From assembly GCA_040954595.2 (NCBI GenBank), contig CM082586.2, forward strand, positions 11,377,337-11,441,336: a stretch of 64,000 bases of DNA. The letters run 5' to 3'. The translations under genes and the position numbers were made by a program. This document shows, piece after piece, positions 1 to 64,000 of the stretch. The DNA comes from Balanoglossus misakiensis (Eukaryota; Animalia; Hemichordata). The notes beneath the pieces were generated by a model. That model was not told the DNA's origin and made no database searches. It was given only the letters and a program-made list of their open reading frames with translations. Numbering within the stretch: the stretch's first letter is position 1; the number at the start of each line of letters is the position of its first letter.

Positions 1-540
1 AAATTTTGGGTGACCTCAGGTGACCTTTGACCTACTTTCCTATATCTCGGCATCCAGAGCAGGTACAGACTTGGCGTTTGGACGGTTGGGACTAAAATTG
101 AAAAGCCAAAATATGGGTCACCTGTGACACCTGCATATCTCATTAATTATGTGCAAAGCTAATTCCAGGCTAACCAATAAGGCTATAGGTTTGGTTTTTA
201 TTGAACATTGACCATTATAAGGTCAAAATTTCTTGCCCAAATTTTGCATGACCTCAGGTGACCTTTGACCTACTTTATCATATCTTGGCATCCAGAGCAG
301 GTACAGACTTCGCGTTTGGAGGGTTGGGACTAACATTGAAAAGCCAAAATTGGGGGTCACCTGTGACACCTGCATATCTCATTAATTATGTGCAAAGCTA
401 ATTCCAGGCTAACCAATAAGGCTATAGGTTTGGTTTTTATTGAACATTGACCATTATAAGGTCAAAATTTTATGCCCAAATTTTGCATGACCTCAGGTGA
501 CCTTTGACCTACTTTTCCATATCTTGGCATCCAGAGCAGA
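1..540. repeat. ~239-bp tandem repeat (>2 copies, runs off window start); same family as the internal tandem array of the Helentron-type element at 47.1-48.1 kb
   Basis: Unit aaatttt..tgacctcaggtgacctttgacctact..catccagagcaggtacag recurs at about 1, 239 and 478; closely similar units at 47330-48100 and 49220-49300. Confidence 0.85.
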
Positions 541-3032
541 TATGCTTATTGCTATGTTGCTATGTTTTATGTCCTCAAATGGGACCACAGTGTCCTTGAC
601 GCTATTTTTACTTCATCCTATAGAATCTACCGACCTGGTCGCTGTCAATAACAATTCAACTCCTTAAACATCCTGTGTGTGTGAAGTCTATGAACACTGG
701 CCATGCATTTCAATTCAAGGACAAAATGAATGCGCAATATTTCGTTTTATCGAGAGTAATGTGCAGTGATTAAATTTGCTAGGGCTCTCTTAGCAGATTT
801 GGAGATAGTCATTTTGGTAGAAACTTTTCGAGATGGGAAATCTTTAGTCATCTAACCAAGTTATTTGTATTTTTGTTATATAAGACAGAGTCATTTCTAT
901 ATCATAGATGCAAAATTAATTTATAACATGAATTTGAATAAATATTTTTTTTTAAATATCACCACATGAATTTGAATAAAATATTTTTTTTAAATATCAC
1001 CAGATTGAAATATTTGGAAGTTTGCACTTAGAGGGATGGCATGGCAGTTTTCCACTGTTCATATTACAAAGAATTTGGCGTCACGTGTAGATTTCATGAG
1101 TGTTCGAGTTTTGCTCTTCCCAGCCTCGTACCCACAATCCTCTGATACTTACACTTACGTCAGTTCTATAGCCGCTGACCCACTAGATTCTCCTTATGAA
1201 TTGCCCAAATTATTTTTTGGTGTAGTTTTGATAGTTGGTGCACGGAAACTTTTGATCGATTCACGAAATTCAAAATATGTTACATCACAAACCTCATAAA
1301 ATGGAGGCTAGAGTAGCCTGTTTGTTTTCAGGTAATTTTACAATTACCTCAATTACCTTTTTTCGAGGGAGGGGGTTAAGAAAACATACAGATTGAAATA
1401 ACAAGGAAGTGGTATATCAAACCGAAACCTTATCTCAATCGTGATTCTAGCGTGTTTCCATGTCATGTGACATCCACAAAAATGTGGTATTATCTTGAAA
1501 AGAGTCCCGATTTCCCAAACTGGTTTTGCAAATGTACTTCACTTTGGAGCAATGCATGAGTACATTCGTAGAAAGATATTGCTCCACTATTTACTGACAC
1601 TCCTCTTTTACTGCAAATATTACTGCATTCTGTCAGGGCAAGACAAAAGACACAGCAGAACTGCCAGTATTAAAACAGACAACTGGCAATTTCAATAAAA
1701 CATGTAATAACAAATATATGTAACATTGAATGAGGTGTCCATACAGCTTGGTCATTTAAAGACCTCCAGTCATTGTGACAATGCATAAATATTTATGTAC
1801 ACCATGTTAAAAATTAGTTCAGGCATACCTTATACATGTATGTTTTTGACGGACCATATCCTCAGCACGCCCTTTTTTTTTCAAAAAGACTATCATTATT
1901 CTCTGCCAGGCAGAGAGTTGCCGCTTTCTTGTTAACAATAATATACTATTATAACATTGCATAGATTCCTGTTTGTTTCTGTCCATATCTCACAAACTGT
2001 GGTGTGTATACTGTTGAAATGACCTCAAGAAGAAAATGCCAAATGGAAAAATATTTGACATACTAACCTGTATGATAATGTTATACGGTACATTATATTT
2101 AACGGTTCCAATCCAATGTTGAGAACTAAGAAAACAATTTGAGCAGAATTCATTTAAAATTAATTGCAGTTCCGTTTCACCGCATTTCATAGGATGCTGG
2201 CTAAAATTCATAGTATGGTGGATTACCTGTTATGCATTTCTTTCCCTATTTCGTCTGGCAGATTTGAGTTTGACAAGCTGTCATTTTCCTTTCAGCTCCG
2301 CAAAATTGATGGATTTACTTTGACAGCACACAGACTGTCCATTTGTCATCGGAGATACAAGCAGCATCAGGTGCTGAACAGCTTGCAGCAGTGTTGGAAA
2401 AGAGTACACCACACTAACTTGCAAGAGTGCTTTGGCCCTTCCTTCACACTGTCCGAAACTTGTTGTGTTACATCATTGCTTAATGAATAAGAAATACACA
2501 GGTATTTAGCGTTCCATTCAATACCTACAATAGATAAAAGGGTGTCGGTCTGTATGCGACAATCTTCAATGTTCTTATGAGCACAAGGCTTTATTCAGGG
2601 AACGTTTTACAGTAAGAATTATATGATATAAACTGAATAAGTTTGTTGTCTGTCAACTCTTCTGTCTTTGTCTTACCGATACGGTTCTAACCGCGAACAC
2701 TGAGGCTTCTCTGCTCGTAAACAGTATAAATCAATGGATGATAAAATGCGCCCTCTTTTGGTGAACTCTTCCTACCGCCCGACCTTCTACCTTACATTAA
2801 GGCATGTAGGGCGGTCAGGTAGATGGCAGTGTATTGCAAGCGTCTCTTGCATATTTTTTTCCGCCAGGAATGGCATACATTCGTTTTTGGCGACACCACA
2901 ACTGCTGGAACTTCTCGAAAAATTGAGAGCCGGATTTCATAAATGCTCATGTTTTCCGAAGGGCTGAAAGAAGATCCAGAGTGGAATATTTAAATTTGCC
3001 TGTGGCAGACATCATAGTGGCTGCCAGTTATT

Positions 3033-3222
3033 CTATTTCTTGTGCAAGAGATAGTATCTTGTTCCAGCGAGATGATTTCTCGTGTGCACGAGAAACATGC
3101 TATCTCGTGCATATCTCGTGCGCACGAGAAAATTGCGAGCGCACTCGTGTTCACGAGAAAATATCACATGCACACGTCAGTCGTGCGCACGAGATAAAAA
3201 AATGTGCCCTGTAGTCTTTCTT
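3033..3222. repeat. Cluster of palindromic CTCGTGCGCACGAG-type motifs; probable MITE / non-autonomous DNA transposon remnant
   Basis: ctcgtgtgcacgag, ctcgtgcgcacgag, ctcgtgttcacgag and tcgtgcgcacga within ~150 bp. Confidence 0.55.
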
Positions 3223-4214
3223 AGGACATGGTAGCGTGACGTCGCATTGTAATTAACGGACGATCTTGGAAATTCGGCTATTAATGGTGAATGGACTTTC
3301 GCCTCCTTCGAACAACAACAGAGACTGACGTCGCAACAATGACGGAAAAAGTGAAGCAAATGGCCGACAAAACGAAGAGAATCGGAAAACGGGCAGGATC
3401 CTCGGCACAGACATCTGAGAATAATACCACCACATCAAATAGAACGACGAGTAGTGCAGGACAAACCGCCACCAGTGACTATGACAACAAGTCTGAAGGC
3501 GATGCTGGCGAACCCTTGCACAATACAACTACAGTCCTACAGAGAAATGCAGCCCAGCGCCACTCAAGATTTTCCATTCCTGGTCTGGCAACAGCCAAAA
3601 TATGTTGTTGTTTTTTCTCTTAGAAGCGACCTCAGTCTGAGCTGCATGAGAATAAACTGTAGGTTGGGAATACTTGGAATTTAGCGAGCTCAACAAAAAA
3701 ACACGCAGTCGCTGCGGTCAACACGTAGCTATTAGTTTCGGTTTTATGTTCGCTACAGCTCGGAAACCAAAATGTGGTACAACTTCAAGCTACATAAACT
3801 GGAAAGCATAGTACGTGCAGAGCAGACCATGGTGACGAAAGCAGGTATTCTAGGTCGTAAGATAAAAACACGGCGCTAGAAAAACAGTCATCAAAAGTTG
3901 CACGTGTTCCCCGGCCACAGAAAGTCCAGTCGATAAACGTTTACGCTATAGAAACTCACTCTCTCAGCAAAAGTCTGACACCCTCGTCAATGACAAAACG
4001 CAAACCGAGCTGGGTATGATCAAGTCAAACATAGGGCCAATCCCCACTCTGTGTTTTATTATTTTCCACATACGATGGTTCTAAATAAAAATGTACCTAT
4101 TTGAAATGCTTACCGAGGTAAGATCATTGAAAGTTTTCAAACGTTGATGACAAATGTATAACTGATTTTTTACAAATAAATAATCGCGCACTTGCATGTT
4201 ATTTTCTCTATACC

Positions 4215-4310
4215 AGACACCGCGCGCGCGCCGTTGGCAAAAAAAAAACGCGGAAAATTATTGAGCATGCGCAGTCAATACTTCACATTGTAAACAAGAT
4301 GGCGTCGCTG
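4215..4310 (+). promoter_or_regulatory. CpG-rich promoter-like patch with NRF1-like and YY1-like motifs
   Basis: cgcgcgcgcg run, GCATGCGCAG (~4265) and CAAGATGGCG (~4295); the downstream ATG opens only 22 codons, so no gene is assigned. Confidence 0.3.
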
Positions 4311-4964
4311 CCTATGCTTCTGGACCGTTGTCGCCTGACTATGTCGGCAAAGAAGAGACGAATTTAACCATGCAACGCCATATCGGAAGATAGAATGGTC
4401 GCGAGATGAAACTGGGCTATCCAACGATTAGGCAGCCATGTTGACTGATTGGTATGTCGCCGAAGTAATTATTTGCCATTGATTTGTTTACCAGAAACGG
4501 TTTGCCTTTGAAACACATTTGGCCTCACCGAAATTGATTTCAGAGGTTTTTCCCAAAAACTAATGACGTTCGTTTTCACCTGAGTGCGAGGATGGATTGA
4601 AGGGACACAAGCTTTTGTAGCCACCAATATTTTGACACTCTTTATATCAATGTTGAGCTGGCATATTTGCTCCAATATGATGTAGTGTACCTGTTGCATT
4701 GAAATGAAGCTGTAATAATATTACAGTGCAATCTAGTCCTTTGGGTTAATAGGAAAACGAGGTCAATAAATGACAGGTTTATTTAAATACAGGATATATT
4801 TATCACAAGCACTTATGCATATGTATGAGATACTTATTTATTTTTAATTATTTTTTATTTTTTATTTATTTTGTACGTTCAGGTAATCAAATGGATTTGT
4901 ATGGAATCACATACAAATTAATTGAAGACTATCATATCACAGAAGTCGAGCCGCCAGATGTGTA

Positions 4965-5702
4965 AGGTAACCATTTAGGTTTCATGACTAAGTTTGTTTA
5001 AGAATTCATAAAGCTACCCAATGAATGAATTTCCTTAAAATTTCACAAATGTGACAGAGTTTGCAGTTGTGCAAGAAAGTGTGTATTATTCACATAAGAA
5101 TTTTTTCGTATGCATTTTTCTGATGGCAATGCATTTGACTGTAAACAAATATGGATGTCAGTTAGTAGTGCTATTTTGTCAGTGAAATGGCTTCATCATC
5201 ATCCCTCCAACCAAAGTTGAAACAGAGTTGCAAATATTGCACAGCTTGAAATCATAAAATGTTGCAAAATTGAACCAACCGTTTGGTCAACGATTATGTT
5301 CTTACAGCAATTATTAGAACCAGACAGTCTCAGGGAACAAGAGACATGGGCCTGATTTGCAAGTTGAGTTAGAACTGCCTTTGCCTGCCCACGGACGCCC
5401 CAATTTCAGCAAAAATTATTGCATTAAAATATGAGTATGGAGAACTATGCTCTGTGTTTCTTTTGTTAGCTTACATAGCTGTTGTCATTCTAGTTTTTCC
5501 TCTGTCCTGTGAGCAGAGTTTCAGTTGCGAAAACTGACAGTTCTCAAAGTACAAAAGTACACCTAAATTGCCTCGGTGATGAGCATGCAGAATTTATCTG
5601 ATGCTTCTTACTGGCAGAAGGACCCCACCAGTTGCAGATTGTGAATTCCATGGCACAAGGGAATTTACGCTTTGCGTTCAAATATAAATAATTAAATCCT
5701 GT
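4965..5702 (+). repeat. Left arm of ~740-bp inverted repeat (partner 10524-11266)
   Basis: ttccatggcacaagggaatttacgctttgcgttcaaatat (~5646) is the reverse complement of ~10541-10580; the match can be followed across the whole arm. Confidence 0.9.
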
Positions 5703-6339
5703 AAAATTATTCTATATGTTATTTATTGATGATTCAAAAGTGTTATGACTGATTGTGTTAGAGTACCTGTATTCCATATAAGCATGCTGTCAGTGCACAT
5801 CCTATTGATAACAATTTCACATTTTTAAAAATTTGCTTCTCTGAATAATTATGAATACATAAAACTTCATATGATATAAATTGTCCTGATATCGTAAACA
5901 TTAAACCCCGATGCGTGGTATAAAAGACCACCCAAATCAGTGGCGAATCTTAATGCCGTTTGACTGACAACAGACAACACCAATGATCTTGGCTCTATGA
6001 AAATCGGCCCAAACAGATCCAAGCATAAAGAATTACACCACACAACGACAGTGGTTGGCTTTATAAACACACACAACATAAAGTTATCGATGAAAAAGTA
6101 CACGAGCTTTTGAAACAACGATGATTTTGGGAGAAATCTGGTTTCAGTGCTTTTCAGAAGCATCCCTGGGAAACAATAACCACACCATTCAAACAGCTGT
6201 CAATCGCATAGAGGTGTAAAGTGTTCAATTATTTTCTATGTACATGAGATCAATTACACAGTTATTATGCATGACGACCACTCCCAAATAAACAACTGTA
6301 CAAACACACGTTAATCCGAACCCCAGTGCTTTCCGCACC

Positions 6340-7316
6340 CGGGTTTAAGGCCTAATGCTAGTGTCACAACATTGATTACCAGACCGTTTCCCTCTGTATG
6401 TATGTATGTATGTATGTATGTATGTATGTATGTATGTATGTATGTATGTATGCATGTATGCATGTGTTTGTGTGTGTGTGTACATGTGTGTATGCATGTT
6501 ACATGTATATATGGATGTATGTCTGCCCTGATCCAAAACATGAAACCACTTCGCGTATCACCTTGATATTTGGTGTGTAGATGGGATTTTGCTTAAATGA
6601 AGTTGTCATTGCAAAAATACGCAAATAACCTGTGAAATATGTGGAATTGATCAAAACTCAACAACTGGTTAGACTGCTTTACACATTTGTATGCATGTAG
6701 GTAATGTCATCATACCTGATATACTTTGAGTTTATATCGTGAATTGTCTATTTTTTATGCAATTATTTTGTCTTGTTTTACCATTTGAAAAAAAATCTTT
6801 TCCTCTTAAAGAGATTGGCTGATTTCTTTAGAATTTAGTATGACACTTCCGGTAGGTGATCTTAGTTAGTTTTGTTTAAATTGTCGCAGAATTTGTAATC
6901 TGTCATGTTTGGTCAAAATTCATTTTCTGAGAAACTCCTTAGATTGCTTTCAAATTTTGGTATGCTTGTTCCAAGAGGTAACCCAAGTAATGTTGTATAT
7001 CATTTTGGTGAAATTTACATATTGTGGTCTTGGGGCAATTTTTGCAATTTGTATTCTTTGAAACTACTAGTCAGATTGCTTTCAACTTTGGTAGGCGTGG
7101 TGATTGAAGTAGATATTATACAATTTGTTGATAGTTGGATATATGTGGTTTGAGGCAGTTTTTGTCATTGTTGAATGTTGTTTTCCCTAAAATACTTGTC
7201 TGGTTCCTTTGAAATGTTCTTACAGTAGGTCATATCTGCTTGCCAATGTCACATGATTTTTCCCATGAACACAGACATACCTAATTTTGTGTAATCCCCA
7301 GATGGGACCACAGTGT
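6340..7316 (+). mobile_element. Degenerate DINE-1/Helentron-like non-autonomous element with 5' (TATG)n microsatellite
   Basis: Microsatellite near the start, repeated internal motif (aaactactagtcagattgctttcaa.tttgg), and an end motif atgggaccacagtgt shared with 579-593; boundaries approximate. Confidence 0.35.
6396..6520. repeat. (TATG)n microsatellite decaying into (TG)n
   Basis: Directly visible; explains the MYVC/HTYI ORFs. Confidence 0.95.
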
Positions 7317-8012
7317 GTAATAACCTGACCAACAGTGACTAGTATATCCTGTGTGTTATACAGTACTTCTCACAAGGTTGAAGTACATGTAGACTGTTGA
7401 TGATTTTTTGCAATTCTTCAGAAACTTACAATACAGAGTCTAATGTGGTAACGTCCTTGGTCACATTCAGAACTACCTAGTCTATGCCCGGCAGTGTTCT
7501 GTCCGCTTTGCTTCCAAAACTAATGTCTGGCCTCACTCATGCCACTTGCCCAATAAACTAATACCCCTTGCTGGGAATTATGATGTAACTAGCGTCGCTT
7601 TGAAGCCTATCACATTACTGAACAGTGTTGATTTGGTGTAAGATTATAGTGAAGGCAGGGCTTATTACATTGAAAATGCTACCCAACCTTAATTACACGT
7701 ATGTATATCATTTGTCTAATCATTGGAAAAACAATGTACATGTACCAAAGACTAAGTAGCTATTTGAAGGTGAATCGCAAGTGGGCACTTTCATTACTTA
7801 ACCTCAAGCAGTCGGTAAGCTACCGTATACTAAGACAAACATTCCTGGTGTAATTAACATCACTGTCATTAGTAATATCTATCTCCAATCAGTATCAGTT
7901 CTGCCATTATGTTATTTTAAGTCAATTGTCAAGGTTCATGTACATATATTACAGCTTAACTGTCTTGTCAAAAACTTACGCATGTACATGTACCTAATTC
8001 TAGGCTTACCTG

Positions 8013-8287
8013 TAGGGTTAGAGATACAGTGTTTTATATTAATATGCATTAATATGAAACTAAAATTTGATGGTTAATTTAAGACCCCCCTGAGCAATGG
8101 TAACCTCGTTAAATATGTGCATATCTAATTCTAGGCTATTCAGCTGAAGTAGAAACCTGGACATGGACAACTTCGGGGTCAAAATCTTTTGACAAACATT
8201 TGTGTGATCTTGGGTAAACTTTGACCTACATTCCTATATTTTAGCATCCGGAGCAGATACAACCTTGACACTTGGAGTGATGGAACT
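8013..8287 (+). repeat. Left arm of ~275-bp inverted repeat (partner 8924-9197); degenerate copy of the ~240-bp Helentron-core family
   Basis: ccttgacacttggagtgatggaact (~8263-8287) is the reverse complement of agttccatcactccaagtgtcaagg (8924); gggttagagatacag matches ctgtatctctaaccc (9183-9197). Confidence 0.85.
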
Positions 8288-8923
8288 ATTTGATTGAGTA
8301 TTATGTCTTGCCTCATTAATTATGTACTTACCTAATGCCAGCCTAACCAATAGGGCTGGAAGTCTGGCTTTTTGGACATGATAAATTTGAGATCAACATT
8401 TTTCTACAGCAGCCAGCCTTCTCTTAAAAAGAATGGACAATATAAAGGCTTTGATGGTATACTGAACTTTTGACTCCCTCCCTGAGACTGTGTGCCAATG
8501 ACGGGATAGCCTACTCAGCGTTGGGTAGATCCTAAGAAGGCCTCAGCCAGGCATCAAATACAAAAAGCAGAAATCCAAGCTTTAATGGTGGGTTACATCG
8601 TTAACTTCCCTGCAGAGCTGATTTCTCAGACTGTGAGCCAATGACGGGTAAAGCCCCTAGGTAGGGGCCACCTAAGACAGGCTGGTCATGCTTTAATCAC
8701 AAAGAAGGGCAAGTTCAGTCTTACCACAACTTTGTCTGCTGTATATGCTTCATAAAGATTGCAGAGTATTTTGAGAATACATTGTGTTAAGGCAGTGTGA
8801 CCAGCTAAAAAGTACTGGCAAACACAGCCAATGTGTAATGAAAAACATCTAATTTGGCTGAATAAAAGACATAAAACACAGCAAAAGCACTGTGACTAGC
8901 TGAGACATAATACTCCATTATGC

Positions 8924-9197
8924 AGTTCCATCACTCCAAGTGTCAAGGATGTATCTGTGCCGGATGCCAAGATATAGGAATGTAGGTCAAAGTTTACCCA
9001 AGATCACCCAACATTTTGTCATAAGATTTTGACCCCAAAGTTGTCCATGTCCAGGTTTCTACCGCAACTGGATAGCCTAGAATTAGATATGTACATATTT
9101 AATGAGGTTACCATGGATCAAGGCAGTCCTAAGTAAACCATCAAATTTTTAGTTTCATGTTAATTCATGTAAATATAAAACGCTGTATCTCTAACCC
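8924..9197 (-). repeat. Right arm of ~275-bp inverted repeat
   Basis: Reverse complement of 8013-8287 with scattered mismatches. Confidence 0.85.
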
Positions 9198-10523
9198 ACT
9201 GGTATGCCATTCTGTGTTTCATGCTACCCAATATGGGTAAGTAGGTAAAAAGTCACCCTAGGCCATTTGAAATTTTCCTGAAAAAATCTCGTCTCTTACA
9301 TATGTACATTTGGTAAAAGGGAAATTTTAATCACGGAGTAGAACATATTCATAAAAAATATTTGAGGGAAAGAAGGAAGTTTTTCATAGCTTTGGTGCTT
9401 CAAATAGTAGAGAGGTTCCCTTGTTATCCTTAGACTCAAACTCAGAGTTTCCAATCTTTCAGTATTTTCATGATATTACTTTCCATCTTAGATTTGTTCA
9501 TCTAAACAAACTGACTGATAGGTATACATGAACATTTTATTGACTAATGAATGTGCCTGTATGTTGCCATTTAAAAAAGTCAGATATTAAACGAGCGCCA
9601 CACCTGTTTTAATCAGCCTCCATATGGAGGGTACACATCGCAGAGAGATGACAAACCCCATGCAAATTCAAGTAATATGGCTCAATGTTGCTGATTTTAA
9701 AGGATAGGTGGATGATTTGAAAAATGTTATTGTGGAAAAAGATGTGTAAAATTTGGCAGCTTGTGAGGCTTTAATTGTAAAATCTTTGAAATGTGTTTTA
9801 CTCTTTAGGTCCAATTTCGTATATGTCAATATACCATTGGGACCAATGTGAAATTGTTCTAAACTCAGAAACTCAAGAAGGTACTGGTCAGATTGCTTTA
9901 GAAATTGGTGTGTATTTATGTTATTGAGACTTTATACAGATTTTGTTTTTCATTTTTGAAGTATATTTTTGGGGTGATTTTGGTCGTCATATACTCAGAA
10001 ACCTCTACCCACATTTTTTTTAAAATTTGGTTTGCATGTTCTTAGGTGTGATTTTATGACAATTTAACAAACCCAGTGATGGAAGTGACAATATTGTTTT
10101 TTTTTTTTTTGGCAATTTCTGCCATTTTTGTCTGATTGCTTTGCAATTTAGTTTGCAGTTTCTAGGGAATTCTTACTGTGGTGCACAAAATTCACAAAGG
10201 TGATTTACTATCCTCATGCGCTTTGTTGAACTGGCACCCTGTTGCAAAACAGACATTACAACACTCTTTGAATTGAATTCATAGCTACCAATTTTTCGGG
10301 GGTGTAGCACCTTTTTTATGCCTAAAACTTTGATCGAGAACTTCAAATTAAATGCAACCCTCCAAATATTTGCAATATTTCAGGTAAAATGATATAATTT
10401 TAAAGCATAAATTTTGATGTATTCATAATCATTAAGAGAAACACATTTTGAAAATAGAATATTAATCACACTAGCAGTTATAATACTTTTGAATCATCAC
10501 TAAAGAACATATAGAAAAATTAA

Positions 10524-11266
10524 ACAGGTTTTAATTTTTTATATTTGAACGCAAAGCGTAAATTCCCTTGTGCCATGGAATTGACAATCTGCAACTGGTG
10601 GGGTCCTTCTGCCAGTAAAAAGCATCAGATAAATTCTGCATGCTCATCACCGAGGCAATTTAGGTGTACTTTTGTACTTTGAGAACTGTCGGTTTTCGCA
10701 ACTGAAACTCTGTTCACAGGACAGAGGAAAAACTAGAATGACAACAGCTATGTAAGCTAACAAAAGGAACACAGAGCATAGTTCTCCATACTCACATTTT
10801 AATGCAATAATTTTTGCTGAAACTGGGGCGTCCGTGGGCAGGCAAAGGCAGTTCTAACTCGACTTGCAAATAAGGCCCATGTCTCTTGTTCACTGAGATT
10901 GTCTGGTTGTAATAATAGCTGTAAGAACTTGATCATTGACCGAACTGTTGGTTCAATTTTGCAACAATTTATGATTTCAAGCTGTGCAATATTTGCAACT
11001 CAGTTTCAACTTTGGTTGGAGGGATGATGATGAAGCCATTTCACTGACAAAATAGCGCTACTGACTGATGTCAATGTTTGTTTACAGTCAAATGCATTGC
11101 CATCATAAAAATACATGTGAGAAATTTCTTATGTGTATGATACACACTTTTGTGCATGACTGCAAACTCTGTTACAGTTGTGAAATTCTATGGGTTGAAT
11201 TCATTGGGTAGAATTCATGTTTTTTGGATTCTTAAACAACCAGTCACGAAAGCTAAGTGGTTACCT
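10524..11266 (-). repeat. Right arm of ~740-bp inverted repeat
   Basis: Reverse complement of 4965-5702. Confidence 0.9.
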
Positions 11267-11687
11267 CAGAGAAACTGTGTTAAATTTGGTCATCAATTGC
11301 TTTAAATCACACAAGACATTCCCAGAGCTAAAGTTACTGCAGCAGTCAGTTTCAACTCAGCTTGCAAATTGGGATCATGTCTTGTGTTCATCGAGACTGT
11401 CTGTAGTTGAGTTGACAGTCCTATGGGGTCAATGATGAACCTACAAATGTTCTTTCCAATGAAATTGTTATAAATCTAATATTCAGGATTTGCATTCATA
11501 CCTTAAACAATATAACTGTATTGCAAATATGGCAACTCTTCTAAGTTACATTGGAACACCTTCTCGCCACTGTTTGTGCCAAAATGGTGAATAAGCTTTC
11601 ATTTTCAAGCCTTAACATAGGCACCCAAAACAAGACAACAGCATTGCAAATATGGCATTTTTTGTTCAACTCTTCTCATTTGCATTG

Positions 11688-12330
11688 TCCAAAATGGCCG
11701 CCAAACTCCTCTAACATGTAAATTTCCTATGGTCGTCTTAAAAAGCGTGTAGTATCGCATTTGAAGGGTTTTCATCAATATAGGTACCTAAAACAATTTC
11801 AACGTGGTTGACATTGCAATGTTAGACAGCTGTTCTAATTTGCATAATCTAGAATGGCCGACAAACTTCTCTAACATGTAAATTTACTATGGTTGTCTTT
11901 AATAGAGTGTAATATCGCATTTGCAGGGTTTTCATCAATATGGGTACCTAAAACAATTTCAACGTCGTTGACATGGCAATATTAGACAGCTGTTCTAATT
12001 TGCATAATCCAAAATGGCCACCAAACTCTTCTTAAATGTAAATTTCCCTGTTTTGTCTTATATGGTGCCTAAAATCGCATTTGCAGGGTTTTCATCAATA
12101 TGGGTAACTAAAACAATTTCAGCGTGGTTGACATGGCAATATTAGACAACTGTTCTAATTTTCATAATCCAAAATGGCCGACAAACTTCTCTATTATGTA
12201 AGTTTCCCTGGTTTGTCTTATATGGTGTGTAATATCGCATTTTCACGGTTTTAATTAATATGGGTACCTAAAACAATTTCAACGTGGTTGACATGGCAAT
12301 ATTAGACAACTGTTCTAATTTGCATAATTC
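11688..12330. repeat. 160-bp tandem repeat, 4 copies
   Basis: aaatggccg.caaact..tctaacatgtaaattt...cctaaaacaatttcaacgtggttgacatggcaat recurs every 160 bp. Confidence 0.9.
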
Positions 12331-12934
12331 GAACACCTGCTGGATAATTTAATTTTTGCCCTTCTTGTCCCATGATTATATGTGTAATATCTCATTTTCA
12401 ATGTGTTTACATGTATATGCAGAATCCATTTCAAACTAAGTGGGCATATTGTAGCGCCAATCTTATTTCTTAATCCGCACCACAGAACTGATGCAAGGTT
12501 TAGGACTGGAAATGTATGTGGCCACTGGCCGACACCCCGGGCGAGAGGTCTCCAATTATTTTCAGCACGTAGTGTGCTTCCCGGTTGATAACATCAATAT
12601 GTGTAAATGCCAAAAACCCGACCTATTGTAATACCAGTCAAATTTTCTTTGTCATTTACCATTTTTCTCTTGCATATGAAGGTTTTTCTTAAAGAGTACA
12701 TACCCATATACATTTGTATGGGAGCACACACCCCACCCCCTGCCAACAATAATTGGACAACTTTATTCTTCTTATACTTCTTTTTAGTCTAAACATTCAT
12801 ATAGAGAAGGCAACATGTTCTTGAAGCTGCTGAATATGGAAATATGATGAAGTACATTTTCCTAGTTGTACATGTACAGTATGATAGGCCCAATGTACCA
12901 ATTGGAGATGTGTGCCTTACAGGCAACATACATG

Positions 12935-15900
12935 TAGCTCTGCATGGCCTGGTTAATCAATGTTGACGCAAAGGTTGACCCCACCAAACACTCAAAATTA
13001 ATGGGCACGACACTGGCCACTAGCTCTGCATGGCCTGGTTAATCAATGTTGACGCAAAGGTTGACCCCACCAAACACTCAAAATTAATGGGCACGACACT
13101 GGCCACTAGCTCTGCATGGCCTGGTTAATCAATGTTGACGCAAAGGTTGACCCCACCAAACACTCAAAATTAATGGGCACGACACTGGCCGCTAGCTCTG
13201 CATGGCCTGGTTAATCAATGTTGACGCAAAGGTTGACCCCACCAAACACTCAAAATTGATGGGCACGACACTGGCCGCTAGCTCTGCATGGCCTGGTTAA
13301 TCAATGTTGACGCAAAGGTTGACCCCACCAAACACTCAAAATTGATGGGCACGACACTGGCCGCTAGCTCAGCATGGCCTGGTTAATCAATGTTGACGCA
13401 AAGGTTGACCCCACCAAACACTCAAAATTAATGGGCACGACACTGGCCGCTAGCTCTGCATGGCCTGGTTAATCAATGTTGACGCAAAGGTTGACCCCAC
13501 CAAACACTCAAAATTGATGGGCACGACACTGGCCGCTAGCTCTGCATGGCCTGGTTAATCAATGTTGACGCAAAGGTTGACCCCACCAAACACTCAAAAT
13601 TGATGGGCACGACACTGGCCACTAGCTCTGCATGGCCTGGTTAATCAATGTTGACGCAAAGGTTGACCCCACCAAACACTCAAAATTGATGGGCACGACA
13701 CTGGCCACTAGCTCTGCATGGCCTGGTTAATCAATGTTGACGCAAAGGTTGACCCCACCAAACACTCAAAATTGATGGGCACGACACTGGCCACTAGCTC
13801 TGCATGGCCTGGTTAATCAATGTTGACGCAAAGGTTGACCCCACCAAACACTCAAAATTGATGGGCACGACACTGGCCACTAGCTCTGCATGGCCTGGTT
13901 AATCAATGTTGACGCAAAGGTTGACCCCACCAAACACTCAAAATTGATGGGCACGACACTGGCCACTAGCTCTGCATGGCCTGGTTAATCAATGTTGACG
14001 CAAAGGTTGACCCCACCAAACACTCAAAATTGATGGGCACGACACTGGCCACTAGCTCTGCATGGCCTGGTTAATCAATGTTGACGCAAAGGTTGACCCC
14101 ACCAAACACTCAAAATTGATGGGCACGACACTGGCCACTACCTCTGCATGGCCTGGTTAATCAATGTTGACGCAAAGGTTGACCCCACCAAACACTCAAA
14201 ATTGATGGGCACGACACTGGCCACTAGCTCTGCATGGCCTGGTTAATCAATGTTGACGCAAAGGTTGACCCCACCAAACACTCAAAATTGATGGGCACGA
14301 CACTGGCCACTAGCTCTGCATGGCCTGGTTAATCAATGTTGACGCAAAGGTTGACCCCACCAAACACTCAAAATTGATGGGCACGACACTGGCCACTAGC
14401 TCTGCATGGCCTGGTTAATCAGGGTTGACGCAAAGGTTGACTCCACCAAACACTCAAAATTGATGGGCACGACACTGGCCACTAGCTCTGCATGGCCTGG
14501 CTAATCAAGGTTGACGCAAAGGTTGACCCCACCAAACACTCAAAATTGATGGGCACGACACTGGCCACTAGCTCTGCATGGCCTGGCTAATCAAGGTTGA
14601 CGCAAAGGTTGACCCCACCAAACACTCAAAATTGATGGGCACGACACTGGCCACTAGCTCTGCATGGCCTGGTTAATCAATGTTGACGCAAAGAATGACC
14701 CCACCAAACACTCAAAATTGATGGGCACGACACTGGCCACTAGCTCTGCATGGCCTGGTTAATCAATGTTGACGCAAAGGTTGACCCCACCAAACACTCA
14801 AAATTGATGGGCACGACACTGGCCACTAGCTCTGCATGGCCTGGCTAATCAAGGTTGACGCAAAGGTTGACCCCACCAAACACTCAAAATTGATGGGCAC
14901 GACACTGGCCACTAGCTCTGCATGGCCTGGCTAATCAATGTTGACGCAAAGAATGACCCCACCAAACACTCAAAATTGATGGGCACGACACTGGCCACTA
15001 GCTCTGCATGGCCTGGTTAATCAATGTTGACGCAAAGGTTGACCCCACCAAACACTCAAAATTGATGGGCACGACACTGGCCACTAGCTCTGCATGGCCT
15101 GGTTAATCAATGTTGACGCAAAGGTTGACCCCACCAAACACTCAAAATTGATGGGCACGACACTGGCCACTAGCTCTGCATGGCCTGGTTAATCAATGTT
15201 GACGCAAAGGTTGACCCCACCAAACACTCAAAATTGATGGGCACGACACTGGCCACTAGCTCTGCATGGCCTGGTTAATCAATGTTGACGCAAAGGTTGA
15301 CCCCACCAAACACTCAAAATTGATGGGCACGACACTGGCCACTAGCTCTGCATGGCCTGGCTAATCAAGGTTGACGCAAAGGTTGACCCCACCAAACACT
15401 CAAAATTGATGGGCACGACACTGGCCACTAGCTCTGCATGGCCTGGCTAATCAAGGTTGACGCAAAGGTTGACTCCACCAAACACTCAAAATTAATGGGC
15501 GCGACACTGGCCACTAAGCTCTGGCATGGCTAATCAATGTTGACGCAAGGGTTGACCCCACCAAACACTCAAAATTGATGGGCGCGACACTGGCCACTAG
15601 CTCTGGCCTGGCTAATCAAGGTTGACGCAAGGGTTGACCCCACCAAACACTCAAAATTAATGGGCGCGACACTGGCCACTAGATCTGGCCTGGCTAATCA
15701 AGGTTGACGCAAGGGTTGACCCCACCAAACACTCAAATTTAATGGGCGCGACACTGGCCACTAGCTCTGGCCTGGCTAATCAATGTTGACGCAAGGGTTG
15801 ACCCCACCAAACACTCAAAATTGATGGGCACGACACTGGCCACTAGCTCTGGCCTGGCTAATCAATGTTGACGCAAGGGTTGACCCCAGCAAACACTCAA

Positions 15901-18900
15901 AATTGATGGGCACGACACTGGCCACTAGCTCTGGCCTGGCTAATCAAGGTTGACGCAGGGTTGACCCCAGCAAACACTCAAAATTAATACGCGCGACACT
16001 GGCCACTAAGCTCTGGCCTGGCTAATCAATGTTGACGCAAGGGTTGACCCCACCAAACACTCAAAATTGATGGGCACTACACTGGCCACTAGCTCTGGCC
16101 TGGCTACTCAAGGTTGACGCAAGGGTTGACCCCACCAAACACTCAAAATTAATACACGCGACACTGGCCACTAAGCTCTGGCCTGGCTAATCAATGTTGA
16201 CGCAAGGGTTGACACCACCAAACACTCATAATTGATGGGCACGACACTGGCCACTAGCTCTGGCTGGCTAATCAAGGTTGACGCAAGGGTTGACCCCACC
16301 AAACACTCAAAATTGATGGGAACGACACTGGCCACTAACCTCTGGCCTGGCTAATCAATGTTGACGCAAAGGTTGACCCCACCAAACACTCAAAATTGAT
16401 GGGCACGACACTGGCCACTAGCTCTGGCCTGGCTAATCAATGTTGACGCAAGGGTTGACCCCACCAAACAGTCAAAATTGATGGGCACGACACTGGCCAC
16501 TAGCTCTGGCCTGGCTAATCAATGTTGACGCAAATGTTGACCCCACCAAACACTCAAAATTGATGGGCACAACACTGGCCACTAGCTCTGGCCTGGCTAA
16601 TCAATGTTGACGCAAGGGTTGACCCCACCAAACACTCAAAATTGATGGGCACGACACTGGCCACTAGCTCTGGCCTGGCTAATCAATGTTGACGCAAGGG
16701 TTGACCCCACCAAACACTCAAAATTGATGGGCACGACACTGGCCACTAGCTCTGGGCTGGCTAATCAATGTTGACGCAAAGGTTGACCCCACCAAACACT
16801 CAAAATTGATGGGCACGACACTGGCCACTAGCTCTGGCCTGGCTAATCAAGGTTGACGCAAAGGTTGACCCCACCAAACACTCAAAATTAATGGGCACGA
16901 CACTGGCCACTAGCTCTGCCTGGCCTGGCTAATCAATGTTGACGCAAAGGTTGACCCCACCAAACACTCAAAATTAATGGGCACGACACTGGCCACTAGC
17001 TCTGGGCTGGCTAATCAATGTTGACGCAAAGGTTGACCCCACCAAACACTCAAAATTAATGGGCACGACACTGGCCACTAGCTCTGGGCTGGCTAATCAA
17101 TGTTGACGCAAAGGTTGACCCCACCAAACACTCAAAATTAATGGGCACGACACTGGCCACTAGCTCTGCATGGCCTGGCTAATCAAGGTTGACGCAAAGG
17201 TTGACCCCACCAAACACTCAAAATTGATGGGCACGACACTGGCCACTAGCTCTGCATGGCCTGGCTAATCAAGGTTGACGCAAAGGTTGACCCCACCAAA
17301 CACTCAAAATTGATGGGCACGACACTGGCCACTAGCTCTGCATGGCCTGGCTAATCAAGGTTGACGCAAAGGTTGACCCAACAAAAACACTCAAAATTGA
17401 TGGGCACGACACTGGCCACTAGCTCTGCATGGCCTGGCTAATCAAGGCCTGGCTAATCAAGGTTGACGCAAAGGTTGACCCCACCAAACACTCAAAATTG
17501 ATGGGCACGACACTGGCCACTAGCTCTGGCCTGGCTAATCAAGGTTGACGCAAAGGTTGACCCCACCAAACACTCAAAATTGATGGGCACGACACTGGCC
17601 ACTACCTCTGCATGGCCTGGCTAATCAAGGTTGACGCAAAGGTTGACCCCACAAAAACACTCAAAATTGATGGGCACGACACTGGCCACTAGCTCTGCAT
17701 GGCCTGGCTAATCAAGGTTGACGCAAAGATTGACCCCACCAAACACTCAAAATTGATGGGCACGACACTGGCCACTAGCTCTGCATGGCCTGGCTAATCA
17801 AGGCCTGGCTAATCAAGGTTGATGCAAAGGTTGACCCCACCAAACACTCAAAATTGATGGGCACGACACTGGCCACTAGCTCTGCATGGCCTGGCTAATC
17901 AAGGTTGACGCAAAGGTTGACCCCACCAAACACTCAAAATTGATGGGCACGACACTGGCCACTAGCTCTGCATGGCCTGGCTAATCAAGGTTGACGCAAA
18001 GGTTGACTCCACCAAACACTCAAAATTAATGGGCGCGACACTGGCCACTAAGCTCTGGCATGGCTAATCAATGTTGACGCAAGGGTTGACCCCACCAAAC
18101 ACTCAAAATTGATGGGCGCGACACTGGCCACTAGCTCTGGCCTGGCTAATCAAGGTTGACGCAAGGGTTGACCCCACCAAACACTCAAAATTAATGGGCG
18201 CGACACTGGCCACTAGATCTGGCCTGGCTAATCAAGGTTGACGCAAGGGTTGACCCCACCAAACACTCAAATTTAATGGGCGCGACACTGGCCACTAGCT
18301 CTGGCCTGGCTAATCAATGTTGACGCAAGGGTTGACCCCACCAAACACTCAAAATTGATGGGCACGACACTGGCCACTAGCTCTGGCCTGGCTAATCAAT
18401 GTTGACGCAAGGGTTGACCCCAGCAAACACTCAAAATTGATGGGCACGACACTGGCCACTAGCTCTGGCCTGGCTAATCAAGGTTGACGCAAGGGTTGAC
18501 CCCAGCAAACACTCAAAATTAATACGCGCGACACTGGCCACTAAGCTCTGGCCTGGCTAATCAATGTTGACGCAAGGGTTGACCCCACCAAACACTCAAA
18601 ATTGATGGGCACTACACTGGCCACTAGCTCTGGCCTGGCTACTCAAGGTTGACGCAAGGGTTGACCCCACCAAACACTCAAAATTAATACACGCGACACT
18701 GGCCACTAAGCTCTGGCCTGGCTAATCAATGTTGACGCAAGGGTTGACACCACCAAACACTCATAATTGATGGGCACGACACTGGCCACTAGCTCTGGCT
18801 GGCTAATCAAGGTTGACGCAAGGGTTGACCCCACCAAACACTCAAAATTGATGGGAACGACACTGGCCACTAACCTCTGGCCTGGCTAATCAATGTTGAC

Positions 18901-21568
18901 GCAAAGGTTGACCCCACCAAACACTCAAAATTGATGGGCACGACACTGGCCACTAGCTCTGGCCTGGCTAATCAATGTTGACGCAAGGGTTGACCCCACC
19001 AAACAGTCAAAATTGATGGGCACGACACTGGCCACTAGCTCTGGCCTGGCTAATCAATGTTGACGCAAATGTTGACCCCACCAAACACTCAAAATTGATG
19101 GGCACAACACTGGCCACTAGCTCTGGCCTGGCTAATCAATGTTGACACAAGGGTTGACCCCACCAAACACTCAAAATTGATGGGCACGACACTGGCCACT
19201 AGCTCTGGCCTGGCTAATCAATGTTGACGCAAGGGTTGACCCCACCAAACACTCAAAATTGATGGGCACGACACTGGCCACTAGCTCTGGCCTGGCTAAT
19301 CAATGTTGACGCAAGGGTTGACCCCACCAAACACTCAAAATCGATGGGCACGACACTGGCCACTAGCTCTGGGCTGGCTAATCAATGTTGACGCAAAGGT
19401 TGACCCCACCAAACACTCAAAATTAATGGGCACGACACTGGCCACTAGCTCTGGGCTGGCTAATCAATGTTGACGCAAAGGTTGACCCCACCAAACACTC
19501 AAAATTAATGGGCACGACACTGGCCACTAGCTCTGCATGGCCTGGCTAATCAATGTTGACGCAAATGTTGACCCCACCAAACACTCAAAATTGATGGGCA
19601 CGACACTGGCCTCTAGCTCTGCATGGCCTGGCTAATCAATGTTGACGCAAATGTTGACCCCACCAAACACTCAAAATTGATGGGCACGACACTGGCCACT
19701 AGCTCTGCATGGCCTGGTTAATCAATGTTGACGCAAAGGTTGACCCCACCAAACACTCAAAATTGATGGGCACGACACTGGCCACTAGCTCTGCATGGCC
19801 TGGTTAATCAATGTTGACGCAGAGGTTGACCCCACCAAACACTCAAAATTGATGGGCACGACACTGGCCACTAGCTCTGCATGGCCTGGTTAATCAATGT
19901 TGACGCAGAGGTTGACGCCACCAAACACTCAAAATTAATGGGCACGACACTGGCCACTAGCTCTGCATGGCCTGGTTAATCAATGTTGACGCAAAGGTCG
20001 ACGCCACCAAACACTCAAAATTAATGGGCACGACACTGGCCACTAGCTCTGCATGGCCTGGTTAATCAATGTTGACGCAAAGGTCGACCCCACCAAACAC
20101 TCAAAATTAATGGGCACGACACTGGCCACTAGCTCTGCATGGCCTGGTTAATCAATGTTGACGCAAAGGTTGACCCCACCAAACACTCAAAATTGATGGG
20201 CACGACACTGGCCACTAGCTCTGGCCTGGCTAATCAATGTTGACGCAAGGGTTGACCCCACCAAACACTCAAAATTGATGGGCACGACACTGGCCACTAG
20301 CTCTGGCCTGGCTAATCAATGTTGACGCAAGGGTTGACCCCACCAAACACTCAAAATTGATGGGCACGACACTGGCCACTAGCTCTGGGCTGGCTAATCA
20401 ATGTTGACGCAAAGGTTGACCCCACCAAACACTCAAAATTGATGGGCACGACACTGGCCACTAGCTCTGCATGGCCTGGTTAATCAATGTTGACGCAGAG
20501 GTTGACGCCACCAAACACTCAAAATTAATGGGCACGACACTGGCCACTAGCTCTGCATGGCCTGGTTAATCAATGTTGACGCAAAGGTCGACGCCACCAA
20601 ACACTCAAAATTAATGGGCACGACACTGGCCACTAGCTCTGCATGGCCTGGTTAATCAATGTTGACGCAAAGGTCGACCCCACCAAACACTCAAAATTAA
20701 TGGGCACGACACTGGCCACTAGCTCTGCATGGCCTGGTTAATCAATGTTGACGCAAAGGTTGACCCCACCAAACACTCAAAATTGATGGGCACGACACTG
20801 GCCACTAGCTCTGGCCTGGCTAATCAATGTTGACGCAAGGGTTGACCCCACCAAACACTCAAAATTGATGGGCACGACACTGGCCACTAGCTCTGGCCTG
20901 GCTAATCAATGTTGACGCAAGGGTTGACCCCACCAAACACTCAAAATTGATGGGCACGACACTGGCCACTAGCTCTGGGCTGGCTAATCAATGTTGACGC
21001 AAAGGTTGACCCCACCAAACACTCAAAATTAATGGGCACGACACTGGCCACTAGCTCTGGGCTGGCTAATCAATGTTGACGCAAAGGTTGACCCCACCAA
21101 ACACTCAAAATTAATGGGCACGACACTGGCCACTAGCTCTGGGCTGGCTAATCAATGTTGACACAAAGGTTGACCCCACCAAACACTCAAAAATTAATGG
21201 GCACGACACTGGCCACTAGCTCTGCCTGGCCTGGCTAATCAATGTTGACGCAAAGGTTGACCCCACCAAACACTCAAAATTGATGGGCACGACACTGGCC
21301 ACTAGCTCTGCATGGCCTGGCTAATCAAGGTTGACGCAAAGGTTGACCCCACCAAACACTCAAAATTGATGGGCACGACACTGGCCACTAGCTCTGCATG
21401 GCCTGGCTAATCAATGTTGACGCAAATGTTGACCCCACCAAACACTCAAAATTGATGGGCACGACACTGGCCACTAGCTCTGCATGGCCTGACTAATCAA
21501 TGTTGACGCATATGTTGACCCCACCAAACACTCAAAATTGATTGGCACGACACTGACCACTAGCTCTG
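12935..21568. repeat. 86-bp satellite (with 82-bp variant lacking CATG), about 100 head-to-tail copies
   Basis: Unit tagctctgcatggcctggttaatcaatgttgacgcaaaggttgaccccaccaaacactcaaaattgatgggcacgacactggccac; starts at 12935, 13021 and so on; no unique spacers. Confidence 0.98.
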
Positions 21569-21605
21569 CACTACAGCCCAGTGTGCGCCATCTTTGTCCG
21601 ATATT
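21569..21605 (+). repeat. Left TIR (13 bp + 11-bp spacer + 13 bp)
   Basis: CACTACAGCCCAG-tgtgcgccatc-TTTGTCCGATATT. Confidence 0.8.
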
Positions 21606-21687
21606 TCCGTCCCTACTTTCATGGCCTCATGAATAATGTATGAGGCGATTTGTTACCGGCAATGGAACGTTCGCCAGTTACAACAAC

Positions 21688-24600
21688 ATGAAAATGCCGG
21701 TAAGTATTACAAGACATTAAACGCATTTATAATGTTTACATCACGTTATCATATTCGTTAAGGTCTTAAGCTAGTATTGTCATCATTCTCTGATTTCTAT
21801 TCATTTAATTTCACTGAAAATCTGACCTGGTTTCAAATCGCTATCATTGGTAACTATGTAAACAAAGAACATAGCAACCACAACCAAGACAGAAAAACGG
21901 CCGAAAAAATCAAATCTTAATGCATTATTCAAAATTTCAAAACCATGAGAGTGTTCCTAAGACGTTTGTAACTCAGTGTTTTGATTTTCTATCCCCAAAA
22001 AGGTCATATGTAGAAATTGATCCAAGCAGAAATTCATCGAGTTTGGCGCGTTCTGCCTGCGCGTCGCTCTACCATTGATTACAATGGCACAGCTACGCAA
22101 ATGTCGACCATCAGGCAAAACATATCGGCAGATTTCTCGAGTTTGAAGCGTGAACCTAAAAAACCAAAACGAGCAGATTGTTCCTTGATATCTATATAAC
22201 ATGTTGATATATCATTTTCGTTCTAAAATGTAAGAGTAAATATTTTGAACGAGAGAGTTCTTGCGACAGCGCTTTGAACGCCGCGCGCGTACAGCGTTTA
22301 GGCAAAGCAGACGCACACAGAAGGAACTGCGTCCACGCGCAATATACGTAGATTGCAGCTGATTATACTCAATCAATGTTCCGGTACTTGCAACAGTATG
22401 CCAGTACTTCGCAAAATACACAGTCTTTTATATCATCAGGTCTTCTGTAGCGTCATTAAATACTGTCTGTTTGGAACTGTTTGACTGAAACAGCTTTCTA
22501 GATGACCTTTTATGTTTTCTACAACTTTTCACATTTATTCACATTTAGGAAATGCTCCATTGTGTAACTCCATCCCAGCTGTGCTCTGGATATAACTCAA
22601 ATCATGCCTAACAGGAAAAGGACAAACCATTTTGACATCGGGCAGTATGCAGTCCAACAAAAAAAGCCAGAGAAATAGCTAGAGACATACAACTTCAACA
22701 GCTGTTAGATGCTGAGTTAGCTGCAAAGACACTGCCAGAAAAGGTTAAGAGCAAGTCAGAGAATAGATACAAGCTAGGGGCATGGGCAAGAGAGAGAAAG
22801 CGTAGACGTGAGGAAGAGGTAGCTCAGTACAGAGAGAAAATGCAGAAATTAGATGCAAAGAGGAGACTAGTCGACAGGGCCAGTAAGCAACTAAACAGGC
22901 TAGCAAAGAAGCAAAGGAGATTAGCTGGAAATAGGGTTAAGCTTAATCAGGAGGTAAGGTAATTATATAGAAGGAATTTAGCTTCATTTCAGATTTTCAC
23001 AAGATTTATGATTACAAACAGAATAGGAAAATATCCACCAAATTAAAGTTTGTATACTTTAAATTATATTACAACTAAGTGAATCATAAAACATTTTGAC
23101 CTTGCTTTAATGTATATGATATGATTTTATGTGTGTTTGTTTTCTAAATTCTGAACTACAGCTTTGAAACACCTCCCTGCTTGACCTTGGCATAACACTG
23201 GGGTTTCCATTTATGCATATTGCTTGCTCATGTGACATTGCCTCTCTGTTTGACCTTGGCATGACACTGGGATTTCCATTCATGTGTATTGCTTGATCAT
23301 GTGATATTCTCTCTCTGTTTGACCTTGGCATGACACTGGGGTTTCCATTCATGTGTATTGCTTGCTCATGTGACATGGCCTCCATGTTTGACCTTGGCAT
23401 GACACGTGGGTTTCCATTTATGTGTATTGCTTGCTCATGTGACATGGCCTCCATGTTTGACCTTGGCATGACACTGGGGTTTCCATTTATGTGTATTGCT
23501 TGCTCATGTGACATGGCCTCCATGTTTGACCTTGGCATGACACTGGGATTTCCATTCATGTGTATTGCTTGATCATGTGATATTCTCTCTCTGTTTGACC
23601 TTGGCATGACACTGGGGTTTCCATTCATGTGTATTGCTTGCTCATGTGACATGGCCTCCATGTTTGACCTTGGCATGACACTGGGGTTTCCATTCATGTG
23701 TATTGCTTGCTCATGTGACATTGCCTACCTGTTTGACCTTGGCATGACAATGAAAATCTGTTTTGTATTCATTTATTAAAGATTGCAGATTTGACATCCC
23801 CAAAGAAACAGAAGTGGGTTCATAAAAGCAGCCAGGTTTGTGCTAATAACAGTGAATGCCTCACACTGTCCAGAAGTCAGCAACATGAACGCAGAAGTCA
23901 GACTCTTCATGCAGCTACAGTCATACACCAGTCATCATCAGGAACAGATATATCTGCAGGGAGACATGTCAGTGCAAATCCACCAAAATCAGCTCTTGAT
24001 GGGCTATGGTATACTTTGATCAACAGTGCCACTCCACGTCAAATGGAAAAGTACCTTCAATCATCAATGAAAATAAATGAATTGGTCATACCAACTTTGA
24101 TAAAGAAATCAATATCTGAATTTGAGAAAAGTGAAGGTAATTTGACTAGGAGTGTGCAAGTGTTGTATCAGAATGGGGTTTTGTCAAAACGCAAATACAA
24201 TGCCTTACGTAATAGTGAGTTGAATCTGTCTAAATTAAAACAACCTAGAAAAGTGTTGCAATTTCACTTTAGGTGTAACATACCAAGGTTACTTTCCTAC
24301 AACAAGGTCACTGAATATACACGTGGTTTAGATATAGGAAGTCTTGAACCAATTGTAACAGATGCAAACAAAGTAGTGGGTATGAAGCGAAATACAGAGC
24401 AGATGCTCTTTAAAGTTGCTGACATGTATCTTTGCTTGAGTGAGCACCACCCTAACATCCTAAATTGGTTTGGCAAACCGAAGGGCACTTTCCAACTTGC
24501 TGTTGGTGCTGATGGGGCTCCTTTTGGAAAATATGGTCAGGCAACTTCCTGGCTTGTCAGTTTCATCAATGTGGGCCACAGATTAGCAAGCCCTGATGAT

Positions 24601-25988
24601 AATTTCTTGTTGCTAGGGGCTAATCTGAAGGAAGATGACCCAGTCCTGATAGATTATGCTAAAAACCTAGCCAAAGAGTTTGAGATCATAGAGGCCAAAC
24701 AATACACTTTACATGGCCTGAGTGTAAAGTTTAATGTATCTTTGCTGCCATTTGATCAAAAGGGATTAGCCTCAGTTTCTGGTGAGTTATCTAATGCTGC
24801 TGAGTATTTCAGTTCCTTTGCTAATGTAACAAAAGGTAGCATAGATGAAATAGGGGCAGATATAGGGCCAGGGAAATTTTGGTCAGAGTGGAGCTATAAG
24901 CAGTGGCAAAATTCAAAGCAAATTTGACAAAGAAAACAGGTAAGCCTGAAACATCGACAGATCGCTCTAAGGTCACACGTTTCATTGCCTCCAGAAAATC
25001 CCGACAGGAATATATTCCACCCCTGGGTAAGTATATACAGTGTGCCAAGATAGAACCCCTACATCTAAAAAACAATGCCTGGCAGTATTTCTTTCAAAGG
25101 CTTCTTACTGATGCTGTGGCTAAGACTGACCAAAAAGTCATTGACCATGGTGTGAAATTAGAAAAGCTACCACCAAATTCATGCCTGTACAAATTCCTGC
25201 ATACACTAAAATATACAGTGAGAGCAGGGAAACTATACAATCAAATTGTCAAATATTTTGCTGAGAATAAGGTTAGTACCCATGCCCAATCAGTGAGAGT
25301 TCACCGCTTTACAGGGGAAGAATCAAGGAAGTTGGCATGGTCTTTTATGTCACTGATAGAGTGTTTTAGGGAACCCGGTATCAGTGCACAGGTGAGAGCG
25401 AAATTGTCCCTGTATGGTTACATTGGTGTCCTACTCAGAGATATAACATCTCTCTGTTCCAGGTTTACCCTACATGAGAGAGATATTGTAGTACTAAGGC
25501 AGAAGTGCAAATGGTACTTCAATTTGCATGCGTTATTTCTGACCGTAAACAATACTATTTGGCATATAGGATATGTTGTTCCGTGTCATGCATCTCAAAT
25601 CCACCAGCAGTTCCAAATGGGGCTTGGGCTTAATACAATGGAGGGCAGGGAGGCAAAACATCAGCGCCTTCTGGAATACAGCAATAATTCCACCCCTCAA
25701 AATAGATGGCCACTAATTTTCAGACATGAGTATGTATTGTTGTACTGGTTACGCATGCGAGACCCCGCTTCAGATAACTACAGGGGGGATGGGAGGTCAA
25801 ATGCCTCCAAAGTAATAAAGTACATCCCAGACAAATGCTTTGATGACCCATCATACTGTTATTGTGGGAATGTAAAGGAAGAGTTGTCAAATTCCTGTGA
25901 AATATGCAGCAGTGAATTTATGTCAGAAATAAAACAGTCTGCAATTAGTGGTAAGATCTCAAAAAAACTAAAAAAAATAATGAAATAA
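21688..25988 (+). pseudogene. Spliced RAG1-core/Transib-like DDE transposase; predicted exons 21688-21699, 22549-22953, 23782-25988; two nonsense codons in exon 2 and a frameshift near 24903
   Basis: Phase-0 GT-AG junctions (ccg|gtaagt, tttag|gaa, gag|gtaagg, taaag|att). Motifs AVGADGAPFG, LPFDQKGLASVSGELS, IEPLHLKNNA, RFTGEESRKL, GLGLNTMEGREAKH parallel, in order, RAG1 ESCDGMG, GYDEKLVREVEGLE, IDALHCDIGNA, RMNGNFARKL, SIGAWASEGNESGN. Exons 1-2 are less certain than the core. Confidence 0.78.
23177..23748. repeat. 69-bp minisatellite (~8 copies) inside predicted transposase intron 2
   Basis: Unit tttgaccttggcatgacactggggtttccattcatgtgtattgcttgctcatgtgacatggcctccatg; gives the 23-aa repeat ORF 23107-23721. 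Confidence 0.95.
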
Positions 25989-26408
25989 AATGTGAAAGTT
26001 TGAATTTCATGATTCAAAACAATTATTACTGTACATGAAATGTACCAGATAGTTTTAGATTTGTATATAACTGTAAGAGAGTTTGTTGTAAATAATCTTT
26101 CATTATGAATGTCACAGATTTTGTGCTGCTTGTATTGTATTGTTCAAAATATGTATATAGCTTTTTAATCATCCTTTGAAACTAGCTGCTTATATCAGCT
26201 CTGTAGATAACCATGTTTCAAAATAAGTGAATAAAAACTGAATGATAAATGATTCACCCACAGCTATTCAGTTCCTATAAAACATGTTTTTCTTTTTTAA
26301 TTTTGCTTGGACATGCAACGATGCATGAATTCAAATGGACTGACAAAAAGTAATATAGTCAGTTCCAAGAACATGAAAAAAAATTTCAACAACAGTCTAA
26401 ATATGATT

Positions 26409-27029
26409 TCACAAATGCTGAGCAACACCATGTTTGTTCCAGCATCCAAAATGGAAATGTATTGTCACTGTCTCGGCTGATTTCCTGTATCTGACAATCA
26501 TAGGTTTATCTTCGGTGCAGATAACTTCCACCCGCTTACCCTTTACTGTCTTCACCAGAAGTTGTTGGTTTTCATAGTTGACACCTCTACCCAGCACGTA
26601 ATTCACTTTGTTGATCCAGGTAAATCGAAAGGTAGCAATACATGGAGTTTCCCGATCATAAATTCCCATTGAATTACGGGTAGCGCACTTTCGAAATACA
26701 TCGAAAACTTCCATAGGAACATTCCTACCAAAACTGCACTTCCATGGGTTGCGCACTGAGGGTGATGGCTTCATTCTCTGCATAATTGTTGAGCGCCAGT
26801 GACACATCTCCCGTTCGAATACAGGATACACCGGAATCTGCTGCATCTTCGCAAGCTCCACCATCGTTGCACTACGTTTGCGAACTGTTACATCAACAGC
26901 AGCATCGAGATCATCAAAACAATCATGTAGGTTGATGGAACGGTCGATATTTGTCCTCAATAACTGAAATTTGGCCTCACGCAGCTTACGTTTCACTGTT
27001 TTAGAAACATCGATCATGGACGCCGCCAT
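26409..27029 (-). CDS. 206-aa protein of unknown function, second (convergent) gene of the transposon
   Basis: Uninterrupted non-repetitive ORF, start context caaaATGGCGGCG about 105 bp inside the right end, AT-rich 420-bp gap to the transposase stop; no kelch or PHD pattern seen. Confidence 0.75.
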   Translation of the reverse strand: MAASMIDVSKTVKRKLREAKFQLLRTNIDRSINLHDCFDDLDAAVDVTVRKRSATMVELAKMQQIPVYPVFEREMCHWRSTIMQRMKPSPSVRNPWKCSFGRNVPMEVFDVFRKCATRNSMGIYDRETPCIATFRFTWINKVNYVLGRGVNYENQQLLVKTVKGKRVEVICTEDKPMIVRYRKSAETVTIHFHFGCWNKHGVAQHL

Positions 27030-27097
27030 TTTGTATATACGATGCTAGGAACGTGACCCCAGCATATGACCTCAATTAACATATTTCCGCTTCGCGG

Positions 27098-27134
27098 AAT
27101 AGCGGACAAATGAACACACTTCTGGGCCGCAGTG
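27098..27134 (-). repeat. Right TIR (13 bp + 11-bp spacer + 13 bp)
   Basis: Reverse complement reads CACTGCGGCCCAG-aagtgtgttca-TTTGTCCGCTATT. Confidence 0.8.
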
Positions 27135-29721
27135 CTGCATTTTTGGAGTGGTCGAAAGTTTTAACATACAATCAACATGTCATATATGATCAGGGCACCA
27201 AATTCGAAGAACAAAGGTTTTTTTATTTTTTTTCTAAAAATGACATTTTCAAGGAAAATTTGGTAAAACGCAATTTCGTCTGCAGTGAGCCAAATTAGAC
27301 TGTATTTTGTGGAATTTGTATCGATATATACATACGAAGAGCATTCTATACTCCATCAGATTTCCGAAAATGTAGAAAACAGGTATTTTTTGTAATTTTC
27401 AAAAATTTACCATTTTGACCAAATTGTGGCTAAAATTGTTATTTTCGTGTTGAATGCCGCCAGTGTCACTGCTTTTAAAAGTCATCAAAACTTTTAACAT
27501 ACAAGCAATTGTTTATATATGATCAGGTCACCGAATTAAAAAAATAAAGAATGTTTTCCCTAAAAATGACCTTTTTGGTGCAAAAACGAATAAAACGCAA
27601 TTTTGTATTAAATCAGCTCATTCAGAGTGCATTTTTTATAATCAGCACCATTTTTTACATATAATGGAAATTTCATACATCATCAGATATCCAAATATGA
27701 AAAAATGATTTAGATTTTAGATGATTGTCCAAAATTAGCTGATATCTAATAAATGTAGTATTGAACCGTTCCGTCCCCCCCCCCCTACATTATATGCGGT
27801 ACGCCGATGTCAGCTTACCCGGCAGTACTGCAGGCCGTGCCGCCAACTAACGTCGGTGTTTGAAACGCCCTGGTTAAATTCGGGCTCTCTCTATAAATTG
27901 ACAGGCAATAATGCAGTCCTACCCGAACAAATGTCGAGTGTTGACCCGCTGTGACTTTCCCTCTTCGGTTTGCCCGACTTAGCCAACGTCTTTGTACTAG
28001 AGTGTCGGGTCTTTTGCAGAGCCAGGCCGAAGGAAATCCGAGTAGATCAACGTGGTCTCTGTACGCGTGTTTCTGCTCTAGAGTGTCGGGTCTTTTGCAG
28101 AGCCAGGCCTAAGGAATTCCGACTTGATCAACGTTGCTAACGAACGCTAGTGTCTGTCATGGTGTGCCGGGGTTTTAGTCGAGCCAGGCCGTAGGAGATC
28201 TGACTTGATCATCGTGGTCAATGTACGCGTGTTTCCGCTCTAAAGTGCCGGGGCTTCAGCTAAACCAGGCCGTAGGAAATCCGACGTAATCACCGTTGAT
28301 AACTTCCGCCAGTCTGTGTCATATAGAGCCGGTGCACCAGCCGAGTCACGCCGTAGGAAATCTGACTTGATCAACGTGGTCAATGTACGCCTGTTTCTGC
28401 TCTAGAGTGCAGGGGCTTCAGCTAAACCAGGCCGTAGGAAATCCGACGTAATCACCGTTGATAACTTACGCCAGTCTGTGTCATATAGAGCCGGTGCACC
28501 AGCCGAGTCACGCCGTAGGAAATCTGACTTGATCAACGTGGTCAATGTACGCCTGTTTCTGCTCTAGAGTGCCGGGGCTTCAGCTGAGCCAGGCCGTAGG
28601 AAACCCGACGTGATTACCGTTGTTAACTTACGCCAGTCTGTGTCCTATATGTAGTGCCGGGGCATCAGCCGTGCCAGGCCGAAGGAAATGTGAGTAGATC
28701 ATCGTGGTCTCTGTACGCGTGTTTCTGGTCTATAGTGCCAGGGCTTTAGCCAAGCCATGCCGTAGGAAATATGACTTGATCAACGTTGCTTACTAACGCT
28801 AGTGTCTGTCATAGTGTGCCGGGGTTTTAGTCGAGCCAAGCCGTAGGAGATCAGACTTGATCAACGTGCTCTCTGTACGCGTGTTTCTGCTCCAGAGTGC
28901 CGGGGCTTTATCCAAGCCATGCCGTAGAAAATCTGACTTGATCACCGTTGCTAACGTACGCTAGTGTCTGTCATATTGTGACGGAGATTTAGCCGAGCCA
29001 GGCAGAAGAAAAATCGACTTGTTCAACGTTAACAGTGTGCAACTGTTTCTGCTCTAGAGTGTCAGGGTTTTAGCCGACTTATGCTGTAGGAAATCTGAGT
29101 TGATGAACGGGAATTCAATGTTAGAAAACCCGTGTGGAAAGTATCTCTACCCGTTTGAAACTAAGAAAAGAATTTATTCTTATTTATTTTGTAAAAAAGA
29201 CAATTTTTCGAGAGAAAAAAAGTCGAAAATGGTAATTTTGTCTTGGGTGATTCAAATTATACCGCCTTTTCTGGAATTTGCAGCACTTTTTACAGAGAAC
29301 GACACTTCATGCTCCGTAATATTTCCGAAAATGAAGAAAACAGTTAATGTTTTATGATTTTTTAAAAATTTACCATTTTTGTCAAAATTTGGCCAAAATG
29401 GCTATTTTTTCTTGAATTCCGTCAATATCTCTGCATTTTTGGAGTGGTCGAAAGTTTTAACATACAATCAACATGTCATATATGATCAGGGCACCAAATT
29501 TGAAGAACAAAGGTTTTTTTATTTTTATTTCTAAAAATGACATTTTCAAGGAAAATTTGGTAAAACGCAATTTTGTCTGCAGTGAGCCATATTAGACTGT
29601 CTTTTTTGGAATTTGTATCGATATATACATACGATAAGCATTTTATACTCCATCAGATTTTCGAAAATGTAGAAAACGGGTATTTTTTGTAATTTTCAAA
29701 AATTTACCATCTTGCCCAAAT

Positions 29722-30050
29722 TGTGGGGAAGTATCGTGGCAGTGATCAATACTCCCGGGAGGGGGTTCGAGTATACTGACGTCGGAAAAGAAGCGAACGA
29801 TTCAGTGCTAGGTAAAACACTGGTTTATTACCATCTGAATCCAACAACAAAGTAACACCACAGAGCTCCTTACAAAATGCTGCCCGAAAGCGCCAAAACT
29901 GGGTTATATATAAGTCCCACGAACGCCGGAGCAAACACTCAACAATTACAATAAATCTGCTACAAGTTTGGCGGGAAACAAAGTCAACTCTGATAGGGTA
30001 AGAGTTTCCGTCACGTGATCCTTCTGGAGTAAATCTCTCACTTCTCCATA
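29722..30050 (-). repeat. 3' LTR (329 bp)
   Basis: Direct repeat of 37305-37640; preceded on the minus strand by the polypurine tract ggcgcgggggagaa (30051-30064). Confidence 0.95.
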
Positions 30051-30221
30051 TTCTCCCCCGCGCCAAGGAAAGTCTCGAAAATCATCAGAAAAAAAACATT
30101 AAATAACATGAAATATGATTAAAGTCACCTAAAGTGTTCAAGGATAATAAACCAATGTTCATTGTGTCAGTAAACATGATAACAGTCACAATGCGATCGA
30201 AATTGTTTTCCAATTTCAAAG

Positions 30222-33028
30222 TCAAATAGAGAGATCCGATATTCGTACTCGAGCGGCAACTGCAGAGTCTCTGACAGGTCGTCTCGGGGGTACAACATCC
30301 GCCTTCACCGAGGAATCTTCAGAGGCTCCAGCTGTGTCGACTGTTTCAGTATTCGTGTTGGAATCTGCTCCAATACCTGTATTATCTCCAGACACAGTTG
30401 ACAGCTCCTTGGAGACAACTTCCAATGGGTACAATTTATGGATAGGTCGGTTTGTAGGACCACCTGCGGTGTTCAACTCCGCAGATCGTACCAGTTTATT
30501 ATTACCGAAGATCAACCTTGTTACAGTTCCTAAATGCCATTTCGGACGTTTGTCAGTGTCACTGTGTATTATCACGACATCTCCGACCTTGATGACATTA
30601 TCACGAGTTCCTTTGGTGGGATGTCGTTCACGTAGGGCAGTCAGATACTCGGACGACCATCTTCGCCAAAATTGATCGTGTAATCTTGATAGATGTTCAT
30701 ATCTTTTGTTGATTTCACGATTATCACAGTAAGATGGGTCAATCACCTCCTCGTCGGTGATCTCGATGTACGGCAATGAGGTCAGTGTCCTGCCATGTAG
30801 CAAGTGATTTGGGGTCAATCCAATGTTGTCGTTTATACTAAATGACACGTACGTTAACGGCCTGTCGTTTAAAACGGCTTCAATTTCAGTCACAACTGTT
30901 GCGAGTTCATCAAAGGTTAGGTAAGCTCGACCGAGAGTTTTCCTAATAGCGTTCTTTGTCAAAGCAATCAGCCTCTCCCAGAAGCCACCAAACCAGGGCG
31001 CGCGCTTCGGTATAAACGTCCATTGTACACGGTGTGCGGCGAGAAAGTCATTTACTTCTGGCGTATCAAACAGTGTTTTGATTTCATTGGCAGCCGATAA
31101 ATAAGTCGATGCGTTGTCTGACAGCATCCTACTCGGCAAAGAACGTCTCGCGGCGAATCTTCTGAACGCGTGCATGAACGTCTGGGTTGACATATCAGGA
31201 ACCAGTTCTAGGTGAATGGCACGCGTCACCGCACAGGTGAATAAACAGATATAGGCTTTGGCACGTGTCCCATCTTTGGCCTTGGTATAAAGATGACCCG
31301 TGAAATCCACGCCTGTTACAGTAAATGCTGGGACAATGTTCACTCGATAACTTGGTAGCGGCGCTTGCACTGGATTCGCGTAAGGTTTCCCGGTAACTTT
31401 GTTGCAAATGACACAACCACGTAAGACACCGCGTACAATAATCTGAATTTTGGGGATCCAATATCTTTGCCTTATCTGTGTCACTGTAGATTGGACTCCC
31501 TGGTGAAGCGTCAGTTCGTGTGATTTCCGTATTATCAAATTTGTCAATTTATGATGCGAGGGTATCAAGGCGGGAAATCTTGTGACGAAATCGATCGGCG
31601 CGTTATGGATTCTACTCCCACAGCGAAGTACGTCTTCTTCGTCAACAAATAAGTTCAGTTGTCGAACAATGGGCGCACATTTACTCAAGTTCAATTTCAC
31701 AGACTGGATTTCGGCGTCATAGAACTGCCGTTGAATATGTTTAACCCACATATTTTCCGCTCGGTGCAGCTCATCAGGGGTAATTCTCCCGTGTTTCACC
31801 TCGGTAGATTTTTTCATCCGTGCGATGAATCTGAGGACATAACTTGTCACTCGTAATAGCCTATCCAAGTTGTTGAATCTGGAAATGTCAACAACGTGTT
31901 GAATTCCGTAGTCATTGGGACTGGTAATTTCCAGATTTTCGCGATCTGTACATCGTCTGGCTTTGGGGGGAGCGAGTATTTCTGCCTTCTCGGTAGACTG
32001 ATCGTTGATTCCGTTGCCGAAACGCGGCGGCAATCTGTCCGTCTCATCTGGTTCGATTGCGGTATGCATCACATTAACATCAAACGCTGGGCAACTAGGC
32101 CAATCGCTTGTCTTTAGCCATGTTGGTCCATTACGCCATAGTTCAGAGCGTTCCATCATTTCGTAGGTTACCCCTCTGGTTAAAAGATCAGCTGGGTTGT
32201 GTTCTGATGGGCAGTATTTCTTTGTGGACTGAAATTCGCGAATTTCATCTACTCGATTCTTCACAAACACCGGAAGTCTCTTCTCACTGTTCAGCCAGTG
32301 AAGGACAATTTGGCTGTCACTCCATAAATAACAACGAACTATGTCATATTTGGAGGACAGGGCTTCTTTAGCGTACTTGCTGAGACGTGTGGCTATTAAC
32401 GCAGCCATCAATTCCAGTCGCGGGAGTGTAGTTTCAGCCACTGGTGCGGTTCTAGTCTTCGCCATCACAAACGACGTTTGCTGTCCTCTTTTCAAATACA
32501 CTACTGCCCCATACGCTCTCTGGCTTGCGTCTGCAAAGGCGTGTAGCTCGCATTCATTGTCGCCTTCAAGTTCATCAAAATATTGTCGTTCGATCTTCGT
32601 GTTTCGCGAGTCTTTGAGATCTTCTGCGATGTGCATCCATTGAGTGTAGAGATCTGCGTTGATAGGTTCATCCCAGTCTAATTCCAGTTTCCATAGTAAC
32701 TGAATGAACAATTTGGCTTTGATCATTACAGGGGCGAGAAATCCAAACGGATCAAATAGCATCGCCACATAGCTGACAATGTCACGTTTGGTCACGAGTT
32801 CGGCACGCGACGACATATTAACCACTTTGGAGTAAGTCAATTCGTCAGATTTTGTTGACCACTGCATTCCCAAAACGGATACATCTTCGGTGGGTTCGTT
32901 CAGATTGTCACATGTAGCGAGTTCGTTTATTTGTTGACAGTTGGAAGACCATGCTCTGAGTTTGAATCCGCCTGATGTCATCAACTCATTGGCTTCATGG
33001 TAGTATTTCATGGAGTTTTCTGCAGTAT
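30222..33028 (-). pseudogene. pol: BEL/Pao pol C-terminal part: end of RT, RNase H, integrase
   Basis: GGFKLRAWSSN, HAFADASQRAYGA, TLPRLEL, NPADLLTRG, H..H..CVIC zinc finger, GVDFTG, SDNASTY, GGFWERL; separated from the N-terminal part by a LINE insertion. Confidence 0.93.
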
Positions 33029-34465
33029 GTTTTTATTTTATTTATTTATTACACAGATCAACGGGCAAACCCACTTACAGATCTGGAAAACAATAAAAAC
33101 AATTAAGTCACAAAACAAAAATTAACTGAAAAACAAGACACCAAAAAAGTAACACATGTCACGTAAAATATAAATACAAATCAAGGAACAGTACCATTAA
33201 AATGACTGGATAAAATAGATTTAAAACTGTGGAGCGTAGAAAAAATATCAATATTACATTTAGAAGAAATCTCATTAAAAGCAGACATGCATCTGAGCAT
33301 TGTCGAGAATTTTCTACAATTAACGGAGCGCAAATCGGGTTTAAAAAGGGGTTTCTTGCGTAAATTTCTACTAGGGGCGTAAAAACATATTTGATTTAAA
33401 ATACCAGGTGAATCATACTGTGAGTGGATAATTTTGTATAAAAAAAACATGTCAAGGGTGAGTCTTCTGTTATATAACATTGGGATATTCAGTAATCTAC
33501 AATAAATAGGGTAGCTGGACCTGCTGCAGTGAATATTGAGTTTGCAACAAATGTACTTCACAAACTTAATTTGTACCCGCTCAATCTTGTCTGACAGGCC
33601 CTTTTGGTGGGGTGACCACACAACAGAGCCATACTCTAGAATAGATCTTACATAAACAAAATATAGAGAAATAATAGCGGATATGTCATTAAAAGGCTGG
33701 CAGAGGCGCTTAATAAAACCCAGAGATTTGAAGGCTCTGGAAACTGTGTTATTTATGTGGAAAGAATAATTGAGATTAGAAGTAAGGTATATGCCCAAGT
33801 CCTTGATTACAGAAACACGTTGAAGGGGAGTGCCATTGATAGAGTAGTCAGTAGATGAAATAACCCTTTTCTTTAGGGTGAAACTGATGAATTTGCATTT
33901 ATTGATATTAGGTGACAACTTCCAGTTGTCACACCAGAGAGCAAATTTATCAAGGTCTTTCTGTAACAAGTCACAATCAGCGGAGGAGGTGATAGTACGG
34001 TAAATCTTAGCATCGTCGGCATACATGCTGAGCTTTGCAGAAATATCTAACAGTGATATATCATTTATATACATTACAAAAAGTAGTGGCCCCAAGAGTG
34101 AACCTTGTGGGACCCCCGATGTAGCAGTGAAGCTGTTTGACGAGTGACTGCCAAACACCACCCTCTGTTGTCTGAGATGGAGATACGACGCCAGCCAGCT
34201 GTGCAAATTGCCACATATACCAAATTTGGCGGCTTTGTACAGCAGTAGTGTGTGACAGACACTGTCAAACGCCTTGCTAAAATCAGTGTAGATTGAATCT
34301 ACCTGTTCTTTGTTGTTCAATGAAGCTGAAATGAAATCAGTGTAAGCCACTAAGTTGGTTGTGGTAGATCTATTTTTAACAAATCCATGCTGATCAATGG
34401 ATATATTTGGTTGAACATGCTGGTAGATATGAGGGACAATGACAGCTTCGAAAATCTTAGCAAAA
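33029..34465 (-). mobile_element. 5'-truncated non-LTR retrotransposon (CR1/L2/Jockey-group RT) inserted in the BEL RT
   Basis: DQHGF, DFSKAFDSV, SGVPQGSLLGPLLF, YADD, DLGI; open to stop at 33181; (TAAA)n tail at 33029-33050; TAT duplicated at 33026-33028 and 34466-34468. Confidence 0.92.
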
Positions 34466-37271
34466 TATCAACTCCATCGATCACATTATCCACACAGATA
34501 TTATTTCCCAATCTGTCAGCGGTGGGAAGTTGACTATTGTTCTCTAAATGCGTCTTGATAACCGCATTGAGGATGAATGGGGAACAGACTGCTCCAAACA
34601 AGACAGACTTAAACTGCAAAGTTATGAAGTCACTTTCTGGGTCGTTAATGTCCGACAGCCACAGAAATTTCGTGAATTTCCTCTCATCTTCTTCCAACCG
34701 AATGTTCAGGAATGCTTTCTCAATGTCAGCTGTGAAAGCAATGTTATTGGCGCGGAATCTCAGCAGAATCGCTGGCAGGTCATTTATTAATGACGGTCCA
34801 GTTTGCAAGCAATCATTCAAACTTGGATAATTAGAATCCTTCTTACAAGAGCAATCATAAACGATGCGAATGGGTGTTGTGGTCGAATTCTTAACCACCG
34901 GACGATGTGGCAAATAGTGTCCGATATTCACGTCATCTTCGTCAACCTCTCCGATGAAGTCGCGACGTCTCTGTTCATTGATTATGTCGTCATATTTCTT
35001 GATGAGTTCAGAGGGTAACCTGCGTATCATATTACGCGTGCGTTTCATGGCGACATCGTAGTTGGTGGGTAGTGGAGGGTGATCTTCCTTCCACAGTAGT
35101 TTAGCTACGTATTTTCCTCGGTCAACTCTCAAGTGCGTGTCTCTGTAAGACTCGTACGTCAACTGTTCATCAACTGTTGGATTGTCCTGAATACCGATCA
35201 ATTCAAGGTCCCACATATTTTGGACCTGTGGTTCTCGGCCGATCGCAGTACTATCCATCGGTGTATACATGTCCGTTGCGCGATCTCCATGCAGTCCGTT
35301 GATAGAGTTCTCTGAAACTACGTTACTGGTATCAGCAGTAGAAATCACATGTAAGATATGCGCATTAGAATCCACTTTGGGAGTTCCGAGGGGTCCGGAG
35401 AGTAAGTATCCAAATTTGGATGACACAGCAGTGGGGCCGGACGCGCCAGAAATAACGTGTGAGCCCACGAAATTCCAATATTGGTCGGCTCCGATTAGAA
35501 CATCTATTGGCCACGACTGATCACTCGAAACTGGATGTGCGAATGGTAGCCCTTTCAGGTGGCTCATATTGTGGACTTCCTGAGAAATGTGATTTGTTAA
35601 GTCCGACGATATCTCTGGAATTATCATCGCGTGAATAGTTGAAGTATTCCCGTTCAGTTCATGAGCAGTTAGTTCGGTGAATCCCATGGTGCGTACTTTG
35701 GAATCCTTGCCACGGAAGGTCGATAACTTTATGTGTTCGTGCCGCGTAGCTTTCGCGGACAGCTGACGGGCGAATCTCTCAGTGACGAATGTCTTATTTG
35801 CTCCTTCATCAAACAGGATGATGGCATGTATGGGGGTTCCCCGTCCGACAGACAGTGGTAAAAACGCAGTTTTCAGCAGCACTGGCCCAGTGTTTATCTT
35901 CTTATCCGTAAATGTATCGGTATTAGTCAATGTTACTTTGACATCAGAAGTACTTGATGATGGCGATGGCGAGGACGACGCTCCGGTTGGCGTAGTTGTA
36001 GCGGTGGGAACGTCGTAGTGTAGCGCAGAGTGATGACGTTTCCTACACTTTCTGCAGGAGTATTTTGATTTACACTCCGCAACTCTATGTTTTCCAAAGC
36101 AATTAAAACATAGTCTGTCCTTCTTCACAATGTCCAGTCTCTCGCGCGTATCAGTTACCACAGTGCAATTTGACGCGAAGTGTGACCCTTTGCAGAACGG
36201 GCACGTTTTGACAGGGGCGCGAAAATTCTGTTTACCTGTCATCTGCGTTTTCGTGTGAAACGCGGTTATTACCGGTTCTCTGGTAGTGGCCATTGTTATC
36301 TCGTCGACCCGGTTGCCGGCTTGAAGGGCGTTTATCTCGTGTTGAATGGCTTTTCGTAGATCTGGTAATGTCCACGCAGCATTACCATGTTTTCTTGCTA
36401 TCTGCTCTCGAATGTTAGGAGGTAATTTCTCCCGTATTATTGGAACCAAAAGTTCGCCGTATGTGGTTTCCTCCTTACCCAGCGACTGAAGACCTCGAAC
36501 GTGATTTTCAATCGAGTCGTAGAAATGCCTTAAACTTTGTACGTCGGCGGTTGGGCTTTGTAGATTCCACAACGCGGTCATATGAGCATCTACTATGAGA
36601 TGGGTTTGTCCGTATCTTTCGGTCAATAAGTCAATCGCGTGCGTGAGTGGCAATCCGTTGATTGTTCTCGCTGCTTCATCTTTGAGTACACTCCGCAAAT
36701 ACGTAAACTTCTGAATGTTGTCCAAATTAGTGTCCGAAGGTATCGAAGACTTGAATACATCGAAGAAACTCGACCATTCTATTACATTGCCTGAGAAAGT
36801 TTGCAGCTGGAGTTTCGGTAGAGTTACTGTTTTACGAGGCGTCGCGTTGCCGAGGCTGCTTCCCGTTACATTACCAGTACTAGTAGTAGCTGTCCGCATC
36901 TCCGATTTGTTTTTCTTGATGAAAGATGCGATGCGATGATTGTGTTCGAAGATTTCGGCGTGGTAGTCGCCTGAAGTTTCATTTTCTTCGTCAAAGTGTT
37001 CATCGTCAATTAGATCGAGGATTCTCACCTCGAGGTCGGCGAGTAGACGGATCTTGTTCGAAAGTTGTTCGTTTAGCCCTTCCAGCGTGTCGAGTGTAGT
37101 CGGCTTGTCTGTACCGACGTCTACGAAATTGTTCATGATGGTGTCGGCCCGGTTGAACAGTCGGGTCACTTGTGCGCGTTGACCACGACGCGATCTCTTC
37201 AGTTTTGTCAACGCTGTTGGCTGATCCTCTTGTTGTCCATCTTGTGGCGCGATGTGTTCTTGTTCCGACAT
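34466..37271 (-). pseudogene. gag-pol: BEL/Pao gag-protease-RT N-terminal part
   Basis: LPKLQLQTFSG, three Cys/His knuckles (CPFCKGSH..C, CFNCFGKH..C, CRKCRKRHH), protease ILFDEGA and DVLIGAD, RT ADIEKAF, FGAVCSPF, CVDN (expected YVDN). Confidence 0.93.
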
Positions 37272-37282
37272 CTTGCTCGGTT

Positions 37283-37300
37283 ATCCTGGTCTCGGCACCA
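37283..37300 (-). promoter_or_regulatory. Primer-binding site, most similar to tRNA-His 3' end
   Basis: TGGTGCCGAGACCAGGAT just after the 5' LTR versus TGGTGCCGTGACCAGGAT expected from invertebrate tRNA-His (recalled sequence). Confidence 0.75.
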
Positions 37301-37304
37301 AAAA

Positions 37305-37640
37305 TGTGGGGAAGTATCGTGGCAGTGATCAATACTCCCGGGAGGGGGTTCGAGTATACTGACGTCGGAAAAGAAGCGAACGATTCAGTGCTAGGTAAAA
37401 CACTGGTTTATTACCATCTGAATCCAACAACAAAGTAACACCACAGAGCTCCTTACAAAAAGCTGCCCGAAATCACCAAAACTGGGTTATATATAAGTCC
37501 CACGAACGCCGGAGCAAACACTCAAAAATTACAATAAATCTGCTACAAGTATAAAGTTTGGCGGGAAACAAAGTCAACTCTGATAGGGTAAGAGTTTCCG
37601 TCACGTGATCGTTCTGGAGTAAATCTCTCACTTCTCCATA
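37305..37640 (-). repeat. 5' LTR (336 bp)
   Basis: Differs from the 3' LTR by about 5 substitutions and a 7-bp indel. Confidence 0.95.
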
Positions 37641-39831
37641 CAAATTGTGGCTAAAATTGTTATTTTCGTGTTGAATGCCGCCAGTGTCACAGCTTTTAAA
37701 AGTCATAAAAACTTTTAACATACAAGCAATTGTTTATATATGATCAGGTCACCGAATTAAAAAAATAAAGAATGTTTTGCCTAAAAATGACCTTTTTGGT
37801 GCAAAAACGAATAAAACGCAATTTTGTATTAAATCAGCTCATTCACAGTGTATTTTTTATAATCAGCACCATTTTTACATATAATGGAAATTTCATACAT
37901 CATCAGATATCCAAATATGAAAAAATGATTTAGATTTTAGATGATTGTCCAAAATTAGCTGATATCTAATAAAATGTAGTATTGAACCGTTCTGTCCCCC
38001 CCCCCTACATTATATGCGGTACGCCGATGTCAGCTTACCCGGCAGTACTGCAGGCCGTGCCCCCAACTAACGTCGGTGTTTGAAACGCCCTGGTTAAATT
38101 CGGGCTTTCTCTATAAATGGACAGGCAATAATGCAGTCCTACCCGAACAAATTTCGAGTGTAGACCCGCTGTGACTTTCCCTCTTCGGTTTGCCCGACTT
38201 AGTCAACGTCTTTGTACTAGAGTGTCGGGTCTTTTGCAGAGCCAGGCTGAAGAAATTCCGACTTGATCAACGTTGCTAACAAACGCTAGTGTCTGTCATG
38301 GTGTGCCGGGGTTTTAGTCGAGCCAGGCCGTAGGAGATCTGACTTGATCATCGTGGTCAATGTACGCGTGTTTCCGCTCTAAAGTGCCGGGGCTTCAGCT
38401 AAACCAGGCCGTAGGAAATCCGACGTAATCACCGTTGATAACTTACGCCAGTCTGTGTCATATAGAGCCGGTGCACCAGCCGAGTCACGCCGTAGGAAAT
38501 CTGACTTGATCAACGTGGTCAATGTACGCGTGTTTCTGCTCTAGAGTGCCGGGGCTTCAGCTGAGCCAGGCCGTAGGAAACCCGACGTGATTACCGTTGT
38601 TAACTTACGCCAGTCTGTGTCCTATATATAGTGCCGGGGCATCAGCCGTGCCAGGCCGAAGGAAATGTGAGTAGATCAACGTGGTCTCTGTACGCGTGTT
38701 TCTGCTCTAGAGTGCCAGGGCTTTAGCCAAGCCATGCCGTAGGAAATCTGACTTGATCAACGTTGCTAACGAACGCTAGTGTCTGTCATAGTGTGCCTGG
38801 GTTTTAGTCGAGCCAAGCCTTAGGAGATCAGACTTGATCAACGTGGTCTCTGTACGCGTGTTTCTGCTCTGGAGTGCCTGCCGGGCCTTTATCCAAGCCA
38901 TGCCGTAGAAAATCTGACTTGATCACCGTTGCTAACGTACGCTAGTGTCTGTCATATTGTGACGGAGATTTAGCCGAGCCAGGCCGTAGAAAAATCGACT
39001 TGTTCAACGTTACCAGTGTGCAACTGTTTCTGCTCTAGAGTGTCAGGGTTTTAGCCGACTTATGCTGTAGGAAATCTGAGTTGATGAATGGGAATTCAAT
39101 GTTAGAAAACCCGTGTGGAAAGTATCTCTACCCGTTTGAAACTAAGAAAAGAATTTATTCTTATTTATTTTGTAAAAAAGACAATTTTTCGAAAAAAAGT
39201 CGAAAATGGTAGTTTTGTTTACACTCACTAGCACTATCCACAGTAAAACACGACACAACAATATGTACAGTGTGTGGTCACGTTGCTAGCCGTCCACATT
39301 TATTACACTCCATAGACCTACATAAGTCTTGAGTTTAATACAAGAAAGTTAATTACTACTCGTGAAAGAGAAAAAGCCAGAGTACCATGTAATTGCTAGT
39401 AAAAACCTTTACAAAAGTACAATGCGAAAACAAGTGCTGAATACATCTCGCACTAAAAACCAGAGAGAAAACCTATCTATTTAATAGGCCAAAAACTCTG
39501 GAAAAGCGTTAGATGTTCAGACACACTGACTCTCCACTAAGAACAATAGAATAATACAACTCTAAAGAAAAAAATAGCCGTGTAGTCACCTTGCCAGCAA
39601 CGTGTAGACTGACGTTCCGCTAGTGATAGCGCCCTCTATGGCAACAAAACATTACTTTCTTGTATCTACTACGTGCCTCAAGAAAGTACACGTTTTGTTT
39701 ACACTCACTAGCACTATCCACAGTAAAACACGACACAACAATATGTACAGTGTGTGGTCACGTTGCTAGCCGTCCACATTTATTACCCTCCATAGACCAA
39801 AAACAGAAGGGGAATTAGAGAAGAAACGGCT

Positions 39832-40881
39832 TTAAATACCCAGACTCCTTGATACCTTAAGTAAGCTATCCACGTCGTCTTGAATATACCCATCCTTTGC
39901 AGCATCAGATTTCCACCTACCATGTTTCTTAAGCTCTCGGTCACTGACTCCAGCGTGAGCTGCTGCAGTTGTTCCCCCAATCCTAAAAGAATGTGTCCCA
40001 AAACACGAAACGTCTGGAACAACAGCCCCCAACTTCTCTCTAACAATCTCCCTTACACGGGTATAGCTTAACTTCTTATTTAGGTGGACCAAACTACATT
40101 TGCCACCGGATGAAAAAAGTGGTCTAAAAATGAATGCATCCTGATTTGTCACAGGCCCTAAAAGGGATAGATACTGCTCCAGCTTAGCAACTGGACACGC
40201 TGGACCCCCAGTTCTAGCTACATGAACTGAGTTGCCCTGTTTACACTGATCTGTTTTGCTTTGGCTAACCCAAATGACAACATGGGAAGAACAAATGTAA
40301 ATATCCTTAAACTTAATATTGACAACATCGCTATATCTAAAAAATCCTGCGTATGCTAGCAGGATCAAACAAACGTCTCTAACATCTTTTAACAAACGTG
40401 AGTCCTTAAACAGTGAAGTAATGTCTTGTAAAATATTACTCGTAACTGGTCGTTTCTTTTGCACCGGTTTTCCCAGGAGGCGACAGGCTGAAGCCACCAA
40501 ATTTTGCACAAAAGGATTCTCTGTTGGGGATGGTAACCCTGCCAAATTGTGGGCCCAACGAATACCGTAATGTGCAACTTCAACAGATTGCTTAGTTGCC
40601 CCCTTATCCAAGCCACACTGAATTAAATTTGAAAAATAAAGGGAAACATGCGCAACCTGTGCAGGAAAAACAGGAAAGCTAAAACTCTTGGCAAAAGTTG
40701 CCCAACGGTGAAAAGCTGCTGCGTAAACTCTGGTTGTTGAATCAGCTTTGGAAGCCATAGCGAAAACTGGCAGTGCCATAGCCAATCTACTGATCTCCGG
40801 ACTATCACGTGCTAGGCTGTCAATTTCTTTCCATATTCCAGTGCTGAATACCTCAGTGTCTGTAATAAACAAAAAGTGCAT
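39832..40881 (-). CDS. Tyrosine recombinase (phage-integrase fold) of the DIRS-order element
   Basis: AGFFRYSD (R), SKTDQ (K), HSFRIGG (HxxR), HGRWKS..DGY (W, Y). Confidence 0.93.
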   Translation of the reverse strand: MHFLFITDTEVFSTGIWKEIDSLARDSPEISRLAMALPVFAMASKADSTTRVYAAAFHRWATFAKSFSFPVFPAQVAHVSLYFSNLIQCGLDKGATKQSVEVAHYGIRWAHNLAGLPSPTENPFVQNLVASACRLLGKPVQKKRPVTSNILQDITSLFKDSRLLKDVRDVCLILLAYAGFFRYSDVVNIKFKDIYICSSHVVIWVSQSKTDQCKQGNSVHVARTGGPACPVAKLEQYLSLLGPVTNQDAFIFRPLFSSGGKCSLVHLNKKLSYTRVREIVREKLGAVVPDVSCFGTHSFRIGGTTAAAHAGVSDRELKKHGRWKSDAAKDGYIQDDVDSLLKVSRSLGI

Positions 40882-40992
40882 TAAATGTCATTACATAGCT
40901 AATGCTAGTGTTCCATGTGCACATAACGTGCTTGGACTACAATGATTAGAACATTTGTCTAATACTAGAGTCCGCCATAACGGCCAGCCAGC

Positions 40993-43173
40993 CTATGAAT
41001 TGCTGCATAATTTGCATCCACCGGCCGCTGCAGTGCAAAACCCTGCTTTACGTACTCTGTTTTTTGTCGTATAGTCTAGTCTTAGTGCTAGGATTCTAAA
41101 TCTCAGAGCTTTACCTCCAAAGACTGAGTTTCTCCCCCTGCCCTTGTGAAAAACATTCTCCCCATTTGGCAAATCTAGCCAATCGTGAACACCATCATTG
41201 AAGTGCAGGCCATCTGGGCACACTGCTGGCCAATAATAGGCAGATCTCCACACAGGGACCACCATCGTTCCCTTGCCCTTGCACTCTTTCAGATACCTCA
41301 TTGCCTTACCAATCAAGCACACTGGTGGTAATAACCAGTTATTATCAGATCCCCACAACTGGGTAAAAGCATCAACTGCTTCGGTATTTGGACACCAATA
41401 CCTTGAGTTAAATCGTAAACATTTTGTGTTATACGAACAAGCAAATCTGTCCACTGTAAATGGACCCCACAGACAGTTCAGATGGTTAAAAATGTCTGGA
41501 CTAATCCCCCAGTCATCTGTGTCAACCACTTTACTGATAAAATCAGCTTTCTCGTTCAGTGATCTGGGAATCCACTCTGGTAGCAGAGAAACTGCGTTGC
41601 TTACACAAAAAGCGTAGATCTGAAGTGCTATTTTTTGTAACTCTGGCTTCATGCTGCCTTTTGCGATAATGCTCACCACATTTTGGTTATCAGTGAACCA
41701 CTTTACTGTGTGGCCCTGGATGATGTGCGTAATACTGACAAGAATTCTATGAACTGCTTCAAGTTCACGCCATGTAGAGCTCTTACCTGCTTCGAACTGT
41801 GACCAGTTGCCCTGTGCAACACAATCCCCATACTCTACTACATAGCCACCGTATCCTGTGCTAGAAGCGTCTGAGTACACCACTCTTGTGACTTTGGATG
41901 TAAACCTCATGGCTACCCCGTTTAAATTTGGTATGTTGTCATGCCAAAACCGCAATTCCTGAATCGCTTCCATGCCTAATTTTACTCTACTACCCCATGA
42001 TGAACGTGTATTCAATGCAAAAATTAAATGCCTGGTCATCATTAAGACAACATTGCCAATGCCAATTCTCGTGGAAATGACATGGCCAATTACCTGGGCC
42101 AATTTCCTGGCGTGGACTGGAGTGAAGCTTTTTGATGAACTACAGTTAGACAGCAAATCGGCCAGTAAACCATGCAATCTTTGCAGACGACGAATGGGTA
42201 TGAAAAACTTACCTTGTTCCAGGTCAATCTCTACACCTAGCCATTCCAGCTTTTGCACAGGCTCCCAAACACTCTTACCTTGGTTAATTGCAAGTCCAAA
42301 TGCTACCAAGTCATGTTCCACCTCATGTGATGCAACTGTGGCAGATTGCAAAGAACTCCCAGCACCAAGCCCGTCATCTAGGTAAACAACTACTGCCTTA
42401 CCTTCCCCTCTCCATTTTGCTACTAGAGGGCGTAGTAACTTAGTAAAAACATATGGTCCTGAAGACAGCCCAAATGGGAGAACACAGAAAATAAAATACC
42501 TTCTTGTCCCGTTGAAAACCCAGGAAAACCCCAGAAATTTGCGATGAGCTGGGAAAATTTCAACATGGTGATAACCTGACTTTAGGTCAAACTTAAACAT
42601 GAAACTCCCTAGTTCCAAAAACTCTTTTGCAATACTCAAATCTTCACAGCGAAAACTTTGCTTGAAGATGTGCAAATTAACCTTATGTAAATCTAAAATC
42701 AAACGCTCCTTTCCGTCATGATTTAGTGCCACTGAAAGAGGATTGCACACAAATGGAACCTCATTGACCTCCTCTATGGCCCCTGAATGCAAAAGCTTGC
42801 CGATTTCCGAAGAAACAAAAACACTATTAGAACAAGCCGAGCGATTATTTGATGCGAATGATGAAGGAGGCGATGAAAATAGAGGTAACTTGTAACCATA
42901 TTCAATAAGCTCCAAAATCCAATTTGGCGCGTTAATTTCCCGCCATTTTGCAAGATGACGCTTCAAGCCTCCCCTAACGATGACGTCGTCGTGAGGACGA
43001 CAAATAAAACTCTCCCCTAAAATAGAGGCTTCTTTTGTAAACCCAATTGCATCAGAGAAATCTCCCTCCCATGACAATAAAGAGCAATTACAGCCCGAAA
43101 TATTGCAGGGAACATTGATATTTTGGCCAATACTTAACTTTTCAGCCTGGGTGTCATGTCGTCCTTGTAATGG
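40993..43173 (-). CDS. pol: RT - RNase H - adenine-methyltransferase-like polyprotein; frame open right up to the gag stop
   Basis: KFDLKSGYHH, LPFGLSSGP, YLDD, YSDASSTG, RELEAV, FTDNQN, NEKADFIS, then TVDRFA..FNSRYW..DAF..WLLPP. Confidence 0.92.
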   Translation of the reverse strand, partial: PLQGRHDTQAEKLSIGQNINVPCNISGCNCSLLSWEGDFSDAIGFTKEASILGESFICRPHDDVIVRGGLKRHLAKWREINAPNWILELIEYGYKLPLFSSPPSSFASNNRSACSNSVFVSSEIGKLLHSGAIEEVNEVPFVCNPLSVALNHDGKERLILDLHKVNLHIFKQSFRCEDLSIAKEFLELGSFMFKFDLKSGYHHVEIFPAHRKFLGFSWVFNGTRRYFIFCVLPFGLSSGPYVFTKLLRPLVAKWRGEGKAVVVYLDDGLGAGSSLQSATVASHEVEHDLVAFGLAINQGKSVWEPVQKLEWLGVEIDLEQGKFFIPIRRLQRLHGLLADLLSNCSSSKSFTPVHARKLAQVIGHVISTRIGIGNVVLMMTRHLIFALNTRSSWGSRVKLGMEAIQELRFWHDNIPNLNGVAMRFTSKVTRVVYSDASSTGYGGYVVEYGDCVAQGNWSQFEAGKSSTWRELEAVHRILVSITHIIQGHTVKWFTDNQNVVSIIAKGSMKPELQKIALQIYAFCVSNAVSLLPEWIPRSLNEKADFISKVVDTDDWGISPDIFNHLNCLWGPFTVDRFACSYNTKCLRFNSRYWCPNTEAVDAFTQLWGSDNNWLLPPVCLIGKAMRYLKECKGKGTMVVPVWRSAYYWPAVCPDGLHFNDGVHDWLDLPNGENVFHKGRGRNSVFGGKALRFRILALRLDYTTKNRVRKAGFCTAAAGGCKLCSNS

Positions 43174-43908
43174 TCACATCGGACCATTTCCTGAGCCGCT
43201 GCTGGTTCCCGCCAAAACTCCTTGTAGTACCCCAGTACTGTTAGAATGTCCCACGGAACGGCATTCATGTCTGAAATGTCCGGGCTTTCCACAAGCAAAG
43301 CATAGACCGCTACGTACTCTCTTCGCATCCCTATCTCTGAAGAACGGCCCTTGGGTACCAACGGCGGCGTTGTCTGTGTATTGCCCCTGTCGCTCGCGAC
43401 CTCTGAACTTCTGTTTCTTTTGGCGCTGCTCTTTGGAACGACGGCCTGCTCTCAGCTCAGCTTTCCAAATACGCTTCTCATCGTCGCTGTCCTCAGCCAA
43501 CTCATGCGAGCGATATTCCTGCGCTGTTGCCCATCCAAATTCTGAATTTTCCGCCAGCAGAATCAATTTTTGTCTCTGTCCTATCTCATTAATACCTTCA
43601 TCAATCTTCTTTAGTGCTCCTTCGTATCTTTTAGCTTCCAACTCCGTTTTGGTCTCCTCGATGATGTCCAACACCTTGTCGTTGTGCTTATATTGGTCCG
43701 CATTAGCCTGCTTTTTGAAGGTCGGGGCTTCTTTGTGTTTCAGACGTTTGAACTCGCCCATGACCTCGCGCGCGGTTCCTTCTTGCGCGGTGCTGAGCTC
43801 GTTTTTCATAACTTGTAATTTCTGAGTGATAAGCTGATTAATAGAAGTCAGCAACTGCCCGTTGTTAGCCTGGATGGCTTCAGAAATGGTTGAAGACTGG
43901 TCTTCCAT
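43174..43908 (-). CDS. gag: Gag-like ORF1 with CCHC zinc knuckle
   Basis: ATG at 43908 (MEDQSSTI), coiled-coil, RQKLILLAENSEFGW, CFACGKPGHFRHEC. Confidence 0.88.
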   Translation of the reverse strand: MEDQSSTISEAIQANNGQLLTSINQLITQKLQVMKNELSTAQEGTAREVMGEFKRLKHKEAPTFKKQANADQYKHNDKVLDIIEETKTELEAKRYEGALKKIDEGINEIGQRQKLILLAENSEFGWATAQEYRSHELAEDSDDEKRIWKAELRAGRRSKEQRQKKQKFRGRERQGQYTDNAAVGTQGPFFRDRDAKRVRSGLCFACGKPGHFRHECRSVGHSNSTGVLQGVLAGTSSGSGNGPM

Positions 43909-46243
43909 GTTGATGGGAACCAAGATCGCCGAAATAAGTGACCGAACACGAAGCGCGAAAATTAGCCGTGTAGTCACCTTGCCAGCAACGTGTAGACTGA
44001 CGTTCCGCTAGTGATAGCGTCCTCTATGGCAACAAAACATTACTTTCTTGTATCTACTACGTGCCTCAAGAAAGTACACATTTTGTCTTGGGTGATTTAA
44101 ATTATACCGCCTTTTCTGGAATTTGCAGCACTTATTACATGAGAACGACACTTCATGCTCCATAATATTTCCGAAAATGAAGAAAAGAGTTAATTTTTTA
44201 TGATTTTTTAAAAAATTACCATTTTTGTCAAAATATGGCCAAAATGGCTATTTTTTCTTGAATTCCGTCAATATCTCTGCATTTTTGGAGTGGTCGAAAG
44301 TTTTAACATACAATCAACATGTCATATATGATCAGGGCACCAAATTCGAAGAACAAAGGTTTTTTTATTTGTTTTTCTAAAAATGAGACATTTTCAAGGA
44401 AAATTTGGTAAAACGCCATTTTGTCTACAGTGAGCCAAATTAGACGGTCTTTTGTGGAATTTGTATCGATATATACATACGAAGAGCATTCTATACTCCA
44501 TCAGATTTCCGAAAATGTAGAAAACAGGTATTTTTTGTAATTTTCAAAAAATTACCATTTTGACCAAATTGTGGCTAAAATTGTTATTTTCGTGTTGAAT
44601 GCCGCCAGTGTCACTGCTTTTAAAAGTCATAAAACTTTTAACATACAAGCAATTGTTTATATATGATCAGGTCACCGAATTAAAAAAATAAAGAATGTTA
44701 TGCCTAAAAATGACCTTTTTGGTGCAAAAACGAATAAAACGCAATTTTGTATTAAATCAGCTCATTCAGAGTGCATTTTTTATAATCAGCACCATTTTTA
44801 CATATAATGGAAATTTCATACATCATCAGATATCCAAATATGAAAAAATGATTTAGATTTTAGATGATTGTCCAAAATTAGCTGATATCTAATAAATGTA
44901 GTATTGAACCGTTCTGTTCCCCCCCCCCCCCCTACATTATATGCGGTACGCCGATGTCAGCTTACCCGGCAGTACTGCAGGCCGTGCCCCCAACTAACGT
45001 CGGTGTTTGAAACGCCCTGGTTAAATTCGGGCTTTCTCGATAAATTGACAGGAAATAATGCAGTCCTACCCGAACAAATGTCAAGTGTTGAACCGCTGTG
45101 ACTTTCCCTCTTAGTTTGCCCGACTTAGCCAACGTCTTTGTACTAGAGTGTCGGGTCTTTTGCAGAGCCAGGCCGAAGGAAATCCGACTTGATCACCGTT
45201 GCTAACGAACGCTAGTGTCTGTCATGGTGTGCCGGGGTTTTAGTCGAGCCAGGCCATAGGAGATCTGACTTGATCATCGTGGTCAATGTACGCGTGTTTC
45301 CGCTCGAAAGTGCCGGGGCTTCAGCTAAACCAGGCCGTAGGAAATCCGACGTAATCACCGTTGATAACTTACGCCAGTCTGTGTCATATAGAGCCGGTGC
45401 ACCAGCCGACTCACGCCGTAGGAAATCTGACTTGATCAACGTGGTCTCTGTACGCGTGTTTCTGCTCTAGAGTGCCAGGGCTTCAGCCAAGCCATGCCGT
45501 AGGAAATCTGACTTGATCAACGTTGCTAACGAACGCTAGTGTCTGTCATAGTGTGCCGGGGTTTTAGTCGAGCCAAGCCGTAGGAGATCAGCCTTGATCA
45601 ACGTGGTCAATGTACGCCTGTTTCTGCTCTAGAGTGCCGGGGCTTCAGCTGAGCCAGGCCGTAGGAAACCCGACGTGATTACAGTTGTTAACTTACGCCA
45701 GTCTGTGTCCTATATATAGTGCGGGGGCATCAGCCGTGCCAGGCCGAAGGAAATGTGAGTAGATCAACGTGGTCTCTGTACGCGTGTTTCTGCTCTAGAA
45801 TGCCAGGGCTTTAGCCAAGCCATGCCGTAGGAAATCTGACTTGATCAACGTTGCTACGGAACGCTAGTGTCTGTCATAGTGTGCCGGGGTTTTAGTCGAG
45901 CCAAGCCGTAGGAGATCAGACTTGATCAACGTGGTCTCTGTACGCGTGTTTCTGCTTTAGAGTGCCGGGGCTTTATCCAAGCCATGCCGTAGAAAATCTG
46001 ACTTGATCAACGTTGCTAACGTACGCTAGTGTCTGTCATATTGTGACGGAGATTTAGCCGAGCCAGGCCGTAGAAAAATCGACTTGTTCAACGTTACCAG
46101 TGTGCAACTGTTTCTGCTCTAGAGTGTCAGGGTTTTAGCCGACTTATGCTGTAGGAAATCTGAGTTGATGAACGGGAATTCAATGTTAGAAAACCCGTGT
46201 GGAAAGTATCTCTACCCGTTTGAAACTAAGAAAAGAATTTATT

Positions 46244-49200
46244 AGGGGCACAAGCCTATCGGGCTTGTGCCCCTATTGGTATTGTTGGAATATTTACGGG
46301 CCCAAGCCAAGCCAGGCTTGGGCCCGTATTGGTTTCGTTGGGGTTTTTCTTTCTTTCTTTCTTTCTTTATTCTTGGTTCACTTCTTTCGCGCTCTAGATC
46401 TCAGACACCGCTGCAGGTACAGTTCTCAAACTTGCTACAGTGGTCAAGGTCAATGAGTAGATGTGCAGTGACTTGTGAATACTTAATTAGTCACGTGACA
46501 TGGCGGCCATATTGGATTTTCTGAAAAAATGCAAACCTCAGATCTCAGAAACTACAAGTCAGATCGAGTTCAGATTTGGCGTGCTGGTAGTATACCCTCT
46601 GCCCATCATTTGTGTAATTGGATATTTTGCTGTCAATGTTGCAGTTTTTTTGCTACAGTTGTTTTTCTGAAATCTGGTCAAAATTTCAAAAATCTTCTTC
46701 TCAAGAACCGGCGATAACCGAGTCACGCCGTTTGGGGTATGTGGTCACCTAACTGATGTCTATCAAGTTTGCGAAGATCATTGTGATTGGTCGAAGATTA
46801 TGGCGGCCATATTGGATTTTTGAAAAACCATAGTAAAACTTCAAAAATCTTCTTCTCCAGAACGGGCGATAACCGAGTCACAAGATTTGGTGTCTGTGGT
46901 CATTAAACAGATGTCTATCAAGTTTGCGAAGGGGAATGTGATTGGTCGAAGATTATGGCGGCCATATTGAATTTTGTGAAAAACGATTAAAAAGTAAAAA
47001 TTCCTTTTCTAGCCTAAAAATTGATAGCACAGAAATTCTTTTTATGGATATGAATCATCATATGAAAAGAATAACCTATAAATATTTTGGTAATTTTGGC
47101 AATGACCTTTGACCTACTTTTGACGCATCATTTTTCTGCATATCTAATTCCAGGCTAACCAATAGGGCTATAAGTTTGGTTTTTGATGTATGTGGATTTG
47201 TATGTGATCAAAAAATTTTGCTACTTTTCATGACCCCTTTGACCTCTGGTGACCTCATTAAATATGCGCATACCTAATTACAGATGAACCAATAGACCCA
47301 GAGGTTTTGTTTTTGTTATACATGGACCAGTATGGGGTCAAAATATTTTGCCCAAATGTTGGGTGACCTCGGGTGACCTTTGACCTACTTTTGCATATCT
47401 CGGCATCCAAAGCAGGTACAGCCTTGGCATTTGGAGATATGGGGCCATATTGAAAAGCCAAAGTTTTGGGTCACCTGTGACCTCTGCTGACCTCATTTAT
47501 TATGTGCATAGCTAATTACAGATGAACCAATAGAGCTAGAGGTCTGGTTTTTGTTGGACATGGACCACTATGGGTCAAAATTTTCTTGCCCAAATTTTGG
47601 GTGACCTCAGATGACCTTTGACCTACTTTTGCATATCTCGGCATCCAAAGCAGGTACAGCCTTGGCGTTTGGAGGTATGGGGCCATAATGAAAAGCCAAA
47701 GTTTTGGGTCACCTGTGACACCTGCTTAACTCATTATTTATGTGCATACATAATTCCGGGCTAACCAAAAGGGCTAGAGGTCTGGATTTTGTTGGACATG
47801 GACCACTATGGGTCAAAATTTTCTGCCCAAATTTTGGGTGACCTCAGATGACCTTTGACCTACTTTTGCATATCTCGGCATCCAAAGCAGGTACATCCTT
47901 GGCATTTGGAGATATGGGGCCATAATTAAAAGCCAAAGTTTTGGGTCACCAGTGACACCTGCTTAACTCATTATTTATGTGCATACCTAATTCCGGGCTA
48001 ACCAAAAGGGCTAGAGGTCTGGTTTTTGTTGGACATGGACCACTATGGGTCAAAATTTTCTGCCCAAATTATGGGTGACCTCTGGGTGACCTTTGACCTA
48101 CTTAACACTATATCAACACCAAACATAGATATAACCTTGATATTTCATGGGATAAAACACAGCATTATGTTTCTACTCATTAATTATGTGCATATCTAAT
48201 AATCAGATCAGATAATAGAGCTTGGGCCCGGACAATGCTGCTTGCAGCTTTAATTCTTCTTTATTATTATTCTTCTTCCGAGAAATATGTCATTGTACAT
48301 CTGGAAAACCGCAGCACCTAGGGGGCTGAAACTTGGTAGGGTGGTAGGGGCCAATGGGTAGACGTGCAGTGGCTCGTGAATATTTAATTAGTCACGTGAC
48401 CTGGCGGCCATATTGGATTTCCTGAAAATCGTTAAACGAGTCCTTCTCAAAAACCACTGGGCTGATCGAGTTCAAATTTGGTGTGCAGGTAGCCTACCTT
48501 CTGTCCATCATTTTAGCCCATTGAAATCATGACGTCACACAAAGTTTTTTTGCTACAATTGTTTTTCTGAATCACTACTTAAAACTTTAAAAATCTTCTT
48601 CTCCAGAACCAGCGATTGCCGAGTCACGGGATTCGGGGTATGTGGTCACCTAACCTATGTCTATCAAGTTTGCGAAGCGCACTGTGATTGGTCGATCATT
48701 ATGGCGGCCATGTTGGATTTTCGGAAAACCATTGAAAAATGAAAATTCCGTTTTGTAGCCAAAATGTTGACAGCATAAAAATTCTTTTTTCGGATATGAG
48801 TCATCATATGACCGGAAGTTGTCACAATTTTTCGGGGCAATTTTCACATGACCTTTGACCCGGTTTTAAAACAACTAATTATATATGCATATTCCCCATA
48901 CCTCCTCTTGTCAAAGCACCACAGTCATGAATTTTGTGGACATGGGTACCAATGCTGCCAGGACATGACACAAATATTTTGGTAATTTTGGCAATGACCC
49001 TTGACCTATTTCTGAAACATCATTTTTCTGCATATATAATTCCAGGCTAACCAATAGGGCTAGAGGTCTGGTTTTAGTTGGACATGGCCCACTCTGGGGT
49101 CAAAATTTTATGCCTTACACTAGACCTCATTAATTATGCGCATACCTAATTCTAGGCGAACCAATAAAGCTAGGGGTCTGGTTTTTGTTGGACCTAGACT

Positions 49201-49359
49201 AGTATGGGTTCCGATTTTTTTGCCCAAATTTGGGGTGACCTCAGGTGACCTTTGACCTACTTTCCCATATCTTGGTATCCACAGCAGATACAGCCTTGGC
49301 ATTTGCTGTTTACCATGGGAACCGCTTGTGCCCCGCCAACGCTGCTTGCAGCTTTAATT
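46244..49359 (+). mobile_element. Helentron-type non-autonomous element (outer)
   Basis: 5' hairpin aggggcacaagc..gcttgtgcccct; 3' subterminal gcttgtgcccc followed by stem-loop gctgcttgcagc and ttaatt; inserted in T-rich site gaatttatt|cttattt. Confidence 0.7.
46296..48255 (+). mobile_element. Helentron-type non-autonomous element (inner, nested) with ~240-bp internal tandem array
   Basis: 5' hairpin acgggcccaagc..gcttgggcccgt; 3' gcttgggcccg plus gctgcttgcagctttaatt; 3-4 tandem ~240-bp units at 47100-48100. Confidence 0.7.
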
Positions 49360-49611
49360 CTTATTTATTTTGTAAAAAAGACAATTTTTCGAAAAAAAAG
49401 TCGAAAATGGTAATTTTGTCTTGGGTGATTCAAATTATACCGCCTTTTCTGGAATTTGCAGCACTTTTTACAAGAGAACGACACTTCATGCTCCATAATA
49501 TTTCCGAAAATGAAGAAAAGAGTTAATTTTTTATGATTTTTTAAAAATTTACCATTTTTGTCAAAATATGGCCAAAATGGCTATTTTTTCTTGAATTCCG
49601 TCAATATCTCT

Positions 49612-52600
49612 TAGTCCGTGGGCTGAAGGGGTCCACCAGGCACCCCCCCCCCCCCCCATAAACCTACCACTTGGGTATTTTTTGTTCTTTAGAACGTGCT
49701 GAACAAGAAAAAAGATGTTAACATTGAATATTTTGGGTTGCACTACCCCTCCGGGGTGGTTTTTGAATGGTATGTGCCGCGAAAAATGGGTTGGGGTAGG
49801 GGGTACTATATTCTCTCCTAAAAAAATAAAACTACCATGAAATTACATAAACCTCATATTTTTAGAAAGCTTAGATACTGGTCTTTCCCGAAACCCAACA
49901 TTCACATGAAAAATTGGCGCCGTATTACATTGCTAAACACGGATGATAAGATTGCATCTGGTGTTATAGCAAACCGTATGAAACGGTTCTTGCCAAAAAT
50001 TATTCACCCTGACTAGAAAGTTTTTTTGAGGAAAGGAAGGTATATTGGTGAAAATACACGTTTGATTGATGATGTATTGTTAACTTCAAAGATAGACAAG
50101 GTTTTCTTGTACTTCTAGACTTTGAAATGGCGTTTGACACGCTTTCTTGGGAATTTATCGATAAAGCATTGAGAAAGTTTAATTTTTATCCCTCTTTCAG
50201 AAAATGGGTCAAAGTGTTTTATAAAAACACCACTAGTTGTGTTATAAATAACGGAAACTTTCCTGATTTTTCCCCTCGAGAGAGGTGTTAGACAAGGTGA
50301 TCCTCTATCACCGTACCTGTTTATCACCTGTGTTGAAAAACTTGCGCATGAAATCAGAGCCCATAGTAATATAGAAGGAATTACACTTAGAGATAAAAAA
50401 AAAATTACTGGGGCAATACGCAGATGATATTTTTGTATATTTAGATGGTTCTGAAAGTTCTCTGACAAATCTGTTTGCTACCTTGGGTTTCTTTACTTTT
50501 CTGTCGGGTTTGCGAATTAACTACCAAAAAACTAAATTGGTTTGGTTTGGCGCTAAATGCCATTCACATGATATTTTGTTGCCAAACAAGAACTTATTAT
50601 GGGTTGATGAACCGTTAACAGTTCTTGGTATTAACCTGAACGTTGATCTTGTTGGGCTCGATATGTTAAATTTTACACCAAAAGTAAGGGAAGTGTCCAC
50701 ACTGCTTACTAAGTGGTCATGGCGACCTGTGACCTTATTTGGCAAGATTACAATAGCTAAAACACTTGCTTTGTCAAAGTTTATTCATATTTTCTCATCC
50801 TTACCTCCCATGTCAGATAATCAAATATGTACACTTATTAGAGTTTTATCGGAATTCAAAACCCGATAAAGTCAATAGATTAAGATTATGTTGTAATTGT
50901 GATGAGTGGGGTTTGCGAATGACCCATCTTCCCTCATTCGTTCAAGCAGTGCATGCTTCGTGGATTAACAGATTAATGTCCAATCAATATTCTCAGTGGA
51001 TAGAAATGTTTAAACTGTGGGTATATCCCCTGCTATCTTACCCACTTCACCCCCGCTCAGGTCGTGGAGTTTGCCAGAAACAGATTTTCACGTCATAGCT
51101 TCTGGTACTCAGTACTACTATGTTGGTCAAACCCCCCCCCCGACCCTATTAATAACATAAAAAAGTGTATATGGTTCAACCAGAGCTGAAAGTTAACAAC
51201 GCTACCATATTTTATAAAAACTGGTATGATAATGTTGTAATGTATATTTCGGATTTATTAGATTTTTCCGGTTCCATTTTATCTTTCCAAGATTTTAGTA
51301 ACAGACATAATTTTTCACCAAACTTCATATGGGTTTAATCAACGCTATTCCAAGATCACGGTTCAGAAAGATTCAGCAACAAGGCTCTGTAAATAATGAC
51401 CACCCAAACATGTTTTACACAAATAGATCCTGAAAAAAACCTACTCTATTTTACTTATAATAAGTTATTTTTGAAGAATAATCTTAAACCGATGAGATGT
51501 ACGCAAAAATGGAAAGACCTCTTCGGGAATTTTGATTCGCAATTACACTATGATTTACCATTTATTGTAACAAAGGATTCTACTTTGCGTAATTTTCAAT
51601 TCAGAACTGCTAGTAGAATCTGTACTACAAATACATTTTTAAAGATAAGGGGGAAAATGCGATTCTGTGAAATGCACCTTCTGTGAAAATTATGAGGAAA
51701 TCCTTATACATTTATTTTTCGAATGCGACTGTATTTTGTCTTTTTGGAAGGATGTAGAGTTGCAATTACAGACAAAGTGTAATATTGCCATTGAGCTGTC
51801 CCCTTTTGATGTTTTGGTGGGTATAAAATAGAATTTTCAAAGTAACCACACAAACGGTGAGTGGTTAGCCCTGAATTACTTTATATTACTTTCAAAGAAT
51901 GTTATCTTTAAATATAAATTTAAGCCAGTATTGCCAAACCTTCGCACATTTTTATCTTACCTCAATAATATACAAAAAATTGATACTTACCAAGCAAAGG
52001 CGATGGAGAATCACACACACTACAGGTACTGGAATATTTTCAAAAACTTCTGTACTTGAACATTTTGTTTTCTTTTGAGATGTAGAGATGTTTTGTCTAG
52101 TTTATGACAATAAAAAAAATAATCCAAACCTAAAAAGTTGTCAAAAATTTGCTTCACAAAAAGAAAAATCACAATAGTTGCTTTGTCTTTGGGGTGAATA
52201 TTTTCAAAATTGCCGAAGAAAATAATTTAAAAATCATATAATTAAATAATCAAAAATTAATTTTACTCCCCGTAAAGAGCAGTGTCTAAGCTTTCTAAAA
52301 ATATAAGGTTTATGTACTTTGAAGTTAACTTTATTGTTGTAGGAGAGGATATAGTACCCCCTACCCCAAGACCATGCGTAATCCCATAGGATACATGCAT
52401 TTCAAAGTTGTCTCTAAAGAAGTATTGTATTGTTATATAACTAATGTTAACATTTGTTTTCTTGTTTAATAAATAGAAGTCAATAATCCAAACCCCCAAA
52501 AGATGTCAAAAATTTGCTTCACAAAAAGAAAATCACAATTGTTGCGTTGTCTTTGGGGTGAATATTTTCAAAATTGCCGAAAAAATTAATTTAAAAATCA

Positions 52601-52931
52601 TCTAATTAAATATTCATAAATATTGTTTAATAAAGTTTGTGCTTCCCGTAAAGAGCAGTATCTAAGCTTTCTAAAAATATAAGGTTTATGTAATTTCATG
52701 GTAGTTTTATTTTTTAGGAGAGAATATAGTACCCCCTACCCCAACCCATTTTTCGCCATTTTGAGCGGCACATACCATTTAAAAACCACCCCGGAGGGGT
52801 AGTGCAACCCAAAATATTCAATGTTAACATCTTTTTTTCTTGTTCAGCACGTTCTAAAGAACAAAAAAATACCCAAGTGGTAGGTTTATGGGGGGGGGGG
52901 TGCTCGGTGGACCCCTCCAGCCCACGGACTA
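49612..52931. mobile_element. Non-autonomous DNA transposon with ~275-bp TIRs, TAG..CTA ends and 3-bp TSD TCT (Academ-like by termini)
   Basis: TAGTCCGTGGGCT.. / ..AGCCCACGGACTA; TCT at 49609-49611 and 52932-52934; 49612-49886 is the reverse complement of ~52650-52931; superfamily is inferred from ends only. Confidence 0.8.
49887..52120 (+). pseudogene. 5'-truncated, degenerate L1/Tx1-clade ORF2 (RT and C-terminal Cys/His motif)
   Basis: PKPN..KNWRRITLLNTD, LDFEMAFD, RGVRQGDPLSPYLF, QYADD, SGLRINYQKT, CTFC...HLFFEC; many stops and frameshifts; aataaaaaaa at ~52109. Confidence 0.88.
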
Positions 52932-55900
52932 TCTGCATTTTTGGAGTGGTCGAAAGTTTTAACATACAATCAACATGTCATATATGATCAGGGCACCAAA
53001 TTCGAAGAACAAACGTTTTTTTAGTTTTTTTTTCTAAAAATGACATTTTCAAGGAAAATTTGGTAAAACGCAATTTTGTCAGCAGTGAGCCAAATTAGAC
53101 GGTCTTTTGTGGAATTTGTATCGATATATACATACGAAGAGCATTCTATACTCCATCAGATTTCCGAAAATGTAGAAAACAGGTATTTTTTGTAATTTTC
53201 AAAAATTTACCATTTCGACCTAATTGTTATTTTCGTGTTGAATGCCGCCAGTGTCACTGCTTTTAAAAGTCATAAAAACTTTTAACATACAAGCAATTCT
53301 TTATATATGATCAGGTCACCGAATTAAAAAAATAAAGAATGTTTTGCCTAAAAATGACCTTTTTGGTGTAAAAACGAATAAAACGCAATTTTGTATTAAA
53401 TCAGCTCATTCAGAGTGCATTTTTTATAATCAGCACCAATTTTACATATAATGGAAATTTCATACATCATCAGATATCCAAATATGAAAAAATTATTTAG
53501 ATTTTAGATGATTGTCCAAAATTAGCTGATATCTAATAAATGTAGTAATGAACTGTTCCGTTTCCCCCCCCCCCCTCCCTTACATTATATGCGGTACACC
53601 GATTTCAGCTTACCCGGCAGTACTGCAGGCCGTGCCCCCAACTAACGTCGGTGTTTGAAACGCCCTGGTTAAATTCTGGCTTTCTCTATAAATTGACAGG
53701 CAATAATGCAGTCCTACCCGAACAAATGTCGAGTGTTGACCCGCTGTGACTTTCCCTCTTCGGTTTGCCCGACTTAGCCATCGTCTTTGTACTAGAGTGT
53801 CCGGTCTTTTGCAGAGCCAGGCCGAAGGAAATCCGACTTGATCACCGTTGCTAACGAACGCTAGTGTCTGTCATGGTGTGCCGGGGTTTTAGTCGAGCCA
53901 GGCGTAGGAGATCTGACTTGATCATCGTGGTCAATGTACGCGTGTTTCCGCTCTAAAGTGCCGGGGCTTCAGCTAAACCAGGCCGTAGGAAATCCGACGT
54001 AATCACCGTTGATAACTTACGCCAGTCTGTGTCATATAGAGCCGGTGCACCAGCTGAGTCACGTCGTAGGAAATCTGACTTGATCAACGTGGTCAATGTA
54101 CGCCTGTTTCTGCTCTAGAGTGCCGGGGCTTCAGCTGAGCCAGGCCGTAGGAAACCCGACGTGATTACCGTTGTTAACCTACGCCAGTCTGTGTCCTATA
54201 TATAGTGCCGGGGCATCAGCCGTGCCAGGCCGAAGGAAATGTGAGTAGATCAACGTGGTCTCTGTACGCGTGTTTCTGCTCTAGAGTGCCAGGGCTTTAG
54301 CCAAGCCATGCCGTAGGAAATCTGACTTGATCAACGTTGCTAACGAACGCTAGTGTCTGTCATAGTGTGCCGGGGTTTTAGTCGAGCAAAGCCGTAGGAG
54401 ATCAGACTTGATCAACGTGGTCTCTGTAGGCGTGTTTCTGCTCTAGAGTGCCGGGGCTTTATCCAAGCCATGCCGTAGAAAATCTGACTTGATCACCGTT
54501 GCTAACGTACGCTAGTGTCTGTCATATTGTGACGGAGATTTAGCCGAGCCAGGCCGTAGAAAAATCGACTTGTTCAACGTTACCAGTGTGCAACTGTTTC
54601 TGCTCTAGAGTGTCAGGGTTTTAGCCGACTTATGCTGTAGGAAATCTGAGTTGATGAACGGGAATTCAATGTTAGAAAACCCGTGTGGAAAGTATCTCTA
54701 CCCGCTTGAAACTAAGAAAAGAATTTATTCTTAGTTATTTTGTAAAAAAGACAATTTTTCGGAAAAAAAAGTCGAAAATGGTAATTTTGTCTTGGGTGAT
54801 TCAAATTATACCGCCTTTTCTGGAATTTGCAGCACTTTTTACAAGAGAACGACACTTCATGCTCCATAATATTTCCGAAAATGAAGAAAAGAGTTAATTT
54901 GTTATGATTTTTTAAAAATTTACCATTTTTGTCAAAATATGGCCAAAAATGGCTATTTTTTCTTGAATTCCGTCAATATCTCTGCATTTTTGGAGTGGTC
55001 GAAAGTTTTAACATACAATCAACATGTCATATATGATCAGGGCACCAAATTCGAAGAACAAAGGTTTTTTTATTTGTTTTTCTAAAAATGACATTTTCAA
55101 GGAAAATTTGGTAAAACGCAATTTTGTCTGCAGTGAGCCAAATTAGACGGTCTTTTGTGGAATTTGTATCGATATATACATACGAAGAGCATTCTATACT
55201 CCATCAGATTTCCGAAAATGTAGAAAACAGGTTTTTTTGTAATTTTCAAAAATTTACCATTTTGACCAAATTGTGGCTAAAATTGTTATTTTCGTGTTGA
55301 ATGCCGCCAGTGTCACAGCTTTTAAAAGTCATAAAAACTTTTAACATACAAGCAATTGTTTATATATGATCAGGTCAACGAATTAAAAAAATAAAGAATG
55401 TTTTGCCTAAAAATGACCTTTTTGGTGTAAAAACGAATAAAACGCAATTTTTTATTAAATCAGCTCATTCAGAGTGCATTTTTATAATCAGCACCATTTT
55501 TACGTATAATGGAAATTTCATACATCATCAGATATCCAAATATGAAAAAATGAATTAGATATATTTAAGATGATTATCCAAAATTAGCTGATATCTGATA
55601 AATGTAGTATTGAACCGTTCTGTTTCCCCCCCCCCCTACATTACATGCGGTACGCCGATGTCAGCTTACCCGGCAGTACTGCAGGCCGTGCCCCCAACTA
55701 ACGTCGGTGTTTGAAACGCCCTGGTTAAATTCGAGCTTTCTCTATAAATTGACAGGCAATAATGCAGTCCTACCCGAACAAATGTCGAGTGTTGACCCGC
55801 TGTGACTTTCCCTCTTCGGTTTGCCCGACTTAGCCAACGTCTTTGTACTAATGTGTCGGGTCTTTTGCAGAGCCAGGCCGAAGGAAATCCAACTTGATCA

Positions 55901-58900
55901 CCGTTGCTAACGAACGCTAGTGTCTGTCATGGTGTGCCGGGGTTTTAGTCGAGCCAGGCCGTAGGAGATCTGACTTGATCATCGTGGTCAATGTACGCGT
56001 GTTTTCGCTCTAAAGTGCCGGGGCTTCAGCTAAACCAGGCCGTAGGAAATCCGACGTAATCACCGTTGATAACTTATGCCAGTCTGTGTCATATAGAGCC
56101 GGTGCACCAGCCGAGTCACGCCGTAGGAAATCTTACTTGATCAACGTGGTCAATGTTAGCCTGTTTCTGCTCTAGAGTGCCGGGGCTTCAGCTGAGCCAG
56201 GCCGTAGGAAACCCGACGTGATTACCGTTGTTAACTTACGCCAGTCTGTGTCCTATATATAGTGCCGGGGCATCAGCCGTGCCAGGCCGAAGGAAATGTG
56301 AGTAGATCAACGTGGTCTCTGTACGCGTGTTTCTGCTCTAGAGTGCTAGGGCTTTAGCCAAGCCATGCCGTAGGAAATCTGACTTGATCACCGTTGCTAA
56401 CGAACGCTAGTGTCTGTCATGGTGTTCCGGGGTTTTAGTCGAGCCAGGCCGTAGGAGATCTGACTTGATCAACGTGGTCTCTGTACGCGTGTTTCTGCTC
56501 TAGAGTGCCGGGGCTTTATCCAAGCCATGCCGTAGAAAATCTGACTTGATCACCGTTGCTAACGTACGCTAGTGTCTGTCATATTGTGACGGAGATTTAG
56601 CCGAGCCAGGCCGTAGAAAAATTGACTTGTTCAACGTTACCAGTGTGCAACTGTTTCTGCTCTAGAGTGTCAGGGTTTTAGCCGACTTATGCTGTAGGAA
56701 ATCTGAGTTGATGAACGGGAATTCAATGTTAGAAAACCTGTGTGGAAAGTATCTCTACCCGTTTGAAACTAAGAAAATAATTTATTCTTATTTATTTTGT
56801 AAAAAAGACAATTTTTCGAAAAAAGTCGAAAATGGTAATTTTGTCTTGGGTGATTCAAATTATACCGCCTTTTCTGGAATTTGCAGCACTTTTTACAAGA
56901 GAACGACAATTCATGCTCCATAATATTTCCGAAAATGAAGAAAAGAGTTAATTGTTTATGATTTCTCTAAAATTTACCATTTTTGTCAAAATATGGCCAA
57001 AATGGCTATTTTTTCTTGAATTCCGTCAATATCTCTGCATTTTTGGAGTGGTCGAAAGTTTTAACATACAATCAACATGTCATATATGATTAGGGCACCA
57101 AATTCGAAGAACAAAGGTTTTTTTATTTTTTTTCTAAAAATGACATTTTTAAGGAAAATTGAGTAAAACGCAATTTTGTCTGCAGTGAGCCAAATTAGAC
57201 GGTCTTTTGTGGAATTTGTATCGATATATACATACGAAGAGCATTCTATACTCCATCAGATTTCCGAAAATGTAGAAAACAGGTATTTTTTGTAATTTTC
57301 AAAAATTTACCATTTTGACCAAATTGTGGCTAAAATTGTTATTTTCGTGTTGAATGCCGCCAGTGTCACTGCTTTTAAAAGTCATAAAAACTTTTAACAT
57401 ACAAGCAATTGTTTATATATGATCAGGTCACCGAATTAAAAAAAATAAAGAATGTTTTGCCTAAAAATGACCTTTTTGGTGCAAAAACGAATAAAACGCA
57501 ATTTTTTATTAAATCAGCTCATTCAGAGTGCATTTTTATAATCAGCACCATTTTTACGTATAATGGAAATTTCATACATCATCAGATATCCAAATATGAA
57601 AAAATGAATTAGATATATTTAAGATGATTATCCAAAATTAGCTGATATCTGATAAATGTAGTATTGAACCGTTCTGTTTCCCCCCCCCCCCCCTACATTA
57701 CATGCGGTACGCCGATGTCAGCTTACCCGGCAGTACTGCAGGCCGTGCCCCCAACTAACGTCGGTGTTTGAAACGCCCTGGTTAAATTCGGGCTTTCTCT
57801 ATAAATTGACAGGCAATAATGCAGTCCTACCGGAACAAATGTCGAGTGTTGACCCGCTGTGACTTTCCCTCTTCGGTTTGCCCGACTTAGCCAACGTCTT
57901 TGTACTAGAGTGTCGGGTCTTTTGGAGAGCCAGGCCGAGGGAAATCCGACTTGATCACCGTTGCTAACGAACGCTAGTGTCTGTCATGGTGTGCCGGGGT
58001 TTTAGTCGAGCCAGGCCGTAGGAAATCCGACGTAATCACCGTTGATAACTTACGCCAGTCTGTGTCATATAGAGCCGGTGCACCAGCCGAGTCACGCCGT
58101 AGGAAATCTTACTTGATCAACGTGGTCAATGTACGCCTGTTTCTGCTCTAGAGTGCCGGGGCTTCAGCTGAGCCAGGCCGTAGGAAACCCGACGTGATTA
58201 CCGTTGTTAACTTACGCCAGTTTGTGTCTTATATATAGTGCCGGGGCATCAGCCGTGCCAGGCCGAAGGAAATGTGAGTAGATCAACGTGGTCTCTGTAC
58301 GCGTGTTTCTGCTCTAGAGTGCCAGGGCTTTAGCCAAGCCATGCCGTAGGAAATCTGACTTGGTCACCGTTGCTAACGAACGCTAGTGTCTGTCATAGTG
58401 TGCCGGGGTTTTAGTCGAGCCAAGCCGTAGGAGATCAGACTTGATCAACGTGGTCTCTGTACGCGTGTTTCTGCTCTAGAGTGCCGGGGCTTTATCCAAC
58501 CCATGCCGTAGAAAATCTGACTTGATCACCGTTGCTAACGTACGCTAGTGTCTGTCATATTGTGACGGAGATTTAGCCGAGCCAGGCCGTAGAAAAATCG
58601 ACTTGTTCAACGTTACCAGTGTGCAACTGTTTCTGTTCTAGAGTGTCAGGGTTTTAGCCGACTTGTAGGAAATCTGAGTTGATGAACGGGAATTCAATGT
58701 TAGAAAACCCGTGTGGAAAGTATCTCTACCCGTTTGGAACTAAGAAAAGAATTTATTCTTATTTATTTTGTAAAAAAAGACAATTTTTCGAAAAAAAAGT
58801 CGAAAAATGGTAATTTTGTCTTGGGTGATTCAAATTATACCGCCTTTTCTGGAATTTGCAGCACTTTTTACAAGAGAACGACACTTCATGCTCCATAATA

Positions 58901-61900
58901 TTTCCGAAAATGAAGAAAAGAGTTAATTTTTTATGATTTTTCAAAAATGTACCATTTTTATCAAAATATGGCCAAAATGGCTATTTTTTCTTGAATACCG
59001 TCAATATCTCTGCATTTTTGGAGTGGTCGAAAGTTTTAACATACAATCAACATGTTATATATGATCAGGCACTAAATTCGAAGAACAAAGGTTTTTTATT
59101 TGTTTTTCTAAAATGACATTTTCAAGGAAAATTGGTAAAACGCAATTTTGTCTGCAGTGATCCAAATTAGACGGTCTTTTGTGGAATTTGTATCGATATA
59201 TACATACGAAGAGCATTCTATACTCCATCAGATTTCCGAAAGTGTAGAAAACAGGTATGTTTTGTAATTTTCAAAAATTTACCATTTTGACCAAATTGTG
59301 GCTAAAATTGTTATTTTCGTGTTGAATGCCGCCAGTGTCACTGCTTTTAAAAGTCATAAAAACTTTTAACATACAAGCAATTGTTTATATATGATCAGGT
59401 CACCGAATTAAAAAAATAAAGAATGTTTGACTAAAAATGACCTTTTTGGTGCAAAAACGAATAAAACGCAATTTTGTATTAAATCAGCTCATTCAGACTG
59501 CATTTTTATAATCAGCACCATTTTTACATATAATGGAAATTTCATACATCATCAGATATCCAAATATGAAAAGATGATTTACATTTTAGATGATTGTCCA
59601 AAATTAGCTGATATCTGATAAATGTAGTATTGAACCGTTCTGTTTCCCCCCCCCCCCCCCTACATTACATGCGGTACGCCGATGTCAGCTTACCCGGCAG
59701 TACTGCAGGCCGTGCCCCCAACTAACGTCGGTGTTTGAAACGCCCTGGTTAAATTCGGGCTTTCTCTATAAATTGACAGGCAATAATGCAGTCCTACCGG
59801 AACAAATGTCGAGTGTTGACCCGCTGTGACTTTCCCTCTTCGGTTTGCCCGACTTAGCCAACGTCTTTGTACTAGAGTGTCGGGTCTTTTGGAGAGCCAG
59901 GCCGAGGGAAATCCGACTTGATCACCGTTGCTAACGAACGCTAGTGTCTGTCATGGTGTGCCGGGGTTTTAGTCGAGCCAGGCCGTAGGAAATCCGACGT
60001 AATCACCGTTGATAACTTACGCCAGTCTGTGTCATATAGAGCCGGTGCACCAGCCGAGTCACGCCGTAGGAAATCTTACTTGATCAACGTGGTCAATGTA
60101 CGCCTGTTTCTGCTCTAGAGTGCCGGGGCTTCAGCTGAGCCAGGCCGTAGGAAACCCGACGTGATTACCGTTGTTAACTTACGCCAGTTTGTGTCCTATA
60201 TATAGTGCCGGGGCATCAGCCGTGCCAGGCCGAAGGAAATGTGAGTAGATCAACGTGGTCTCTGTACGCGTGTTTCTGCTCTAGAGTGCCAGGGCTTTAG
60301 CCAAGCCATGCCGTAGGAAATCTGACTTGGTCACCGTTGCTAACGAACGCTAGTGTCTGTCATAGTGTGCCGGGGTTTTAGTCGAGCCAAGCCGTAGGAG
60401 ATCAGACTTGATCAACGTGGTCTCTGTACGCGTGTTTCTGCTCTAGAGTGCCGGGGCTTTATCCAACCCATGCCGTAGAAAATCTGACTTGATCACCGTT
60501 GCTAACGTACGCTAGTGTCTGTCATATTGTGACGGAGATTTAGCCGAGCCAGGCCGTAGAAAAATCGACTTGTTCAACGTTACCAGTGTGCAACTGTTTC
60601 TGTTCTAGAGTGTCAGGGTTTTAGCCGACTTGTAGGAAATCTGAGTTGATGAACGGGAATTCAATGTTAGAAAACCCGTGTGGAAAGTATCTCTACCCGT
60701 TTGGAACTAAGAAAAGAATTTATTCTTATTTATTTTGTAAAAAAAGACAATTTTTCGAAAAAAAAGTCGAAAAATGGTAATTTTGTCTTGGGTGATTCAA
60801 ATTATACCGCCTTTTCTGGAATTTGCAGCACTTTTTACAAGAGAACGACACTTCATGCTCCATAATATTTCCGAAAATGAAGAAAAGAGTTAATTTTTTA
60901 TGATTTTTCAAAAATGTACCATTTTTATCAAAATATGGCCAAAATGGCTATTTTTTCTTGAATACCGTCAATATCTCTGCATTTTTGGAGTGGTCGAAAG
61001 TTTTAACATACAATCAACATGTTATATATGATCAGGCACTAAATTCGAAGAACAAAGGTTTTTTATTTGTTTTTCTAAAATGACATTTTCAAGGAAAATT
61101 GGTAAAACGCAATTTTGTCTGCAGTGATCCAAATTAGACGGTCTTTTGTGGAATTTGTATCGATATATACATACGAAGAGCATTCTATACTCCATCAGAT
61201 TTCCGAAAGTGTAGAAAACAGGTATGTTTTGTAATTTTCAAAAATTTACCATTTTGACCAAATTGTGGCTAAAATTGTTATTTTCGTGTTGAATGCCGCC
61301 AGTGTCACTGCTTTTAAAAGTCATAAAAACTTTTAACATACAAGCAATTGTTTATATATGATCAGGTCACCGAATTAAAAAAATAAAGAATGTTTGACTA
61401 AAAATGACCTTTTTGGTGCAAAAACGAATAAAACGCAATTTTGTATTAAATCAGCTCATTCAGACTGCATTTTTATAATCAGCACCATTTTTACATATAA
61501 TGGAAATTTCATACATCATCAGATATCCAAATATGAAAAGATGATTTACATTTTAGATGATTGTCCAAAATTAGCTGATATCTAATAAATGTAGTATTGA
61601 ACCGTTCTGTTCCCCCCCCCCCCTTACATTATATGCGGTACGCCGATGTCAGCTTACCCGGCAGTACTGTAGGCCGTGCCCCCAACAAACGTCGGTGTTT
61701 GAAACGCCCTGGTTAAATTCGGGCTCTCTCTATAAATCGACAGGCAATAATGCAGTCCTACCGGAACAAATGTCAAGTGTTGAACCGCTGTGACTTTCTC
61801 TGTTCGGTTTGCCCGACTTAGCCAACGTCTTTGTACTAGAGTGTCGGGTCTTTTGCAGAGCCAGGCCGAAGGAAATTCAACTTGATCACCGTTGCTAACG

Positions 61901-64000
61901 AACGCTAGTGTCTGTCATGGTGTGCCGGGGTTTTAGTCGAGCCAGGCCGTAGGAGATCTGACTTGATCATCGTGGTCAATGTACGCGTGTTTCCGCTCTA
62001 AAGTGCCGGGACTTCAGCTAAACCAGGCCGTAGGAAATCCGACGTAATCACCGTTGATAACTTACGCCAGTCTGTGTCATATAGAGCCGGTGCACCAGCC
62101 GAGTCACGCCGTAGAAAATCTGACTTGATCAACGTGGTCAATGTACGCCTGTTTCTGCTCTAGAGTGCCGGGGCTTCAGCTGAGCCAGGCCGTAGGAAAC
62201 CCGACGTGATTACCGTTGTTAACTTACGCCAGTCTGTGTCCTATATATAGTGCCGGGGCATCAGCCGTGCCAGGCCGAAGGAAATGTGAGTAGATCAACG
62301 TGGTCTCTGTACTCGTGTTTCTGCACTAGAGTGTCAGGGCTTTAGCAAAGCCATGCCGTAGGAAATCTGTCTTGATCAACGTTGCTAACGAACGCTAGTG
62401 TCTGTCATAGTGTGCCGGGGTTTTAGTCGAGCCAAGCCGTAGGAGATCAGACTTGATCAACGTAGTCTCTGTACGCGTGTTTCTTCTCTAGAGTGCCGGG
62501 GCTTCAGCTGAGCCAGGCCGTAGGAAACCCATGCCGTAGAAAATCTGACTTGATCACCGTTGCTAACGTACGCTTGTGTCTGTCATATTGTGACGGAGAT
62601 TTAGTCGAGCCAGGCCGTAGAAAAATCGACTTGTTCAACGTTACCAGTGTGCAACTGTTTCTGCTCTAGAGTGTCAGGGTTTTAGCCGACTTATGCTGTA
62701 GGAAATCTGAGTTGATGAACGGGAATTCAATGTTAGAAAACCCGTGTGGAAAGTATCTCTACCCGTTTGAAACTAAGAAAAGAATTCATTCTTATTTATT
62801 TTGTAAAAAAGACAATTTTTCGAAAAAAAGTCGAAAATGGTAATTTTGTCTTGGGTGATTCAAATTATACCACCTTTTCTGGAATTTGCAGCACTTTTTA
62901 CAAGAGAACGACACTTCATGCTCCATAATATTTCCGAAAATGAAGAAAAGAGTTTATTTTTTATTGATTTTTTAAAAATTTACCATTTTTGTCAAAATAT
63001 GGCCAAAATGGCTATTTTTTCTTGAATTCCGTCAATATCTCTGCATTTTTGGAGTGGTCGAAACTTTTAACATACAATCAACATGTCGTTATGATCGGGG
63101 CACCAAATTCGAAGAACAAAGGTTTTTTTATTTTTTTTTCTAAAAATGACATTTTCAAGGAAAATTTGGTAAAACGCAATTGTGTCTGCAGTGAGCCAAA
63201 TTAGACGGTCTTTTGTGGAATTTGTATCGATATATACATACGAAGAGCATTCTATACTCCATCAGATTTCCGAAAATGTAGAAAACTGGTATTTTTTGTA
63301 ATTTTCAAAATTTTTCCATTTTGACCAAATTGTGCTTAAATTGTTATTTTCGCGTTGAATGCCGCCAGTGTTACTGCTTTTAAAAGTCATGAAAACTTTT
63401 AACATACAAGCAATTGTTTATATATGATCAGGTCACCGAATTAAAAAAATAAAGAACGTTTTGACTAAAAATGACCTTTTTGGTGCAAAAACGAAGAAAA
63501 CGCAATTTTGTATTAAATCAGCTCATTCAGAGTGCATTTTTTATAATCAGCACCATTTTTACATATAATGGAAATTTCATACATCATCAGATATCCAAAT
63601 ATGAAAACATGATTTAGATTTTAGATGATTGTCCAAAATTAGCTGATATCTAATAAATGTAGTATTGAACCGTTCTGTTCCCCCCCCTACATTACATGCG
63701 GTACGCCGATGTCAGCTTACCCGGCAGGACTGCAGGCCGTGCCCCCAACTAACGTCGGTGTTTGAAACGCCCTGGTTAACTTCGGGCTTTCTCTATAAAT
63801 TGACAGGCAATAATGCAGTCCTACCCGAACAAATGTCGAGTGTTGACCCGCTGTGACATTCCCTCTTCGGTTTGCCCGACTTAGCCAACGTCTTTGTACT
63901 AGAGTGTCGGGTCTTTTGCAGAGCCAGGCCGAAGGAAATCCGACTTGACCACCGTTGCTAACGAACGCTAGTGACTGTCATGGTGTGCCGGGGTTTTAGT

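Follow-up and report, generated by a model that had tools for sequence, protein, structure and literature searches.

A broken transposon copy in Balanoglossus misakiensis probably represents a convergent two-gene lineage with a predicted RAG1/Transib fold

The closest described systems to the element reported here are the RAG1 core and the RAGL/ProtoRAG transposons, which encode RAG1L and RAG2L (PDB 5zdz, 6dbj, 6b40; PMC7204232, PMC10629977, PMC9435367). In RAGL, ZnB has four zinc ligands (PMC10629977), and the second gene encodes a kelch propeller and a PHD finger (PMC7204232). The Transib elements described in PMC1131882 encode a transposase only, represented structurally by HzTransib (PDB 6pqx), and bioRxiv 10.64898/2026.08.26.747230 gives 3-bp duplications for some Transibs. 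Chapaev3 has CAC..GTG ends, a 3-bp duplication and a TWA target-site consensus (PMC4079192), and its protein starts with a Chapa zinc-finger domain (PMC4411706). EnSpm is likewise marked by CAC..GTG ends and a 3-bp duplication in PMC12730594, which assigns to the CMCT clade CA..TG ends and duplications of 2–5 bp, and reports the C(2)C zinc motif from every CMCT lineage as well as from RAG1. Why a self-sufficient Transib-like enzyme gained a second gene, and what the first job of that gene was, is a long-standing question.

The stretch of DNA analysed here (the window) comprises 64,000 nucleotides of the hemichordate Balanoglossus misakiensis (assembly GCA_040954595.2, contig CM082586.2, forward-strand positions 11,377,337 to 11,441,336). 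The element spans 21569–27134 of the window, 5,566 bp, and almost certainly belongs to a transposon lineage. Its features, in window coordinates, are:

21566..21568, no strand: the left of the two CTG copies that make up the apparent 3-bp target duplication; it ends an 86-bp satellite array
21569..21608, plus strand: left terminal inverted repeat, imperfect and bipartite (13-nt CACTACAGCCCAG, 11-nt spacer, TTTGTCCG)
22604..22953, plus strand: predicted transposase exon 1 (ATG at 22604, donor after 22953), basic and helical, with the family motif F-x-I-G-x-Y-A
22954..23781, plus strand: predicted GT-AG intron of phase 0, with a 69-bp tandem repeat inside it (23172–23749, 8.4 copies)
23782..24899, plus strand: transposase exon 2, first frame (acceptor at 23782), with D (24511), E (24631) and D (24754); it matches Ptychodera flava protein P0004 at 65% identity over 309 aa
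24898..24900, plus strand: frame break, with about seven to eight codons absent relative to P0004
24900..25988, plus strand: transposase exon 2, second frame, with the LH motif (H at 25062), the RFTG motif, the putative catalytic E (25650) and a C-terminal CxC...CxxC; it matches P0004 at 60% identity over 367 columns
26409..27029, minus strand: partner gene, intact, 206 aa, pI 9.8, with predicted N-terminal helices and an alpha+beta domain whose end bears a Y/F-G-x-W-N-x-x-G motif
27095..27134, minus strand: right terminal inverted repeat; the partner's ATG lies 105 nt downstream of its outer end
27135..27137, no strand: the right of the two CTG copies in the apparent 3-bp target duplication; it starts a 2-kb tandem unit

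The inverted ends are imperfect and both start with CAC. The left end reads CACTACAGCCCAG and the right end, in reverse complement, CACTGCGGCCCAG, with 11 of 13 positions identical; in each, the 13-nt block is followed by an 11-nt spacer and then by TTTGTCCG. A comparison of the left 40-mer with 63,960 minus-strand windows ranks the right end first, with a score of 39 against 28 for the best non-overlapping candidate. An earlier note had described a TIR-bounded unit of 5.57 kb with two tail-to-tail genes, and this is borne out by the CAC-starting ends at 21569 and 27134, the large gene on the plus strand and the small ORF (27029–26409) convergent with it on the minus strand. CAC-starting bipartite ends with a convergent second gene between them are also found in ProtoRAG, although the window's spacing is symmetric (11/11), unlike that of RAG/ProtoRAG ends.

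The trinucleotide CTG lies on either flank of the element (21566–21568 and 27135–27137). The two flanks come from different repeats, the 86-bp satellite on the left and the 2-kb tandem unit on the right, so that the window's own CTG allows no comparison with a simple empty site, and the 3-bp size that had been proposed for the duplication rests on relatives. Duplications of 3 bp are present in 5 of 13 two-ended related loci, from five families (chance per locus 0.020, binomial P 4e-6), whereas duplications of 4–8 bp, the 5 bp of ProtoRAG included, occur in 0/13. Within families the boundary is the same and the flanks differ. L003, L064, L068, L070 and L081 have both ends and a duplication, and in L003, L068, L070 and L081 the transposase core is open. 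The other eight two-ended loci show no 3-bp duplication, the left end being damaged in L007 and L041, and short-read collapse of multi-copy elements may account for the missing duplications. L060 was excluded from the count because its left flank is only 1 nt long, and a TTA match in L041 was dropped because an inner TIR-like copy had been used rather than the true left end.

These termini bear on whether the element is a divergent member of a catalogued superfamily (Chapaev3, animal EnSpm or Transib) already so labelled in Repbase or Dfam, which we consider unlikely. By the descriptions quoted above, Chapaev3 and EnSpm are both typified by CAC..GTG ends with a 3-bp duplication, 3-bp duplications are known from some Transibs, and the window's ends, which begin CACTA and CACTG, resemble those of EnSpm/CACTA, as does its apparent 3-bp CTG duplication. 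The family is moreover multi-copy in Nematostella, whose genome has been worked on by Repbase curators. Against such an assignment, none of the six duplications, the window's CTG included (GAT, AGC, TAG, ATT, ATA, CTG), fits the Chapaev3 TWA consensus; the relatives' ends begin CACGC or CACGG, unlike those of the window and of EnSpm/CACTA; and 31 family members match no transposase Pfam family, that of CACTA transposases included, at E<=0.1.

The transposase gene consists of two exons on the plus strand, with a frame break near 24899. What looks like a break in exon 1 comes down to a homopolymer, the A run at about 22658, which is one base shorter than in every covering contig from public runs; these runs represent one sample, which may be the window's own source. 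The break at about 24898–24900 is seen also in a public-run contig, with 0 differences over 24754–24964 in a run that may again be the window's source, and this break, together with the about seven to eight codons missing relative to P0004, indicates that the window copy is likely dead. The catalytic D, D and E proposed by the earlier note at 24511, 24754 and 25650 are encoded exactly there (GAT, GAT and GAG), and correspond to the near-invariant D181, D262 and E566 of the family. Pfam and PDB sequence searches with the window's proteins returned nothing significant.

An AlphaFold2 model (pLDDT 94.3, pTM 0.91) was made of P0004, a full-length relative 60–65% identical to the window protein, in place of the broken protein of the window itself. 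Foldseek matched this model to RAG1 (6dbj, E 4.2e-12, TM 0.53/0.63), HzTransib (6pqx, 1.1e-7), BbRAG1L (6b40, 6.7e-7) and the P element (1.8e-3). In VIA-align, model residues 50–608 were superimposed on RAG1 460–1007 with Z 23.0 (468 aligned, rmsd 3.8, 9% identity); Z was 20.2 for BbRAG1L and 20.1 for HzTransib (428 aligned), compared with 12.6 for the P element and 6.4 for Hermes. Identity in the structural alignments with RAG1, BbRAG1L and HzTransib is just 8–13%, and family profiles A1, A2, A7 and A8 found no RAG1 or HzTransib chain at E<=10 in a PDB set that contained both. There being no sequence-level link to RAG1/Transib, the placement rests on the predicted model of a relative. On that footing the structural match anticipated by the earlier note was found, and the transposase is predicted to have a RAG1/Transib fold that lacks the ZnB zinc cysteines.

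The transposase family comprises 692 clusters at E<=1e-30. Its alignment retains D181 in 100/101 rows, E221 in 108/112, D262 in 119/120 and E566 in 90/92, in the order of the RAG1 DEDE tetrad; from this order and the secondary structure, the four would match those of RAG1 residue for residue. The LH motif, shared with Transib and Chapaev3, is similarly kept (L369 120/122, H370 120/121). The absence of canonical ZnB cysteines, already suspected from the window, extends across the family: a CxxC after the second D occurs in 0/118 rows and both Cys positions of the C(2)C motif in 0/122, while H(3-4)H is found in 23/96. The C(2)C and H(3-4)H elements are kept in Transib. The family departs from a motif regarded as universal among CMCT elements, a clade with which it otherwise shares, as with EnSpm/CACTA, CA..TG ends, a duplication within 2–5 bp, a predicted RAG1-related DDE core and a second protein in some members. 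The likeness to Chapaev3 in ends, duplication size, LH motif and animal hosts is likewise offset by the lack of C(2)C, by H(4)H in only 23/96 rows and by the conserved second gene. The window's exon 1 contains no Cys and one His, which argues against a Cys/His-rich, Chapa-like N-terminus; compared with RAG1, the N-terminus is short and basic with no Cys/His-rich or RING region, and the family has a C-terminal CxC...CxxC (70/78 rows).

The family is widespread among marine invertebrates, and its named members come from an acorn worm, sea anemones and a ribbon worm. In Nematostella, five near-identical full-length loci lie on five contigs, each of different size, and the lineage is recently mobile. 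No family relative was found in 26 stretches of viral contigs, and prokaryotic genomes yielded one, L081, which is read as host DNA binned in a MAG since its 3.2 kb of flank contains no ORF of 80 aa. A literature search found no description of the transposase family. The suggestion that this is not a named family therefore stands as far as the literature and Pfam reach: by their published descriptions RAGL, Transib, Chapaev3 and EnSpm do not accommodate it, and no Pfam family matches. Hundreds of sea anemone, acorn worm and ribbon worm proteins now called 'uncharacterized' would be explained as transposases.

In tblastn searches, the window's small ORF alone matches 32 of 80 loci at E<=4.4e-5, all on the minus strand and downstream. 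Among 47 candidates this single sequence found no homologue; only a profile built from the related loci did so. With that profile, the partner is present convergently in 30 of the 33 related loci having at least 1.5 kb downstream, and in 14 of 17 testable families, which is at odds with the single-gene Transibs and supports the proposed linkage of the small ORF to the transposase in other copies. It was not detected in three families (L012, L020 and L047) within the sequence at hand for those loci. The partner evolves faster than the transposase (mean identity 24% versus 41%). Its dN/dS is 0.26–0.34 in four of five unsaturated pairs, the remaining pair giving 1.4 on six differences; partner and transposase distances correlate (Spearman 0.55, permutation p 0.0001, n=16), and the two trees have four clades in common.

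It is very improbable that the small gene was picked up as a passenger and does nothing for the element. The three partnerless families could be so read, as could the failure of Pfam and fold searches to assign the partner a function. Such a reading is largely refuted by linkage, purifying selection and co-divergence: the gene keeps its place and orientation across families at about 24% partner identity, with synonymous sites saturated and frames intact, and 30 hits, judged without genomic context, include no single-copy host orthologue.

The partner model (pLDDT 84.8) has six helices, which fill residues 2–85, and seven strands of at least 3 residues. The accessory protein, 206 aa long, is accordingly predicted to be an alpha+beta protein and not a kelch propeller, and so to differ from RAG2L with its kelch and PHD domains, as had been surmised. 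Foldseek against the PDB gave no match at E<=0.001; in a wide VIA search the best Z was 7.3, with all hits on helices 1–63, and a second fold search peaked at 6.3, small archaeal-virus proteins and RnlA scoring about 4. A viral fold match at E 2.8e-4 was rejected, its TM being 0.22. The whole-protein model thus appears to have a fold without a clear solved match, which is no proof of a new fold. ESM Atlas returned nothing usable for the window's partner, and only scores <=0.81 for P0236. The precomputed annotation PF26709 is carried by 30 partner-profile hits; it was not matched in our own Pfam search, and no paper naming it was found. The partner is basic (pI 9.0–10.2 in 18/19), and its alignment shows no conserved acidic or metal cluster that would name a function and no conserved Cys/His finger pattern.

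Taken together, the evidence favours, as the probable explanation, that the element is a broken member of a lineage of two-gene DNA transposons, in which the transposase has a predicted RAG1/Transib fold without ZnB cysteines and the conserved convergent partner is likely a basic helper that the element needs to keep moving. The predicted fold and the partner linkage in 14/17 families support the earlier placement as a distinct two-gene lineage of the RAG1/Transib/CMC neighbourhood. By analogy with RAG/Transib chemistry, a transposase dimer would pair the two CAC ends and cut by nick and hairpin, the hairpin forming on flanking DNA, and the ends would then be joined to the target with a 3-nt stagger. 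The partner may bind nucleic acid, either at the element ends or in the transpososome, or on the element's chromatin or RNA against silencing. It likely serves transposition; that it is a direct transpososome subunit is a fair conjecture, though short of an even chance. Purifying selection and co-divergence are compatible with any gene of benefit to the element, not just a catalytic cofactor. As the lineage is large and recently mobile, and joins the predicted RAG1-like fold and convergent two-gene layout to a different partner, the origin of RAG1–RAG2 becomes testable on intact natural elements, and a predicted RAG-fold enzyme with a 3-bp stagger offers a comparison for how target bending sets duplication length.

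It is conceivable, if on balance doubtful, that the partner acts against silencing or as a regulator and never touches the transposase, in which case the ProtoRAG-like layout would be convergence of gene order only. Second genes of this kind occur in plant CACTA and Mutator elements, and the partner is small, basic and fast evolving. In 6 of 13 relatives tested, an inverted, 84–96% identical piece of the element's own partner gene lies near the left end, and could yield double-stranded RNA against the partner; such pieces may also be neutral arm-to-arm copying. The tight co-divergence with the transposase also fits a physical pair, and the partner matches no chromatin-reader or known DNA-binding Pfam family. 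The label 'ProtoRAG-like' accordingly holds for the gene layout (a convergent pair between CAC-starting TIRs) and the predicted fold; a RAG2-like action of the partner has no support.

A bolder and rather unlikely interpretation is that the lineage is an unnamed, widespread, superfamily-level branch of RAG1/Transib that lost the ZnB site and gained its own obligatory second subunit, with a fold lacking a clear solved match, in the tail-to-tail position of RAG2, a natural parallel to the birth of RAG1–RAG2. The arginine of the Y-R-F-T-G motif, present in 109/112 family rows, may occupy the RAG1 R848 'gatekeeper' position; R848 is the residue to which RAG's loss of transposition has been attributed. 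If the arginine really lies there, this would be an active transposase carrying the RAG-stopping residue, and the 3-bp stagger would be its way round it.

The stretch from 21569 to 27134 is a genuine transposon unit. Eleven of the 13 outermost bases are identical between its two ends, a second shared block, TTTGTCCG, follows in both after an 11-nt spacer, and no other of 63,960 windows pairs with the left end as well as the right end does; CTG lies directly outside each end. The earlier note had proposed a TIR-bounded unit with two tail-to-tail genes, and this arrangement holds: a large transposase gene on the plus strand converges with a 206-aa ORF on the minus strand. The predicted first transposase exon starts at the ATG at 22604 and carries the motif F-x-I-G-x-Y-A, which 14 related proteins also have at their N-terminus and which five loci encode upstream of the core; the predicted intron, in phase 0, holds a 69-bp repeat. 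The copy in the window is broken. The frameshift already noticed in the transposase, at 24898-24900, recurs in contigs of two public sequencing runs, X1 and X2 (0 differences over 24754-24964), both from one sample that is possibly the window's own source. All contigs of the two runs that cover 22658 have one or two extra A there relative to the window, so the break in exon 1 is likely an assembly slip. Run X1 also contains a diverged second copy or allele spanning about 21900-23170. The 5' region of the element at 21824-22285 lies on many high-depth contigs of run X2, which suggests an embedded small repeat.

Among 4,103 candidate proteins, the C-terminal frame of the window transposase matches 32 longer relatives, the closest (60%) being P0004, a full-length protein from Ptychodera flava; other named hosts are Nematostella, Exaiptasia, Actinostola and Lineus, with near-identical full-length transposases on several contigs in the Nematostella cluster. 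A profile built from 31 of these 32 relatives retrieves 3,264 clusters at E<=0.001, of which 692 remain at E<=1e-30. None of the 31 members matches a Pfam transposase family at E<=0.1, and in the PDB none of four family profiles retrieves a chain of RAG1 or Transib at E<=10. In the family alignment D181, E221, D262, H370 and E566 are near invariant, and all are kept in the window; D181, D262 and E566 are the putative catalytic triad of the earlier note. The invariant Arg451 we take to be a possible counterpart of RAG1 R848. The latter is described in PMC10629977 as blocking RAG transposition. The zinc-ligand motif C(2)C of RAG1 and its kin corresponds to Y-F-S-S-F-A-N in the family; none of 122 rows has both cysteines and seven have the first alone, which extends to the family the lack of canonical ZnB cysteines remarked on in the window. 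H(3-4)H is retained in 23 of 96 rows. From these alignments the family appears to have lost the ZnB zinc site. At the C-terminus, 70 of 78 rows have CxC...CxxC.

The structure of P0004 was predicted in place of the window's broken protein, from 146 sequences (29 from the C-terminal-frame search and 117 of 144 new ones from the profile search), giving pLDDT 94.3 and pTM 0.91. With this model Foldseek ranked RAG1 first (E 4.2e-12), followed by HzTransib (1.1e-7), BbRAG1L (6.7e-7) and the P element (1.8e-3). The structural match to RAG1/Transib that had been anticipated is thus seen in the predicted fold: VIA-align superposed 468 residues on RAG1 at 9% identity with Z 23.0, against 20.2 for BbRAG1L, 20.1 for HzTransib, 12.6 for the P element and 6.4 for Hermes. 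RAG1 is represented by far more entries and states than the others, so its 3-point lead over Transib is not a placement.

Related loci were drawn from a metagenome scan (80 of 232 relatives taken). Their ends read CACGC(C/T)G(G/A)G or CACGGTGGG, and within families the same boundary recurs with differing flanks. In most relatives, as in the window, some 90-110 nt separate the right end from the partner ATG downstream of it; in some the distance is about 300 nt. An exact 3-bp duplication flanks five of 13 two-ended loci, in five families (GAT, AGC, TAG, ATT and ATA; chance P 4e-6), with no matching 3 bp in the other eight; duplications of 4-8 bp occur in none of the 13, and one locus has a 2-bp match. 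The apparent 3-bp TSD of the earlier note is thus upheld by relatives, but in the window itself CTG joins two different repeats, an 86-bp satellite and a 2-kb tandem unit, so that the element may have inserted in an older junction or be a rearrangement product. At locus L040 the true outer left end is at 2395, and a second TIR-like copy with constant flank lies 845 bp inside, at 3240; L042, L043 and L045, of the same family, also have both. Locus L081 holds a complete 8.5-kb element (3241-11782, ATA duplication) on a contig labelled as an Anaerolineae MAG; the flank is non-coding, which suggests that DNA of an animal host was binned with the MAG.

The linkage of the two genes, proposed from a single copy, is borne out in the metagenome loci, to which, with the window, this evidence belongs rather than to named genomes. 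Searched alone, the window partner ORF matches 32 of the 80 loci, in every case downstream of the transposase and on the minus strand. A profile built up from these loci matches 30 of 33 that have 1.5 kb or more downstream, 34 of 44 that have 1 kb or more, and 14 of 17 testable families (80% DNA cut-off), with no match found in families L012, L020 and L047. Partner dN/dS is 0.26-0.34 in four of five unsaturated pairs and 1.4, on six differences, in the fifth; dS is saturated in nine further pairs. Distances among partners track those among transposases (Spearman 0.55, p 0.0001; 15 loci and the window) and four clades are common to both trees, a correlation that, since kin share history, speaks for long co-inheritance and not for binding. 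The profile matches 30 further proteins, all carrying precomputed PF26709. In 18 of 19 cases the partner has a pI of 9.0-10.2, making it a basic protein; W78, R84-R85, P95-W96, F109, Y181 and a Y/F-G-x-W-N-x-x-G motif at the C-terminus are conserved, and a Pfam search found no match to chromo or Tudor domains. Its model (pLDDT 84.8, pTM 0.68) has helices over 2-85 and then an alpha+beta domain; a kelch propeller would need a longer and less helical chain than this prediction shows, in line with the proposal that the accessory protein differs from RAG2.

An inverted piece of the element's own partner gene (84-96% identical) lies between left end and transposase core in six of the 13 relatives tested. 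Each of the six belongs to a different family and has a different piece; the window element has none. Copying between the arms may have produced these pieces, or they may serve to control the partner through RNA.

Inverted partner fragments in metagenome loci
L002: 569-746
L006: 1014-1249
L040: 3128-3234
L060: 282-472
L066: 1170-1267 and 2091-2177
L081: 3777-4172

The element belongs to a two-gene transposon lineage of the RAG1/Transib clade that is large and has moved recently, and that differs from RAGL, Transib, Chapaev3 and EnSpm by their published definitions. Compared with RAGL and RAG1 as defined in PMC9435367, PMC7204232 and PMC10629977, it is without the zinc ligands, RAG2L and 5-bp TSD that define RAGL. 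Unlike Transib (PMC1131882) it has two genes, and the profile searches show no sequence similarity to it; unlike Chapaev3 it is without C(2)C, and its duplications are not TWA (PMC4079192 and PMC4411706). It departs from EnSpm, too, in defining features. Ends and duplication fit the CMCT clade, whereas C(2)C and H(3-4)H are described as common to CMCT (Kojima, PMC12730594). Some Transibs make a 3-bp TSD (bioRxiv 10.64898/2026.08.26.747230), so TSD length alone does not classify; the literature consulted also includes bioRxiv 10.1101/2021.09.26.461848. No description of the lineage was found in the searched literature, whose coverage stops short of subscription journals, Repbase Reports and Dfam; the verdict is most at risk from a Repbase/Dfam entry that already exists and from a partner role that turns out to be unremarkable.

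Judging by its predicted fold and its conserved residues, the transposase likely shares the nick-and-hairpin mechanism of RAG and Transib (chemistry as in PMC10629977), with the element working like a transposon of the RAG1/Transib clade. In this scheme the transposase would bring the two CAC ends together, cut the element out and join it to a new site with a 3-nt stagger; the putative role of the partner is most likely service to the element, as a nucleic-acid-binding cofactor or a guard against silencing.

The surroundings of the element are repetitive.

Repeats and mobile elements around the RAG1-like element
12935-21570: 86-bp satellite, about 102 copies, 95% matches
27135-64000: tandem array of the 2-kb unit, 81/162-bp internal repeat per unit, interrupted by several insertions
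30225-37280, minus strand: BEL/Pao LTR retrotransposon ORFs (DUF1759, RT, peptidase A17, integrase zinc finger)
33184-34467: second RT fragment, within the BEL/Pao region
39835-44007, minus strand: tyrosine-recombinase retroelement (zinc knuckle, RT, phage-integrase ORF)
49612-52931: 3.3-kb element, TAG..CTA inverted ends, TCT duplication

Satellite and 2-kb unit both contain CTCTGCAT. In one contig of run X2 they are joined without the element (window 21312 to 27137): the left CTG is followed by its palindrome CAG, two more bases and the right flank minus two bases. This hints at a hairpin-type excision scar, on a single contig with 27 letters on its short side, between high-copy repeats; the junction is absent from run X1. 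The retroelement at 39835-44007, presumably DIRS-like from its layout, has a weak Dam methyltransferase match (E 2e-4, below cut-off). The 3.3-kb element, which from its end pattern we take to be Academ-like, lies in a further copy of the 2-kb unit, at a position one base away from that of the RAG1-like element, making this site a possible insertion hot spot.

Follow-up and report, generated by a model that had tools for sequence, protein, structure and literature searches.

A two-gene DNA transposon in Balanoglossus misakiensis with CAC-tipped inverted repeats, a transposase predicted to fold like RAG1 and a convergent partner gene unlike RAG2

A stretch of 64,000 nucleotides from the hemichordate Balanoglossus misakiensis (contig CM082586.2; hereafter the window) harbors a DNA transposon of 5566 bp, at 21569-27134, and the two 37-bp motifs at its borders are its terminal inverted repeats (TIRs). 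The reading preferred here, with a probability of about 0.7, is that of a two-gene transposon: it encodes a DDE enzyme with a predicted RAG1/Transib fold, its transposition is likely of the cut-and-paste type, with a stagger of 3 bases, and a conserved partner gene that is not RAG2 faces the transposase gene. The main interest is the lineage, which combines a RAGL-like two-gene layout and 3-bp target-site duplications (TSDs) with the lack of a C(2)C/H(3-4)H zinc motif.

The sole partner of the motif at 21569-21605 is the reversed motif at 27098-27134. When the left end (plus strand) is aligned with the reverse complement of the right end, the outer blocks (21569-21581 and 27122-27134), each with a CAC tip that is likely the cleavage site, agree at 11/13 positions, the middles (21582-21592 and 27111-27121) at 0/11, and the inner blocks (21593-21605 and 27098-27110; on the left a T tract and a GTCCG core) at 12/13. 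The shared outer block, free middle and inner block of the original prediction were thus reproduced on recomputation. The inner-block match runs a few bases beyond the 37-bp motif, with one gap. The inner site had been placed one helical turn away; this describes the gap between the blocks, whereas the block starts lie 24 bp apart, a little over two turns. When the window was resampled 30 times with a first-order Markov model, a CAC-anchored pair as good never appeared; the real window has 14 such rows, the other 13 being long inverted repeats with 7-11/11 middle matches. Read contigs X1 record 1 and X2 record 9 at the left end and X1 record 8 at the right end show zero differing letters in either end, which excludes a base-calling error; X1 and X2 are two runs of one sample, possibly the source of the assembly, and not independent copies. 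No second copy of the element occurs in the window, and the read contigs contain a single locus. Slid by +3, the two window spacers match at 6/11 positions and may therefore descend from one sequence via compensating indels.

Between the ends, the plus strand carries two long frames (23737-24927 and 24900-25988) and, upstream, a short basic frame. P0001, an unnamed protein of Ptychodera flava, shares 65% and 60% identity with the two long frames. Frames and read contigs point to a first coding exon (22604-22953), basic and helical, a putative phase-0 intron (22954-23781) that contains a 69-bp minisatellite (23172-23749), and a main exon (23782-25988) with the DDE core and a C-terminal CxCG-x9-CxxC tail; the splicing is predicted. 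A splice-donor-like site at 21691-21705, ~130 bp inside the left tip, may terminate a short initial exon in the transcript of the transposase. Near 22658, both read sets contain an A that the assembly lacks, which accounts for the apparent frameshift there. The frameshift at about 24898-24899, where the copy is ~22 bp shorter than P0001, is probably real, since X2 record 14 crosses the break without gaps. Owing to this one frameshift, the window copy is probably not active on its own. The sample also contains two or more diverged relatives of the element, represented at lower depth by read contigs over 21820-23168, 24463-24554 and 25617-25748.

A profile search with the transposase family returned 3257 representatives at E<=0.001; besides P0001, named relatives are known from Nematostella, Exaiptasia, Actinostola and Lineus. 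Of 203 relatives in a metagenome scan, the best 80 form 44 groups together with the window. The acidic residues D181 (91/91), D262 (104/104) and E566 (77/78) are conserved, as is a tail C637-x-C639-G...C650-x2-C653, kept in 68-71 of 69-72 rows. With columns assigned to the RAG1 zinc motifs by motif order and not by residue-level superposition, the C(2)C motif is absent (the columns after D262 read Y-F/P-S-S/T-F, with C in 6/107 at most), and of H(3-4)H, H545 alone is conserved before E566 (74/83). One member, L074:243-4394, is apparently intact, spanning 4152 bp with open transposase and partner frames, both TIRs and an ATT duplication. Another complete member, L081:6241-14782, lies within a 294-bp satellite on a contig labelled as an Anaerolineae MAG; it is not a bacterial transposon, as the contig is likely host DNA of an animal that was binned with bacteria.

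Transposase searches of Pfam, PDB sequences and viral contigs returned nothing: 0/29 members match a Pfam transposase family (Transposase_21, 0/29 at E<=0.1), and the profile finds no RAG1 or Transib row among PDB sequences at E<=10. The model of P0001 (pLDDT 93.8), a relative 60-65% identical to the window transposase, gives 49 PDB matches in Foldseek at E<=0.001, and among the matches listed all are RAG1, HzTransib or BbRAGL. The best has an E of 3e-12, 12% identity and TM scores of 0.52/0.63; identities range from 9 to 13%. HzTransib itself matches at 2e-7, and the P element transposase comes next among the matches listed (1.5e-3). Among Atlas models, RAG1 (TM 0.63), Transposase_21 (0.62) and Plavaka (0.59) lie at similar distances. 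The enzyme is predicted from these models to fold like RAG1/Transib, yet it is far from each named family.

The second gene (26409-27029, minus strand, read from the ATG at 27029) is convergent with the transposase gene, intact, and encodes 206 aa; relatives measure 200-270 aa. Its model (pLDDT 84.6) is helical through residue 85 and alpha/beta thereafter. With no Kelch propeller in the model, the predicted protein is not RAG2-like, and Pfam gives no Kelch or PHD match. No homologue was found with the partner sequence alone; a profile retrieves 24 proteins, all with a precomputed PF26709 assignment. Fold searches gave no Foldseek match at E<=0.001, no usable Atlas match, and a best VIA-align Z of 7.5 (none at Z>=8) that involves the N-terminal helices only and barely covers the C-terminal domain. 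Together they amount to an unrecognised fold and not to a demonstrated new one. A complex prediction for the L074 transposase and partner, run without alignments, was uninformative (score 0.00).

A homologue of the partner lies downstream, in convergent orientation, in 31/34 related loci with at least 1500 bp available, as judged with a profile built partly from those same 34 loci. Under the preferred two-gene reading, the partner would likely be a cofactor or regulator in transposition. It may instead be a passenger, or cargo that manipulates the host, and take no part in the reaction of transposition, a possibility given the lesser weight here: the protein shows no RAG2 likeness, 3/34 loci are without the gene, and cargo genes (TET/JBP) are described for other DNA transposons in the available part of PMC12730594. 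A cargo gene is harder to reconcile with the fixed position and orientation in 31/34 loci, since families with the partner gene are only 35-45% identical in the transposase, or with the purifying selection and co-inheritance of the gene. In the two unsaturated pairs of 11, dN lies well below dS (0.053/0.17 and 0.186/0.744), which indicates purifying selection. The partner and transposase distance matrices correlate (Spearman 0.49, 0/2000 permutations, 14 elements), but kin inherit both genes together, so the correlation denotes co-inheritance only.

Across the family, the ends start with CACGCYGGG, and CAC occupies positions 1-3 in 34/34 ends, which were themselves chosen by a CAC pattern. Ten related pairs, including two joined from separate contigs of a single group, have a mean left-right identity of 0.95 at positions 1-13, 0.64 at 14-24, 0.61 at 25-37 and 0.31 at 38-50. 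Left and right agree at positions 29, 30 and 31 in 11, 9 and 10 of 11 pairs, and at 27 and 28 in 3 and 4; likewise, the cross-family information is 0.7-0.9 bits at 29-31 vs. 0.1-0.2 at 27-28. The AA of the RSS nonamer at positions 34-35 is absent from the window (TA/TA) and present in 1/26 ends. The TIRs of the family are thus imperfect and 31-37 bp long: the tip is strongly conserved, the middle tolerates change, and a second, weaker peak follows at a near-fixed distance.

The original prediction read these termini as a symmetric, bipartite RSS-like signal with a free 11-bp spacer, and asked how spacer length relates to conservation among relatives. Spacer length is nearly fixed: the best offset of the inner block, scored in 13 pairs, is solely 0 in 8, a tie that includes 0 in 2, +1 in 2 and -8 in 1, that is, 0 or +1 in 12/13 with ties counted. 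In most relatives the inner block is therefore equidistant from both tips, as expected from the symmetric form. The middle is not consistently free, with 0, 1, 2, 4, 5, 5, 6, 7, 8, 9, 10, 10 and 11 matches of 11 in the 13 pairs, the window being lowest. The CAC-tipped ends of a transposon with a predicted RAG1 fold stand, whereas a sequence-free spacer as a design rule is not supported; the left spacer of the window also holds a YY1 consensus. The data point only weakly to a distinct second site, the middle being no less conserved than the inner block in the 10-pair mean.

An ordinary continuous, imperfect TIR of ~35 bp, the outcome that the original prediction had named as its refutation, is a tentative alternative, somewhat doubtful. 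Here the middle of the window copy would reflect drift plus small compensating indels, as its match at offset +3 allows, and the tip alone would matter for cutting. The near-equal means of middle and inner block fit this reading, as do the continuous TIRs of three of the 13 pairs (L061, L017 and L039/L023; 10-11/11 middle matches) and the statement, in the available text of PMC7204232, that just the initial 16-17 bp are essential for ProtoRAG cleavage. However, drift should not leave 0/11 flanked by 11/13 and 12/13, the dip of the window recurs in L003 (1/11), L069 (4/11), L063 (5/11) and L060/L055 (5/11), and the information climbs again at 29-31. In the preferred two-gene reading, a transposase dimer would grip both ends symmetrically and cut at the CAC tips, with the outer 9-13 bp as the main recognition site and a weaker second contact near positions 25-33 at a fixed distance. 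The intervening stretch would tolerate change, such that older copies like that of the window look bipartite and others continuous. In L002:34-5744, L017:543-5660, L061:2-4256 and L063:590-7313, the left arm carries an inverted copy, 100-190 bp long, of partner-gene-region sequence from the right arm; the copies are 88-96% identical and often at a similar distance from the tip, which suggests copying between paired ends.

The ends may also serve transcription. The left spacer of the window contains a strict match to CGCCATNTT (21586-21594, plus strand), the YY1 consensus reported within ProtoRAG TIRs in the available part of PMC7481187, and thus a putative YY1 site. A second YY1-type motif (27024-27032, plus strand, from a motif scan) overlaps the partner start codon. 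Such motifs occur within 160 bp of 22/32 family ends (9/16 left, 13/16 right), compared with a mean of 0.13 and a maximum of 2 in base shuffles; this set leaves out four doubtful single ends and adds the two L081 ends. Because the right-end motif overlaps the start codon of the partner, it may reflect the start context there, which would be TISU-like. In the preferred reading, each end likely doubles as the promoter of the adjoining gene, with a YY1-type site that in the window copy falls inside the left spacer.

It is unlikely, though less so than RAGL/ProtoRAG or Transib membership considered below, that the inner block is not a transposase site at all but a host transcription-factor or promoter element of two inward-facing promoters. 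Both ends face a gene, with the partner start codon ~80-130 bp inward of the right tip in relatives, YY1 motifs accompany the ends at the frequency given above, and the TIRs of ProtoRAG, as far as the available text of PMC7481187 describes, drive transcription, their inner TR5 element forming part of a YY1 site. A promoter element, however, need not stay equidistant from both tips, yet the inner block does so in most pairs. Moreover, the YY1 motif usually lies further in (positions 47-60 on the left, 75-129 on the right) and falls within the first 45 bp in 1/32 ends, that of the window.

The family makes 3-bp TSDs and not 5-bp ones. Exact 3-bp duplications flank 6/12 same-contig pairs with flanks (L061, whose contig starts at the element, was left out), and duplications of 4-9 bp flank none. 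For L081, the empty site with n=3 was found in 20 neighbouring satellite units, and those with n=0-2 and 4-6 in 0-1. Of the six pairs that lack a 3-bp TSD, three have a left flank that also borders a TSD-bearing copy, suggestive of chimeric assemblies; in L002, L017 and L019 the TSD is absent and no shared flank explains it. In the window, flank comparison together with the 3-bp rule of the family identifies CTG at 21566-21568 and 27135-27137 (plus strand) as the two copies. The 3-bp duplications of relatives led to the rejection of an alternative in which the TSD would be 5 bp long and a CA repeat collapsed. The window copy is bordered on the left by an 86-bp satellite and on the right by a 2-kb tandem unit, which share 8 bases around CTG; the TSD of the window itself could thus follow a later rearrangement.

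The window is animal-type DNA, rich in satellites and retrotransposons. The 86-bp satellite (102 copies) and the 2-kb tandem unit, with its 81/162-bp array, occupy 12935-21570 and 52932-64000. In a single X2 contig the element is missing, and the satellite runs into the right-flank repeat (window 21484 to 27137) after three extra letters. An excision footprint is a possible but weak interpretation of this joint, which is known from one contig with 27 letters on its short side, is absent from X1, and is anchored on another satellite unit. A second, unrelated element (49612-52931) has TAG..CTA ends, long fold-back arms, a decayed LINE reverse-transcriptase piece and a TCT duplication, and is Academ-like. 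Its position within the 2-kb tandem unit lies one base away from the junction between that unit and the RAG1-fold element, a possible insertion hot spot. A BEL/Pao LTR retrotransposon with three frames (30222-37280, minus strand) is inserted in a 2-kb tandem unit. A DIRS-type element on the minus strand, at 39832-44007, encodes a zinc-knuckle gag, an RT/RNase H with a Dam-like methyltransferase stretch, and a tyrosine recombinase. Further fold-back or MITE-like elements are represented by long inverted repeats at 5091-11135 and 8269-8942.

Like RAGL/ProtoRAG, the element combines an enzyme predicted to be a RAG1-fold DDE transposase with CAC-tipped TIRs, two convergent genes between them, a YY1-type motif near the ends and a cysteine-rich C-terminal tail. 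It differs in having a partner that is not a Kelch-PHD RAG2L, 3-bp TSDs instead of the 5 bp given for RAGL (PMC7204232, available part), equal spacing at both ends vs. 27/31 or 12/23 (27/31 for ProtoRAG TIRs, PMC8289069, available part), and a CxCG-x9-CxxC tail where RAGL has the CTT* motif Cx2Cx3GHx4C. With Transib it shares termini of ~35-38 bp that are mostly symmetric and consist of a conserved tip and a second block, a CAC tip on both TIRs that resembles the Transib CACAGTGGG (available part of the PMC9435367 supplement), and the fold match to HzTransib. Transib termini are described as 38 bp long, with a heptamer, a variable spacer and a nonamer, mostly alike at both ends (PMC1131882, available text), most Transib TIRs are symmetric according to the accessible part of PMC8289069, and within the grouping into subgroups I and II, subgroup II has both symmetric and asymmetric TIRs (PMC9435367). 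An 11/11 symmetric terminus alone is therefore close to what is known of Transib, and its symmetry is not new. Unlike Transib, the element has a second conserved gene and lacks the A-rich nonamer, the zinc motifs and any sequence-profile match.

True membership in RAGL/ProtoRAG or Transib, with an 11/11 RSS-like signal, is very improbable, far more so than the other alternatives. The CAC tips, the RAG1 fold matches and the convergent layout are compatible with it, as are the 3-bp TSDs of some insect Transibs (Nozomi/Hayabusa group; bioRxiv 10.64898/2026.08.26.747230, available part), which are confined, in that part of the account, to elements with TIRs beginning with G. It is opposed by the 3-bp TSDs in place of 5-bp ones, by the absence of C(2)C, H(3-4)H, Cx2Cx3GHx4C and nonamer, by a half-helical partner of 206 aa, and by an identity of ~12% without a profile match, EnSpm-type and Plavaka models being about as close as RAG1.

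The TSD of Chapaev3 is 3 bp, and EnSpm elements carry a second protein too. EnSpm/CACTA also shares the CAC..GTG termini and 3-bp TSD, a criterion given in the available text of PMC12730594, but Transposase_21 resembles the enzyme only at the level of models (TM 0.62) and not in sequence. The CMCT clade (EnSpm/CACTA, Chapaev3, Plavaka, ESTA, Lanisha) is united by 5'-CA..TG-3' ends, TSDs of 2-5 bp, and C(2)C and H(3-4)H motifs (PMC12730594, available part). The element has such ends, a TSD within that range and a DDE triad in a predicted RAG1-related fold, but the zinc motifs said to be common to the whole clade are missing; it further differs by its small convergent partner and by short TIRs with no subterminal repeat array seen. 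Since it fits CMCT by ends, TSD and fold, fails on the zinc motifs, and fails several tests for RAGL and Transib, it is placed as an ally of CMCT and not as a member of RAGL or Transib. The family is likely undescribed: no prior account was found in the literature searched, although Repbase, subscription journals or supplements may carry it under another name.

A broader proposal is more tentative than the two-gene reading itself: the family may represent an undescribed RAG1-fold lineage of superfamily level, widespread in marine invertebrates, in which the core zinc site is lost, the stagger is 3 bp and the enzyme relies on a small partner of unrecognised fold at the place of RAG2. To our knowledge, RAG2 is the sole partner known at that position, and the passage from the single-gene Transib to the RAG1-RAG2 pair is an open question. 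If the proposal is true, the two-subunit RAG-type transposase with YY1-bearing, promoter-active ends would have arisen independently a second time, or the lineage would represent an older state of it. The family offers a natural comparison for the origin of RAG, since it keeps the convergent layout but has another partner, symmetric ends and a TSD that is shorter, and the apparently intact 4.15-kb L074 element makes the family directly testable without reconstruction.

Follow-up and report, generated by a model that had tools for sequence, protein, structure and literature searches.

The transposon and its genes

The window, i.e. the whole stretch of 64,000 nucleotides of Balanoglossus misakiensis DNA analysed here, contains a complete DNA transposon with two genes that are read towards each other, a transposase and a smaller partner gene (Table 1). 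The element ends are of the CAC..GTG type, with 3 mismatches between left and right end in the first 14 nt. On its left side the element is bordered by an 82-86-bp satellite, on its right side by a different high-copy repeat. The 82/86-bp satellite extends over 8.6 kb (12935-21570), and a tandem macro-repeat of about 2 kb with 81/162-bp subrepeats lies at 27135-29730 and 52900-64000. The two repeats meet exactly where the element lies (21562-21570, 27135-27140), both contain CTCTGCAT at that point, and this border may stem from recombination between two insertions or from an adjacent deletion. One contig of run X2 omits the whole element (21570-27137); its joint reads CTG-CAG-CGG-CAT and looks, to judge by these letters, like an empty site with the inverted-duplication footprint of hairpin-forming transposases, the short side being 27 letters long and the flanks being repeats.

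Table 1. Position of the transposon, its ends and its genes in the window
Feature	Positions	Strand	Basis or remark
Complete two-gene DNA transposon, 5,566 bp	21569..27134		Inverted ends, flanking duplication, X2 contig skipping the element
Left target-site duplication, CTG	21566..21568		Sequence
Left imperfect terminal inverted repeat, starts CACTACAGCCCAG	21569..21600	plus	Sequence
Transposase exon 1 (inferred); its start is basic, one stretch coiled-coil-like	22604..22953	plus	Three-frame translation
Inferred GT-AG phase-0 intron	22954..23781	plus	Sequence
Transposase exon 2, DDE core	23782..25988	plus	60-65% identity to P0002
AATAAA, candidate poly(A) signal of the transposase	26230..26235	plus	Sequence
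Partner gene (P0001), 206 aa	26409..27029	minus	Read as one exon, runs towards the transposase
Right imperfect terminal inverted repeat, starts CACTGCGGCCCAG	27103..27134	minus	Sequence
Right target-site duplication, CTG	27135..27137		Sequence

The partner gene had been described in the earlier note as a clean 206-codon frame about 105 bp inside the right end, and this is what is found, the frame being uninterrupted from ATG to stop with the ATG 105 bp from position 27134. In 2000 mononucleotide shuffles the 1.1-kb region never yielded a frame as long as this (the longest had 162 codons), and contigs of run X1, which may be the source sample, span the frame with zero differences. The 206-codon frame is real, and the earlier observation is partly confirmed. 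Its intactness, as had been allowed for, may simply reflect short length: at 1-3 lesions per ~830 transposase codons a gene of 206 codons is expected to be intact 78-48% of the time, so intactness gives no support to a function. The motif AA(A/G)ATGGCG, presumably resembling a YY1 site, contains the start codon of the partner in most relatives (27022-27033 in the window) and is also found near the left end, pointing outward (21583-21595). Further copies were viewed through contigs of runs X1 and X2, which come from one sample, possibly the source; among them is a second 3' end of a partner gene (corresponding to 26408-26448).

Transposase

The N-terminus encoded by exon 1 has similar counterparts in P0017 and in locus L008, and the 830-bp gap read as an intron houses a 69-bp tandem array of 8.4 copies (23172-23749). 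Three lesions had been reported in the transposase, and two were found. The first, a frameshift in an A-run of exon 1 at 22658, occurs in this assembly only and is probably an assembly error, since no X1 or X2 contig has it. The second is a short deletion with a frameshift in exon 2 near 24900; it is present in contigs of both runs, and the window copy is therefore dead by at least one lesion. The same contigs disclose other family members of the sample, about 81% alike (24463-24554 and 25617-25762), with differences mostly spaced in threes.

The best relative of the transposase is P0002 of Ptychodera flava, and further named matches come from sea anemones and one nemertean. The window transposase hits no family of Pfam at cut-off, its 28 relatives give only scattered single-member matches, and a search of PDB sequences produced nothing meaningful. 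A structural model of P0002 (pLDDT 88) matches RAG1 with a Foldseek E of 2e-12 and a VIA Z of 21.6 (rmsd 4.3 over 463 residues), followed by BbRAG1L (Z 20.1), HzTransib (14.6) and the P element (12.1). Judged on this close relative, a RAG1 fold is predicted for the transposase. A place for the family inside RAG/Transib does not follow from the ranking, because no CMC transposase is among the VIA matches listed for the model; other CMCT lineages likewise match RAG1 by HHpred, according to the available part of PMC12730594.

The catalytic residues D181, D262 and E566 are invariant in all 28 relatives. The motifs C(2)C and H(3-4)H from the stretch separating the second D from the E are not conserved in them; the conserved residues are GEL..A.Y.S.F after D262, W..G...P.H with a single His before E566, and an LH motif (L369 in 28/28, H370 in 27/28). 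Near the C-terminus lies a CxC..CxxC motif (about 25860-25915 in the window; C637, C639, C650 and C653 in P0002), with cysteines kept in 24-28 of 28 relatives. It may form a tail that binds zinc, to be compared with the CTT of RAG1L.

Partner protein family

The partner had been called an orphan, and this description did not hold. A full HMMER pass with the partner profile over 50%-identity cluster representatives found 118 proteins at E<=0.001, including a few spurious repeat proteins, and 24 at 1e-10. Members that are whole mostly measure 190-260 aa, with [YF]GxWNxxGxPQH at the end; named ones come from Pocillopora damicornis and Tubulanus polymorphus. All six matches of an alignment search with the partner family carry the precomputed accession PF26709, so the domain has already been noticed by curators; the accession is not named in the literature searched. 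In the Pfam release searched, which lacks PF26709, the window partner matches no family at cut-off and its relatives give scattered single-member matches, and no kelch, Myb/SANT/MADF (E<=0.05), chromatin-reader or enzyme domain was matched in 87 members. Other searches were equally poor in results: a word-indexed protein search with P0001 confirmed 0/47 candidates, PDB sequence searches with P0001, A1 and A3 gave nothing meaningful, the ESM Atlas held no usable match for P0001 or P0037, phage records contained no match, and 0/36 candidates from viral contigs were confirmed. P0113 of Tubulanus polymorphus (LOC141906646) has three isoform models in which a longer protein, which we take to be tau/MAP2-like, carries at its C-terminus a domain of the partner family; the join may reflect a captured exon or a fused gene model.

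The structure of the partner was modelled from 87 sequences (pLDDT 94), with helices at 2-25, 34-53, 56-62 and 67-85 and a seven-stranded alpha/beta domain at 97-197. The protein is accordingly predicted to consist of an N-terminal part that is helical and variable, and of a basic alpha/beta domain that is conserved and has YGxWNxxGxPQH at its end. The basic helical N-terminus proposed earlier was upheld as to the helices (2-85) and not as to the charge, which lies mostly elsewhere (net +3 in residues 1-62, +3 in 63-96 and +9 in 97-206), and the beta-strand-like C-terminal half corresponds to the alpha/beta domain. The reported lack of kelch repeats and PHD agrees both with the Pfam result and with a model made of helices and one alpha/beta domain. 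The partner has a pI of 9.8, and 61 of 63 full-length members are net positive. Lysine or arginine is found at positions 84, 85 and 160 in 87-95% of members and is also conserved at 175; no acidic residue is invariant across the members and no Cys column is conserved in the family. As the protein is basic, with conserved K/R and no invariant acid, its charge pattern would fit a non-catalytic nucleic-acid-binding protein.

Structure prediction and Foldseek had been suggested as a check; the former supplied a predicted fold, the latter no functional lead. With the partner model no PDB entry matched at E<=0.001. The top Foldseek row, CENP-N, had an E of 0.034 and a TM of 0.23 and is absent from the 50 entries listed after VIA realignment, so it was discarded as a match; AFV1 ORF99, AcrID1 and the RnlA N-terminal repeat reached Z 4-5 to the alpha/beta domain, within background. 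The wide VIA search used the whole model, and the helical hairpin of residues 1-61 filled the matches, so that the alpha/beta domain was barely probed. Searched as a whole protein, the partner model is without a clear match among solved structures. The predicted complex of transposase exon 2 from L008 (729 aa) and its partner (208 aa), computed without alignments, scored 0.00, and the partner fold in it was uncertain; this counts neither for nor against contact between the two proteins.

Linkage, selection and decay

Metagenome contigs were scanned with the C-terminal motif of the partner, which gave 56 loci, 50 with a strong profile match (6 were dropped). A transposase is present in 17 of these 50 and is convergent with the partner, tail-to-tail, in every one of the 17, at a gap of 240-1,639 bp. 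It is present in 12/17 loci with at least 1.5 kb downstream and in 11/14 with at least 2 kb; most loci missing the transposase are contigs too short downstream, and in a lenient rescan of 11 loci a weak match to the transposase tail appeared at the contig edge of L024 and L038. Five loci with at least 1.5 kb downstream miss the transposase. Of these, L005 is a complete 2.8-kb element with a broken partner only; with L044, which is 92% like it, it represents a 2.8-kb non-autonomous family keeping a partner copy. In L002, L037 and L045 the absence is without explanation.

These loci were chosen by the partner motif and include near-duplicates, and the reverse test, led by the transposase, has n = 1: its sole match, L057, is an element of 8.5 kb that is complete and has its partner intact and convergent. 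Two results named in the earlier note as unfavourable, homologues that occur independently of the transposase and absence of the frame from other copies, were not encountered: the relatives stand tail-to-tail with the transposase, and this single transposase-led match carries the partner. L057 (4293-12834) lies on a contig binned as a bacterial MAG (Anaerolineae), the element itself being of animal type, and the contig is likely host DNA contaminating the MAG. An inverted 339-bp copy of the 5' part of the partner is located near the other end of this element.

Duplications of 3 bp flank all six complete elements (window CTG, L005 AAG, L008 ATC, L011 AAT, L025 AAC, L057 ATA). End candidates with 4 mismatches in L003, L016, L019 and L027 were rejected, lying inside the element and having no duplication. 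A CAC end motif, with the consensus CACGCTGGG or CACG(C/G)CGGG, stands 70-121 bp before the partner start in 19 of 28 testable loci, as compared with 255 of 7,878 control positions (3.2%). The placement of the partner in the position of RAG2, claimed from the outset, is borne out: it is convergent to a DDE transposase of predicted RAG1 fold inside CAC..GTG ends.

An intact partner frame of at least 180 codons is present in 18 of 51 loci, the window included. The dN/dS of the partner is 0.10-0.22 in 5 diverged pairs and 0.38-0.40 in 2 close pairs, 3 pairs being saturated; in three close element pairs it is 0.34-0.43 for the partner versus 0.32-0.44 for the transposase. The values near 1 that would have spoken against a functional gene were not seen, and the partner is shown to be under purifying selection similar to that of the transposase. 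With the near-duplicates L019, L033 and L055 left out here and in the lesion count, partner and transposase identities correlate over 15 loci (Spearman rho 0.575, Mantel p 0.0002), the partner diverging faster (mean identity 0.31 vs 0.40). Trees of both genes for 11 loci have well-supported groups in common, namely L008+L041, L017+L051 and (L016+L050)+(L001+L027), and co-divergence reaches down to about 35-40% transposase identity. Lesions number 14 in 2,423 partner codons and 52 in 5,615 transposase codons, the latter possibly inflated by overlapping HMM pieces; the difference is not significant (p 0.14), which shows that the partner decays along with its element and that no domestication has taken place here.

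It could still be argued that the partner is captured host cargo or a chance frame without a role for the element, given that intactness is uninformative, that lesion rates in the two genes do not differ significantly and that in the nemertean gene model P0113 the domain is attached to a longer host protein. The constant place and orientation, co-divergence and a dN/dS below 1 across 35-40% transposase identity count against such an origin, which is very improbable and already largely refuted; recent capture, as considered earlier, is likewise unsupported at this depth of co-divergence. There is little doubt that the partner is a dedicated gene of the element.

Relation to known transposons

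RAGL transposons have a kelch/PHD partner and a 5-bp duplication (PMC9435367; PMC7204232, in its available part). Like RAGL/ProtoRAG (RAG1L and RAG2L), the element has two convergent genes inside CAC-starting inverted ends and a transposase model similar to RAG1 and BbRAG1L along about 460 residues. In contrast to RAGL/ProtoRAG, the partner is a 206-aa alpha+beta protein with neither a six-bladed kelch propeller nor a PHD, the duplication is of 3 bp, not 5, in 6/6 complete elements, motifs of the ZnC2/ZnH2 type are not conserved and identity to RAG1 is about 10%. The element ends have CAC in common with the RSS heptamer and depart from it after base 3. One might nevertheless see in the partner a highly diverged RAG2 homologue and in the element a RAGL transposon, as position and orientation are the same and the P0002 model is nearer to RAG1 and BbRAG1L than to HzTransib. 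This has almost no probability: according to the model, 206 aa folded into helices and seven strands could not form a six-bladed propeller, there is no conserved Cys/His pattern of a PHD, and the duplications have the wrong length, 3 bp and not 5 bp.

Transib elements share the RAG1-like DDE fold and CAC ends, and differ in that here a second gene is present, the duplication is of 3 bp and C(2)C and H(3-4)H are missing. The Transib duplication is 5 bp long. Within the CMC group, Chapaev3 has CAC..GTG ends, a 3-bp TWA duplication and the LH motif (PMC4079192, in the part available), so that ends, duplication length and LH motif agree with Chapaev/Chapaev3. The two-exon transposase is also met in some Chapaev3; however, a TWA duplication is found in 0/6 elements here, C(2)C and H(4)H are missing, and a conserved second gene is present. 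By the features that define them, the element belongs neither to RAGL nor to Transib nor to Chapaev3.

The CMCT clade is described, in the accessible portion of PMC12730594, as having CA..TG ends, 2-5-bp duplications and a RAG1-like transposase with C(2)C and H(3-4)H in common. Ends, duplication and transposase type are thus like those of EnSpm/CACTA and the CMCT lineages Plavaka, ESTA and Lanisha, whereas C(2)C and H(3-4)H are missing here, no Pfam transposase family is found in 28 relatives, and the partner matches no Pfam family searched (release without PF26709). A second protein is known from EnSpm as well. The element fits the CMCT clade by its ends and fold, not by its motifs. PIF/Harbinger elements, too, combine a transposase with a smaller, faster-evolving basic partner and a 3-bp duplication, but the present family differs in its RAG1-type transposase fold, its CAC ends and the lack of a Myb/SANT/MADF match in 87 partner members. 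The literature search met no description of the family; Repbase, subscription journals and full supplements may already list such elements, and a motif search of the available part of the supplement to PMC9435367 gave only a weak negative, since many sequences there are printed in blocks of ten.

Role of the partner protein

The interpretation in the earlier note is upheld in part: its accessory-factor reading is favoured, the partner behaving as a dedicated accessory gene by its placement, co-divergence and dN/dS below 1. It is given about an even chance that its role is that of a non-catalytic transposition cofactor. Its transcription would start at a promoter within the element end, and the basic protein would bind DNA, either the end or the target, and help the transposase to move the element without taking part in catalysis, e.g. 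in transpososome assembly. It would then correspond to RAG2, or to the Myb-like protein of Harbinger, by analogy and not by homology; in Harbinger the second protein attaches to the ends and brings about import of the transposase (PMC9392472, in its available part). The fold searches gave no functional lead, which is counted against the cofactor role. The partner need not be a cofactor at all, because single-gene Transib and Chapaev elements move without one.

Somewhat unlikely, in our estimate, is an anti-silencing or chromatin factor that acts on element chromatin or host silencing and not on the transposition reaction, as VANC does in plant VANDAL elements. Linkage, selection and co-divergence fit it equally well, the partner diverges faster than the transposase (0.31 vs 0.40), the transposase-less L005 keeps a partner copy, and the top Foldseek row, poor as its scores are, is a nucleosome-binding kinetochore protein. 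Elements of the CMCT clade in fungi carry TET genes (PMC12730594, in the part available). Yet no chromatin-reader or enzyme domain was matched in 87 members, CENP-N is not among the 50 entries listed after realignment, and tight co-divergence over deep splits would suggest an element-specific rather than a host-specific constraint. Still less is to be expected of a negative regulator, i.e. that the partner, or convergent transcription itself, limits transposition by repressing the transposase promoter or inhibiting the transposase: the convergent layout with 3' ends 420 bp apart and the basic protein agree with it, but Pfam recognises no known repressor domain, and such a role is distinctly unlikely.

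To return to the cofactor role, the partner is in any case a real, conserved and co-evolving second gene of a two-gene RAG1-fold transposon lineage that is apparently unnamed, and the named matches place its hosts among marine invertebrates (cnidarians, nemerteans and hemichordates). We propose tentatively, at somewhat less than an even chance, that this unnamed RAG1-fold lineage, whose duplications are 3 bp long and which lacks the zinc motifs of RAG1/CMC, acquired independently an obligate partner in the place of RAG2, and that the fold of this partner is undescribed. If this is true, it would be a second natural experiment in which a RAG1-type transposase became a two-subunit enzyme, with L008 and L057 as intact copies. 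How RAG1 became dependent on RAG2 is still being asked in work on the origin of adaptive immunity. If the partner that occupies the place of RAG2 is indeed unrelated to it and co-evolving, the two-gene layout would be shown to have more than one origin, and a two-gene family allows a direct test of what the partner adds. The CMCT clade would be widened by members with 3-bp duplications that have lost the common zinc motifs. Were the partner only a regulator, it would still add a new family to the accessory proteins of animal DNA transposons.

Other contents of the window

Long gag-pol-like frames, which we take to be of the BEL/Pao type, occupy 30222-37280 on the minus strand and are interrupted at 33181-34467 by what is presumably a LINE-type reverse transcriptase fragment. 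Three further long frames on the minus strand (39832-44007) are presumed to be of the DIRS type, with a gag-like protein, a reverse transcriptase/RNase H and a tyrosine recombinase.
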